DNA from: a virus
DNA: 35,479 nucleotides
UHGV virus genome: UHGV-0144289
Direction: 5' to 3' (one strand)
The notes beneath the pieces were generated by a model. It saw nothing but the letters and a program-made list of their open reading frames with translations, did no database searches and had not been told where the DNA came from. Both the position numbers and the translations under genes were made by a program. Every line of letters starts with the position of its first letter. Positions within the stretch are counted from its first letter, which is position 1. Positions 1-35,479 of this stretch are shown one piece after another.

Positions 1-50
1 TCGTTTCGCCGTTATTTTCAGCAAACGATACAAAGTTGCGAAAAATACCG

Positions 51-78
51 TTGACTCACCGCGAGAGATAAGTAGAAT
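51..78 (+). promoter_or_regulatory. sigma70-type promoter of the tRNA operon (-35 TTGACT, 16-nt spacer, -10 TAGAAT) followed by a GC-rich discriminator
   Basis: TTGACT at 51-56 and TAGAAT at 73-78 sit ~70 nt upstream of the first tRNA; the GC-rich stretch after the -10 is typical of stable-RNA promoters. Read by eye only. Confidence 0.45.
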
Positions 79-150
79 GCAACGCATCGAACGGCGGCAC
101 AGTCTTCCAGACGATAACAAAATCAAGTGATTAGCAAATAACTTGATGAT

Positions 151-226
<76 letters not shown>

Positions 227-279
227 GTTTAAAAGGCATCGGCGTCAGCGGATGTCTGGCTGAAAGGCCTGAAGAATTT

Positions 280-353
280 GGCGCGTTAACAAAGCGGTTA
301 TGTAGCGGATTGCAAATCCGTCTAGTCCGGTTCGACTCCGGAACGCGCCTCCA
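280..353 (+). tRNA. cysT: tRNA-Cys (anticodon GCA)
   Basis: 74-nt sequence GGCGCGTTAACAAAGCGGTTATGTAGCGGATTGCAAATCCGTC...GCGCCTCCA with GCA anticodon in the loop TTGCAAATC; T-arm GGTTCGACTCC; encoded CCA. Confidence 0.95.
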
Positions 354-365
354 CTTTCTTCCCGA

Positions 366-452
366 GCCCGGATGGTGGAATCGGTAGACACAAGGGATTT
401 AAAATCCCTCGGCGTTCGCGCTGTGCGGGTTCAAGTCCCGCTCCGGGTACCA
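366..452 (+). tRNA. leuZ: tRNA-Leu (anticodon UAA), long variable arm
   Basis: 87-nt sequence GCCCGGATGGTGGAATCGGTAGACACAAGGGATTTAAAATCCC...GGGTTCAAGTCCCGCTCCGGGTACCA; class II tRNA with extra arm, anticodon TAA, encoded CCA. Confidence 0.95.
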
Positions 453-494
453 TTGGGATAAAGCAGAATAATCAAAGCAATAAGCAGTGTCGTG

Positions 495-519
495 AAACCA
501 CCTACGGGTGGTTTTTTTG
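495..519 (+). terminator. rho-independent terminator downstream of the tRNA operon
   Basis: Hairpin AACCACC-TACG-GGTGGTT followed by a run of seven T. Confidence 0.7.
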
Positions 520-582
520 TATCTGAAACTCTCCTTTCCGAAGATGCGTCCGAAGATGATTTTTCAACGAACGCATAGCGAT

Positions 583-1599
583 TCATTTTTTCTGACCACC
601 AACAACCGGCACAATTTTAGTTTTCCTGTCGTAAATCGCCGTTTGTCTCGAATTCTTATGGCCTGAAATCGCCTGTTTCTCCTCGAGGCTTCCTTCCAGA
701 TCAGAGACACCTTTCGCTTTCAGATCGTGGAAAGTGAAATCTATCTGCAGGTGTGGGTTCTTTTCCTGCGCTGCGATTTTCGCGTCGCGCCAGCGTGAAT
801 TAAAACCGTCACGGGTGTATTTGCTGCCGCTGGTCTGGTGAATGACAAACAGGCTACGGATACCCGGCTTTAACGGCAGGGAACGGGCGAGGGCGACAGC
901 GGCGCGCAGGCGTGGCGACCATGCTTTGATTTGCTTCACGCCTGTTTTCCCCTGGCGGATAAAGATCCCGGTTTCGCGTATCTGGTCTTCAGTCAAAGCC
1001 AGCACATCGCTTTGTCTGGCCAGACACAAATAAGCGATTTCCATGGTGGCGCGAACTACGTCTGGAGCAACATCGTAAACCGCTTTGTATTCTTCGTCGG
1101 TGATGTAACGCTCCCGGGCTGCCTCTTTGAACTTCTTAACGCCCTGACAGGGATTATGCTGGACGTAACCCCGCTCATAACCCCAGCGGAATACCCGAGA
1201 AAGAAAACTCTTTTCCCGGTTGGCCTGCGTTTTACTGGCCATGCCACGCTGATCCATATAGCGCCGGATGTGTTCCGGTTTAATTTTATCGGGGTTAACC
1301 TTCCCGAACACCGGCAACACTTTGCCTGCGTATTTCGTGTAGTCTTTGCGGGTTTCTGCCGCTAAATCCTGCCAGTCAGGGGAAGACATGAATTGATCGG
1401 CCAGAGCCTGAAACGTCTTGCGCTCGACTTCTTCTCCCATGGCTTTTTCATATGCCAGCCATACAGCTGATTGAGGCTCGGAGAGCGCACATAGCCTGAT
1501 AGCCTTGTTATCTTTATTCCTGAATTCATACGCCGCCTTACCGCGATACACGCGGGGCGGCATCCAGTTATCAGCGGGGTTCTTACGTTTTCCGGCCAT
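583..1599 (-). CDS. int: Phage integrase, tyrosine recombinase family
   Basis: 338-aa ORF adjacent to the tRNA attachment region; C-terminal half has the catalytic-domain pattern of tyrosine recombinases (conserved R, H-x-x-R and a Tyr nucleophile near the C-terminus, ...TAIYDRKTK). Confidence 0.9.
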   Translation of the reverse strand: MAGKRKNPADNWMPPRVYRGKAAYEFRNKDNKAIRLCALSEPQSAVWLAYEKAMGEEVERKTFQALADQFMSSPDWQDLAAETRKDYTKYAGKVLPVFGKVNPDKIKPEHIRRYMDQRGMASKTQANREKSFLSRVFRWGYERGYVQHNPCQGVKKFKEAARERYITDEEYKAVYDVAPDVVRATMEIAYLCLARQSDVLALTEDQIRETGIFIRQGKTGVKQIKAWSPRLRAAVALARSLPLKPGIRSLFVIHQTSGSKYTRDGFNSRWRDAKIAAQEKNPHLQIDFTFHDLKAKGVSDLEGSLEEKQAISGHKNSRQTAIYDRKTKIVPVVGGQKK

Positions 1600-1828
1600 T
1601 AAAGATAGCTCCGAAGTCTGGTTCTTCCTCCCGCACCGTCTCTTCCTGCTGGTTGCGGTATTTAATCGGGTTCAGGAAATGGCCCCACGTCGTTTTAGGA
1701 TGGCCGTCTGCCCTTTCCATGAAAAAGACACCGGCCCGACGTAGCGCTTCACACTGCCTCGATTTAAGTGGGGTCCCCGTCAGTTCGATCATTTCCTCTC
1801 TGGTGATGATGTCGTGATCGTGTCTCAT
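1583..1828 (-). CDS. xis: Excisionase-like small DNA-binding protein
   Basis: 81-aa ORF directly upstream of and overlapping int by 17 nt; helix-turn-helix-like segment (REEMIELTGTPLKSRQCEALRRAG); start codon preceded by the GAGGAAAGACC start-associated motif. Confidence 0.5.
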   Translation of the reverse strand: MRHDHDIITREEMIELTGTPLKSRQCEALRRAGVFFMERADGHPKTTWGHFLNPIKYRNQQEETVREEEPDFGAIFNGRKT

Positions 1829-1988
1829 GGTCTTTCCTCAGCATGCCGGCTATCGCGTTGTCTGCCGTATCGCAAGCGCGTTGGATATCGGACTGGGTCA
1901 GAGTCCTCTTTCTAACGCTGGCTGATAGCCTGCCAATTTTGATATCGAAATCTGAAAGTAAAAGTGTGCCTGGTTGCCAACGTAGCAT
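1764..1988 (-). CDS. Hypothetical protein (doubtful ORF)
   Basis: 74-aa ORF overlapping the xis-like start by 65 nt; no recognisable domain; may be spurious or shorter. Confidence 0.2.
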   Translation of the reverse strand: MLRWQPGTLLLSDFDIKIGRLSASVRKRTLTQSDIQRACDTADNAIAGMLRKDHETRSRHHHQRGNDRTDGDPT

Positions 1989-2023
1989 TGTGATCTCCGG
2001 TTCATAGGTAGATCACAATGCTA
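1983..2023. repeat. Perfect 14-bp inverted repeat TAGCATTGTGATCT / AGATCACAATGCTA separated by 13 bp
   Basis: Read directly; lies in the gap between two minus-strand ORFs of the early-left operon. Confidence 0.8.
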
Positions 2024-2037
2024 ACGACAGTTGCGAG

Positions 2038-2259
2038 TTATTTCTGATTAGGCTTAATCAGGTTTGGTTTATTCCGGAACGCGCCATTTTCGCGGGTGAT
2101 TTTGGCACTGCGCGGAAAATGCATAGCCAGTTCACAACGCGCGCAGGCTTCGATTATCCCGTTAGTACCGTCCGGAAAAACGACGTGAAGCGCGTCGCCT
2201 CGTTTCAGTGTGAGTTTCAGCATATCAGCGCACCTGCAGCGAACGTTCGCCAATCTCAA
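2038..2259 (-). CDS. Hypothetical early protein
   Basis: 73-aa ORF in the leftward early operon, overlapping the next gene by a few codons; no confident domain assignment. Confidence 0.4.
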   Translation of the reverse strand: MRLANVRCRCADMLKLTLKRGDALHVVFPDGTNGIIEACARCELAMHFPRSAKITRENGAFRNKPNLIKPNQK

Positions 2260-2791
2260 GGTGAGCGCCCGGCACTGGGTTTAACAGTTCTTCCGGTATC
2301 TCTCCGCCGTCAGCGGTAATCTGGGCCGCCGCTGCCTGTGCTGATTCAATCGCTTCCTTGATGGCTTTCTTGTCCGGAGTGACTAACGTCTGAACTGTCA
2401 CTAATTCATCCGGCAGTAATTCATCATTATCGATCACGACGTTTATAGCTCCCTTACGTGCGGTAAAGGTATTTTTGGCGGTTTTAACCGTATCCTGACC
2501 GGCGGCCAGTAGACACTGGAGAACATATTTCTTCAGGTTCGTGATCTTACCTTCGAATGATTTTTTGCGGGCGGCAAGGCGTTTGGCCTCTTCATCGCAG
2601 GTTTTTGCCAGGCCTTCCAGATTGCGAACGTGGACGAAAACGGCATCCAGTTTATCGCCGAGTTGTAACTCAAGACCTTCCATTGTGTCGGCGATCATTT
2701 CAGGAGACAGACCAGCACCGTCTTCGTTTTCCAGTAGTGCCTGGAGTTTTGACATATCGGCTGCGATAGCAATTGCAGTGGTGGAAGTCAT
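2225..2791 (-). CDS. Siphovirus Gp157-family protein (commonly found next to phage recombinases)
   Basis: 188 aa; coiled-coil N-terminus and the pattern EEAKRLAARKKSFEGKITNLKKYVLQCL...TFTARKG...VIDNDELLPDEL, which resembles the Gp157 family as I recall it; immediately downstream of the annealing-protein gene. Confidence 0.5.
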   Translation of the reverse strand: MTSTTAIAIAADMSKLQALLENEDGAGLSPEMIADTMEGLELQLGDKLDAVFVHVRNLEGLAKTCDEEAKRLAARKKSFEGKITNLKKYVLQCLLAAGQDTVKTAKNTFTARKGAINVVIDNDELLPDELVTVQTLVTPDKKAIKEAIESAQAAAAQITADGGEIPEELLNPVPGAHLEIGERSLQVR

Positions 2792-4941
2792 TATGCTTTC
2801 TCCTCGGCTTTATTCAGTTCTTTAATGCGCCCATCTTTGATGGAGATGAGTCGGCGGAGCCGGCCAGACAGATAACGTTCATGCTGCGTGTCGCCGTTGG
2901 CCTGGGCGGCTTTAATGTGAACATCGATCTCACGTGCGATAGGGGAAAACACACCGTTGATTTCGTTCACCGTCACGCCATGCGCCAGGGTATTAGCAAC
3001 GCGGCTTAATTTATCGTCAAACTCCTGGCGGAGCCGTGCTGCATCTTCGGCTGATTCGCTGGCGTTCTTCAGGTCAAACTCGGCCTTGTTCTTCTGGCGG
3101 TACTCCAGATTGTCGTAAAGCCCCATAAAGATATCGCCACTGAATCCGAGGCCGGATAACGCTTTTTTGGTCGCATCTGTCAGTGATTTTTTGGCTGCTT
3201 CGCCGTCGCAGGTGATCCCGTATTTACTACCGTAAATGTAGGGTGTACAGCCGTATGCTGTTTCCTCACCTCGTACTCCGTTCAGGATGTACCAGAGCCG
3301 GACAGTCACAACATGGTGCTGTTCGTTGACGGTATTACCATTCCCATCAAGAACCAGCTCCCACGATGCGTTGTTGTCTTTGCCTTTTACCTGCCGAGTG
3401 ATCGGCGCGCCAATATCGAAACGCTCTTCAACAATATCCACGCCCCAGCCGATGCCCTTAGGGCCAAACTCACGTGTGGCAAGCATGGTCATGTAGGTAC
3501 CGTTGATCGAGGTGCCACCGCCGTTCTGTGTGAAAGCCTTAGTAAACCTTTCGTCGGTTTTAAATACGCGTTTCCAGAGGTCTAAATTGTCTTCCCCGAT
3601 AATTGGTTTTCCGACAGCCTGCACAACATCCTCAGCGTTAGGCAGGCTTTCAGCGTGAGCGATTTGTTTTGCTAAACGCTCGGAATCATCAGCCAGTTTT
3701 TCAGCCTTAACGCTTAACTTCTCTTCCGGCTCTGCACCTTCACCAGAGGCATATACGCCATAACCCATATCATTGAGCGTCTCACGCGCCTGTTTGGCCT
3801 GAGTGTCGGTTACAACCGGCTGCTGCGCTTCCACTTTTTCGCCCACGTTTGAGGCGGTATTTTGCGTCGCCTCTGGTTGTTTAACGGATCCTGTCTCGGT
3901 TTCCTCAAAGCGACCGTTGGCCGCCAGCCATGAATCGATATGGCGGCGCAGGCTGTCAGGGAAATGGTAGGTATCTTTCGCCGGTACGTTTTGTACCACG
4001 CCGAAGATGCTGGCACGGTCGTATTTGAGTATCTGCGGCGTGGTGTGCAGCGATGCTGACCAGCGTTTAAAATCTTCCCGGTCATCGGAAATCATCTTCT
4101 TAGCGTCCAGAAGGTTTCCGGATAGTACCGGCGCATCAGGCGCCAGCGGGAGAAGGGCGGTAGCGATCTCCTGATCCAGCGTTGCATAAGTGTGTTTATA
4201 CCCGCGCTTAGAAATTACCACGGGTGTTTTATCATCGGTGCTGGTGCTGAGAGCGGTATTTTTATATACGCCGGGGGCCAGTTCGTCGCGCTTGCCCGGA
4301 TTCTCAAGCCAGCGTTTAACGAACTGAGAGATAGCCGCTTTGCCCGGCGTCTGGTTTTCAAAGTGGGAGAAAATACCCTGAATAAGATTGTTCAGACCTT
4401 CCACATGCATGCTTTGAACCGGGAAGTTATTTTGCAGGGCGCACAGAACATTAAAGTTAAAGCGATCTTCCTCTTCAAATTCCCCATCGTGGTTTTTCAG
4501 ATTATCCAGATAATCCACAACCTGAGAATAAAGATGGCCATCAATCGCCGCGGTGCTAAAAAGCAGGACGGCAGCAAAGCGTTCATCAGGGGAAACGGTC
4601 ATCAGGTCGATCACTTCATCGTCGGCTGGTAAACCTGCACCACTTCCGGAAGCGCTATCCTGCGCAGTAGAAACCCATTTTTCACCGTCAAAAGTATGCT
4701 GCTGGGCGAATGACTCATCGAACTGGCCAACGGTCGGCAGCGGCTGGCCTTCAACGTGTTCCCACAGTTTCGGTTTGAAATAGTTGTCACCATTGGCCGG
4801 GTATGATTCCCAGAGTTTGCCGGTCATAATGCTTTCGGCCACTTTTTTGTTTGGCGCATCGATGGCGATCGCCAGCTGCACGGCGCCGCAGTCTTTAATC
4901 GCCGATTTCTTTGGCTCAAATGAGCCGTTGTAGATGGTCAT
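2791..4941 (-). CDS. Large recombination protein with a C-terminal Erf/Rad52-like single-strand annealing domain and a ~430-aa N-terminal region of unknown function
   Basis: 716 aa from the ATG at 4941 (preceded by GAGGAAAGACCA). The C-terminal third (YGCTPYIYGSKYGITCDGEAAKKSLTDATKKALSGLGFSGDIFMG) resembles the conserved core of Erf/Rad52-type annealing proteins. Position in the early-left operon fits a recombination function. Confidence 0.6.
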   Translation of the reverse strand: MTIYNGSFEPKKSAIKDCGAVQLAIAIDAPNKKVAESIMTGKLWESYPANGDNYFKPKLWEHVEGQPLPTVGQFDESFAQQHTFDGEKWVSTAQDSASGSGAGLPADDEVIDLMTVSPDERFAAVLLFSTAAIDGHLYSQVVDYLDNLKNHDGEFEEEDRFNFNVLCALQNNFPVQSMHVEGLNNLIQGIFSHFENQTPGKAAISQFVKRWLENPGKRDELAPGVYKNTALSTSTDDKTPVVISKRGYKHTYATLDQEIATALLPLAPDAPVLSGNLLDAKKMISDDREDFKRWSASLHTTPQILKYDRASIFGVVQNVPAKDTYHFPDSLRRHIDSWLAANGRFEETETGSVKQPEATQNTASNVGEKVEAQQPVVTDTQAKQARETLNDMGYGVYASGEGAEPEEKLSVKAEKLADDSERLAKQIAHAESLPNAEDVVQAVGKPIIGEDNLDLWKRVFKTDERFTKAFTQNGGGTSINGTYMTMLATREFGPKGIGWGVDIVEERFDIGAPITRQVKGKDNNASWELVLDGNGNTVNEQHHVVTVRLWYILNGVRGEETAYGCTPYIYGSKYGITCDGEAAKKSLTDATKKALSGLGFSGDIFMGLYDNLEYRQKNKAEFDLKNASESAEDAARLRQEFDDKLSRVANTLAHGVTVNEINGVFSPIAREIDVHIKAAQANGDTQHERYLSGRLRRLISIKDGRIKELNKAEEKA

Positions 4942-4985
4942 TGGTCTTTCCTCTTGGTTACTGGCGCAGGTCACGCGCCGGTTAA

Positions 4986-5309
4986 TTAAAACGGTACGTC
5001 GCTTTCTTCAATTGGAGAGTGATCGATGCACAGCAGCTGCTGAATCTGGTCTTCAATAACACCCAGCTCCTTCTTTGCTTCGGCAGAGATTTTCTCTTTC
5101 TTCGCACGAAGGGCATTAACCTGCATACCAATAATGTCGATTGGCTCTAAAGCTGGAATGGCAACCTCTACCGTTTTGGTAGTAACGAGGACATACAGAT
5201 CAGGGTATTGCTGTGACATGTCACAGGTGAATGAGTGATAAGACGTTGGTAGATATGGTTTGGTTGTGGCCATAACGTAAATAGTTACGGGGATGGTAAG
5301 CGCTTCCAT
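4986..5309 (-). CDS. Hypothetical protein, first gene of the leftward early operon
   Basis: 107-aa ORF with RBS AAGGAG 7 nt upstream of the ATG; no domain recognised. Confidence 0.6.
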   Translation of the reverse strand: MEALTIPVTIYVMATTKPYLPTSYHSFTCDMSQQYPDLYVLVTTKTVEVAIPALEPIDIIGMQVNALRAKKEKISAEAKKELGVIEDQIQQLLCIDHSPIEESDVPF

Positions 5310-5333
5310 AGCGACTCCTTGATGATATATACT

Positions 5334-5452
5334 CAGAGCCGATCAGCGGCTCTGTCGTTGGTCTTTCCTCGCTACAGGGTTGGTCCCCTGTAGCATTCTG
5401 GGCGGTTTGGTCACTGTCCCGGGTAAATTAGCCCACTTCGGTGGGCTTTTTT
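5334..5452 (+). ncRNA. Candidate small antisense RNA in the early-left leader (speculative)
   Basis: Possible extended -10 (TGATATATA, ~5323-5331), then two strong hairpins (5334-5354 and 5371-5394) and a textbook intrinsic terminator on the plus strand (AGCCCAC-TTCG-GTGGGCT plus six T, 5430-5452). No plus-strand gene exists here. Confidence 0.25.
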
Positions 5453-5527
5453 ACGCCTGAAGGTTGCCGGTCTTTCCCGGCTGTCAGGGTGGTCAGCCCC
5501 ATTGGTCTTTCCTCGTTACTGCGTGAA

Positions 5528-5560
5528 TGCTTTAAAAAAATGCCCGGGGCGCCCGGGCCA
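5528..5560 (-). terminator. Intrinsic terminator on the minus strand within the early-left leader
   Basis: On the minus strand: GC-rich hairpin GCCCGGGCGCCCCGGGC followed by TTTTTTT. Lies between the putative PL promoter and the first early-left gene, implying an antitermination requirement. Confidence 0.5.
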
Positions 5561-5748
5561 AGACTACACACAGCAATTCGTATTCGTTGCGGTCTTTCCC
5601 GCATGTCATCGTACTGTCGGCGACCCGAAGAATTCGCGCCCGTCTTTCCGGACTGTCAGAACTGTTTCTGAACAACTGCCGCGTGGTTAGTGCGTCTTTG
5701 ATGTGGTGAAGCATAACCAAAGGTATTTTTATTGGCAATGTTTTTTAC

Positions 5749-5760
5749 TAACAAAAGTTA
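5749..5760. promoter_or_regulatory. Operator-type site TAAC-AAAA-GTTA next to the putative leftward early promoter
   Basis: Same TAAC-N4-GTTA dyad as the two sites in the repressor/cro intergenic region. Confidence 0.45.
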
Positions 5761-5767
5761 ATATTAG

Positions 5768-5805
5768 AGGTGTAAAAAAAGGCAATGCATTGAAAACATT
5801 GCCTT
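5768..5805 (-). terminator. Terminator downstream of the repressor gene (hairpin AGGCAATG...CATTGCCT flanked by A/T runs on both sides; potentially bidirectional)
   Basis: 8-bp perfect stem with a poly-T tract on the minus strand immediately after the repressor stop. Confidence 0.5.
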
Positions 5806-5809
5806 TAAT

Positions 5810-6223
5810 TTATTTTTTTGGAGTGTTTTTTTTCTTTTTTACCAAAAGTAACTCATCAAACAATCGCTGGAATCCGTCAACTTTATCTTTCAACTCATTG
5901 ATATGTCTATCTTTTTCTGATTCAGGTAGAGAATCAAAAAGATCAAGCAGTAGCTTTTGGCGATCATCTAACCGAGGTAAAAGCTCTTCTGCCTTCAACG
6001 GTTCATCGCTATCGGTACCGTTAAGTAACCATGTCGGAGAGCAACGAAGAGCCTCAGCGAGAGAAAACAGATTTTGCCCTTTTGGGGTGTTAATACCTGC
6101 TTCCCACTTGTAAACGCTGACGCCAGATATGCCAACGGCATCGGCGAGCTGCTGTTGTGTCAAACCAAGCTCTTTCCGTCTCGATGTAATGCGATCGTTA
6201 AAGGTCAATTTTTTCATATCCAT
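5810..6223 (-). CDS. Prophage repressor, XRE-family helix-turn-helix protein with no recognisable autocleavage (peptidase S24-like) domain
   Basis: 137 aa; N-terminal HTH (LTQQQLADAVGISGVSVYKWEAG); divergent from the cro-like gene across an operator region; the C-terminal part is acidic/coiled-coil with a lysine tail and shows no LexA/cI-type catalytic signature. Confidence 0.8.
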   Translation of the reverse strand: MDMKKLTFNDRITSRRKELGLTQQQLADAVGISGVSVYKWEAGINTPKGQNLFSLAEALRCSPTWLLNGTDSDEPLKAEELLPRLDDRQKLLLDLFDSLPESEKDRHINELKDKVDGFQRLFDELLLVKKKKNTPKK

Positions 6224-6228
6224 AATAT

Positions 6229-6281
6229 AAGTTAACTTGACATAACTTTCGTTAGTATTTATGTTCCTAACTGACGTTAGG
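6229..6281. promoter_or_regulatory. Immunity switch region: rightward early promoter (-35 TTGACA 6237-6242, -10 TATGTT ~6260-6265) with two operator dyads TAAC-TTTC-GTTA (6243-6254) and TAAC-TGAC-GTTA (6268-6279)
   Basis: Dyads overlap the spacer and start region of the promoter that would drive the cro-like gene; the repressor gene starts divergently at 6223. Confidence 0.55.
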
Positions 6282-6291
6282 AGAGGAAACT

Positions 6292-6489
6292 ATGAAGACC
6301 GAAACTGTTATCAGATTTTTTGGAACTAAAACCGCTGTTGCGCGTGCATTAGGTATCTCTCAAGTCGCTGTAACCCGCTGGGGGACTGTTGTTCCTGAAA
6401 AGCGAGCTGCGCGACTTGAGCATGTAACCGCGGGCGCCTTGAAGTACGACCCTACTTTTTACGAAGAGCAAAACACGTCTAAAGCATAA
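6292..6489 (+). CDS. Cro-like / YdaS-like small HTH regulator
   Basis: 65 aa; HTH (TKTAVARALGISQVAVTRW); first gene of the rightward early operon, RBS AGGAGAGG. Confidence 0.7.
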   Translation: MKTETVIRFFGTKTAVARALGISQVAVTRWGTVVPEKRAARLEHVTAGALKYDPTFYEEQNTSKA

Positions 6490-6551
6490 CTACAGGCGTT
6501 ATCGAAATCTGATTACGCTTAATCAATTTTCAGCGACAGGAGACGCTCGAA

Positions 6552-6998
6552 GTGGAATACCTCGAAGAACTTAAACGAGAGATCTTTAACTGGGCAGCGG
6601 AAAGCGGGCAGGAGCTGGTTGCTATCGAGATAAGCCGCATGTGGTTTCGTCTTGGTGGTAATACCGGTTCGCTGAAGCTGCACCAGATCGAAGATGCAGA
6701 TGGAAACGCCGACTGGCGGGCAATCAACAACAACCGCCAACAAATTTTTCGTTGGTTGCGAGGCGAGACCAAAGCCGCGAGAGCCAAAACTCTGGCGCTG
6801 GTCAAAGCGATGGAAGCGGCGCTGCCGGCAGAACGTTACGCGCGCTTGGGTATGTCCACCCAGTATTTAATTTGTGTGGCCATTCGTGAGTTTGCCGCGG
6901 CGATTATCGCGTTATTACTCGACGCCAGAGACGGGCCGCAGCAAGTCGCCAGAGCATTGCAAGCTATGCGAGAAACACAGCGCCTGACCAGCGTTTAA
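6552..6998 (+). CDS. YdaT-like (CII-like) regulatory protein
   Basis: 148 aa, GTG start with RBS AGGAGA; position after the cro-like gene and the motif RWLRGETKAARAK are reminiscent of the Rac-prophage YdaT family (from memory). Confidence 0.45.
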   Translation: MEYLEELKREIFNWAAESGQELVAIEISRMWFRLGGNTGSLKLHQIEDADGNADWRAINNNRQQIFRWLRGETKAARAKTLALVKAMEAALPAERYARLGMSTQYLICVAIREFAAAIIALLLDARDGPQQVARALQAMRETQRLTSV

Positions 6999-7018
6999 CC
7001 TGTACCGAGGAAAGACCA

Positions 7019-7240
7019 ATGAGAACACAAGACCGCATCACCTGGCGGAACGGGTTTCGCCGGAACGGGGTACAAGTCCCGATGGAAGATATCGAATCGA
7101 TTTTCGAGGAACGTCGCGCTACTGCGCTGACAATCTGGGAACGCTACGAACTGCGCAAGGCAGACCTGCAGGAAGCGGGACTTACCCAGAAAGAATACGA
7201 AATCGCCTGCCGTCAGCTGGCTGACTCGCTGGGGATCTGA
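7019..7240 (+). CDS. Hypothetical small protein upstream of the replication genes
   Basis: 73 aa; ATG preceded by the GAGGAAAGACCA start-associated motif. Confidence 0.6.
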   Translation: MRTQDRITWRNGFRRNGVQVPMEDIESIFEERRATALTIWERYELRKADLQEAGLTQKEYEIACRQLADSLGI

Positions 7241-7242
7241 GT

Positions 7243-8235
7243 ATGAATATTTTGCCATTACTCGACAGGCCGATCGCCTTCCAGCGCAGTTTTATTCGTC
7301 TGGATATTGGTGTGACGGCTGCGCTGTTTCTATCACAAATGACCTACTGGACTAACCGGTCCGACGATGACGGATGGGTGTATAAAACTCAGGAAGAATG
7401 GGAAGAAGAAACCGGCCTTTCCCGCTATGAGCAGGAGGGGGCGCGTAAGAAACTCCGCTCAATTGGTGTACTACTGGAAAAAAGAAAAGGCGTTCCTGCG
7501 CGACTTTTCTACAAAGTAGATAATAACGTTTTATATCAGGTGCTTGCAGCTGCAAACAAGAATGCGGAAAAACCACATACTGGAATGCGGAAAACCACCA
7601 AACAAGTCAGGGGAAAACCAGCAAACTTTCTTACAGAGAATACTACAGAGAATATATATACCCCTAACCCCTTAGAGGAGGAAGGCGTTGAGTTAATTCT
7701 TTCTGATGCACAAAAAGCGCTGGAATTTTACAACGAGCAAACCGGTACCCGCTGCCGTGACCTGAAACCGTTTGTGATGATGCTGACGCCGACCACCACC
7801 CGGGAAGGGTACACACTGGACGAATTGCAGTTAGTTATCCGCTGGGTGCTGGCCACATGGCGCCGCCGTGGCGATAGCCTGCCGAAGCCAGCGAACATCT
7901 GCCGGGTAAACCGCTTTGATGGTTATCTCGCTGACGCTGAAGCATGGGCGGTGACCGAAACCGATATTGATCCGGAAGCCGTTATGAACGGCTACAACGA
8001 AATTTTTGCTGATGTTCTGCCCGCTGCTGAATTGGACACAGACCGCCGCCGGATGATCACCCGTCTGGCCGCCCATATGAAAAACAAAACCACGGGCGCA
8101 TTTCTGGGCTATTTCGAAAAATTCCGCGCTGACGCCTCCGATTTTTACTTTGGTGAAAATGGCGGATGGCGCGCCAGCTTTGACTACCTGATGAAGCCTG
8201 AAACATTGCGTAAAACTCGTGAGGGATCGCTATGA
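7243..8235 (+). CDS. Phage replication initiation / replisome organiser protein
   Basis: 330 aa; N-terminal winged-helix-like domain; directly upstream of and overlapping the helicase gene by 4 nt, the usual O/P-type arrangement. Confidence 0.6.
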   Translation: MNILPLLDRPIAFQRSFIRLDIGVTAALFLSQMTYWTNRSDDDGWVYKTQEEWEEETGLSRYEQEGARKKLRSIGVLLEKRKGVPARLFYKVDNNVLYQVLAAANKNAEKPHTGMRKTTKQVRGKPANFLTENTTENIYTPNPLEEEGVELILSDAQKALEFYNEQTGTRCRDLKPFVMMLTPTTTREGYTLDELQLVIRWVLATWRRRGDSLPKPANICRVNRFDGYLADAEAWAVTETDIDPEAVMNGYNEIFADVLPAAELDTDRRRMITRLAAHMKNKTTGAFLGYFEKFRADASDFYFGENGGWRASFDYLMKPETLRKTREGSL

Positions 8236-9620
8236 CTCCGCAGGAACTGGAATCTTGTGTACTGGCTGGACTGCTGAACGGTGGAGCAAGTCCGGACGCT
8301 TTCGACGTGATCGCATCGACGCCTGAAGAATCATTCAGCATTGTTTTTCATCGTCGCGCCTTCTCGGAAATCAAAAAACAGGCGTTGACGAACGGTCTGA
8401 TCGATATGCTGTTTGTCAGTGAGGCTCTGGGAGGGAGTAGCCTGGCTGATTTATCAGAGATTTCGCGTATGCCCGCCACGGTACCAAACCTGAAAGGTTA
8501 CGCCGGGAAAATGGTGAAGGCGTGGCGCAGCCGCCGTATGGCTGAATTACTGCAAAATGGTGCTGATGGTATCCGCCAGGCGAATAATCAGGAGCAGCGC
8601 GATGAGATTGTCGAAACTGCCGTGGCGCAGCTGCTGGACATGACCGGCGACACTGGCGACGTGCAGCCGGTACACATGAGCGAATTATTGCCGGTGTACA
8701 TGGAAACCATGCAGAAGCGCATGGACGGCGAAGAGGGTACTCGCAACCTGAAAACCGGGATCGAGGAACTTGACGATGCGACCGGCGGAATCAACCTGCA
8801 GGATTTGATTGTCGTCGCTGGGCGTCCGGGCATGGGAAAAACAGAATTTGCGCTGAAGATTGTCGATGGTGTTACCGCTGCTGGCGGTGGCGCGTTGATA
8901 TTCAGCATGGAAATGGCCGCTGCGCAAATCGTAGAACGCGCTCTAGCGGGTTCTGGCAACATGTCAGTGTCACGCCTGCGTAATCCCCTCGATATGCAGG
9001 ACGAGGACTGGGCGCGCTTTACAGCGGCCATGGAGACCATGAACGGGCGCGATATCTGGATCGTTGATGCTACCGATCTGACGATTGAGCAAATCCGCGC
9101 CGTTGCCGAAACGCATAAGCGCCGGTATCCGCATCTGGCGATGATCGTTGTCGATTACCTTGGCCTGATTAAAAAACCGAAGGCAGAGCGTAACGACCTC
9201 GCGATCGCCCACATATCCCGAAACTTAAAAACTATGGCTATGCGCCTGCATACGCCGACGTTCGCGCTTAGCCAGCTTTCCCGCGCCGTGGATTCCCGCC
9301 CGGCGGCCCAGCGCCGCCCGGTCATGTCAGACCTGCGCGATTCCGGTTCCATTGAGCAGGACGCCGACAGCATCATGTTTCTGTACCGCGATGAGGTTTA
9401 CAACCCGGAAAGCCCGGCGGCTGGCGTCGCTGAAATTATCCTGGGTAAAAGCCGCTTCAGCGCCGCAGGCGCAATTATTTATCAGGAATTTAAAAACGGA
9501 CACTTTCTGTCAATGGATCAGCATGTTGGCAAAGAGAAAACACGTATCCAACTGGAGGCCGCGAAACCCCGGAAACAACCCCGTAAATACTCAGAGAAAT
9601 TCAATACCGATGCATTTTAA
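8232..9620 (+). CDS. Replicative DNA helicase, DnaB family
   Basis: 462 aa; Walker A GRPGMGKTEF, and DnaB signatures VVDYLGLIK, LSQLSRAVDSR, SGSIEQDADSIMFLYRDEVY. Confidence 0.9.
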   Translation: MTPQELESCVLAGLLNGGASPDAFDVIASTPEESFSIVFHRRAFSEIKKQALTNGLIDMLFVSEALGGSSLADLSEISRMPATVPNLKGYAGKMVKAWRSRRMAELLQNGADGIRQANNQEQRDEIVETAVAQLLDMTGDTGDVQPVHMSELLPVYMETMQKRMDGEEGTRNLKTGIEELDDATGGINLQDLIVVAGRPGMGKTEFALKIVDGVTAAGGGALIFSMEMAAAQIVERALAGSGNMSVSRLRNPLDMQDEDWARFTAAMETMNGRDIWIVDATDLTIEQIRAVAETHKRRYPHLAMIVVDYLGLIKKPKAERNDLAIAHISRNLKTMAMRLHTPTFALSQLSRAVDSRPAAQRRPVMSDLRDSGSIEQDADSIMFLYRDEVYNPESPAAGVAEIILGKSRFSAAGAIIYQEFKNGHFLSMDQHVGKEKTRIQLEAAKPRKQPRKYSEKFNTDAF

Positions 9621-9658
9621 CCGCGCCTGACCAGCGCGATTTAACTGAGGAAAGACCA

Positions 9659-10327
9659 ATGACCACGAATTTAAATTACCCAAAACCAGTAAAACCGGAT
9701 GATGGCTGCAACTGGCTCCCCGTTATTCTCTGGCGCATGAATGCCGGTGCGCGCGCCCGTAGCCGTTCCGTGTTCGTAGCGGCGCCACGTCCGGCCCCTG
9801 TACCAGGCATCACCCCGCAAAAACCGATTAAGCGAGAAATTATCGCCCCTACGGTTTCCGGCCGCAGGCGTAAAACCCACATCGGCACCGTGATTTATTC
9901 CAGAGGTGAAAAAAGCGTTCGCCTTAGCGAAGGCGCGACTGTCTGGTCTGCTGGCTCAAATGAGCATTTCGATAAAAAAACGGGCCAGCGCGTCGGCAGT
10001 ATTGGTCGTCACCGTCTGGTGCTGGAGAGTATCCGCCCATTGCAGGCCAGCGACGCACAACAGGACGCCGGGAGCGTCACCGCGCAGCAACTGGTAGCCG
10101 TGATGAAAGGCAAAACGCTTTCTTACCAGGGCATTCTGGCATTAATCCAGAAGCACTATCCCGATTGTCAGGTGACGACTAAAGAACTTCACGATCGCGT
10201 GTTCGGCATGTTCATGTCGAATTACGTGGGTATCACCCGTCACGACGATATGCCGGTGGTTCACTTCACGCTTAACAGCGTCGATCCCCGTTATTACATC
10301 GAGTCAGCGAAGAACAAGAGGGCATAA
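9659..10327 (+). CDS. Hypothetical protein (no recognised domain)
   Basis: 222 aa; ATG preceded by GAGGAAAGACCA and a conserved upstream block GCGCCTGACCAGCG. Confidence 0.6.
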   Translation: MTTNLNYPKPVKPDDGCNWLPVILWRMNAGARARSRSVFVAAPRPAPVPGITPQKPIKREIIAPTVSGRRRKTHIGTVIYSRGEKSVRLSEGATVWSAGSNEHFDKKTGQRVGSIGRHRLVLESIRPLQASDAQQDAGSVTAQQLVAVMKGKTLSYQGILALIQKHYPDCQVTTKELHDRVFGMFMSNYVGITRHDDMPVVHFTLNSVDPRYYIESAKNKRA

Positions 10328-10330
10328 GGC

Positions 10331-10564
10331 ATGGCCGGGCAATCAGATTACTTGCCGCCCGGCTTACCGCTTAATCGCGCCAAATGGCCGCAGGAGTGCC
10401 AGATCAAAGAGCACTACGACATGCGGGCCGCGGCACTCATACGCCAGCTGTTCGAGAAAAAAGTTACTCGACAGGCCATCGTAGAGCAGATTGCAGCGAC
10501 GCCGGAAAGCTACCGGGAGTTTTTCAAAGAACGATTAAATTTTTGGCGGGAGAAGCGGACATGA
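10331..10564 (+). CDS. Hypothetical small protein
   Basis: 77-aa ORF tightly packed between neighbours. Confidence 0.45.
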   Translation: MAGQSDYLPPGLPLNRAKWPQECQIKEHYDMRAAALIRQLFEKKVTRQAIVEQIAATPESYREFFKERLNFWREKRT

Positions 10565-10731
10565 AATTTTCAACACCTGATTTTATGCATTGCAGCCGCA
10601 GGACGCTGATGCTGTTCGTACTCAGTGCAAACGTTGTTGGCTGGATAGTCATTATCGCTCTGATATGGGCTGGATGTGAGGTTGCACAGTGGGCGCTGGA
10701 ATGTCTCCGCAGTAGTGGGGTGCTTGCGTGA
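10561..10731 (+). CDS. Small membrane protein (single hydrophobic helix)
   Basis: 56 aa; hydrophobic stretch LMLFVLSANVVGWIVIIALIWAG; start overlaps the previous stop (ATGA) and its stop overlaps the methyltransferase start. Confidence 0.45.
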   Translation: MKFSTPDFMHCSRRTLMLFVLSANVVGWIVIIALIWAGCEVAQWALECLRSSGVLA

Positions 10732-11318
10732 ATAACAAATACACCCTGATTTATGCGGATCCTCCATGGACTTACCGCGACAAAGCCAAAGACGGGGAAC
10801 GCGGCGCCGGGCACAAATACCAGACCATGACTGTGCTCGATATCTGCCGTCTCCCGGTCTGGGAACTGGCCGCTGAAAACTGCCTGCTGGCTATGTGGTG
10901 GGTACCGACTCAGCCGCTGGAGGCGTTGCGAGTAGTCGAGGCGTGGGGCTTCCGTCTGATGACCATGAAAGGCTTTACGTGGAACAAATGCTACAGCCGG
11001 CAGACCGACAAACTGGCCCTTGGAATGGGCCATTTGACCAGGGCGAACAGCGAGGATTGCCTTTTCGCTGTGCAGGGGAAATTACCCGCCCGGATGGATG
11101 CAGGGATCGTTCAGTCATTCACGGCCCCGCGTCTGGAGCATTCGCGCAAACCGGATATCGTGCGCGAAAAGCTGGTGCAGCTGCTGGGCGATGTGCCGCG
11201 TATTGAGTTATTCGCCCGCCAGTCGTCGCATGGTTTCGACGTGTGGGGCAATCAGTGTGAGTCGCCAGCGGTGGCGCTGCTGCCGGGCATTGCAGAATAT
11301 ATCGGGGAGGTAGCCTAA
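10728..11318 (+). CDS. DNA N6-adenine methyltransferase, MT-A70 family
   Basis: 196 aa; catalytic motif IYADPPW near the N-terminus, typical of MT-A70-like phage adenine methyltransferases. Confidence 0.85.
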   Translation: MNNKYTLIYADPPWTYRDKAKDGERGAGHKYQTMTVLDICRLPVWELAAENCLLAMWWVPTQPLEALRVVEAWGFRLMTMKGFTWNKCYSRQTDKLALGMGHLTRANSEDCLFAVQGKLPARMDAGIVQSFTAPRLEHSRKPDIVREKLVQLLGDVPRIELFARQSSHGFDVWGNQCESPAVALLPGIAEYIGEVA

Positions 11319-11320
11319 CC

Positions 11321-11551
11321 ATGAAAAACACTATTCAGGATTTAATGAATCACCAGTTCGCCATGCTGGAAACCGTCACCGATCCCAATATCAAAGGCGA
11401 CCTGCTTCAGGAAGAGTTATCGAGGGCTAAAGCGGTAGTGGAAATCGTCGGGGTGATGGTCGGTACTTATCGAGTTGCGCTCGACGCCCAGAAGGCTATT
11501 TATGACGGTACCGCAGGCAATGTACCTAAGATTATGGGGATCGAAAAATGA
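11321..11551 (+). CDS. Hypothetical small protein
   Basis: 76-aa ORF with start 2 nt after the methyltransferase stop. Confidence 0.5.
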   Translation: MKNTIQDLMNHQFAMLETVTDPNIKGDLLQEELSRAKAVVEIVGVMVGTYRVALDAQKAIYDGTAGNVPKIMGIEK

Positions 11552-12165
11552 TAGAGAAATACACTCCAGCCCAGGAGTTGTTTATCAAGCAGCATATTAA
11601 AAGCTCCACTGCGCGGGAATTAACTGAAATGTTTAACGCTAAATTTGGTACAAATAAGAGCGTGGGCGCTATTCGTATCTGGTGCAAATCTCATGGGTTA
11701 GGAAAGCAGTTTTTAATTGAGCCGCGCTATTCCGATGAGCAGCTGACTTTCATTTATGCCAATAGGAATCTAACGAATGCTGAACTTACAGAAAGGTTCA
11801 ACAGGAGATTCGGTACCGATAAAAAACCTGACAATATCAAGGATGTAAAGATAGCTCGCGGATGGACACGCGAACCTAAAGGCCGGAAACGCATTCTTCC
11901 ACAGTACATCACTGTTAATAAAGAGAAAATTAGACTCGATGTATACGTATATGAATGCGTACATGGAAAATTACCGTCTGGTTATTCGGTTATCCATCTG
12001 GATAATGATTTGAATAACAACAATATCAATAATCTACGCGCGGCACCTAAAGAAATACGCCGCCTGTTCTCTGGGGCGGGCTACTCAAAAATGCCGCAGG
12101 TTCTTGCTCCGGCGCTGTATGCACAAGTTATGCTCCGCCATGCAATTAAACGATTATCCAGCTAA
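11548..12165 (+). CDS. HNH homing-type endonuclease with two N-terminal DNA-binding repeats
   Basis: 205 aa; duplicated ~45-aa module (ELTEMFNAKFGTNKSVGAIRIW / ELTERFNRRFGTDKKPDNIKDVKIARGW) and HNH core VHGKLPSGYSVIHLDNDLNNNNINNL; markedly AT-rich compared with its neighbours. Confidence 0.75.
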   Translation: MIEKYTPAQELFIKQHIKSSTARELTEMFNAKFGTNKSVGAIRIWCKSHGLGKQFLIEPRYSDEQLTFIYANRNLTNAELTERFNRRFGTDKKPDNIKDVKIARGWTREPKGRKRILPQYITVNKEKIRLDVYVYECVHGKLPSGYSVIHLDNDLNNNNINNLRAAPKEIRRLFSGAGYSKMPQVLAPALYAQVMLRHAIKRLSS

Positions 12166-12177
12166 CTGAGGTGGTTA

Positions 12178-12516
12178 ATGGCTAAATCATCCGCAGAACG
12201 TAAAGCCGCGCAGAGGGCGCGGCAATCTGCCGCCGGCAACCGCAAAATTGAGCTGGTTCTCGATACGCAGGAACTGGACATGCTGGCGCATAACTGCGCC
12301 GCCCGGCGTCCGGGGCGTGAACCGTACGAACTGGCCGAGTACATCGCTATGCTGATCCGTCAGGATGATGCGCGGCTTAGTGGCCACATCAAATCGATCA
12401 GCAAACGTCTGTGTAGAAAATGCGGTGAGACGCTGCCGATCACCTCCTGCCCGTGTGCTGGTGATTCGCAATGCTGGGTAACGCGAGGGTGGCACGAAAC
12501 CAAACTGTCAGCATAG
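12178..12516 (+). CDS. Hypothetical protein with C-terminal cysteine cluster
   Basis: 112 aa; basic N-terminus, C-terminal CRKCGETLPITSCPCAGDSQC suggests a small zinc-binding element. Confidence 0.55.
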   Translation: MAKSSAERKAAQRARQSAAGNRKIELVLDTQELDMLAHNCAARRPGREPYELAEYIAMLIRQDDARLSGHIKSISKRLCRKCGETLPITSCPCAGDSQCWVTRGWHETKLSA

Positions 12517-12539
12517 CGAACAACCATACCAGTTAAAAC

Positions 12540-12568
12540 AGAACCGTCAGAAATGGCGGTTTTCTTTT
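12540..12568 (+). terminator. Weak terminator-like hairpin after the 112-aa gene
   Basis: AACCG...CGGTT stem followed by TTCTTTTG; large loop, so weak. Confidence 0.3.
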
Positions 12569-12658
12569 GAATTCAATCGGATATTTTGAGATTTATTGTT
12601 GATTTTTAACGATTCGTGCTCTTAAAAATTTGCGCTCACTGTCAGTTGGTAGTATATA

Positions 12659-12678
12659 TACTGTAATTTTATACAGTA
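12659..12678. promoter_or_regulatory. LexA binding site (SOS box) TACTGTAATTTTATACAGTA
   Basis: Perfect CTGT-N8-ACAG dyad with flanking TA, matching the enterobacterial SOS-box consensus; located ~20 nt upstream of the RBS of the next small gene and overlapping a probable -10 (TATATA). Confidence 0.8.
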
Positions 12679-12698
12679 TTGTTGTTGAGGGAGAGGTA

Positions 12699-12890
12699 GT
12701 GGTTGATAAGAAAGACGCAGGAGACCTTCTCCCCGACGATGGTGATGTACTGATAACGTGTGAAAATGGGAAGATTAAGAAGACCAGAATTGTCCATTCC
12801 GATGAGCACGTAGCGACACTTAACGCGTTGTTTGAATTAGCTAAATTGACGGGTTATACCATTATCAAACCAGACGGCAATATGCTATAA
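12699..12890 (+). CDS. Small SOS-regulated protein, candidate antirepressor
   Basis: 63 aa from GTG at 12699 (RBS GAGGGAGAGG); the longer TTG-initiated frame from 12630 would run through the promoter/operator and is less plausible; AT-rich island. Confidence 0.5.
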   Translation: MVDKKDAGDLLPDDGDVLITCENGKIKKTRIVHSDEHVATLNALFELAKLTGYTIIKPDGNML

Positions 12891-12958
12891 TTACCCCGTT
12901 GGCCTGAACACCCAACACCATGTAATTCTGAACAATTGCTGCGCTAAAGGGGAACCCA

Positions 12959-13555
12959 ATGGCGCAGTATTCTTTTGTAAAAGCACCCGGCGGTGTATTA
13001 ATTCCGGCAACGCCTGACGCCCGCGAATTCTTAGAAAAAAAAGTCCGCATGGGCGGTATTCTGTATGCGGATTTTAAACAGGCAAGGAACTCGGCATTTC
13101 ACCGTAAATTTTTTGCCCTCCTGAATCTGGGATTTGATTACTGGCAACCTTCCGGCGGTGCAATATCGCCAGCCGATAAAAAACTGGTTCGGGGTTACGT
13201 GCAGCTGGTGGCCCACTATGCCGGGCATGGCGACACATTGCAGGAACTGGCGGATCAGTATCTGCGCGATGAGGCAGAAAAACGCGCCGGCAATATCAGC
13301 GCGGTTAAATCGTTTGAAGCTTTCCGTTCCTGGGTAACTATCGAGGCCGGTTTTTATACCGAATACCAGATGCCTGATGGCACCACCCGCAAGGAACCCA
13401 AATCCATATCGTTCGCAAAAATGGACGATGTAGAATTTTCCCAGCTGTACAAATCCGTATTAGACGTCCTCTGGAATTTTATTTTATTCCGCACCTTCCC
13501 TAATCAGCAGGCAGCAGAAAACGCAGCCTCTCAGCTTTTCAGTTATGCGGCCTGA
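12959..13555 (+). CDS. DUF1367-like phage protein
   Basis: 198 aa; resembles the conserved lambdoid nin-region protein family (MAQYSFVKAPGG...FHRKFFALLNLGF) as I recall it. Confidence 0.6.
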   Translation: MAQYSFVKAPGGVLIPATPDAREFLEKKVRMGGILYADFKQARNSAFHRKFFALLNLGFDYWQPSGGAISPADKKLVRGYVQLVAHYAGHGDTLQELADQYLRDEAEKRAGNISAVKSFEAFRSWVTIEAGFYTEYQMPDGTTRKEPKSISFAKMDDVEFSQLYKSVLDVLWNFILFRTFPNQQAAENAASQLFSYAA

Positions 13556-13565
13556 GGCGGACACT

Positions 13566-14042
13566 ATGAAATTCAATATTCGCTCTCATATCGTCGAGAT
13601 GGATGAGGCCGACGCCTTGATCTTTGTGGGTTACCCCATCCACATCGGCTCGAATGGTTATGCAAAAGTCACCGGCTGGCATTTTGGCAAGGAAAGATAC
13701 CTTCATCGCGTCATCATGAATGCGGGGCCTCATGATGTTGTAGATCACATTGATGGTAATAAGCTCAACTGCACCCGCTCAAATCTGAGGATCTGCACAC
13801 AGGCCGACAATACCAAAAATGTGGGCTTGAGGAGTGACAATAGCTCAGGAATTCCGGGAATTTACTGGGTATCCACTCGCCTAAAATGGGCGGCGCAAAT
13901 TTCAGTTGATGGCAGGACCGTTAGTTTAGGCCGCTTTGATGAAATTGCCGATGCTATCAATGCCCGCCGGAAAGCAGAAGATTTGTATTACGGGGAGTTT
14001 GCAGCCAGCAAGGGGGTGCTTTGTGAAAAAGCGCGCCAGTAA
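13566..14042 (+). CDS. HNH endonuclease with AP2-like DNA-binding domain
   Basis: 158 aa from the ATG at 13566 (RBS GAGG); HNH core HRVIMNAGPHDVVDHIDGNKLNCTRSNLRICTQADN followed by AP2-like segment GIPGIYWVSTRLKWAAQISVDGRTVSLGRFDEIADA. Confidence 0.75.
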   Translation: MKFNIRSHIVEMDEADALIFVGYPIHIGSNGYAKVTGWHFGKERYLHRVIMNAGPHDVVDHIDGNKLNCTRSNLRICTQADNTKNVGLRSDNSSGIPGIYWVSTRLKWAAQISVDGRTVSLGRFDEIADAINARRKAEDLYYGEFAASKGVLCEKARQ

Positions 14043-14337
14043 ATCAGATAAGCAATATTTCCAAGATCTCGTTGAGATAGGTTGTATTGTCTGCAAAGTA
14101 CACTTCGGCGTGTACTCCGCCCCCGAAATCCATCACATCCGAACCGGTCAGGGCATAGCCCAGCGCGCCGACCACAAAGAAACTCTCCCGCTTTGCCCGC
14201 CACACCACAGAACCGGCGGACACGGCGTAGCTATCCACGCAGGGCAAAAAACATGGGAAGAAAACTACGGCACGGAGACTGAATTGCTCGAACAGGTCAC
14301 TAACGAGATAAAGGAATTACGTCTATGCAGAATTTAA
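14023..14337 (+). CDS. Ref-like (recombination enhancement function) HNH-type nuclease
   Basis: ~104 aa from GTG at 14023 (RBS AGGGGGT); Cys/His-rich motif CIVCKVH...EIHHIRTG...LCPPHHRTG. Family assignment from memory; the start codon is uncertain (the ORF is open from 13936). Confidence 0.4.
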   Translation: MKKRASKSDKQYFQDLVEIGCIVCKVHFGVYSAPEIHHIRTGQGIAQRADHKETLPLCPPHHRTGGHGVAIHAGQKTWEENYGTETELLEQVTNEIKELRLCRI

Positions 14338-14492
14338 TTCCGTCTCTAAGAGCAGCAGATAACGCTAAAAAATGCGGTTGGCCAGCACGTGCGGAAAGCA
14401 TGAAATTCTGTTCAGGCTCCTTTTCCATTCTGGCGGGCGGCGATTTTGCCCTTCTCTATGCTCGCGCACGCGCGCGTTTAGGGGGCTGAATT

Positions 14493-14789
14493 ATGCCGCT
14501 GGTCGCCACCTTCCGTACAGACTGGTTCAGAGTCATTACCGACCTGACCCGAAAAAATCTCACCACTCAGCAAATCGCCGATGAACTTGGCGTTTCAAAA
14601 TCCGCCGTCCTCGGCTGGAAATCTGGATCAGAGCCTCGCCATGGTCACGGTGAAGCGCTGATTGCTCTCTGGTGTCTGGCTACCAGCTCAGACCGTAAAA
14701 AACTCCCCACAGTGCTTTACCGCCAGTGGTGGACGTTCCGCCGCCCTGTTTTTGGTCGGGAAACTGACCAGAAGGGCAACACACAATGA
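14493..14789 (+). CDS. HTH DNA-binding protein, candidate late-gene regulator
   Basis: 98 aa; HTH LTTQQIADELGVSKSAVLGW; last regulatory-looking gene before the virion module. Confidence 0.55.
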   Translation: MPLVATFRTDWFRVITDLTRKNLTTQQIADELGVSKSAVLGWKSGSEPRHGHGEALIALWCLATSSDRKKLPTVLYRQWWTFRRPVFGRETDQKGNTQ

Positions 14790-14807
14790 CGACTCACTAA
14801 TACAGGA

Positions 14808-15257
14808 GTGAAAAAAATGGTTCGACCGAAAAAAATCGTTGAGATGCCGGGGCAGGAAAAAGCGGCGCCGGAAGAAAAAACGTTCGTTACAGAGGGGCAG
14901 TTAATTACTGCTGAACAGACCGGCGCGCAGCAGCAGGGTAGCGATAGCGACGAACAGACCGTGCAGCAGAATGTTTCAACCCTGCTTGATGGTACTCAGT
15001 TGGCAGAACGTAACGCCATTCTAGCCACACTCAACGCGCAGGGCGCTGCGATCGTTGCCCGCTTCGAAGAGTACGGCTTCACCGACACTATCGGCCACCC
15101 GCTGACCAACTGTCTCGATTTCCTCAGTCTGGTACGCAAAGCCACTGATGTAAGCACTGGCGGCACAGCGGAGCAGGTGACAAACGAGGAAGGCAAAAAG
15201 CAACCCGTACGCAGTGCGCCGGTATTAACCGAACACGGCTGGCACGTTCCGGGCTAA
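14808..15257 (+). CDS. Hypothetical protein (acidic, Gln-rich N-terminus)
   Basis: 149-aa ORF with RBS ACAGGAG before a GTG start. Confidence 0.55.
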   Translation: MKKMVRPKKIVEMPGQEKAAPEEKTFVTEGQLITAEQTGAQQQGSDSDEQTVQQNVSTLLDGTQLAERNAILATLNAQGAAIVARFEEYGFTDTIGHPLTNCLDFLSLVRKATDVSTGGTAEQVTNEEGKKQPVRSAPVLTEHGWHVPG

Positions 15258-15267
15258 GGAGAATTTT

Positions 15268-15489
15268 ATGTGTGGTAGCGCACCAAAAGTTGTTCAGTCA
15301 GACCCGCAGGCCGAAGCCGACGCAGCAGCAGACGCAGCGGCCAAAGCTGCGAACGCTGACGCAGCAGCGCGCAAAAAGCGCAAACAGGGATCATCCCTGC
15401 TGGCCAGCGGCGCAGAAGGCGCAACGGATACAGGTTCTTCCCTGCTGTCCACTGGCGCACAGGCCGCAAAAAATACGTTAGGGGCTTAA
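15268..15489 (+). CDS. Small Ala-rich protein, paralogous to the N-terminal part of the 162-aa internal protein at 22827
   Basis: 73 aa; starts MC..., contains QAEADAAADAAAK and two GSSLLxxG motifs shared with the proteins at 17335 and 22827. Confidence 0.55.
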   Translation: MCGSAPKVVQSDPQAEADAAADAAAKAANADAAARKKRKQGSSLLASGAEGATDTGSSLLSTGAQAAKNTLGA

Positions 15490-15492
15490 TTC

Positions 15493-17118
15493 ATGGATCA
15501 ACTCGCCAGCCGGTTAATCAGGCGCGCTGACACGCTGAAAGCAAATCGCCAGGTGCACGAAAGCGTCTGGCGGGAATGCTACGACTACACCTATCCGCTG
15601 CGCGGGGCCGGGTTTTCGTCTGAGGTGCTGGACGCACAGAGCGCAAAGCACAAGGTTGCGAAGCTGCTGGACGGCACAGCCACCGACAGCGCCCGTATGC
15701 TGGCGTCCGCGCTTATGTCAGGGATGACCCCGGCGAATGCTCAATGGCTGAACCTCGACAGCGAATTACTTCCTGATGACGCTAAGGCGTGGTTGTCCAC
15801 CTGTGCAACGCTGGTATGGGAAAATATCCACGCCGCTAACTTTGACGCGGAAGGGTACGAGGCCAATCTCGATGTGGTCTGTGCTGGCTGGTTCGCGCTG
15901 TACGTCGATGAGGACAAGGAAGAGGGAGGATTTACCTTCCAGCAGTGGCCGCTGGCGCAATGCTTTGTGACTTCCACCCGCCGGGATGGCATCGTGGACA
16001 CGATTTATCGGTGCTATCAGCTCACCGCTGAACAGGCAGTGAAAGAATTCGGCGCGGACAAGGTAAGCGAAAAAATCCGCGATGCTGCAAAAAACAAACC
16101 TGACGATAAATTTGATTTCCTGCACTGCATTTTCCCGCGTGATACCTACGCCGTAAATGCGAAGCTGGCGCGCAATATGCGTTTTGCATCGTTCAACGTG
16201 GAAGTGAACGGCAAGCGTATCGTGCGTGAATCCGGCTATCACGAATTCCCTGTGTGCGTCCCGCGCTGGATGAAAATTCCCGGCGGCTCCTACGGTATCG
16301 GCCCGGTATACGACGCGCTGCCGGACTGCAAAGAGCTGAACGAAACCAAACGCATGGAGAAGGCCGCGCAGGATCTGGCTATCTCCGGTATGTGGATTGC
16401 TGAGGATGACGGCGTGCTCAACCCGCGAACGGTAAAAGTTGGCCCGCGCCGCGTCATCGTGGCGAACAGCACCGAAAGCATGAAACCTTTGCTCACCGGC
16501 GCAGATTTCAACGTGGCGTTTACCGCTGAACAGCGCCTGCAGGCTTCCATTCGCAAAATCATGATGGCCGATCAGTTGCAACCGCAGGACGGCCCGGCAA
16601 TGACTGCTACCGAAGTGCATGTGCGTGTCGCGCTGATCCGCCAGTTGCTTGGCCCGGTCTATGGACGATTCCAGGCTGAATACCTGCAACCGCTGGTGGA
16701 GCGCTGCTTCGGTATTGCGTTCCGCGCTGGCGTTTTTCCTCCCGCTCCCGAGAGCCTCCAGAGCGCCAATTTCAACGTGCGTTATATCTCCCCGCTGGCC
16801 CGTGCGCAGAAGCTGGAAGATGTGACCGCCATCGAGCGATACGGCCAGAACATCATGCAGCTGGCGCAGGCGTACCCGGATGTACTGGACAACATGGACA
16901 GCGACGAGGCGAGCAAGGTTGTCGGCGAGGCTCTTGGCGTTCCGGCAAAAGTTATGCGTTCCGCTGATGCGGTCGAGCAACTTCGACAGCAGCGCCAGCA
17001 GATGCAACAGCAGCAGGCGCAACAGCAGTTGCTGATGCAGGCCGGGACGGAAGCCGCCGGCGCAGCAGGGCAGGCAGCAGGCGCAATTATGGGACAACGA
17101 CTGGCGGGCAACCAATGA
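15493..17118 (+). CDS. Portal (head-to-tail connector) protein, T7 gp8-like
   Basis: 541 aa; size, position at the head of the structural module and Gln-rich C-terminal tail (QQRQQMQQQQAQQQLLMQAG) resemble the T7 gp8 connector. Confidence 0.75.
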   Translation: MDQLASRLIRRADTLKANRQVHESVWRECYDYTYPLRGAGFSSEVLDAQSAKHKVAKLLDGTATDSARMLASALMSGMTPANAQWLNLDSELLPDDAKAWLSTCATLVWENIHAANFDAEGYEANLDVVCAGWFALYVDEDKEEGGFTFQQWPLAQCFVTSTRRDGIVDTIYRCYQLTAEQAVKEFGADKVSEKIRDAAKNKPDDKFDFLHCIFPRDTYAVNAKLARNMRFASFNVEVNGKRIVRESGYHEFPVCVPRWMKIPGGSYGIGPVYDALPDCKELNETKRMEKAAQDLAISGMWIAEDDGVLNPRTVKVGPRRVIVANSTESMKPLLTGADFNVAFTAEQRLQASIRKIMMADQLQPQDGPAMTATEVHVRVALIRQLLGPVYGRFQAEYLQPLVERCFGIAFRAGVFPPAPESLQSANFNVRYISPLARAQKLEDVTAIERYGQNIMQLAQAYPDVLDNMDSDEASKVVGEALGVPAKVMRSADAVEQLRQQRQQMQQQQAQQQLLMQAGTEAAGAAGQAAGAIMGQRLAGNQ

Positions 17119-17348
17119 TCAAAAAAGACGTAACCCCTGAAGACTACCGGCGCATTTTCGAGGAGATGCCCGGCGGGCCGCAGGTGCTGGACGAATTAAC
17201 GCGCCGCTTCGGGCGTGAGGCGTATGTCAAAGGCGGTACCGAAGGCGACCGGGAAACCTGTTACCGGGCCGGACAGCGTTCCGTGCTCGATTTCATTCTG
17301 ATGCAAATCAACAAAGCAGACGGAGTAAACGACGATGTGGAAGTTTAA
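17115..17348 (+). CDS. Hypothetical small protein between portal and scaffold
   Basis: 77-aa ORF, start overlaps the portal stop (ATGA). Confidence 0.5.
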   Translation: MIKKDVTPEDYRRIFEEMPGGPQVLDELTRRFGREAYVKGGTEGDRETCYRAGQRSVLDFILMQINKADGVNDDVEV

Positions 17349-18183
17349 ACACTTATTCATGAACACCGAAACAGGTGCAGAAGCGCCAGCGGGTAACGCA
17401 GGAGGGGATGATGCTGGTAATAGCGATGGTACTCAAAATCCGGGCGGCGGTACTCCTGCTGGTACTTCGCTACTCAGCACCGGCGCGGGCGAACAAGGCG
17501 CGGATGACTGGCTACCTGAAAAATACCGCGTTATGGGCGATGACGGAAAACTCAACGTTGAAGGCTCAGCCCGCAAACTGGCGGATGCTTACACGCACCT
17601 TGAAAAGCGCATGGGCAGCGGCGACACGCCGCCGAAAACGGCTGATGAGTATGCGCCAAAGGTAGAGGTCGAGGGTTTTAAGTGGGACGAATTCAAAGCC
17701 GACCCGCGCATGCAATCCTTCATGAAATCGGCTCATGCCAAAGGCATCACCAACGATCAGATGGGTTTCATCCTGGGCGAATATGCACAGCTGGCCCCCG
17801 AACTGGTTAACGGTGCTGCGGCGCTGGATTCGGAAGCCGCCGCCACGCAGCTGCGCGAGACGTGGAAAACTGACGCCGAGTTTAATAAAAACATCGGTCT
17901 GGCTTTCCGGGCATTTAACTCTCTGGCAGATGACGGCGACAAAGGGCGCATGGATGAAATCGGCAATAACCCGATGGTGATCCGCATGCTGGCGAAAATC
18001 GGCGCTGAAATGCAGGAGGATGCGCCGGCGGGCGGCGATGTGAATCTCGAAGAACAGCAATCAATCCGTGACCTGATGAAGTCCCCGGCCTACATGGATC
18101 CTAAACACGCCGACCATGAGAACGTTTCCGCCCGGGTTCGCGCGTACTACCAGAAGCGTTACGGTGATCAAACTGTAGCGTGA
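17335..18183 (+). CDS. Scaffolding protein (T7 gp9-like)
   Basis: 282 aa, acidic, Ala/Gly-rich, predicted helical; located between portal and major capsid genes. Confidence 0.6.
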   Translation: MWKFKHLFMNTETGAEAPAGNAGGDDAGNSDGTQNPGGGTPAGTSLLSTGAGEQGADDWLPEKYRVMGDDGKLNVEGSARKLADAYTHLEKRMGSGDTPPKTADEYAPKVEVEGFKWDEFKADPRMQSFMKSAHAKGITNDQMGFILGEYAQLAPELVNGAAALDSEAAATQLRETWKTDAEFNKNIGLAFRAFNSLADDGDKGRMDEIGNNPMVIRMLAKIGAEMQEDAPAGGDVNLEEQQSIRDLMKSPAYMDPKHADHENVSARVRAYYQKRYGDQTVA

Positions 18184-18216
18184 CATGTCACGACAACCTA
18201 ACCAGAGGAAAGACCA

Positions 18217-18633
18217 ATGAGCGACAAAGATATCGAGCAGCAAATTCAGGCTAAAGGCTTAACCGCGCCGCGCGTTACGCCTGATCATATCGAGAGCGTT
18301 ATCAAAGAGTGCCATTATCTCAACGTCGGCGAAGCGGTTCAGGCGGGCTGGCCTGATAAGTCGGCAATGGACGATTGCAGCCCAGCGCTGAACCTGCTGA
18401 CGATTTGTGTTCTGGTGCTGCACAACGGCTTCACCGTCACGGGCGAAAGCGCCTGCGCCAGCCCGCAAAACTTCGACCCGGAGATCGGTCGCAAGATTGC
18501 CCGCGAGAATGCGGTTAACAAGATTTGGATGCTGGAAGGTTACCTGCTGAAACAAAAGCTCAGTGAGCAGTGTACCGATGAGCGCATGTGTGAAAACTGC
18601 TACTCCGGCCAGGGCGCCTGTAATAACAAGTAA
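18217..18633 (+). CDS. Hypothetical protein with Cys-rich C-terminus
   Basis: 138 aa; ATG preceded by GAGGAAAGACCA; C-terminal CTDERMCENCYSGQGACNNK. Confidence 0.55.
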   Translation: MSDKDIEQQIQAKGLTAPRVTPDHIESVIKECHYLNVGEAVQAGWPDKSAMDDCSPALNLLTICVLVLHNGFTVTGESACASPQNFDPEIGRKIARENAVNKIWMLEGYLLKQKLSEQCTDERMCENCYSGQGACNNK

Positions 18634-18656
18634 CACCGTGACCAGTCACAACCAGA

Positions 18657-18683
18657 AGCCAGCCTAACCCGCTGGCTTTTTTA
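18657..18683 (+). terminator. Intrinsic terminator upstream of the capsid gene
   Basis: Hairpin AGCCAGC-CTAACCC-GCTGGCT followed by TTTTTTA. Confidence 0.65.
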
Positions 18684-18686
18684 TTT

Positions 18687-18702
18687 GGTCGGGATTCCGA
18701 CC
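18687..18702. repeat. Late-region hairpin motif GGTCGGGATTCCGACC, copy 1
   Basis: 6-bp stem/4-nt loop palindrome; identical 20-mer TTGGTCGGGATTCCGACCGC also at 31396-31415. Confidence 0.8.
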
Positions 18703-18852
18703 GCGCACCTCGATAACAATCACTCCATAACCAGCCCGGCGGGGACGCCGGATACCTGATTTCTCCCGCAATGCGCCAGCGCCAACCGCATTGTGCAGAT
18801 TTGGGCCGGGAAACCGACACCCCGCAGGCGATTTTTTACTGGAGTGATTTTT

Positions 18853-19758
18853 ATGTCATTTGATGCAAACAAGAACATGATCACCGCTGCGTTTGTTACG
18901 CAGTTTCATGATTCTTTCGAAATTGCTGCACAGCAAAAGGATTCGCGCCTGCAAGCGGCTGTCCATGACCGTGGCAGCATCACCGGTGCGTCGTTCACCA
19001 TCAACGATATGGGTACCATTGAGATGAACCAGATCACCACGCGTTTCGGTGATACCGTCTGGGATGTTCCGGAAGCCGGTACCCGTAATGCGCTGATGGC
19101 CGACTACGGCGTTTTCGTCCCGGTCGAGAAACGCGACCTGCGCAAGCTGATTGCCGACCCGCAGGGGCCGTATTTGCAGCTCACCCTGTCCGCCGCCAAC
19201 CGCAAAAAAGACGATGTAATTTACCGCGCGCTGCTCGATGCGGTACTGCGTAAGACTGAGAACAACGGCGCGTATGCATCCGTTACCCTCCCGGCCTCGC
19301 AGAAAATCGTTGCTGGCGGTACTGGCATGACCAAAGCCAAACTGATCGCAGCAAAAGCGATGTTCCGCCGTAACGAATGTGACGAGCAGAACGGCGAAGA
19401 GCTGTACATGACGTACAACGCCGACATGCTGACGCAGATCCTCAGCGATACCACGCTGACCAGCGCCGACTTTATGGCGGTGAAAATGCTTCAGGAAGGT
19501 TCGGTGTCGTCTAAATGGCTGGGCTTTAACTGGCTGGCATACGAGAAGCTGGATTCTGCCACTGCCGAAAACGTCACCACCAAAACCGCCGCCGCCTGGT
19601 GTAAGTCCGCTGTGCATTTCGGTACCGGCGCTGAGTACAACGTCGATATCGGCCCGCGTCGCGATAAAAATAACACCATCCAGATTTCCGTTGATGCGTC
19701 CTATGGCGCTGGCCGCGCCAACGAGAAAAAAGTCGTTGCCATCGATTTTGTAGCATAA
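18853..19758 (+). CDS. Major capsid protein
   Basis: 301 aa from the ATG at 18853; follows the scaffold gene, has a long structured 5' leader and is followed by a terminator, as is typical for highly expressed capsid genes. Confidence 0.65.
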   Translation: MSFDANKNMITAAFVTQFHDSFEIAAQQKDSRLQAAVHDRGSITGASFTINDMGTIEMNQITTRFGDTVWDVPEAGTRNALMADYGVFVPVEKRDLRKLIADPQGPYLQLTLSAANRKKDDVIYRALLDAVLRKTENNGAYASVTLPASQKIVAGGTGMTKAKLIAAKAMFRRNECDEQNGEELYMTYNADMLTQILSDTTLTSADFMAVKMLQEGSVSSKWLGFNWLAYEKLDSATAENVTTKTAAAWCKSAVHFGTGAEYNVDIGPRRDKNNTIQISVDASYGAGRANEKKVVAIDFVA

Positions 19759-19771
19759 AGCCGCTGGTACC

Positions 19772-19801
19772 TTTGCCGGGGGATCCCTCCCGGCCTTTTT
19801 T
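19772..19801 (+). terminator. Terminator-like hairpin after the capsid gene
   Basis: GCCGGGGGATCCCTCCCGGC followed by CTTTTTTT. Confidence 0.55.
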
Positions 19802-19817
19802 CATCTGAGGTAAGGCT

Positions 19818-20381
19818 ATGGCTTCCAGTATCTCTATCTGTTCTAACGTACTGCTGGCGCTCGGCGCTCATCCCATTAACAGCTTCGACGAAGCGACCGA
19901 ACACGCCCGCCTGTGCTCCAATATTTACCCTACCGTACGCAATGACCTGCTGCGAAAACATCCATGGAACTGCGCGGTAAAACGCGTCGTGCTCTCACCG
20001 TCCAGCACCGCGCCCGCGTTTGGTTTCGGCTACCAGTTCCCGCTGCCGGGCGATTTAATCCGGATCCTGTCCGTTGGCCGTGAGTATGAGGATATCGGGT
20101 ACCGCGTTGAAGGAAACCGCCTGCTGGCGAATCAGAACGTAATTTATCTGCGCTACCTGTTTCGTAACGAGGATGAATCGACGTGGGATTCGTCGCTGGT
20201 CAATCTGGCCGAAGCGTTCATGGCCGCAAAGCTGGCGTACGCCGTCACCGGCTCCGCGAGTCTGCGCGACAGTCTGACGCAGGAAGCTGCATTCCTTCTT
20301 CGCCAGGCCAAATCTATCGACGGACAGGAAGAACCGCCGGAAACGCTGGACGGCTATCCAACTTATGAATCGAGGTTCTGA
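19818..20381 (+). CDS. Tail tubular protein A-like (T7 gp11-like)
   Basis: 187 aa; size and position after the capsid gene match T7 gp11. Confidence 0.5.
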   Translation: MASSISICSNVLLALGAHPINSFDEATEHARLCSNIYPTVRNDLLRKHPWNCAVKRVVLSPSSTAPAFGFGYQFPLPGDLIRILSVGREYEDIGYRVEGNRLLANQNVIYLRYLFRNEDESTWDSSLVNLAEAFMAAKLAYAVTGSASLRDSLTQEAAFLLRQAKSIDGQEEPPETLDGYPTYESRF

Positions 20382-22372
20382 TGCGCGCGAACCTAATAAA
20401 AACCAATTTTACCGCGGGTGAAATTTCCCCGCGCCTGATGGGGCGTGTTGATATCGCCCGCTATGCCAACGGTGCAAAAATTATCGAAAACGCGGTGTGC
20501 GTGGTGCAGGGCGGTGTCGTTCGCCGACCGGGTACGCGCTTTGCCGCTGCCGCTAAATATGGTGACCGGACAGCACGACTGATCCCCTACGTCTTTAACC
20601 GCTCGCAGGCGTACATGCTCGAATTTGGCGACGGGTATCTGCGCATCTACCAGAACGGCCGGCAGCTGGTAAACGACGATAATACCCCGTATGAAATCGC
20701 CAGCCCGTACACCGTCGATATGTTGTCTGAGGTGAATTACGTGCAGGGCGCTGACACGATGTTTTTAGTGCACCAGAGCGTCCCGCCGCACCGCTTGCAG
20801 CGTAAGGGGCAAACTGATTGGGTACTGGAAGCCGCGCCGTTTATCGTGGAACCATTCGACGAAATCCGCGACACGCCGGAGAAATGGTGTAAGCCATCGG
20901 TTAAAGAATTCGTCGGCTCAGAAATCACGCTGACGCTCAGTGATGCCGAACCCGCAGATGATGACGATTCCCCCGCGTTTACTGGTACCGGCTGGATATC
21001 GGAGGACGTTGGTTCGTACGTTCGCATTAACAGCGGTCTGGTGCTAATTAAGAGCATCACCAGCGCGCAGATTGCTGTCGGCACCATCCGCACCGATTTA
21101 AGCGCAACGCAGGCGGCATCCCCCGGAGCCTGGACACGTGAAGATACTGTCTGGACGGAGGAATTTGGCTACCCCGGCGCGGTGACGCTGTACCAGCAGC
21201 GGCTGGTTCTGGCTGGTTCCCCGCAGTACCCGCAAACAATCTGGTGGAGCGAAACCGGCGTTTACCTGTCGTTTGAGCTGGGAACGGACGACGACGACGC
21301 GATCAGCTTTACGCTGTCTTCTGACCAGTTAAACCCGATCGTGCATCTGGCGCAGATGAATACGCTTATCGCGCTGACGTACGGCGGCGAGTTTACAATC
21401 ACTGCCGGCAGCGACGCGGCGATCACCCCGACCAATATTTCGGTAAAAAATCCCAGCCCGTACGGCTGCAACAGCATTCGCCCGGTTCGTGTCGGTACCG
21501 AAATTATGTTTATCCAGCGTGCCGGGAAAAAACTGTATGCCGTGGCGTATGACCCCGACAGCTACGTTTCGTATTCCGCCAATGATTTAACGGTGCTGGC
21601 CGAACACATCACGGCCGGCGGCGTCCTCGATATGGCGTATCAGCAACAGCCTGATGCGTTCGTGTGGCTGATCCGCGCCGATGGCGTACTGGTGACGATG
21701 GGTATCGACCGGGCGCAGGATGTAGTCGCATGGTCACGCCAGATCACCGATGGCGTTTTTGAATCGGTGGCGAGTATTCCCTCGGAAAGCGACGACGTGA
21801 TTTATGTTCTGGTGCGCCGGGAAGTTAACGGCCAGACCGTTCGTTATGTTGAAGTATTCGACAGCAACCTGAATACCGATTCCGCAGTAACCGGCTCCAG
21901 TTCAGAAGGTGCCACCACGTGGACAGGTCTTTCTCACCTCAATGGAAAAACGGTTGATGTGGTGGCCGATGGTTCCGTGATGCCGCAGGCAACGGTAACA
22001 GACGGGCAAATCACTCTCAGCCGCAAAGCGAAAAAAATCGAAGTAGGCCTGCATTACGAAACCACCATCCAGACGCTGACGCCGGAAATCTCAACGACCG
22101 AAGGCACCACGCAGAACGCCCGCAAGCGTACCAGCGAAGTCACGCTCCGCTTTATGGAAACCACTGGCGCGGAGTGCAACGGTCAGGTGATCCCCTTCCG
22201 TACCTTCGGCCCAAAAATCCTTAACCAGCCCGCGCCACTTTTCACCGGTGATCATTATTTCGGGAAACTTGGCTGGGAGCGCGGGGAAGACACTTTGATT
22301 ATTCAGCAACGCCAGCCGCTGCCGTTTCATCTGCTGGCGATTATTTTCACGTTCTCCAGCAACGGGGGCTAA
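20381..22372 (+). CDS. Tail tubular protein B-like (T7 gp12-like)
   Basis: 663 aa; size and position match T7 gp12; start overlaps the previous stop. Confidence 0.5.
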   Translation: MRANLIKTNFTAGEISPRLMGRVDIARYANGAKIIENAVCVVQGGVVRRPGTRFAAAAKYGDRTARLIPYVFNRSQAYMLEFGDGYLRIYQNGRQLVNDDNTPYEIASPYTVDMLSEVNYVQGADTMFLVHQSVPPHRLQRKGQTDWVLEAAPFIVEPFDEIRDTPEKWCKPSVKEFVGSEITLTLSDAEPADDDDSPAFTGTGWISEDVGSYVRINSGLVLIKSITSAQIAVGTIRTDLSATQAASPGAWTREDTVWTEEFGYPGAVTLYQQRLVLAGSPQYPQTIWWSETGVYLSFELGTDDDDAISFTLSSDQLNPIVHLAQMNTLIALTYGGEFTITAGSDAAITPTNISVKNPSPYGCNSIRPVRVGTEIMFIQRAGKKLYAVAYDPDSYVSYSANDLTVLAEHITAGGVLDMAYQQQPDAFVWLIRADGVLVTMGIDRAQDVVAWSRQITDGVFESVASIPSESDDVIYVLVRREVNGQTVRYVEVFDSNLNTDSAVTGSSSEGATTWTGLSHLNGKTVDVVADGSVMPQATVTDGQITLSRKAKKIEVGLHYETTIQTLTPEISTTEGTTQNARKRTSEVTLRFMETTGAECNGQVIPFRTFGPKILNQPAPLFTGDHYFGKLGWERGEDTLIIQQRQPLPFHLLAIIFTFSSNGG

Positions 22373-22824
22373 TGATGATCCGTAATGCAACCGCCGGTGA
22401 TATTCCGGCGCTTATCGAACTGGGAACCCGGATGTACCTGGAATCCCGCTATTCCGAAAACTCACCCTTTGACGCGGACAAATGCGCGGAACTGGCTGAG
22501 AGCCTGATTTATTCCCCCGCCGGATGCGTGCTGGTGGCAGAGAAAAACGGCCTGGTGATTGGCTGGCTCGGCGGCGGCATCGCGGAGCAGTTTTTTTCCC
22601 GCCAGTTGATGGCGTTTGAATATGGCCTGTTCGTCGCTCCGGAGTACCGGGGCGGCAGCGCGGGCCCACGGCTGGCCCGTGCATTTATCGAATGGTCGAA
22701 AGAACACGGCGCCGCAGTGATCAACATGGGGATCACCACGGGCGTCCATGCCGAACGTACTGGCCAGCTTTATTCCCGCCTCGGTCTGCAACGTACCGGG
22801 CTGCTTTATTCGATGGAGGTTTAA
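22372..22824 (+). CDS. GNAT-family N-acetyltransferase
   Basis: 150 aa; acetyl-CoA binding motif region LFVAPEYRGGSAGPRLARAFIEW; embedded between tail and internal virion protein genes. Confidence 0.7.
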   Translation: MMIRNATAGDIPALIELGTRMYLESRYSENSPFDADKCAELAESLIYSPAGCVLVAEKNGLVIGWLGGGIAEQFFSRQLMAFEYGLFVAPEYRGGSAGPRLARAFIEWSKEHGAAVINMGITTGVHAERTGQLYSRLGLQRTGLLYSMEV

Positions 22825-22826
22825 CG

Positions 22827-23315
22827 ATGTGTACAGGTGTTGAAATCGCACTGGTGGCTTCTTCGGTTCTCGCTGCTGGCGGGGCAGTGGCCAGCGGCCA
22901 GCAGCAAAAGAAAATGGCGAACTATCAGGCCGCGCAGGCTGAAGCCGACGCCGAAGCATCAAAAGCAGCGGCAAAAGTTGAAGCGGAGCGTATTCGTAAA
23001 GCCGGTCGCCAGCAGGCATCTGCCGCCAATGCTGCGTTGGCAGCTTCAGGCGTTGAGACGGGAGAGGGAACGGCGCTCCGTGTCACGTCAGGTATTGCAG
23101 GGGATGCGGAGCAGGACGCCTATCAGACAATCCTTAATGGCGTGAATTCTTCTAATCGCCTGCAGGCGCAGGCACAAGCCGACAGGATCAGCGGCAGTAA
23201 TGCGGCGACAGCGGGGAATATTAGTGCTGGCAGTTCATTACTTAGTGCTGGCGGAACTGCATACAGCGGCTGGAAAAAAGCAAAAACAGGCAAATACGGT
23301 TTATATGCGGAGTAA
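22827..23315 (+). CDS. Internal virion protein (T7 gp14-like)
   Basis: 162 aa; hydrophobic N-terminus, Ala/Gln-rich; shares motifs with the 73-aa protein at 15268. Confidence 0.5.
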   Translation: MCTGVEIALVASSVLAAGGAVASGQQQKKMANYQAAQAEADAEASKAAAKVEAERIRKAGRQQASAANAALAASGVETGEGTALRVTSGIAGDAEQDAYQTILNGVNSSNRLQAQAQADRISGSNAATAGNISAGSSLLSAGGTAYSGWKKAKTGKYGLYAE

Positions 23316-23320
23316 GTGAC

Positions 23321-26032
23321 GTGAGAATTCCAACGGGTAATTTTGGTAATGTGACACCGCAGGCACAGCAGACGCGTGTCGCTGTTAGCAATGTAGGCAC
23401 TATAGGCAATGCGGTGTCTGGTTTTGGGACCGCTACAGGGCAGGTAGCAGAACAAGTACAGCATGAGCAGGATAAAGCCGATGTGGCAGCCACGCAGGCG
23501 ATTCTGACTGATCTGGAAGCTAAATCTAATGACCGCTGGGAAAACCCGGAGACGGGCGCCACGGTCACTCGTCAGGGCTTTAAATCGTCCGGTGTGGTAA
23601 CCGATATGGATAAGGCCGACGCTGGCGATTACGAGGAAGCGCGGAAGCGCGTACCGCCCAACCAGTTAAACTATTTTGATGCGCAGTGGAAAGCAGGGCA
23701 GGTACGCCGGACAAGTACCTACAGCGGTTTCGAGCGTGCACAGACGGATGAGGCCCAGCGGCAGCAGCTTAATGCGACGGTGACCACTTCCGTCGAACAA
23801 GAGGCCAGCGCATACGATAATCCGATGCAGGCAGGGCTGATACGTAGCGCCCGTAAACACTCGATCGAGATGTATGGCCAGGCGCGTGGCTGGCCGCAGG
23901 AGCGCATCGACGCGGCGGTATCAGAAGCGAACCAAAAAGCGCTGGAGCAGCGCGCGCAGAACTACGCGGTAACCAATCCCACTGGCTGGCTGAATGGCGA
24001 TTTTACGTTGATTAACAGCAGCACCGGCGAACTCGATATGCGCGCCGTTGGCCTGGTGGAGTCCGGTGGTAAGCACCGCAATGCGGATGGTAGTCTTGTT
24101 ACATCGCCCGCTGGCGCGCAGGGTGAATTTCAGTTGATGCCGGACACAGGGAAAGAACTGGCGGCTAAACGTGGCGTGGAATACAACCCGGACGATCCTG
24201 TGCAGCATGCGCAGCTGGCGCGTGATTATGCCGGGCAGCTCAGTAAAAAATACCAGTCAGAACCACTGGCCGGGGCCGCGTATAACTGGGGGATGGGTAA
24301 CGTCGATAAACTGATCGCCAAAGTGGGCGACCCGCGCAAAGGCGAAATCTCGATGGCGGATTTCGTTAAGCAGCTACCCGCAGAAACGCGCGGTTGGTTG
24401 TCCCGCTACAACAAAAATAAAACCGGTCTCGACCCGGTAGCAGTAAACAAAATCGACAATATCGCCGAAGCGCAGATCCGGCAGCAGCGTACGGCGCTGC
24501 GCCAGCAGATTGACCCGATTCTCAATAATACAATGGCGCAGCTGTATAACGGCGAGGTGCCGGATGCTATGCCGAACGCCTCCACCATTTTGTTTGCGTA
24601 TGGTGAGCAGGGGCAAACAGCGGTCAAGCAGCTGGATATCGCGATTGATAACGCCAGAACCTTCCAGGCTATTCAGTACGCCACCCCGGCAGAACAGCAG
24701 GCCGAACTGGCGAAGGTGAAGCCGCAGGCAAACGATCCCGATTTTGCGCTAAAACTTGATGCACACGGCAAACTTAGCGCGCTGGTGCAGAAGAGCAACG
24801 CCAATATTCAGGCGCAGCGCGACTCCGCCCGCTTTAACGATGCGCTGCTCTCCGGCGAGAAACTCGACCCGAGCAATAAATCTATGCAGAGGGCGGCGGA
24901 CAATACGCCATCGGCGCTTAATTTCCGCATTAACGATGCAACCACCCACGATGCTATCGTACAGCAGGTAAACCAGACCGGCATTGTTCCGTCGCAGGTA
25001 ACATCACAGCTCAATGCTATTTCCCGCTCCAGTAGCTCAGATGTAGTGAAGCAAGGCGCTGAAATATTCAATAGGCTTTACGACTCTAAATCTTCTAACG
25101 TCAGTGATATGCCAAAAGATATACAAAGTTTTTATCTGACAATTAAGCAATTGACCGAAGCTGGTATGGCTTCTGATGAGGCAGTGAAACAGGCACAGAA
25201 TATAACCTATAACCAGAACGATGCATTAAAAAATCAGTTAACTTCGACGCAGAGCACTAAAGAATATAAAAGCGAGCGAGATAGTGCTATGGATTCAGCT
25301 CGAAATAGTATGGCTCAGTGGTTCAGAATTGATCCAAAGGCAAGCGATACAACAACTGATGCAGTTAATTTTCGAAATGACTACCAGTCCCTTTACGATA
25401 TCAACTATCGAAATTCTGGTGGGAATTCTGAAATTGCCAAAAAAATGACCAACACTCAAATCTCTCGTAACTGGAGCATTAGCGAAGTGAACGGCAAGGC
25501 CCAGTTCATGAAATATGCACCAGAAGCACTATATAACTTTGGTCCGTCAGGTTGGCAGGCTGAACTGTGGAAAGAAAAAAAAGAGGAACTAATGTATGGC
25601 GAGCGTAATGAGGAGATCTCTACCAGCCCAACGCAGTTAGGAATCACGTCAGGAACTGCAACAAATATTATCTCAAACACCCCCGAGTCTAAAGTTGGTG
25701 GTGAATTGGAAATTGTGCCTGATGTATATACTCCAAGAATTAAAGATTATGCAATTTGGATTCGCTTTAAGGATAAAGATGGTAATGAAAAGGCACAGCC
25801 TTATAACGACAAATTTGGTAGGCAAATGCGGTGGAGGCCATCCCTAGAGGAATGGGGGCCTTACCAGAAAATGCAGAAGGAACGAGAGCAGAAAGAACAG
25901 GATGAAATTTCGCGCGGAAAAGATATTCGCGGATTTAAAGCGAAACATCGAGCATTGGATGAGCAGTACCAGCGTTTGCATGATGAGCGACTTGAACGTA
26001 CGAAAAATTATTTTTCATGGAGTAATGAATAA
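23321..26032 (+). CDS. Internal virion / ejection protein with lytic transglycosylase domain
   Basis: 903 aa; transglycosylase-like motif GLVESGGKHRNADGSLVTSPAGAQGEFQLMPDTG around nt 24050-24180, as in the N-terminal domain of T7 gp16. Confidence 0.65.
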   Translation: MRIPTGNFGNVTPQAQQTRVAVSNVGTIGNAVSGFGTATGQVAEQVQHEQDKADVAATQAILTDLEAKSNDRWENPETGATVTRQGFKSSGVVTDMDKADAGDYEEARKRVPPNQLNYFDAQWKAGQVRRTSTYSGFERAQTDEAQRQQLNATVTTSVEQEASAYDNPMQAGLIRSARKHSIEMYGQARGWPQERIDAAVSEANQKALEQRAQNYAVTNPTGWLNGDFTLINSSTGELDMRAVGLVESGGKHRNADGSLVTSPAGAQGEFQLMPDTGKELAAKRGVEYNPDDPVQHAQLARDYAGQLSKKYQSEPLAGAAYNWGMGNVDKLIAKVGDPRKGEISMADFVKQLPAETRGWLSRYNKNKTGLDPVAVNKIDNIAEAQIRQQRTALRQQIDPILNNTMAQLYNGEVPDAMPNASTILFAYGEQGQTAVKQLDIAIDNARTFQAIQYATPAEQQAELAKVKPQANDPDFALKLDAHGKLSALVQKSNANIQAQRDSARFNDALLSGEKLDPSNKSMQRAADNTPSALNFRINDATTHDAIVQQVNQTGIVPSQVTSQLNAISRSSSSDVVKQGAEIFNRLYDSKSSNVSDMPKDIQSFYLTIKQLTEAGMASDEAVKQAQNITYNQNDALKNQLTSTQSTKEYKSERDSAMDSARNSMAQWFRIDPKASDTTTDAVNFRNDYQSLYDINYRNSGGNSEIAKKMTNTQISRNWSISEVNGKAQFMKYAPEALYNFGPSGWQAELWKEKKEELMYGERNEEISTSPTQLGITSGTATNIISNTPESKVGGELEIVPDVYTPRIKDYAIWIRFKDKDGNEKAQPYNDKFGRQMRWRPSLEEWGPYQKMQKEREQKEQDEISRGKDIRGFKAKHRALDEQYQRLHDERLERTKNYFSWSNE

Positions 26033-28935
26033 TGCCAATTTACCCCACACCCAGCGAATTCAGTAATGGTTATATACCTGCTGGTAGCGCCCTGGATGCC
26101 CCAGTAGGGTTCGATATTGATTTACCTGAAGGTGCAAACCCGGAACCTCAACCGCCACAACCGTCCGTATGGAGCGCTGCATTCCGACAGAATAACCTAC
26201 TAGCAGGGATTTTTCGGCCTGCAAAACAATTTGAACCGGCTGAAGGGTATAACCCTTACGCTGATAAGAATGAAATTCACGGCTATGAGCAATGGGGATC
26301 TGCTTTCGCAGATTCTCAGTCACCAGAAGAAACAGCCTGGATTAAAAACCAGATTGACGATGAAAACGAAGACCGCCGTGTACTGTCCGAGGCTGGCACA
26401 GAGGGAACTTTAGCCAGTATCGCTGCTGGGGCTATCGATCCTGTCACGGTGGCTTCGATGTTCATCCCCGGCGCCCAGGGAACTCTGGTTGCGCGCATTG
26501 GTTCGCAGGTTGCTATCGGTGCTGCTGGTACCGCGCTTAGCGAGGTTGTGCTCAACAACGAACAGTATACCAGAACAGCCAGGGAGAGTGCCGCGCATAT
26601 CACAGCCGGCGCACTTCTCAGCGGTGTATTTGCTACTGCTGGCGCTATGATCACCCCATCGGTAAGAAATGCGGCAACCCGGGAAGTAGCCGAGGCGCTC
26701 GATAATATGAATGCCTCGCCAACGATTAATAACGCAGCCGACGCCCTGGCGGATACTTTACCGAACGGTGGCAGCGTCGGCGCTATGCGTATTCGCGAGG
26801 CGACGCTGGAAGACCTCACGCCAGTGTCCGGCGGCCCGCTCGGCAAGCTGGCTAAAAAGGCCGGTAGCTATCTGACGCCGATCACCCGCCTGATGGAATC
26901 CCCATCAAAAGAAGCGCGCCGGACAGCGCTGGAGCTGGCGGAGAATAACTTCACGCTGGAAGGCAACCTGCGCGGTATCGAAACTCCGGTAGCTGCCGAG
27001 ACGCGCGTACGTGGCTGGCGCCGCGAAGAGGCGGCCGTCGTTACTGCTAATAAGCAGGCATACACCCAGTATAAAGCCGAGGGCGGCGATCTGGGTTATA
27101 CGGCCTTCCGTGAACAGGTTGGTGAGGCGCTGCGTAACGGCGACGTGCACGTTAATGCGAAAGTGCAGGAAGCGGCGCAGGCAATGCGTACGGTCATTAA
27201 CCGCGTGAAGACAGCCCAGCAGGAACTGGGCTTACTCCCGCCGGATGCCGAATTGAAAGCGATGGGGCAGACCAGCTATTTCCCGCGCGTGTACAAGGTG
27301 GGGAAAATCGTTAGCGAGCGCGATAAATTCCGCAATATGCTGGTTGACTGGTGGTCACGCGGTGAGAAAACCATGTCCCGCGAAGATGCCGAAATCGCCG
27401 CCGATACCACTATTAACCGTATTGTCGGGGCCAAAATTCCGCAGGAGTTCGCCAACGTCTTTATGGTGAAAGCGCCGGGTAGCACTAAATCGCGTACGTT
27501 GAGTGTTCCCGATCGTCTGATGAAAGACTATCTGGAGAGCGATGCAAATTACGTCCTGCAGCGTCATATCCGCGAAGCCTCAGCGGAGATCGAATTAACC
27601 CGCACCTTTGGCAACAAATCGCTGGATTCGCAGCTTGCCGCCATCCAGGACGAATACGACGCGCTGATGCGTTTACGCCCGGCAGAACAGGAAAAGCTGG
27701 CGAAGGCGCGCGAAGCCGACCTGCGCGATATTCTGGCGCTCCGCGATCGCCTCGTTGGAACCTACGGTATGCCGGATGATCCATCATCATTTTTCGTTCG
27801 CGCCGGTGCTTTCCTGCGTAGTGCCAACTTTGTAACGAAACTCGGTGGCATGACGGTATCCGCTATTCCGGATCTGGCGCGCGGCATGATGGTTAACGGC
27901 TTCAGCAATACCATGCGTGGATATGGCGCGCTGATCACTCGATCACCGGCTTACCTCGCCAGCCGGGCGGAGCAGAAGAAAATGGCTGTAGGGCTGGAAA
28001 CTATTCTTCAAACCCGCTCGCGTACGATGGGCGATCTGGTGGATAGCTCTTCGCGCACCACTGCGATCGAAGCGGGCATGGAGCGCATTACCGATGTGTT
28101 CGGCAAGCTGACCATGATGGGCCACTTTGACGACATGAACAAATCGGTAAATGGCATGATTACTTCAGACGGTATTTTGTCAGGTGCGTTCCCGGCGAAA
28201 CGTCTGGCTAAGCTCGGCATCAATGACAAAATGGCCGAACGCATCCAGAAAGAGTTTCAGAAGCACGGCGAAGTCATTCAGGGCTGGCATATCGGCAATT
28301 TCGAAAAATGGGATGACCAGTACGCCGCCGGCTTGCTGCAATCTGCGGTACTGAAAGACGTAAACAATACCGTTATCACGCCGGGTATCGGTGATACGCC
28401 GCTATGGGCCAGTACCCCGCTGGGGAAAACTGTATTCCAGTTTAAGTCTTTTGCTACGGCATCCTATAACCGCGCGACGCTCGGTGGCCTGCAGGAAGGT
28501 ACCGCGCAATTCTATTACGGTACCGCCTTCCAGATTGGCCTGGGCTCATTGACCTATGCGCTTAAGCAGGCGGCTAACGGTCGCGAGGTTGATTTGACGC
28601 CGCAGAAGATGGTACTAGAGGGTATCGACCGTTCGGGTATCCTCGGCCCGCTGATGGAATACAACAACATGGCGGAAAAGGCATCTGGCGGCATGATAGG
28701 ACTTGGGCCATTGCTCGGCACCGGTACGCAATCCCGTTATGCCAGCCGCGGCTTTATCGGTTCTGCTCTGGGGCCAACCTTTGGCCTGCTGGATACTGTA
28801 ACCGATGTGACCGCTGGCGTGCTGAATGGCGACGCTGGAGACCGGGTCCTGCATAGCGCGCGAACGCTGTTACCGGGCAATAACCTGTTCTGGATCGCGC
28901 CGCTGATTAACCAGGTCGATCCCGGTATGCGTTGA
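26032..28935 (+). CDS. Large internal virion / DNA ejection protein
   Basis: 967 aa; position and size consistent with T7 gp15/gp16-type core proteins. Confidence 0.55.
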   Translation: MPIYPTPSEFSNGYIPAGSALDAPVGFDIDLPEGANPEPQPPQPSVWSAAFRQNNLLAGIFRPAKQFEPAEGYNPYADKNEIHGYEQWGSAFADSQSPEETAWIKNQIDDENEDRRVLSEAGTEGTLASIAAGAIDPVTVASMFIPGAQGTLVARIGSQVAIGAAGTALSEVVLNNEQYTRTARESAAHITAGALLSGVFATAGAMITPSVRNAATREVAEALDNMNASPTINNAADALADTLPNGGSVGAMRIREATLEDLTPVSGGPLGKLAKKAGSYLTPITRLMESPSKEARRTALELAENNFTLEGNLRGIETPVAAETRVRGWRREEAAVVTANKQAYTQYKAEGGDLGYTAFREQVGEALRNGDVHVNAKVQEAAQAMRTVINRVKTAQQELGLLPPDAELKAMGQTSYFPRVYKVGKIVSERDKFRNMLVDWWSRGEKTMSREDAEIAADTTINRIVGAKIPQEFANVFMVKAPGSTKSRTLSVPDRLMKDYLESDANYVLQRHIREASAEIELTRTFGNKSLDSQLAAIQDEYDALMRLRPAEQEKLAKAREADLRDILALRDRLVGTYGMPDDPSSFFVRAGAFLRSANFVTKLGGMTVSAIPDLARGMMVNGFSNTMRGYGALITRSPAYLASRAEQKKMAVGLETILQTRSRTMGDLVDSSSRTTAIEAGMERITDVFGKLTMMGHFDDMNKSVNGMITSDGILSGAFPAKRLAKLGINDKMAERIQKEFQKHGEVIQGWHIGNFEKWDDQYAAGLLQSAVLKDVNNTVITPGIGDTPLWASTPLGKTVFQFKSFATASYNRATLGGLQEGTAQFYYGTAFQIGLGSLTYALKQAANGREVDLTPQKMVLEGIDRSGILGPLMEYNNMAEKASGGMIGLGPLLGTGTQSRYASRGFIGSALGPTFGLLDTVTDVTAGVLNGDAGDRVLHSARTLLPGNNLFWIAPLINQVDPGMR

Positions 28936-28939
28936 TAGC

Positions 28940-29374
28940 CTAGTTACACGAACTAACAGTAACTGCATTGAAGAATGTTCCGGAGGGGTAGGTGTAAACA
29001 TATTGCATCTCCCCACCTAATCTAATGAATGAACCCAGTGGATTTTTATTCGTGCATAACCCATTTTTTGTTATTTCATCCATTCGAGATTTAGCAACGT
29101 CGATTGAAGTATGGGTCTCTGAAGCGGTAGCCAGCATTTCTTCTTCGGTTACGCCTAGCCTTACCTGCGCGATTATTTTGTTTCCATCAGCAGAAACATC
29201 TTTCATTATTACGTTTTCTGATAACGTTAAGGGCAGTCTGGGGCGTACCTGAGTGACGATTTTCTGAGCCTGTTCGCATACATCAAACTCAGTTAAGTTT
29301 GGTTTACACTTATCTGCTGCGAATGCCGGATGTGAGATCATTACTAATATCGAAATTAGACCAATTTTTTTCAT
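28940..29374 (-). CDS. Secreted protein of unknown function (moron, opposite strand)
   Basis: 144 aa; N-terminal signal peptide MKKIGLISILVMISHPAFA-AD; four Cys in the mature part; AT-rich; has its own A/T-rich promoter region at 29375-29460. Confidence 0.7.
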   Translation of the reverse strand: MKKIGLISILVMISHPAFAADKCKPNLTEFDVCEQAQKIVTQVRPRLPLTLSENVIMKDVSADGNKIIAQVRLGVTEEEMLATASETHTSIDVAKSRMDEITKNGLCTNKNPLGSFIRLGGEMQYVYTYPSGTFFNAVTVSSCN

Positions 29375-29463
29375 GAAAAATAAACGCCTTTAGCTGAGTG
29401 TTAGGTATAAGAAACATTTAACAAAAAACCATACAGCGATCAATTTTATAATTAGATTAGAAA

Positions 29464-29480
29464 TAGTCAGGATTCCGACC
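29464..29480. repeat. Late-region hairpin motif TAGTCAGGATTCCGACC, copy 2
   Basis: Same 17-mer at 34300-34316; preceded by a TATAAT-like element. Confidence 0.8.
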
Positions 29481-29527
29481 TCTAAGCCGACACATCATAG
29501 CCCTATGGATAAACACGGGGCTTTTTT

Positions 29528-29869
29528 ATGCATTCAGATTACAAAACTCGCCTTACTGCTCTTAGCGATAAGCTCACCGACGTAGTTCTGGAAGAAGCCG
29601 ATCCGGATAACTGGCCGGGGGCAGGGAAGGAAATCACAAAGCACACTAAACAGGAACGCGGTGATCGGTACTGGCATAAGAAGAACGCGGCCGCATCGCT
29701 GACGCTGCTGGTAAAAGTCCATTCGCTGATTGGCATGCATACGCGCGGGGGGACGCCTAAACCCGGCGAGGATCCGGACGATGAAGCATTCCGCCTGGGG
29801 CAACAGGTATCTGCGGCTGAACGGGCAGCACAGGAAGTTATCGAACGCATACAACAGCGGAAAAAATGA
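29528..29869 (+). CDS. Putative terminase small subunit
   Basis: 113 aa; immediately upstream of and overlapping the large-subunit gene by 4 nt; assignment by position only. Confidence 0.4.
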   Translation: MHSDYKTRLTALSDKLTDVVLEEADPDNWPGAGKEITKHTKQERGDRYWHKKNAAASLTLLVKVHSLIGMHTRGGTPKPGEDPDDEAFRLGQQVSAAERAAQEVIERIQQRKK

Positions 29870-31476
29870 TTTCATTCGTCGCCTTTTTCATCATATGGGC
29901 GGAGCGGATGGGGTGGGAGGTTCCCGACTGCCATTATCGAGCCTGCCACTGGTTGGAACACCGCGGGGATCTCGCGGTGCTTCGCTGTTTTCGTGGCTTT
30001 GGTAAATCTACCATTCTGGCGGTGTATAACGCATGGCGATATTACCAGAACCGCCAGTACCGCATTCTTCACCAGTCTGAAGCTGACGGCACCGCGTACA
30101 AAACCAGCCGCGATACGCAGAACGTTTTACGCAATCACCCACTGACCAAAGGCATGCTACCGGACGGACAGGGAACCGTTGAACAGTGGTGGGTTAACGG
30201 CTCTCTGGATATGCGTAACGGCAGCATGTACGCAAAGGGGATCCTCTCTAACGTTACCTCGGCCCGCGCTGATGAATGCCAGAACGATGACGTAGAAGTA
30301 CCCCGCAATATCCAGACGCCAGAGGCGCGGGAAAAGCTGCGTTATCGTCTCGGTGAACAGACACACATTCTTGTCCCCGGCGGGCGAAAGCTGTTTATCG
30401 GCACGCCGCATACCCACGATAGCCTTTACGATGAGGTTGAATCTATGGGCGCCGACTGTCTGACCATCAAACTATTCGGTAAAGAATTTAGAATCGAGGA
30501 AAAACAGGCCACTGCGAGCCGTTACTCGTTACCGTTCCGGCCGGAATATGTTTTCGTCGGTATTCACATTGGCGCGCGACTGCTCGTTGAAGGTGTTGAT
30601 TATCGTCTTAACGATGACGGTATCGAGTTTGCCGAGGCTCCCGGCACCACGGTTGACTGTTACGCCGATTGTGAATGGCCAGAAAGGTTCACTCCGGAGG
30701 AAATGACAAAGCGCCGTCGCGAGACTCGCACAATTAACGAATGGGACAGCCAGTACCAGCTGCACAGTAAACCGGTTGGCGAGGTTCGTCTCGATCCCGA
30801 CCGCATACGCGAATACAACGTACAGCCTGAAATCCGGTACGCGAACCGCTCCTGCTCGATGTGGCTTGGCCAGACGCAAATTGTTGGTGCTGTTGCCTGG
30901 TGGGATGTGGCCACCGGCAAAGTTAAGGCCGACGCCTCGGCGTTCTCTCTGATTTTCACCGACGCACGCGGGCATCTGTACTGGCATGTTTGCCAGGGGC
31001 TTACGGGCGAACTGGCGGAATTCGACGACAACGACAAAATCACCGGCGGTCAGGTGATGCAGATTAAAGAGCTGGTGCTTAAATACCAGATCCCGCTGGT
31101 CTGCGTCGAGGTGAACGGCCCGGGCAGCTTTGCCGGGAAATTGCTGATTCAGGCACTAAAGGGTACCGGCTGCGGCGTACGGGAAGAATTCAGCGTGACC
31201 AATAAACAAAAGCGCATCCTCGATGCATTCGAAGCGCCGCTGTCGTCGCGCTTCCTCTGGGCGCATACCGACGTGCTCGACGGCCCAATGTATGACCAGA
31301 TGCGCGACTTTAACCCGGCGCTGACTAATCAGCCAGATGACTTTATCGACTCTGGCTCTGGCGCAATCAGCTCAACACCAGTGCGCATTGGTAAATTGGT
31401 CGGGATTCCGACCGCACAGGCGCGGGAACATTGGCAACCAAATGATGGCGATCACATGGTCGCCGTAGATTACTAG
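29866..31476 (+). CDS. Terminase large subunit (T7 gp19-like)
   Basis: 536 aa; Walker A-like FRGFGKST in the N-terminal ATPase domain, acidic catalytic residues downstream; size matches T7-type terminases. Confidence 0.8.
   Translation: MISFVAFFIIWAERMGWEVPDCHYRACHWLEHRGDLAVLRCFRGFGKSTILAVYNAWRYYQNRQYRILHQSEADGTAYKTSRDTQNVLRNHPLTKGMLPDGQGTVEQWWVNGSLDMRNGSMYAKGILSNVTSARADECQNDDVEVPRNIQTPEAREKLRYRLGEQTHILVPGGRKLFIGTPHTHDSLYDEVESMGADCLTIKLFGKEFRIEEKQATASRYSLPFRPEYVFVGIHIGARLLVEGVDYRLNDDGIEFAEAPGTTVDCYADCEWPERFTPEEMTKRRRETRTINEWDSQYQLHSKPVGEVRLDPDRIREYNVQPEIRYANRSCSMWLGQTQIVGAVAWWDVATGKVKADASAFSLIFTDARGHLYWHVCQGLTGELAEFDDNDKITGGQVMQIKELVLKYQIPLVCVEVNGPGSFAGKLLIQALKGTGCGVREEFSVTNKQKRILDAFEAPLSSRFLWAHTDVLDGPMYDQMRDFNPALTNQPDDFIDSGSGAISSTPVRIGKLVGIPTAQAREHWQPNDGDHMVAVDY
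31398..31413. repeat. Late-region hairpin motif GGTCGGGATTCCGACC, copy 3 (inside the 3' end of the terminase gene)
   Basis: Part of an identical 20-mer shared with 18685-18704; ~80 nt upstream of the tail-fibre start. Confidence 0.8.
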
Positions 31477-31493
31477 CCGCCGGAGTTCCTCGT

Positions 31494-34013
31494 ATGTCGG
31501 TACCGAACCAGACACCCTATAACATCTATACCGCCAACGGGCTGACGACTGTCTTTGCCTATGAGTTTTACCTGATCAGCGCCAGCGATATTCAGGTCAC
31601 AATCAACGGCAACGAAGTAACGTCCGGCTATACAGTGTCTGGTGTGGGTAATACTGGCGGTGGCGAAGTTACTTTTCTGACCGCGCCGGCCAATGGCGCT
31701 ACAGTCATTTTTGAACGTGTAACGCCGACTTACAGGCTCACTGATTACCAGGACAACGGCGACCTGCTGGCCGATACAGTTAACAAAGATTTTGACCGTC
31801 TCTGGATGGCTATTCAGCGCGCGTTTATTTATCTCGGAGTGGCCCTAAGTCGCCCGCTGTTCGGCGGTGGACCTTTCAACGCTAACGGCTACCGGATAGC
31901 AAATCTGGCCGATCCAGTTAACGATCAGGATGCAGCTACTAAAAAATTTGTAATTGAAAATGGAAAAATTAATCTAGCTCGTACTCTACGCGTTCCGGAG
32001 TCTAGCATCACACCGTTACCTTCCATTGCAGAACGAAAAAATAAAATCGTTGCAATGGATAATAATGGCAATCCATTGATGGTATTGCCTTCGAGTGGAA
32101 GTGCAGCAGATGTAATGATTGAGTATGCCAAACCGACAGGTAGCGGGCATATAGGGGTTCTTACTGGAGGCACCGTTGAAGATGCAATAAAATACGTAAC
32201 CCCTGAAATGATAAGGATTAATGGTGAAAGATATATTCACGGCATCACTGCTGATGCAACTAAATTTCTACAGGCAGCTATAGATTACGGAAAAGCTAAT
32301 AACCTTCCGGTATATTTAACTAAAATGTATCCGTGCATATCTTCACCGATAGAGTTTAATTTGCCATTCGACGATGGGACTGTATACCCAGGGTGGATAG
32401 GGAACGGTGATTCAAATATTGCTCCTGAAATACCAGTTAAGGCAAAAGCAGCACTGCGTGTTTATGATGATTCAATGATTGTTGGTGAAAACCAACACAA
32501 TTGTGGGATTATTGGTAATTTTTCAAAAACTGCGGGACCATGGGATCATACATCTTCCATGGGTCTATACATCGCAGGTGACAGCGGACCAGATCAATAC
32601 ATAAAGTATCACCTTTCTGATTTCAGGATTAGCGGATTCTTTATTGGGCAATGGGTAGACGGGACTGTAAACCGCTGTGTAGAAAATAATATGATGTACT
32701 CAGGGTGTGCCATTCCTGCTTGTTATCAAGGATCTGATTCTCTGGCGCAAACTGGGCTGACATTATATTGGTATAATATTACAGGCCCTGTTTTTGGCGG
32801 GCGCTGGCTAACGAGAAATCATGCATACGCGTCTCAGTACCTTCCGCCGTACCCGGCATCAGATATTCATCGGGCGGGATGGAATGATTCGTACCATGTA
32901 GACAAGTTTCATTATTATGGTGATACCGGCATGGACTGGACACATCCAGCATATGCCGCTCTTGACACTTGGTTTGATACGTATGTTTTCAAGTCTGCAA
33001 ACTGCTTGCCTACGGCCAGCGGTGGTCGGTTGTCAAATAATCAGCAGAATGGGGTTTACCCAGTTGATACCTATAGAGGTATAGCTGGGCGCGCAAGAAC
33101 TATTATTTCACTTCCGGGAAGGGAGATATTGCATTGCAATATTGGTGAGGCTAAAGTGCTGTGGTCTCCAAGAACGCCATTCTACCACTCTGCTCAATTC
33201 GTTGACGGATTTAAATCATATGTTGGTAACAGTAAAATAAGGACTCTTATACTGGAAAGGGTAGGAATCATCAAGTATGGCCTTGGTGATGTTGCTGGAA
33301 ATAGATTTAATGTTAATAATGTTGATCCCTACGAACCATCTCTTTCAACATTTCCAGCGATGGCAACAAGAGGAAATATTTTCGCCCTTGATATTGTAAA
33401 AGGTGGCGCGGTTCAGGCTGCCCCAGTTAATGAATTTAACGGCACAAGAATCGGTGCCGGTGAGAATATAGTTGCTCAAAGAAAGCTTGGAGATAATTCA
33501 AACTATCGTCTTTTCGGTCTTCAGGAGTTAAACGGAACAAATTTATCCGATAAGTATGTTTTTAATCGAAATGATGCCTATATGCCGCCAATAGCTTTTC
33601 CCGGTGGTAATGCTGCTCAGTTTAAGTATCTTTATGGCACATTCGCACCAACTATTACAATTGGCGGCGCAAGCGTAATACCATCATCCATTATTGGAAT
33701 TTACCGTCGGTTTGGTGATGTTGTTCGTTGCGATATAAGGGTCAGATCAACCTCTTTACTGGTTAGCACTGCGGGCGCCATAGTAATTAGTGGTCTTCCT
33801 TTTACAGCCGCTTCTATACAGGAGGGTGGGTCTAAAGGAAGCATAATTCTTAGTACGGCTACAGGGGTTTTAGTTATGCCGCTTGTTCCTGCTGGGACAA
33901 ATCAAATGACGATTATTAAATCGTCAGCCCAAGAAATATATTCTCAAGCAGCTGGTACTTTTGATTTCACTCTCCAGTGTACTTTTGATTATGTTGTTCC
34001 TTTTAATTCATGA
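31494..34013 (+). CDS. Tail fibre / tailspike: T7 gp17-like N-terminal adaptor fused to a large receptor-binding (probably polysaccharide-depolymerase-like) domain
   Basis: 839 aa; N-terminal ~150 aa resemble the T7 gp17 N-terminus (GYRIANLADPVNDQDAATKKFV versus T7 GRRIVNLANAVDDRDAVPFGQL, from memory); the remainder is AT-rich, Asn/Gly/Tyr-rich. Confidence 0.85.
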   Translation: MSVPNQTPYNIYTANGLTTVFAYEFYLISASDIQVTINGNEVTSGYTVSGVGNTGGGEVTFLTAPANGATVIFERVTPTYRLTDYQDNGDLLADTVNKDFDRLWMAIQRAFIYLGVALSRPLFGGGPFNANGYRIANLADPVNDQDAATKKFVIENGKINLARTLRVPESSITPLPSIAERKNKIVAMDNNGNPLMVLPSSGSAADVMIEYAKPTGSGHIGVLTGGTVEDAIKYVTPEMIRINGERYIHGITADATKFLQAAIDYGKANNLPVYLTKMYPCISSPIEFNLPFDDGTVYPGWIGNGDSNIAPEIPVKAKAALRVYDDSMIVGENQHNCGIIGNFSKTAGPWDHTSSMGLYIAGDSGPDQYIKYHLSDFRISGFFIGQWVDGTVNRCVENNMMYSGCAIPACYQGSDSLAQTGLTLYWYNITGPVFGGRWLTRNHAYASQYLPPYPASDIHRAGWNDSYHVDKFHYYGDTGMDWTHPAYAALDTWFDTYVFKSANCLPTASGGRLSNNQQNGVYPVDTYRGIAGRARTIISLPGREILHCNIGEAKVLWSPRTPFYHSAQFVDGFKSYVGNSKIRTLILERVGIIKYGLGDVAGNRFNVNNVDPYEPSLSTFPAMATRGNIFALDIVKGGAVQAAPVNEFNGTRIGAGENIVAQRKLGDNSNYRLFGLQELNGTNLSDKYVFNRNDAYMPPIAFPGGNAAQFKYLYGTFAPTITIGGASVIPSSIIGIYRRFGDVVRCDIRVRSTSLLVSTAGAIVISGLPFTAASIQEGGSKGSIILSTATGVLVMPLVPAGTNQMTIIKSSAQEIYSQAAGTFDFTLQCTFDYVVPFNS

Positions 34014-34020
34014 GGCAAAT

Positions 34021-34290
34021 ATGACTTTCAGAGTGACGCAGACTATAGGGAAATCTATAGCATACCCAACGCTAGGTGTATGGATGCCACCAGAAGATAC
34101 TTCGATTGAGGTTGAATACCAGGCTGTATCGTTAATATCGCTAAATAATGGAACAGCGACTGTTTCATTTAAAGTTAGCATTGATGGTTGTCTTTCCAGT
34201 GGGGAGCTTACCCATTCTTTTGTCTACTCTGGGTCTGGAAGCCCTCTTGAAGAGGCAGAGGAATCACTTAAAAGCAAACTCGTAATATAG
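34021..34290 (+). CDS. Small protein downstream of the tail fibre (possible fibre accessory/chaperone)
   Basis: 89 aa from the ATG at 34021; same low GC as the fibre C-terminal domain. Confidence 0.45.
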   Translation: MTFRVTQTIGKSIAYPTLGVWMPPEDTSIEVEYQAVSLISLNNGTATVSFKVSIDGCLSSGELTHSFVYSGSGSPLEEAEESLKSKLVI

Positions 34291-34300
34291 AATTTCATTT

Positions 34301-34316
34301 AGTCAGGATTCCGACC
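34301..34316. repeat. Late-region hairpin motif AGTCAGGATTCCGACC, copy 4
   Basis: Upstream of the lysis cassette; preceded by a TAGAAT-like element. Confidence 0.8.
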
Positions 34317-34372
34317 TTAGCTTCGCCTTACCCTCGCATCATTCCACATAGTGATCCCCATGGGGGTAAGGC

Positions 34373-34603
34373 ATGCGAATGAAGAATTTACCGGATGTGG
34401 CGGCTGGCACGTCGTACATCACATCCACTGTCAGCGGGAGCTACTGGCTGCTGCAACTTCTCGATAAGGTAAGCCCCAGCCAGTGGGCGGCTATTGGCGT
34501 ACTAGCCAGTATTGTTTTTGGGCTGCTTACCTACCTCACTAATTTGTATTTCAAAATCAAAGACGACCGGCGGAAGGCACAGGACTATGAGCAACAAAGC
34601 TAA
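34373..34603 (+). CDS. Holin, phage-21 S-like pinholin with dual-start motif (M-R-M)
   Basis: 76 aa; two transmembrane segments; sequence [58 protein letters not shown] closely resembles the S21 pinholin as I recall it. Confidence 0.8.
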
Positions 34604-35123
34604 GTTCAGCGCCGCTATGCTGGCGCTTCTGGCCGCCGGTGCATCTGCACCGGTACTGTTCGATCAGTTTATCAGCGAAAAAGAAGGTAACGCGCTGGTG
34701 GCCGTTGTTGACCCCGGCGGTGTGTGGTCATTGTGCCACGGAGTAACCGTTATAGATGGCAAGCGTGTCATTAAGGGCCAAAGAGCAACTGAGGAACAGT
34801 GCAGGAAGGTAAACGCCATTGAGCGTGATAAGGCGCTGGCCTGGGTAGAAAAGAATGTGCTCGTTTCTTTGACGCCGCCGCAGAAGGTCGGCATAGCCTC
34901 ATTCTGCCCGTACAACATCGGGCCGGGTAAGTGCTTCCCCTCAACGTTCTATCGCAAGCTGAACGCAGGCGACCGTAAAGGTGCATGCGCGGAGATCCGG
35001 CGATGGGTGTTCGACGGAGGCCGGGATTGCCGACTGACCAAAGGCCAGAAGAATGGCTGCTACGGGCAGGTTGACCGCCGCGATCAGGAAAGCGCTTTGA
35101 CGTGCTGGGGGCTGTACGAATGA
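34587..35123 (+). CDS. SAR endolysin (signal-anchor-release lysozyme, phage-21 R-like)
   Basis: 178 aa; N-terminal SAR segment [19 protein letters not shown], catalytic-region motifs [20 protein letters not shown] and [23 protein letters not shown] similar to R21. Confidence 0.85.
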
Positions 35124-35479
35124 ACGGAAAAACCAAACTGGTGATTGTTGGTGGCGTGCTGGCGGTATGCGCCGGGATTTACTGGGCGGGGTATCTGAAA
35201 GGCTGGTACGCACATTCAGAGCAAGTAAACAGCCAGGCTAAACAAAGGCTACCGAAGCAGGAAAAGGCAGTTGCCGCTGGTGAGCAGAAAGCAGCGACGG
35301 CGAACGCCGAAGCCAAAGTGATTTACCGTACCGTTTATCGTGATGTGGTGAAATATGTCAATGACCCGAATCGTACTGTGTGCCAGTTTGATCCTGCTGC
35401 TGTGCAGCTGCGCCAACGAGCAATCGACGCGGCCAACGCCATCCCCGGATTTGATGAACCGACCGTGCAAGATAAGTAA
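35120..35479 (+). CDS. Rz-like i-spanin
   Basis: 119 aa; N-terminal transmembrane helix (LVIVGGVLAVCAGIYWAGYL) followed by coiled-coil periplasmic domain; start overlaps endolysin stop. Confidence 0.7.
   Translation: MNGKTKLVIVGGVLAVCAGIYWAGYLKGWYAHSEQVNSQAKQRLPKQEKAVAAGEQKAATANAEAKVIYRTVYRDVVKYVNDPNRTVCQFDPAAVQLRQRAIDAANAIPGFDEPTVQDK
35355..35479 (+). CDS. Rz1-like o-spanin embedded in the +1 frame of Rz (3' end beyond the window)
   Basis: Out-of-frame ORF MSMTRIVLCASLILLLCSCANEQSTRPTPSPD... with lipobox LLLCSC and a Pro-rich mature part. Confidence 0.6.
   Translation, partial: MSMTRIVLCASLILLLCSCANEQSTRPTPSPDLMNRPCKIS

Follow-up and report, generated by a model that had tools for sequence, protein, structure and literature searches.

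The gene analysed here lies in the virion and packaging module, in the late region of a complete, Klebsiella-type prophage (integrase through lysis genes) within the window, by which we mean the whole 35,479-nt stretch of DNA under study. It is read from the minus strand between two plus-strand blocks (Table 1): to its left are genes for T7-type internal virion (ejection) proteins, and to its right is a short ORF followed by the large terminase gene (TerL). The left-hand neighbor encodes a gp16-like protein whose residues 26 to 966 correspond to positions 205 to 1226 of the PHROG 342 profile; it lacks a transglycosylase domain and gives a weak, collinear BLASTP alignment with T7 gp16. The right-hand ORF, judged by its position, probably encodes the small terminase (TerS).

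Table 1. Features of the moron locus and its neighbors (window coordinates)
Feature	Coordinates	Strand	Basis
Internal virion protein, gp15 position, with SLT transglycosylase domain	23321..26032	+	PHROG 1044; Pfam SLT, E 1.2e-9
Last internal virion (ejection) protein, 967 aa, T7 gp16-like	26032..28935	+	PHROG 342, E 2.7e-194
Gap of 4 nt separating the stop codon of the moron from that of the convergent gp16-like gene	28936..28939	.	Sequence
CDS, 144 aa, predicted exported member of the PHROG 8772 / AspS/PA3611-fold family	28940..29374	-	ORF and profile match
Mature domain, ~125 aa, predicted periplasmic	28943..29317	-	Alignment A2 (95 sequences) and model secondary structure
Signal peptide MKKIGLISILVMISHPAFA, codons 1-19, predicted SPase-I cleavage between AFA and AD, without lipobox	29318..29374	-	Read from sequence
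Allele-specific AT-rich 5' region (33% GC) with AAGG Shine-Dalgarno-like motif and -10-like hexamer	29375..29464	-	Co-varies with the gene allele across relatives
Invariant imperfect palindrome AGTCAGGATTCCGACC, right-hand conserved cassette flank, outside the moron	29465..29480	.	Alignments of relatives
GC hairpin at 29499-29522 followed by T6, adjoining the start codon (ATG) of the 113-aa ORF before TerL	29499..29528	+	Conserved in 11 relatives
113-aa ORF (PHROG 9277) and TerL (536 aa)	29528..31476	+	PHROG; annotation of relatives

A preliminary description of this DNA had singled the gene out as an opposite-strand, AT-rich moron inside the virion module, the only minus-strand gene of the late region, and closer analysis bears this out. 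The ORF runs from an ATG to a stop codon at 28940-28942, and its GC content (40.5%; GC3, 37.9%) is well below that of the preceding gene (55.9%; GC3, 59.8%) and of the terminase genes (55.1%). From position ~12 kb to the end of the window, every other minus-strand ORF of at least 90 aa is contained within a longer plus-strand ORF (the longest within the portal gene, which itself has a PHROG match), leaving the moron as the sole credible minus-strand gene of the late region.

The same description had assigned the product a cleavable signal peptide and four cysteines, and both assignments hold. The N-terminus (MKK, a hydrophobic run, and then the cleavage site) is, by rule, of the classical SPase-I type; the cleavage region, AFA-ADKC, contains no [LVI][ASTVI][GAS]C motif, and no hydrophobic segment was found in the protein sequence beyond the signal peptide. 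The predicted product is thus a Sec-exported, SPase-I-processed, soluble periplasmic protein of ~125 aa. Its cysteines number exactly four (positions 23, 33, 107, and 143) and probably form two disulfides, C23-C33 and C107-C143. The latter two residues are invariant in the protein family described below, and their spacing of 36 compares with 37 for Cys74 and Cys111 of AspS, which are joined by a disulfide (PMC3542185).

The DNA upstream of the gene (29375-29498) is, as had been remarked, A/T-rich, with a GC content of 33.1%. Scanning for promoters and terminators returned counts at the level of chance: a single promoter-like site was found (29470-29443; score, 9/12; -35-like element at 29470-29465 and -10-like element at 29448-29443) where 1.8 would be expected. 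We infer that the moron has a promoter of its own; on the other side of the gene, the convergent stop codons stand so close together that they leave no space for a terminator. The palindrome at the right-hand flank also occurs in two Escherichia coli relatives (L001 and L002), both of which lack the moron gene. The preliminary description had further placed one of a set of late hairpin repeats beside the gene. The hairpin itself is real, but no further copy of its sequence, with as many as 3 mismatches allowed, occurs in the window, and it is conserved ahead of the terminase genes in E. coli relatives that have no moron as well, so we assign it to the terminase leader rather than to the moron. 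Its stability is no greater than that of shuffled sequence (z = -0.77), and no compensatory pairs were counted in the alignment of relatives.

Contrary to the initial view that the protein has no recognizable family, it matches PHROG 8772 from end to end (1-144 of 144; E 1e-67), and a family profile search recovered 243 representative clusters at E≤1e-3. PHROG 8772 carries no annotation, and membership therefore adds no functional information. In an alignment of 95 family members (alignment A2), the conserved residues are C23, C33, L47, P48, C107, F116, G120, G121, Y127, and C143, and the window protein has all of the invariant or near-invariant columns of the family pattern (C..C / LP / C / F.xLGG / Y.Y / C). 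Because the conserved columns are exclusively Cys, Pro, Gly, aromatic, or aliphatic, the family appears to be one without conserved catalytic-type residues, and its members are predicted to be non-enzymatic, binder-type proteins. A lipobox-like string occurs in 2 of 127 stand-alone members.

Searches with Pfam, NCBIfam, and PADLOC gave no meaningful match for the window protein or its 95 relatives, nor did either match models of lysozyme inhibitors (Ivy, MliC/PliC, PliG, and LprI) or adhesins, two of the kinds that had been suggested for follow-up, or models of T6SS immunity proteins (such as Rap1a) and defense systems. The region, the window protein, and the homologue P0018 had no match among INPHARED phages (megablast and tblastn), where the homologue P0016 matched solely through an ejection-protein-like part, and PLSDB plasmids yielded no match by tblastn; the family is thus absent from the cultured phages of INPHARED. 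Outside these prophages, the family is represented by stand-alone copies in non-phage contexts, one of them among defense-type genes; elsewhere, its domain is fused to Sel1 repeats (P0039 and P0076) or, weakly, to an LprI/DUF1311 domain (P0048; E 2.5e-4), and the source of a further member, P0020, labels it a YecT/DUF1311 protein. With a distribution so much wider than these prophages, the domain may be a general periplasmic binding module.

Structure prediction was another of the suggested checks. With a deep alignment, AlphaFold2 (AF2) gave a model with a pLDDT of 91.8 and a pTM of 0.80, in which low confidence (pLDDT, 60 to 73) is confined to residues 1 to 20; a model built on a 4-sequence alignment (pLDDT, 47.7) was set aside. 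The order of secondary-structure elements is a1-b-b-b-a-a-a-b-b, and Foldseek matched the model to PDB entries 3npd (5e-7), 4ftf (4.6e-5), and 6i2v (8.4e-5), with the next best match at 0.076; the viral structures in BFVD gave no match at E≤1e-3. The modeled protein thus has an alpha/beta fold whose only other known representatives are the AspS/EpsS secretin pilotins and Pseudomonas aeruginosa PA3611, and it shows the AspS alpha/beta arrangement together with two PA3611-like traits, a signal peptide without a lipobox and an extra helix after b3. Identity to both AspS and PA3611 is 13%, and a PDB sequence-profile search returned only noise and no sequence relationship to PA3611. The pilotin model PF16549 (T2SSS_2) fails to detect the window protein, even with the threshold relaxed to E 10; weak matches appear in 3 of the 95 family members and in P0020 (best E, 0.0016, below the cut-off). 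Overall, the moron protein belongs to a large, uncharacterized family with the AspS/PA3611 fold. The binding partner of such pilotins is a segment at the C-terminus of a secretin, and PA3611 is a periplasmic protein with a hydrophobic groove and is not a lipoprotein (PMC3542185).

The position of the gene is strikingly constant among relatives. In 29 of 35 places examined, the family gene is convergent with a gp16-like gene, the two stop codons being separated by 0 to 4 nt or sharing an overlap of 4 nt; another 2 places have it ~1 kb away. The convergent places span 10 lineages that are 26 to 57% identical to the window protein (an 11th is the one at ~1 kb), and across the family lineages the neighboring ejection proteins have diverged to 41 to 56% identity. 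Ejection-protein or immI contexts in prophages account for 31 of the 35 places and the vicinity of gsp genes for none; Arc, Mnt, Ant, or Bro genes adjoin the family gene in several relatives, and the hosts named by the sources of family proteins include Klebsiella, Raoultella, Serratia, and Yersinia. The gene therefore recurs in this phage group as an accessory gene locked to one position, not as a one-off moron, and its cassette occupies a fixed slot of temperate podophages with T7-type (gp14/15/16-like) ejection proteins.

Within that slot, the content turns over. DNA identity falls from ~0.9 to ~0.5 over positions ~28,900 to 29,500, with conserved flanks on either side, and gene alleles are 43 to 57% identical at the amino acid level, versus 89 to 98% for the gp16-like C-terminus and 84 to 91% for TerL: the low-GC, self-contained moron behaves as a swappable cassette. 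Co-variation between the gene allele and that of the gp16-like N-terminus was looked for and none was found, so nothing indicates that the two co-evolve as a pair. In an E. coli relative, the same slot holds a secreted protein with a sub-threshold match to Rap1a; 6 of 10 homologues match (best E, 0.007), and a Serratia homologue bears the name Rap1a in UniRef. This occupant is unrelated to the family and was rejected as a member. TL-2011b gp39, another occupant of the slot, has a C-terminus that looks similar by eye (C...YY.DSG...C) and was likewise rejected (hhalign probability, 0.2%). Since the slot also houses unrelated cargo, position alone may mark just a permissive site for morons.

Two homologues in the same slot, P0014 and P0016, carry additional information. 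In each, the family domain is joined to ~100 aa with homology to the gp16-like N-terminus and to a transmembrane anchor with a basic tail. The homology is evident both with the N-terminus of the gp16-like protein of the fusion's own phage (E 2e-15 for P0014 and 2e-19 for P0016) and with the gp16-like protein of the window (E 2e-14 and 1e-14, respectively). What has been copied is the first ~145 residues of the gp16-like protein, a segment that aligns roughly with the "molecular tape" end and first membrane region of T7 gp16. P0014 and P0016 align with each other end to end at 33% identity, indicating that the fusion architecture is old and has been retained. The window protein is without the copied segment and without the anchor.

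Among the functions that the preliminary description had suggested for a lysogen-expressed moron, our analysis favors superinfection exclusion, based on the synteny with ejection-protein genes, the slot and orientation shared with P22 sieA, and the fusions to an ejection-protein N-terminus. Our main reading, to which we give a probability of roughly 0.4, is that the moron protein is expressed from the prophage and acts as a binder in the periplasm, where it stops the DNA of related phages from entering. The gene would be transcribed leftward from the prophage; strong late transcription would run antisense through it. The protein would accumulate in the lysogen periplasm and intercept ejection proteins from superinfecting phages that share this architecture while those proteins unfold into the periplasm, preventing assembly of the trans-envelope DNA conduit, such that exclusion would occur at the step of DNA entry. 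The ejection proteins of the resident phage, being made in the cytoplasm, would never meet it. In P0014 and P0016, the copy of the gp16-like N-terminus on an inner-membrane anchor could act as a decoy for the partner of that N-terminus. More tentatively, the moron protein might be the first example of a new class of exclusion systems, in which soluble periplasmic pilotin-fold proteins of temperate podophages with a T7-type ejectosome capture the ejection proteins of relatives and in which the fusions are membrane-anchored mimics or decoys of the gp16-like N-terminus: a T7-type counterpart of P22 SieA.

The rival that fares best, though we regard it as rather unlikely, is an orphan periplasmic immunity protein or inhibitor directed against an outside enzyme (a T6SS effector such as a peptidoglycan amidase, or else a lysozyme or lytic transglycosylase) that acts in the periplasm, making the gene a moron for lysogen fitness. 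A small, predictedly exported, putatively disulfide-bonded protein without catalytic-type conservation suits such a role, as do the fusions of the family domain to Sel1 repeats (P0039 and P0076) and, weakly, to a lysozyme-inhibitor-type LprI/DUF1311 domain (P0048, and P0020 by name) and the Rap1a-like secreted protein in the slot of the E. coli relative. Against it stand the lack of any match to Ivy, MliC/PliC, PliG, LprI, Rap1a, or T6SS immunity models, the absence of a nearby effector gene from every locus examined, and the fusions to the gp16-like N-terminus, which it leaves unexplained. The SLT domain of the preceding virion protein offers a possible target for an inhibitor; however, the ejection-protein genes of L006, L013-16, L034, L035, and L037 have no SLT hit on record, and with so many host phages in this position a dedicated SLT inhibitor looks unlikely.

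We find it improbable that the protein is a soluble pilotin-like chaperone or competitor that binds the S-domain of a secretin (of a T2SS, type IV pilus, or filamentous-phage pIV) and thereby alters secretion or removes a pilus receptor. Its sole structural relatives are AspS, EpsS, and PA3611, the last of which has been proposed to bind secretins in the periplasm (PMC3542185), and the weak PF16549 matches of a few relatives point the same way. Conversely, a protein without a lipobox would not take part in Lol-dependent piloting to the outer membrane, the identity to AspS and PA3611 is low and the window protein itself escapes PF16549, and the gene is never found beside gsp or pil genes but almost always beside ejection-protein genes. 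Moreover, the Klebsiella T2SS secretin, PulD, uses an unrelated, PulS-type pilotin. Very doubtful, too, is a secreted host-interaction, virulence, or other envelope-fitness factor unrelated to phage or toxin defense: the protein is predicted to be exported and its cassette is of foreign composition, and one report (PMC8860233) describes PA3611 as acting on bronchial epithelial cells, but nothing points to export past the periplasm, and the strict linkage to ejection genes across hosts of differing life styles would go unexplained. That the ORF is a matter of chance or a decaying remnant is scarcely credible, the chance-level promoter-like site being outweighed by an intact frame, Cys, Pro, and Gly columns conserved over 95 aligned members and 243 clusters, a high-confidence fold prediction, and retention of the same slot in 10 divergent lineages.

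The assembly of the ejection-protein conduit of podophages across the envelope is still poorly understood, and the known natural inhibitors of this step are few (P22 SieA, which acts at the inner membrane, and the recent HXS system). If the exclusion reading is true, the moron would provide a genetic and biochemical handle on conduit assembly, it would give the non-lipoprotein branch of the AspS/PA3611 fold its first function, and it would explain a recurrent, unannotated gene in prophages of Klebsiella, Serratia, Yersinia, and Proteus. Lysogens with the moron may also resist related phages, which is of relevance to phage therapy. Should the gene instead encode an immunity protein or inhibitor, it would define a new family of prophage-borne orphan proteins of that kind.

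The moron protein can be compared with two sets of known proteins. With the AspS/EpsS/GspS-beta T2SS pilotins (PF16549; PDB 4FTF, 6I2V, and 5ZDH), it shares a fold, but it is predicted to be no lipoprotein, having an SPase-I site; relative to them, it has gained a Cys loop near the N-terminus (C23-C33) as well as one helix, and it lacks the C-terminal helix a4. Unlike those pilotins, it is prophage-borne and encoded beside ejection-protein genes, never beside a T2SS. PA3611 (PDB 3NPD), for its part, is the product of a chromosomal P. aeruginosa gene and its molecular function is unsettled. The second set, exported or lipoprotein exclusion proteins and the HXS system, shares the concept of the proposed role. 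T5 Llp and TP-J34 Ltp are described as small envelope proteins that stop DNA entry after adsorption, and phi80 Cor and T4 Sp and Imm are small envelope-located proteins with the same effect. The HXS system, a periplasmic gatekeeper, blocks the entry of phage DNA in the periplasm (PMC13128918). All of these are unrelated to the moron protein in sequence and fold, none having the pilotin fold, and they act on receptors, a tape-measure protein, or DNA.

The closest functional parallel is SieA of P22, which blocks DNA injection and is escaped by phages mutated in the ejection proteins gp16 and gp20 (PMC10883804). No homology between the two proteins was found (hhalign probability, 0.1%): SieA is a multi-pass inner-membrane protein without a signal peptide, and it belongs to phages with P22-type, not T7-type, ejection proteins. 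In P22, sieA and gene 16 converge, sieA lying 22 nt past the gene 16 stop codon, and immI and the tailspike gene follow. In the window, the moron likewise lies between the last ejection-protein gene and the tailspike gene, and the terminase genes stand between the slot and the tailspike gene. In five relatives (L006, L010, L034, L035, and L037), small accessory genes (Arc/Mnt/Ant, ORF6N, Bro-N, or unannotated) occupy this interval, in which TerS and TerL gave no match. What the two loci have in common is the slot and the orientation, on the opposite strand between the last ejection-protein gene and the tailspike gene; and SieA, expressed from the prophage and blocking the ejection-protein conduit, provides the functional model for the role that we propose.

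The sole minus-strand gene of the late region encodes an exported non-lipoprotein with a modeled AspS/PA3611 fold, from a large family without characterized function. Across temperate podophages, this family gene forms an exchangeable low-GC cassette whose place is fixed at the 3′ end of the ejection-protein operon. Its ORF starts with ATG and specifies 144 aa, with four cysteines (positions 23, 33, 107, and 143) and an N terminus (MKK, a hydrophobic run, and AFA↓AD) that reads as a textbook SPase-I signal peptide lacking a lipobox. In length, signal peptide, and number of cysteines, and in its coordinates, the preliminary description was accurate; it also rightly singled the gene out by strand, the remaining long minus-strand ORFs of the late region all being nested in longer plus-strand ORFs. 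GC content is 40.5% (GC3, 37.9%) in this ORF, 55.9% (GC3, 59.8%) in the preceding gp16-like gene, and 55.1% in the terminase genes. The A/T-rich region claimed upstream is present (124 nt at 33% GC). We found one promoter-like site, a count not above chance.

The window is, in essence, an entire prophage: since tRNA genes precede the integrase and the last lysis ORF closes the window with its stop codon, we consider it complete, at ~35 kb, and inserted beside the glyW-cysT-leuZ tRNA cluster. (The related Escherichia coli prophage L001 ends beside yecA and tyrP.) The GNAT gene, identified by Pfam (E = 3.8e-11), is kept in relatives L001 and L011, and its product may be an ejected acetyltransferase.

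Features of the prophage, in window positions
Feature	Position	Strand	Remarks
tRNA-Gly(gcc), tRNA-Cys(gca), tRNA-Leu(taa)	151-452		Directly before integrase
Integrase	583-1599	minus	
Gam-like gene, exonuclease, O-like and DnaB-like replication genes			After integrase
Portal, major head protein, tail genes			After replication genes
Internal virion proteins, including GNAT and SLT-containing proteins			After tail genes
GNAT acetyltransferase	22372-22824		Just before SLT-containing gene
gp16-like protein, 967 aa	26032-28935	plus	After internal virion proteins
Convergent stop codons	28933-28942		
Family gene	28940-29374	minus	Next after gp16-like gene
Promoter-like site	29470-29443		
Imperfect palindrome	29465-29480		AGTCAGGATTCCGACC
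GC hairpin	29499-29522		
GC hairpin plus T6	29499-29528		Abuts ATG of 113-aa ORF
113-aa ORF, TerL, tailspike, holin, lysozyme, last lysis ORF			In this order after family gene
Window end (last lysis ORF)	35102-35479		Stop codon is window end

The protein, first described as belonging to no recognizable family, matches PHROG 8772 (function unknown) over its full length (E = 1e-67) and has no match in Pfam, NCBIfam, or PADLOC. In a word-indexed search, close clusters numbered only four (Klebsiella michiganensis at 98% identity and others at 52 to 54%). When a profile of these sequences was searched against 1.84 billion cluster representatives, 243 clusters had E ≤ 1e-3, 108 of them E ≤ 1e-10. 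Most members have a signal peptide and a length of ~145 aa; the family also includes tandem duplications and fusions to Sel1 repeats or LprI/DUF1311-type domains, and a lipobox-like string occurs in only 2 of 127 stand-alone members. In a 95-member alignment, P48, C107, G120, and C143 are invariant and C23, C33, A36, L47, F116, G121, and Y127 nearly so, a structural set in which no acid, base, or nucleophile hints at an enzyme. The cultured phages in INPHARED and the PLSDB plasmids include no carrier, and we found no description of the family in the literature searched.

We located family members in 35 places (the window, 14 IMG/VR contigs, and contigs from exact-protein look-ups). In 29 of these, the gene is convergent with a gp16-like gene, the stop codons being separated by 0 to 4 nt or sharing a 4-nt overlap (the overlap occurs in contig L010), and in two it lies ~1 kb away, beyond small accessory ORFs. 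The exceptions are L012, where it sits in a small island near folD and cysS, and one place represented by three metagenomic contigs (L031 to L033). There, the member P0007 (35% identical) lies outside any prophage, between a radical-SAM/AAA_28/HD set and ApeA-HEPN plus MmeI/Eco57I-type genes, a neighborhood resembling a defense island. The convergent position is held in 10 lineages whose proteins are 26 to 57% identical to that of the window (an 11th, L027/L028, is the one ~1 kb off) and whose neighboring ejection proteins have diverged to 41 to 56% identity. Source names of placed proteins include Klebsiella, Raoultella, Serratia, and Yersinia; unplaced members come from Proteus and Rahnella.

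Among closer relatives, the family protein retains 43 to 57% identity, versus 89 to 98% for the gp16-like C terminus and 84 to 91% for TerL. DNA identity falls from ~0.9 to ~0.5 over ~28,900-29,500 and recovers at a conserved box and hairpin; the gene and its AT-rich leader thus constitute an allelic cassette exchanged between conserved flanks. With stops so closely spaced or overlapping, a terminator fits after neither convergent gene. Late transcripts necessarily run antisense through the family gene and its transcripts antisense into the ejection-protein gene; such mutual antisense transcription may tie expression to whether the phage is lysogenic or lytic. Elsewhere, a K. michiganensis relative (L003:2693-3938) has, between tailspike and holin, two tiny ORFs of 63 and 58 aa along with a radical-SAM/SPASM gene, all absent from the window; this looks like a second accessory slot, possibly for peptide maturation or defense.

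The hairpin upstream of the gene had been taken for one of a set of late repeats. It is present and conserved, but its sequence is not repeated within the window, its stability is no greater than that of shuffled sequence, and no compensatory changes were counted among 11 relatives. Both it and the invariant palindrome are kept in these relatives, including E. coli prophages without the family gene, where the hairpin again lies upstream of the terminase genes. The hairpin is a terminase-leader element; the pair may act in terminase-operon regulation, attenuation, or packaging.

Two longer homologues in the same slot, P0014 (287 aa) and P0016 (290 aa), comprise a signal peptide and family domain, a linker, ~100 residues homologous to the adjacent gp16-like N terminus, and, at the C terminus, a hydrophobic helix with a basic tail. 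Their segments match their own phage's gp16-like protein (E = 2e-15 and 2e-19, respectively) and that of the window (2e-14 and 1e-14). Because the two can be aligned from one end to the other (33% identity), the fusion is old and has been kept. For the window gp16-like protein, the PHROG 342 match begins at profile position 205 and the alignment with T7 gp16 is weak but collinear (residues 111-232 with 314-430, and 797-823 with 1101-1127); by this approximate mapping, the copied segment would correspond to the part of T7 gp16 after the transglycosylase domain. Residues 243-410 of T7 gp16 form its first putative membrane region (PMC8954989). A membrane-anchored, periplasm-facing copy of such a segment has the form expected of a decoy for conduit assembly.

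We favor, at a probability of roughly 40%, a protein that would be expressed from the prophage, bind the ejection proteins of incoming relatives in the periplasm, and block conduit assembly. Against superinfection exclusion of this kind, the family reaches beyond phages, its alleles do not covary with the gp16-like N terminus, and the window protein has no decoy part. An orphan periplasmic immunity or inhibitor protein is a possible, though doubtful, alternative to which the Sel1 and LprI fusions point, as does the slot in the E. coli 23GD11002 prophage (L001:6939-7331, minus strand). Its occupant is an unrelated secreted 130-aa protein, also ending Cys-Asn; 6 of 10 of its homologues have sub-threshold matches to Rap1a (T6SS immunity; best E = 0.007), and a 66%-identical Serratia homologue is named Rap1a in UniRef. 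Against this alternative, the window protein itself matches no such model, no effector lies nearby, and the family also adjoins ejection proteins without a recorded SLT domain.

The fold raises a further alternative, a true pilotin-like secretin binder. AlphaFold2 modeling improved from a pLDDT of 47.7 with 4 sequences to 91.8 (pTM, 0.80) with the 95-sequence alignment, giving the order a1-b-b-b-a-a-a-b-b. Exactly three Foldseek matches were significant (3npd, 5e-7; 4ftf, 4.6e-5; and EpsS 6i2v, 8.4e-5; the next was 0.076), and a few relatives weakly match PF16549 (T2SSS_2) below threshold. AspS is ordered a1-b1-b2-b3-a2-a3-b4-b5-a4, with a conserved Cys74-Cys111 disulfide shared by PA3611, a periplasmic non-lipoprotein of unknown function that has an additional helix after b3 and a hydrophobic groove (PMC3542185). 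The window protein resembles PA3611 in helix, groove, compartment, and absence of lipidation, and the C107/C143 spacing approximates that of the AspS disulfide, suggesting disulfides here also; the predicted structure thus shares the AspS/PA3611 fold. Although this fold suits a pilotin, the window protein lacks a lipobox, any family-model match, and T2SS linkage, and its genomic context does not fit, making that role improbable. A generic secreted fitness or virulence factor is very improbable, and a spurious ORF barely merits consideration.

Our favored reading, a periplasmic block to DNA entry, has a parallel in P22 sieA, an opposite-strand gene that has its own promoter and lies 22 nt beyond gene 16, where the ejection protein genes end; mnt, arc, ant, and the tailspike gene come next. 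Homologues of sieA always lie between genes 16 and 9, and escape mutations map to the ejection proteins gp16 and gp20 (Leavitt et al., PMC10883804). In phages with ejection proteins of the T7 gp14/15/16 type, the family gene shares this slot and orientation, and Arc, Mnt, Ant, or Bro genes often adjoin it. Some relatives have the slot widened to an immI-like region: in L027:4608-6403, the family gene has Ant and an Arc-like RHH protein upstream of it and is separated from the ejection-protein gene by a DUF2335-like membrane protein, and in TL-2011b (NC_019445, 29853-32244), an unrelated TM-anchored gp39 is followed by gp40, Arc, and Ant. No homology of the window protein to SieA was detected. 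Exclusion is a concrete hypothesis, cheap to test, rather than a demonstrated mechanism. A prophage accessory gene in a sieA-like slot, probably protective, is of an already known kind; novel in such a role are the protein family, fold, and compartment, and the decoy-type fusions are unusual.

Follow-up and report, generated by a model that had tools for sequence, protein, structure and literature searches.

The window, by which the whole analysed stretch of 35,479 nucleotides (virus genome UHGV-0144289) is meant, carries T7-like structural genes and belongs to a temperate podovirus integrated as a prophage in Klebsiella pneumoniae. Its gene set includes an integrase, a T7-type portal, capsid, nozzle, ejection proteins and terminase; after these come the fibre gene and a lysis cassette. 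The T7-type tail partners recognised with Pfam were the portal (PF12236, E 1e-122) and the nozzle (PF25675, E 2.7e-8), while a 187-aa ORF without a Pfam match occupies the adaptor position, with the capsid gene on one side and the nozzle gene on the other. The tailspike (tail fibre) gene, defined from the ORF list and by exact protein matches, lies on the plus strand at 31494..34013 and encodes 839 aa. The encoded protein equals the K. pneumoniae entry WP_204746338.1 / QRU19296.1 in every residue and recurs unchanged on many contigs, among them the K. pneumoniae chromosome CP070088.1. A megablast of the fibre region against the phage collection returned no match, and protein-level searches alone were informative. 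After a gap of 7 nt the tailspike gene is followed, on the same strand, by an 89-aa ORF (34021..34290), which was annotated as a tailspike-partner small protein of PHROG 7836 on the basis of its phrog_7836 match, pN/pS ratio, AF2 model and gene context.

The N-terminal part of the tailspike is a T7 gp17-type particle-attachment (anchor) domain, covering residues 9-153 (31518..31952, plus strand). The first-pass annotation had assigned the first ~150 aa to this type, in agreement with the match to PF03906 (Phage_T7_tail; T7 tail fibre protein, N-terminal), whose score of 43.7 bits (E 3e-11) exceeds the curated cut-off of 25.2 bits. Moreover, from residue 1 up to residues 209-221, the protein shares 86-90% identity with Klebsiella prophage fibres bearing other C-termini. 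Foldseek matched the anchor model, which is of low confidence (pLDDT <50), to the N-terminal fibre chains of T7-like tail complexes, namely those of LME-1, HRP29, Carin-1, Kp7, Kp9 and T7, with E-values between 2e-4 and 0.1. Because of the low confidence of the AF2 model in this region, the docking mode is taken from the Pfam match and from the T7 analogy; by comparison with T7 gp17, the anchor would dock the spike trimer on the junction of tail adaptor and nozzle. Beyond the anchor, an AT-rich neck or linker (~residues 142-179, ...DQDAATKKFVIENGKINLARTLRVPESSITPLPSIAERKNKI; 31918..32030, plus strand) was delimited by a GC change point and by homology with sister prophages, in which it is still conserved, and the crossover zone described below falls inside it. 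Residues 1 to ~170-180 constitute a gp17-type anchor with its neck, kept in the sister prophages.

Base composition changes abruptly along the gene. The GC content is 0.551 in the terminase gene, 0.518 in fibre codons 1-150, 0.421 in the remaining fibre gene and 0.422 in the 89-aa ORF, and it reaches 0.547 from the holin to the end of the window. A uniform composition along the gene, a check set beforehand, is thus not what was found (0.518 to 0.421). The drop from 0.55 to 0.42 was placed by maximum likelihood at nt 31918 (log-likelihood gain of 27 nats) and the return at nt 34311 (21 nats), in accordance with the earlier claim that the fibre from ~nt 31950 onward and the small ORF are AT-rich. 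That claim had also set this segment apart from the rest of the late region, which holds in part: scanning the entire 35.5 kb, the lowest-GC stretch of 2350 nt starts at 31940, but other pockets of the late region are also low. These further AT-rich pockets are found at nt 24501-26032 (GC 0.458) and nt 28940-29527 (0.35-0.41). GC at third codon positions, 0.50-0.66 elsewhere, is only 0.20-0.44 in the AT-rich segment, so that amino-acid composition does not by itself account for the shift.

The limits of the segment were resolved by comparison with four prophages, three of which (L007, L008 and L009) are sisters occupying the same dapA-adjacent site, while the fourth (L006) differs in both backbone and anchor. 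With blastn, the sisters share 82-93% identity with the window starting at 29462; this homology stops at 32006-32074 and returns at 34293-34302, whereas L006 matches only between 32034 and 34249, at 80% DNA identity. In the alignment, the window tracks L009 up to ~32030 and L006 afterwards, and this left crossover surrounds a short motif, CGnAAAAAyAAAAT, common to all five aligned sequences. The right-hand breakpoint (34293..34302, plus strand), where sister homology resumes, was located by blastn against L007, L008 and L009, by the alignment and by the GC change point at 34311. It lies 3-12 nt past the stop codon of the 89-aa ORF, and L006 carries a homologous small ORF at the same place, which supports the proposed co-acquisition of the two. 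From the complementary breakpoints with the sister prophages and L006, the exchanged cassette is delimited to ~32030-34292 and, on the evidence of these alignments, consists of the receptor-binding domain and the 89-aa ORF. A horizontally exchanged host-range cassette had been predicted, and the breakpoints do bracket the AT-rich segment. The depolymerase domain and the small gene would have arrived jointly, as one low-GC unit of about nt 32030-34292, through crossovers within the conserved neck on the left and directly after the small gene on the right. Both fibre versions occur on a single K. pneumoniae chromosome, CP070088.1, in two different prophages, which fits selection by host capsule type.

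The same low GC could in principle reflect local amino-acid or codon constraint on a long-resident gene, at nt 31918-34311, with no horizontal acquisition. A low GC may indeed typify such genes, since GC also dips in the variable segments of the sisters, to 0.45-0.49, with 0.54-0.57 on either side. This explanation is nonetheless extremely improbable: the shift is greatest at third codon positions, it coincides with the complementary homology breakpoints, and the same cassette is carried, at 80% DNA identity, by an unrelated anchor and backbone. Amino-acid composition alone, as the source of the AT-richness, likewise fits neither the third-position shift nor the breakpoints.

The exchangeable receptor-binding domain (32030..34013, plus strand) is a predicted capsule depolymerase of the KN1dep / S1-2 type, as indicated by PDB, PHROG, AF2 and L006 matches. 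Residues 79-834 of the tailspike align with PDB entries 9m4d (E 1e-94) and 9m4c (E 1e-92), the latter being the solved KN1-specific depolymerase KN1dep of phage KN1-1 and the former a relative. The domain is 53-55% identical to proteins of the Klebsiella phages JY917, phi1_175008 and K64-1 (S1-2), with 53% identity to S1-2 over residues 217-839; in UniProt the latter is named 'Depolymerase, capsule KN4-specific', KN4 corresponding to KL124. The tailspike also matches phrog_22560 (E 2.5e-229), and its last residues, FDYVVPFNS, are identical in the JY917 homologue. Both the alignment with the KN1-specific enzyme and the 53% identity to S1-2 point to a capsule depolymerase, as had been anticipated from the first reading of the DNA. 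Identity to the characterised enzymes is 53% and 31%, and at 31-55% identity the capsule specificity of this spike is probably different from those of KN1dep and S1-2. According to DepoCatalog, both enzymes belong to structural Class 4A, whose members combine a short beta-helix, into which alpha-helices are inserted, with a double domain at the C-terminus.

The AF2 model of the spike comprises a beta-rich core at residues 270-640 (pLDDT ~90), including a helix at 485-499, and a beta-rich C-terminal region at residues 672-834, confident at ~710-839. Its best Foldseek matches are beta-helix tailspikes, with Det7 gp208 at E 1e-9, and the predicted beta-helix fold is therefore supported by the modelled structure. 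The entry 9m4c itself was not returned in this search against the PDB, and TM-scores were low because domain orientations are unreliable in a monomer model. The model fits the Class 4A form, with a beta-helix, an inserted alpha-helix and C-terminal beta domains. Several acidic residues are invariant among 27 homologues (D293, D294, D306, E312, D465, D491 and E588) and may be regarded as candidates only. The self-cleaving chaperone domain Peptidase_S74 (PF13884) is absent, PF03906 being the sole Pfam match on the 839-aa protein, and the C-terminal part pairs with a C-domain of 9m4c that is not a chaperone. Taken as a whole, residues ~180-839 would represent an imported depolymerase of the KN1dep / K64-1 S1-2 family, with a beta-helix, inserted alpha-helices and two C-terminal beta domains; it would bind and cleave capsular polysaccharide, giving the virion access to the outer membrane.

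The 89-aa protein is acidic (pI 4.6), has a mass of 9.5 kDa and matches phrog_7836 with an E-value of 3.5e-20, residues 1-87 covering profile positions 1-87 of 92. Comparison with L006 (pN 0.28 < pS 0.80) reveals that the ORF is under purifying selection. The AF2 model is confident (pLDDT 89.6) and consists of four strands and a C-terminal helix; Foldseek against the PDB returned no fold match (best E 0.11, TM <0.4), and searches of Pfam, NCBIfam, PADLOC and the PDB sequence profile gave nothing significant. A role as a lipoprotein, secreted or membrane protein was also considered, but agrees neither with the pI nor with the lack of a hydrophobic segment, be it a signal peptide or a membrane segment. 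A word-indexed protein search retrieved 2 relatives with the single sequence and 42 with the family alignment as query, while phmmer returned 79 clusters at 50% identity, 73 of which are stand-alone proteins of 84-130 aa. Giant repeat proteins with Calx-beta, DUF5979 or Big_3_5 domains were rejected as homologues, their matches being judged compositional, given that these domains have no relation to one another. Among the phmmer matches, no fusion of the small protein to a tailspike (Rosetta-stone) was found, and a literature search on PHROG 7836, tailspike chaperones and genes downstream of tailspikes found nothing.

The position of the small gene is constant in the contexts examined. A Shine-Dalgarno-like GAGG read from the sequence (34012..34015, plus strand) precedes its ATG by 5 nt and overlaps the TGA stop codon of the fibre (34011-34013); no terminator-like site, nor any promoter-like site above chance, was found at the junction, and the small gene appears translationally coupled to the tailspike gene. 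PHROG 7836 homologues follow a large gene for a tailspike or depolymerase on its 3' side, at a distance of at most ~100 nt and usually no more than 13 nt, an arrangement found in Drulisvirus, Webervirus, Schitoviridae, Ackermannviridae, Alcyoneusvirus, Pavtokvirus and several prophage types. Among the virulent carriers are Drulisvirus JKT5, Webervirus K64PH164C4 and Taipeivirus UPM 2146 (gp200). The small ORF was directly 3' of a tailspike gene in every context examined. Viral contigs were also searched with a degenerate DNA motif for YSG-GNP-L-EAE, which represents the small ORF only, and at all 21 loci with upstream sequence the ORF lay 3' of a spike. Furthermore, the sequence of the small protein tracks the receptor-binding domain and not the anchor: over 32 pairs, the Mantel correlation was 0.85 with the last 450 residues of the spike, a value reached in none of 2000 permutations, and 0.05 with the anchor. 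Physical linkage alone would suffice for this co-variation. Small proteins of 45-59% mutual identity can follow unrelated receptor-binding domains, which argues against a tight, fold-specific fit, and five phages with a homologous receptor-binding domain have no PHROG 7836 gene after it (JY917, K64-1 with S1-2, KN1-1, Koku and phi1_175008).

These observations bear on what the small protein does. A chaperone had been tentatively suggested in the first reading, and the small protein might be a dedicated trans-acting chaperone for folding or trimerisation, needed by the tailspike in the manner of Tfa or gp38-type proteins. Its gene abuts the 3' end of the spike gene, with a ribosome-binding site overlapping the stop codon, is co-inherited with the receptor-binding domain and has an identical arrangement in all lineages checked; tail-fibre assembly genes are likewise placed and co-vary with their fibre. 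Such a function is unlikely all the same, considering that no likeness to known chaperones emerged in Pfam, NCBIfam, PDB sequences or PDB structures, and that unrelated receptor-binding domains have similar small proteins alongside. In addition, KN1dep and S1-2 are listed in DepoCatalog among recombinantly produced enzymes with defined specificity. The five phages that pair a homologous domain with no small gene make an essential chaperone role unlikely.

A second possibility is that the ORF is a passenger, for instance with an anti-defence, exclusion or host-modifying function, which hitch-hikes in a recombination hot spot with no tie to the spike. Hot spots of accessory genes do occur 3' of tailspikes: in L009 the small ORF is followed by two more unrelated small ORFs, and in Taipeivirus UPM 2146 unrelated small ORFs follow other spikes. 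That homologous receptor-binding domains can dispense with the gene, and that linkage accounts for the co-variation, would also suit a passenger. Yet a constant position, strand and spacing of 1-13 nt across podo-, sipho- and myoviruses, virulent and temperate and with different neighbours, would not be expected of one, the ORF has neither promoter nor terminator of its own, the motif-only scan never placed it apart from a spike, and PADLOC gave no match. Overall, a passenger is rather doubtful. For the small protein we infer, as most likely, an accessory role at the side of the spike, non-essential and expressed late, either as an assembly or stability helper or as a spike-bound subunit. The whole locus is very probably explained as a modular tailspike with a conserved anchor, an imported predicted depolymerase and a co-acquired small accessory partner gene.

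On a broader scale, it is tentatively proposed that PHROG 7836 represents a widespread and undescribed class of tailspike partners, functionally coupled to depolymerase domains and forming with them a two-gene host-range module. Its members could act as trans-acting assembly or stability factors or as small spike-bound subunits, and the module could be mobile among podo-, sipho- and myoviruses of capsulated Enterobacterales, the hosts concerned being Klebsiella, Raoultella, Erwinia and, by structural match only, Serratia. Capsule depolymerases of Klebsiella set phage host range and are under development as anti-virulence enzymes. This prophage contributes a divergent member of the rare structural class of KN1dep and S1-2, together with nucleotide-level cassette boundaries which could steer domain swapping, and the exchanged unit includes a second gene which tracks the receptor-binding domain in at least eight phage lineages. 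If the small protein affects assembly, stability or activity of the spike, the definition and the transplanting of receptor-binding modules would change; should it have no such effect, it would neatly exemplify how a gene hitch-hikes at a recombination hot spot. Were PHROG 7836 truly a partner class, the second gene should be considered whenever receptor-binding domains are swapped in phage engineering or depolymerases are produced recombinantly.

Tail-fibre assembly and adhesin genes placed 3' of the fibre and co-varying with it are known in lambda, Mu and P2 (Tfa) and in T4 (gp38). The small gene described here resembles them in lying directly 3', in being co-inherited and in co-varying with the distal part. 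It differs in that no sequence or structural similarity to Tfa, Caudo_TAP or gp38 was detected for the 89-aa protein, in having a beta-helix tailspike rather than a fibre as partner, and in being dispensable for homologous receptor-binding domains. With KN1dep and S1-2 the spike shares the alignment over residues 79-834, the beta-helix core and the C-terminal beta domains; in contrast, its anchor is of a temperate T7-like prophage type and not that of Przondovirus or Alcyoneusvirus, and its gene is followed by a PHROG 7836 gene, unlike those of KN1-1 and K64-1 S1-2. Modular receptor-binding proteins have been described for Klebsiella phages (Latka et al., as cited in DepoCatalog) and for E. 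coli phage tailspikes (PMC10408124). As in these and in T7 gp17-type fibres, an anchor conserved within the lineage is combined with a receptor-binding domain swapped across lineages, and a conserved neck motif is again the place of the crossover. What sets the present case apart from described modular tailspikes is that the exchanged unit regularly takes in a second gene, a feature absent from the DepoCatalog and PMC10408124 accounts. The tailspike itself is ordinary, modular and of a known type, but with the imported piece comes an uncharacterised small gene whose PHROG 7836 relatives accompany domains of this sort in many unrelated phages.

The tail fibre gene (31494..34013, plus strand, 839 aa) is a mosaic in which a conserved T7-type anchor precedes a cassette of foreign descent, and the cassette ends with a small gene of its own. 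The 35.5 kb window is the prophage of a temperate podovirus whose structural genes are T7-like. It encodes an integrase (583..1599, minus strand), a T7-type portal (PF12236), a capsid protein (PF19821), a nozzle protein (PF25675), a GNAT acetyltransferase, a transglycosylase-containing ejection protein and, directly before the fibre gene, a T7-type large terminase (29866..31476). The fibre gene is followed by an 89-aa ORF (34021..34290, plus strand), a P21-type holin, a lysozyme and a spanin-like ORF. An identical 839-aa fibre, named by NCBI 'phage tail fiber domain-containing protein' (WP_204746338.1), is encoded next to dapA in Klebsiella pneumoniae CP070088.1, and also on many other contigs.

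Part of the early region, at 10217-13557 (adenine methylase, DUF1367 and neighbours), shares 84.5% DNA identity with Stenotrophomonas phages BUCT708 and BUCT709. For the structural region the nearest phage relatives, Yersinia phages YeP4-6, reach only ~77% over 1.3 kb. The ejection-protein block (23393-29465) consists of a 903-aa transglycosylase-containing protein, AT-rich in its C-terminal half (24501-26032, GC 0.458), and a 967-aa protein. In the CP070088.1 locus carrying the exact fibre, this block is swapped for non-homologous genes of 651, 442, 832 and 97 aa, while identity to the window is 99.5% in the fibre cassette and lysis genes.

The first-pass annotation had assigned the fibre N-terminus to the attachment domain of T7-type fibres, and PF03906 (T7 tail fibre N-terminal domain) indeed matches residues 9-153 above its curated threshold (E 3e-11); the N-terminal part of the AlphaFold2 model, itself of low confidence, likewise resembles fibre chains from T7-like tail complexes. 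Three sister prophages, sharing chromosomal site and backbone with the window, are 82-93% identical to it from 29462 to 32006-32074, inside the fibre gene. Past this point all DNA similarity is lost, and it returns at 34293-34302, 3-12 nt beyond the stop codon of the 89-aa ORF. L006, a prophage whose backbone, lysis genes and fibre N-terminus all differ from those of the window, matches it over 32034-34249 alone (80% identity). When the left junction is aligned, the crossover falls at ~32020-32040, where all five sequences have a short RKNKI-coding motif within the conserved neck. The cassette therefore extends over ~32030-34292, with boundaries mapped to within a few tens of nucleotides, and comprises the receptor-binding domain (residues ~180 to 839) and the small ORF, bearing out the proposed horizontal exchange. 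At the protein level, fibre residues 1 to 209-221 are 86-90% identical to the sister-prophage fibres and, in a wider protein set, Klebsiella prophage fibres with C-termini of other families (Beta_helix, Phage_tail_beta, Pectate_lyase_3) match 25-36% of the query at 65-90% identity.

A second replaceable segment lies at 28940-29461, where sister-prophage homology ends at 28939 and restarts at 29461. In the window it holds a 144-aa ORF (28940..29374, minus strand, GC 0.405), which has no Pfam or PADLOC match, and the AT-rich spacer behind it; the sisters carry ORFs of 145, 108 or 216 aa instead. Right before the holin gene, a conserved intergenic stretch of ~70 nt (34303-34372) is common to all same-backbone prophages. 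In it lies an inverted repeat, CCTTACCC...GGGTAAGG, its 3' arm abutting the holin start codon, and the stretch may act on the lysis genes as a regulatory or translational element.

The reported AT-richness of the fibre remainder and small ORF was reproduced. The terminase gene has a GC of 0.551 and fibre codons 1-150 one of 0.518, against 0.421 for the remaining fibre gene and 0.422 for the 89-aa ORF; from the holin onward the value is back at 0.547. Maximum-likelihood change points fall at nt 31918 and nt 34311, the 2350-nt stretch of lowest GC in the whole window begins at 31940, and third-position GC drops from 0.50-0.66 to 0.20-0.44 across the shift. Uniform composition across the gene, set beforehand as evidence against the exchange reading, was thus not seen. 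The late region also has other, shorter AT-rich pockets, the fibre segment being the largest and not the sole one, and the fall in GC starts ~110 nt before the cassette, in an AT-rich neck that is still backbone. The variable segments of the sister prophages are likewise lower in GC than their own flanks, which suggests that receptor-binding cassettes circulate in a common gene pool of lower GC.

Residues 79-834 align along their length with two solved PDB structures, 9m4d ('probable tail spike protein', E about 3e-94) and 9m4c ('Depolymerase, capsule KN1-specific', E about 3e-92), and identity to the tailspikes of Klebsiella phages JY917, phi1_175008 and K64-1 (S1-2, 'Depolymerase, capsule KN4-specific' in UniProt) is 53-55%. 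In DepoCatalog (PMC13385381), S1-2 and the 9m4c enzyme, KN1dep, are assigned to Class 4A, defined by a short beta-helix, inserted alpha-helices and a double C-terminal domain; KN4 corresponds there to KL124, and KN1 to KL101/KL120/KL170. The fibre model (mean pLDDT 67; ~90 at 240-440, 460-640 and 710-839) has a beta-rich core, an inserted helix (485-499) and a beta-rich C-terminal domain. Its top structural matches are beta-helix tailspikes, namely Det7 gp208 (E 1e-9), Acinetobacter phage spikes, K2-2 TSP and phi92 colanidase. A C-terminal domain devoid of beta-helix or enzymatic features was the other result that would have spoken against the annotation; these matches leave standing its reading of the domain as a likely capsule or O-antigen depolymerase, here of the capsule type, with activity and substrate predicted from homology. 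Seven acidic residues (D293, D294, D306, E312, D465, D491 and E588), invariant in 27 homologues, are no more than candidates for catalysis. A second CP070088.1 prophage (5,000,834-5,015,428), of different architecture and with holin_8, a GH19 endolysin and a HicA toxin nearby, encodes a fibre of 864 aa that belongs to this receptor-binding family, and a 91-aa homologue of the small ORF comes next. The sharing of one receptor-binding type by two unrelated prophages in one cell fits selection by the host capsule.

The 89-aa ORF is a genuine protein-coding gene. It matches PHROG 7836 (annotated 'unknown function', E 3.5e-20), its ribosome-binding site is a GAGG overlapping the fibre stop codon, and against L006 its non-synonymous divergence is well under the synonymous (pN 0.28, pS 0.80), although it changes ~5x faster than the receptor-binding domain (pN 0.059). 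The product is an acidic protein of 9.5 kDa with no membrane segment, modelled (pLDDT 89.6) as four long antiparallel strands and a C-terminal helix. A conserved motif, F-x-YSG-x-GNP-L-x-EAE-x-x-L, sits where the last strand meets the helix, and variation is greatest in the middle of the protein. No match was found in Pfam, NCBIfam, PADLOC, PDB sequences or PDB structures, and in a viral structure library the only matches were uncharacterised proteins from phages of Klebsiella, Erwinia and Serratia. A phmmer search of 1.84 billion representative proteins retrieved 79 clusters, 73 of which are stand-alone proteins of 84-130 aa.

All homologues examined come immediately after the 3' end of a large tailspike or depolymerase gene, in the same orientation. 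They occur in Drulisvirus JKT5, Webervirus K64PH164C4, jumbo phage KP13-7, Kaypoctavirus K60PH164C1 and, twice, RCIP0012; after the EPS depolymerases of Erwinia phage Pavtok (gp16) and N4-like phage Rexella (gp94); after a 'colanic acid degradation protein' in K54_rec4; in prophages with lambda-like, baseplate-J-type and other backbones; and in one sister prophage (L007), present but uncalled as a gene. In Taipeivirus UPM 2146, homologue gp200 follows gp201, which is 51% identical to the window's receptor-binding domain. That phage (98715-112592) carries four consecutive tailspike genes, each with a small ORF (49-92 aa) behind it; gp200 alone belongs to PHROG 7836, the other three being unrelated to it and to one another. 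A degenerate DNA motif drawn from the small ORF alone found 27 loci in IMG/VR, all family members, and at all 21 with upstream sequence a large same-strand coding region ends at most ~13 nt from the small ORF.

Among 32 spike and small-ORF pairs (496 comparisons), small-protein identity tracks that of the last 450 spike residues (Mantel r 0.85, reached by none of 2000 permutations) and not that of the N-terminal anchor (r 0.05, not significant). Where receptor-binding domains are at least 80% identical, the small proteins average 91% identity and the anchors are unrelated. The two genes therefore travel as a single unit onto many different anchors, a general pattern that upholds the suggested co-acquisition. 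Between the window (31494-34290) and L006 (6001-8876), the last 450 spike residues are 89% identical and the small proteins only 58%; the window's small gene has either evolved unusually fast or had a partly separate history.

Tail-fibre assembly genes are known from lambda, Mu, P2 and T4, and the position, apparent translational coupling and co-inheritance of the small gene resemble theirs. An essential chaperone, which these features would suit, is nonetheless improbable: homologous receptor-binding domains occur without such a gene in JY917, K64-1 (S1-2), KN1-1, Koku and phi1_175008, and KN1dep and S1-2 are among the recombinantly produced depolymerases of defined specificity in DepoCatalog (PMC13385381). 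Small proteins 45-59% identical to one another also sit after unrelated receptor-binding domains, which argues against a fold-specific chaperone. That the ORF is an unrelated passenger is doubtful, as its position and spacing are invariant across podo-, sipho- and myovirus genomes and it lacks its own promoter and terminator. On balance we favour a late-expressed accessory partner that the spike can do without, acting as an assembly or stability helper or as a small bound subunit; real functional coupling to the spike is put forward tentatively, at somewhat below an even chance.

A literature search found no description of the small partner gene family or of its strict linkage to depolymerase domains. 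This is the apparently new part, the central cassette claim being ordinary, and it should be of moderate interest to phage host-range engineers and depolymerase producers. Conserved anchors with exchangeable receptor-binding domains, and crossovers at conserved motifs, are well documented in Klebsiella (including PMC13385381) and E. coli phages, so the fibre itself belongs to an already known type. Within the uncommon structural class of KN1dep and S1-2 it is a divergent member, seated on a temperate T7-like anchor.
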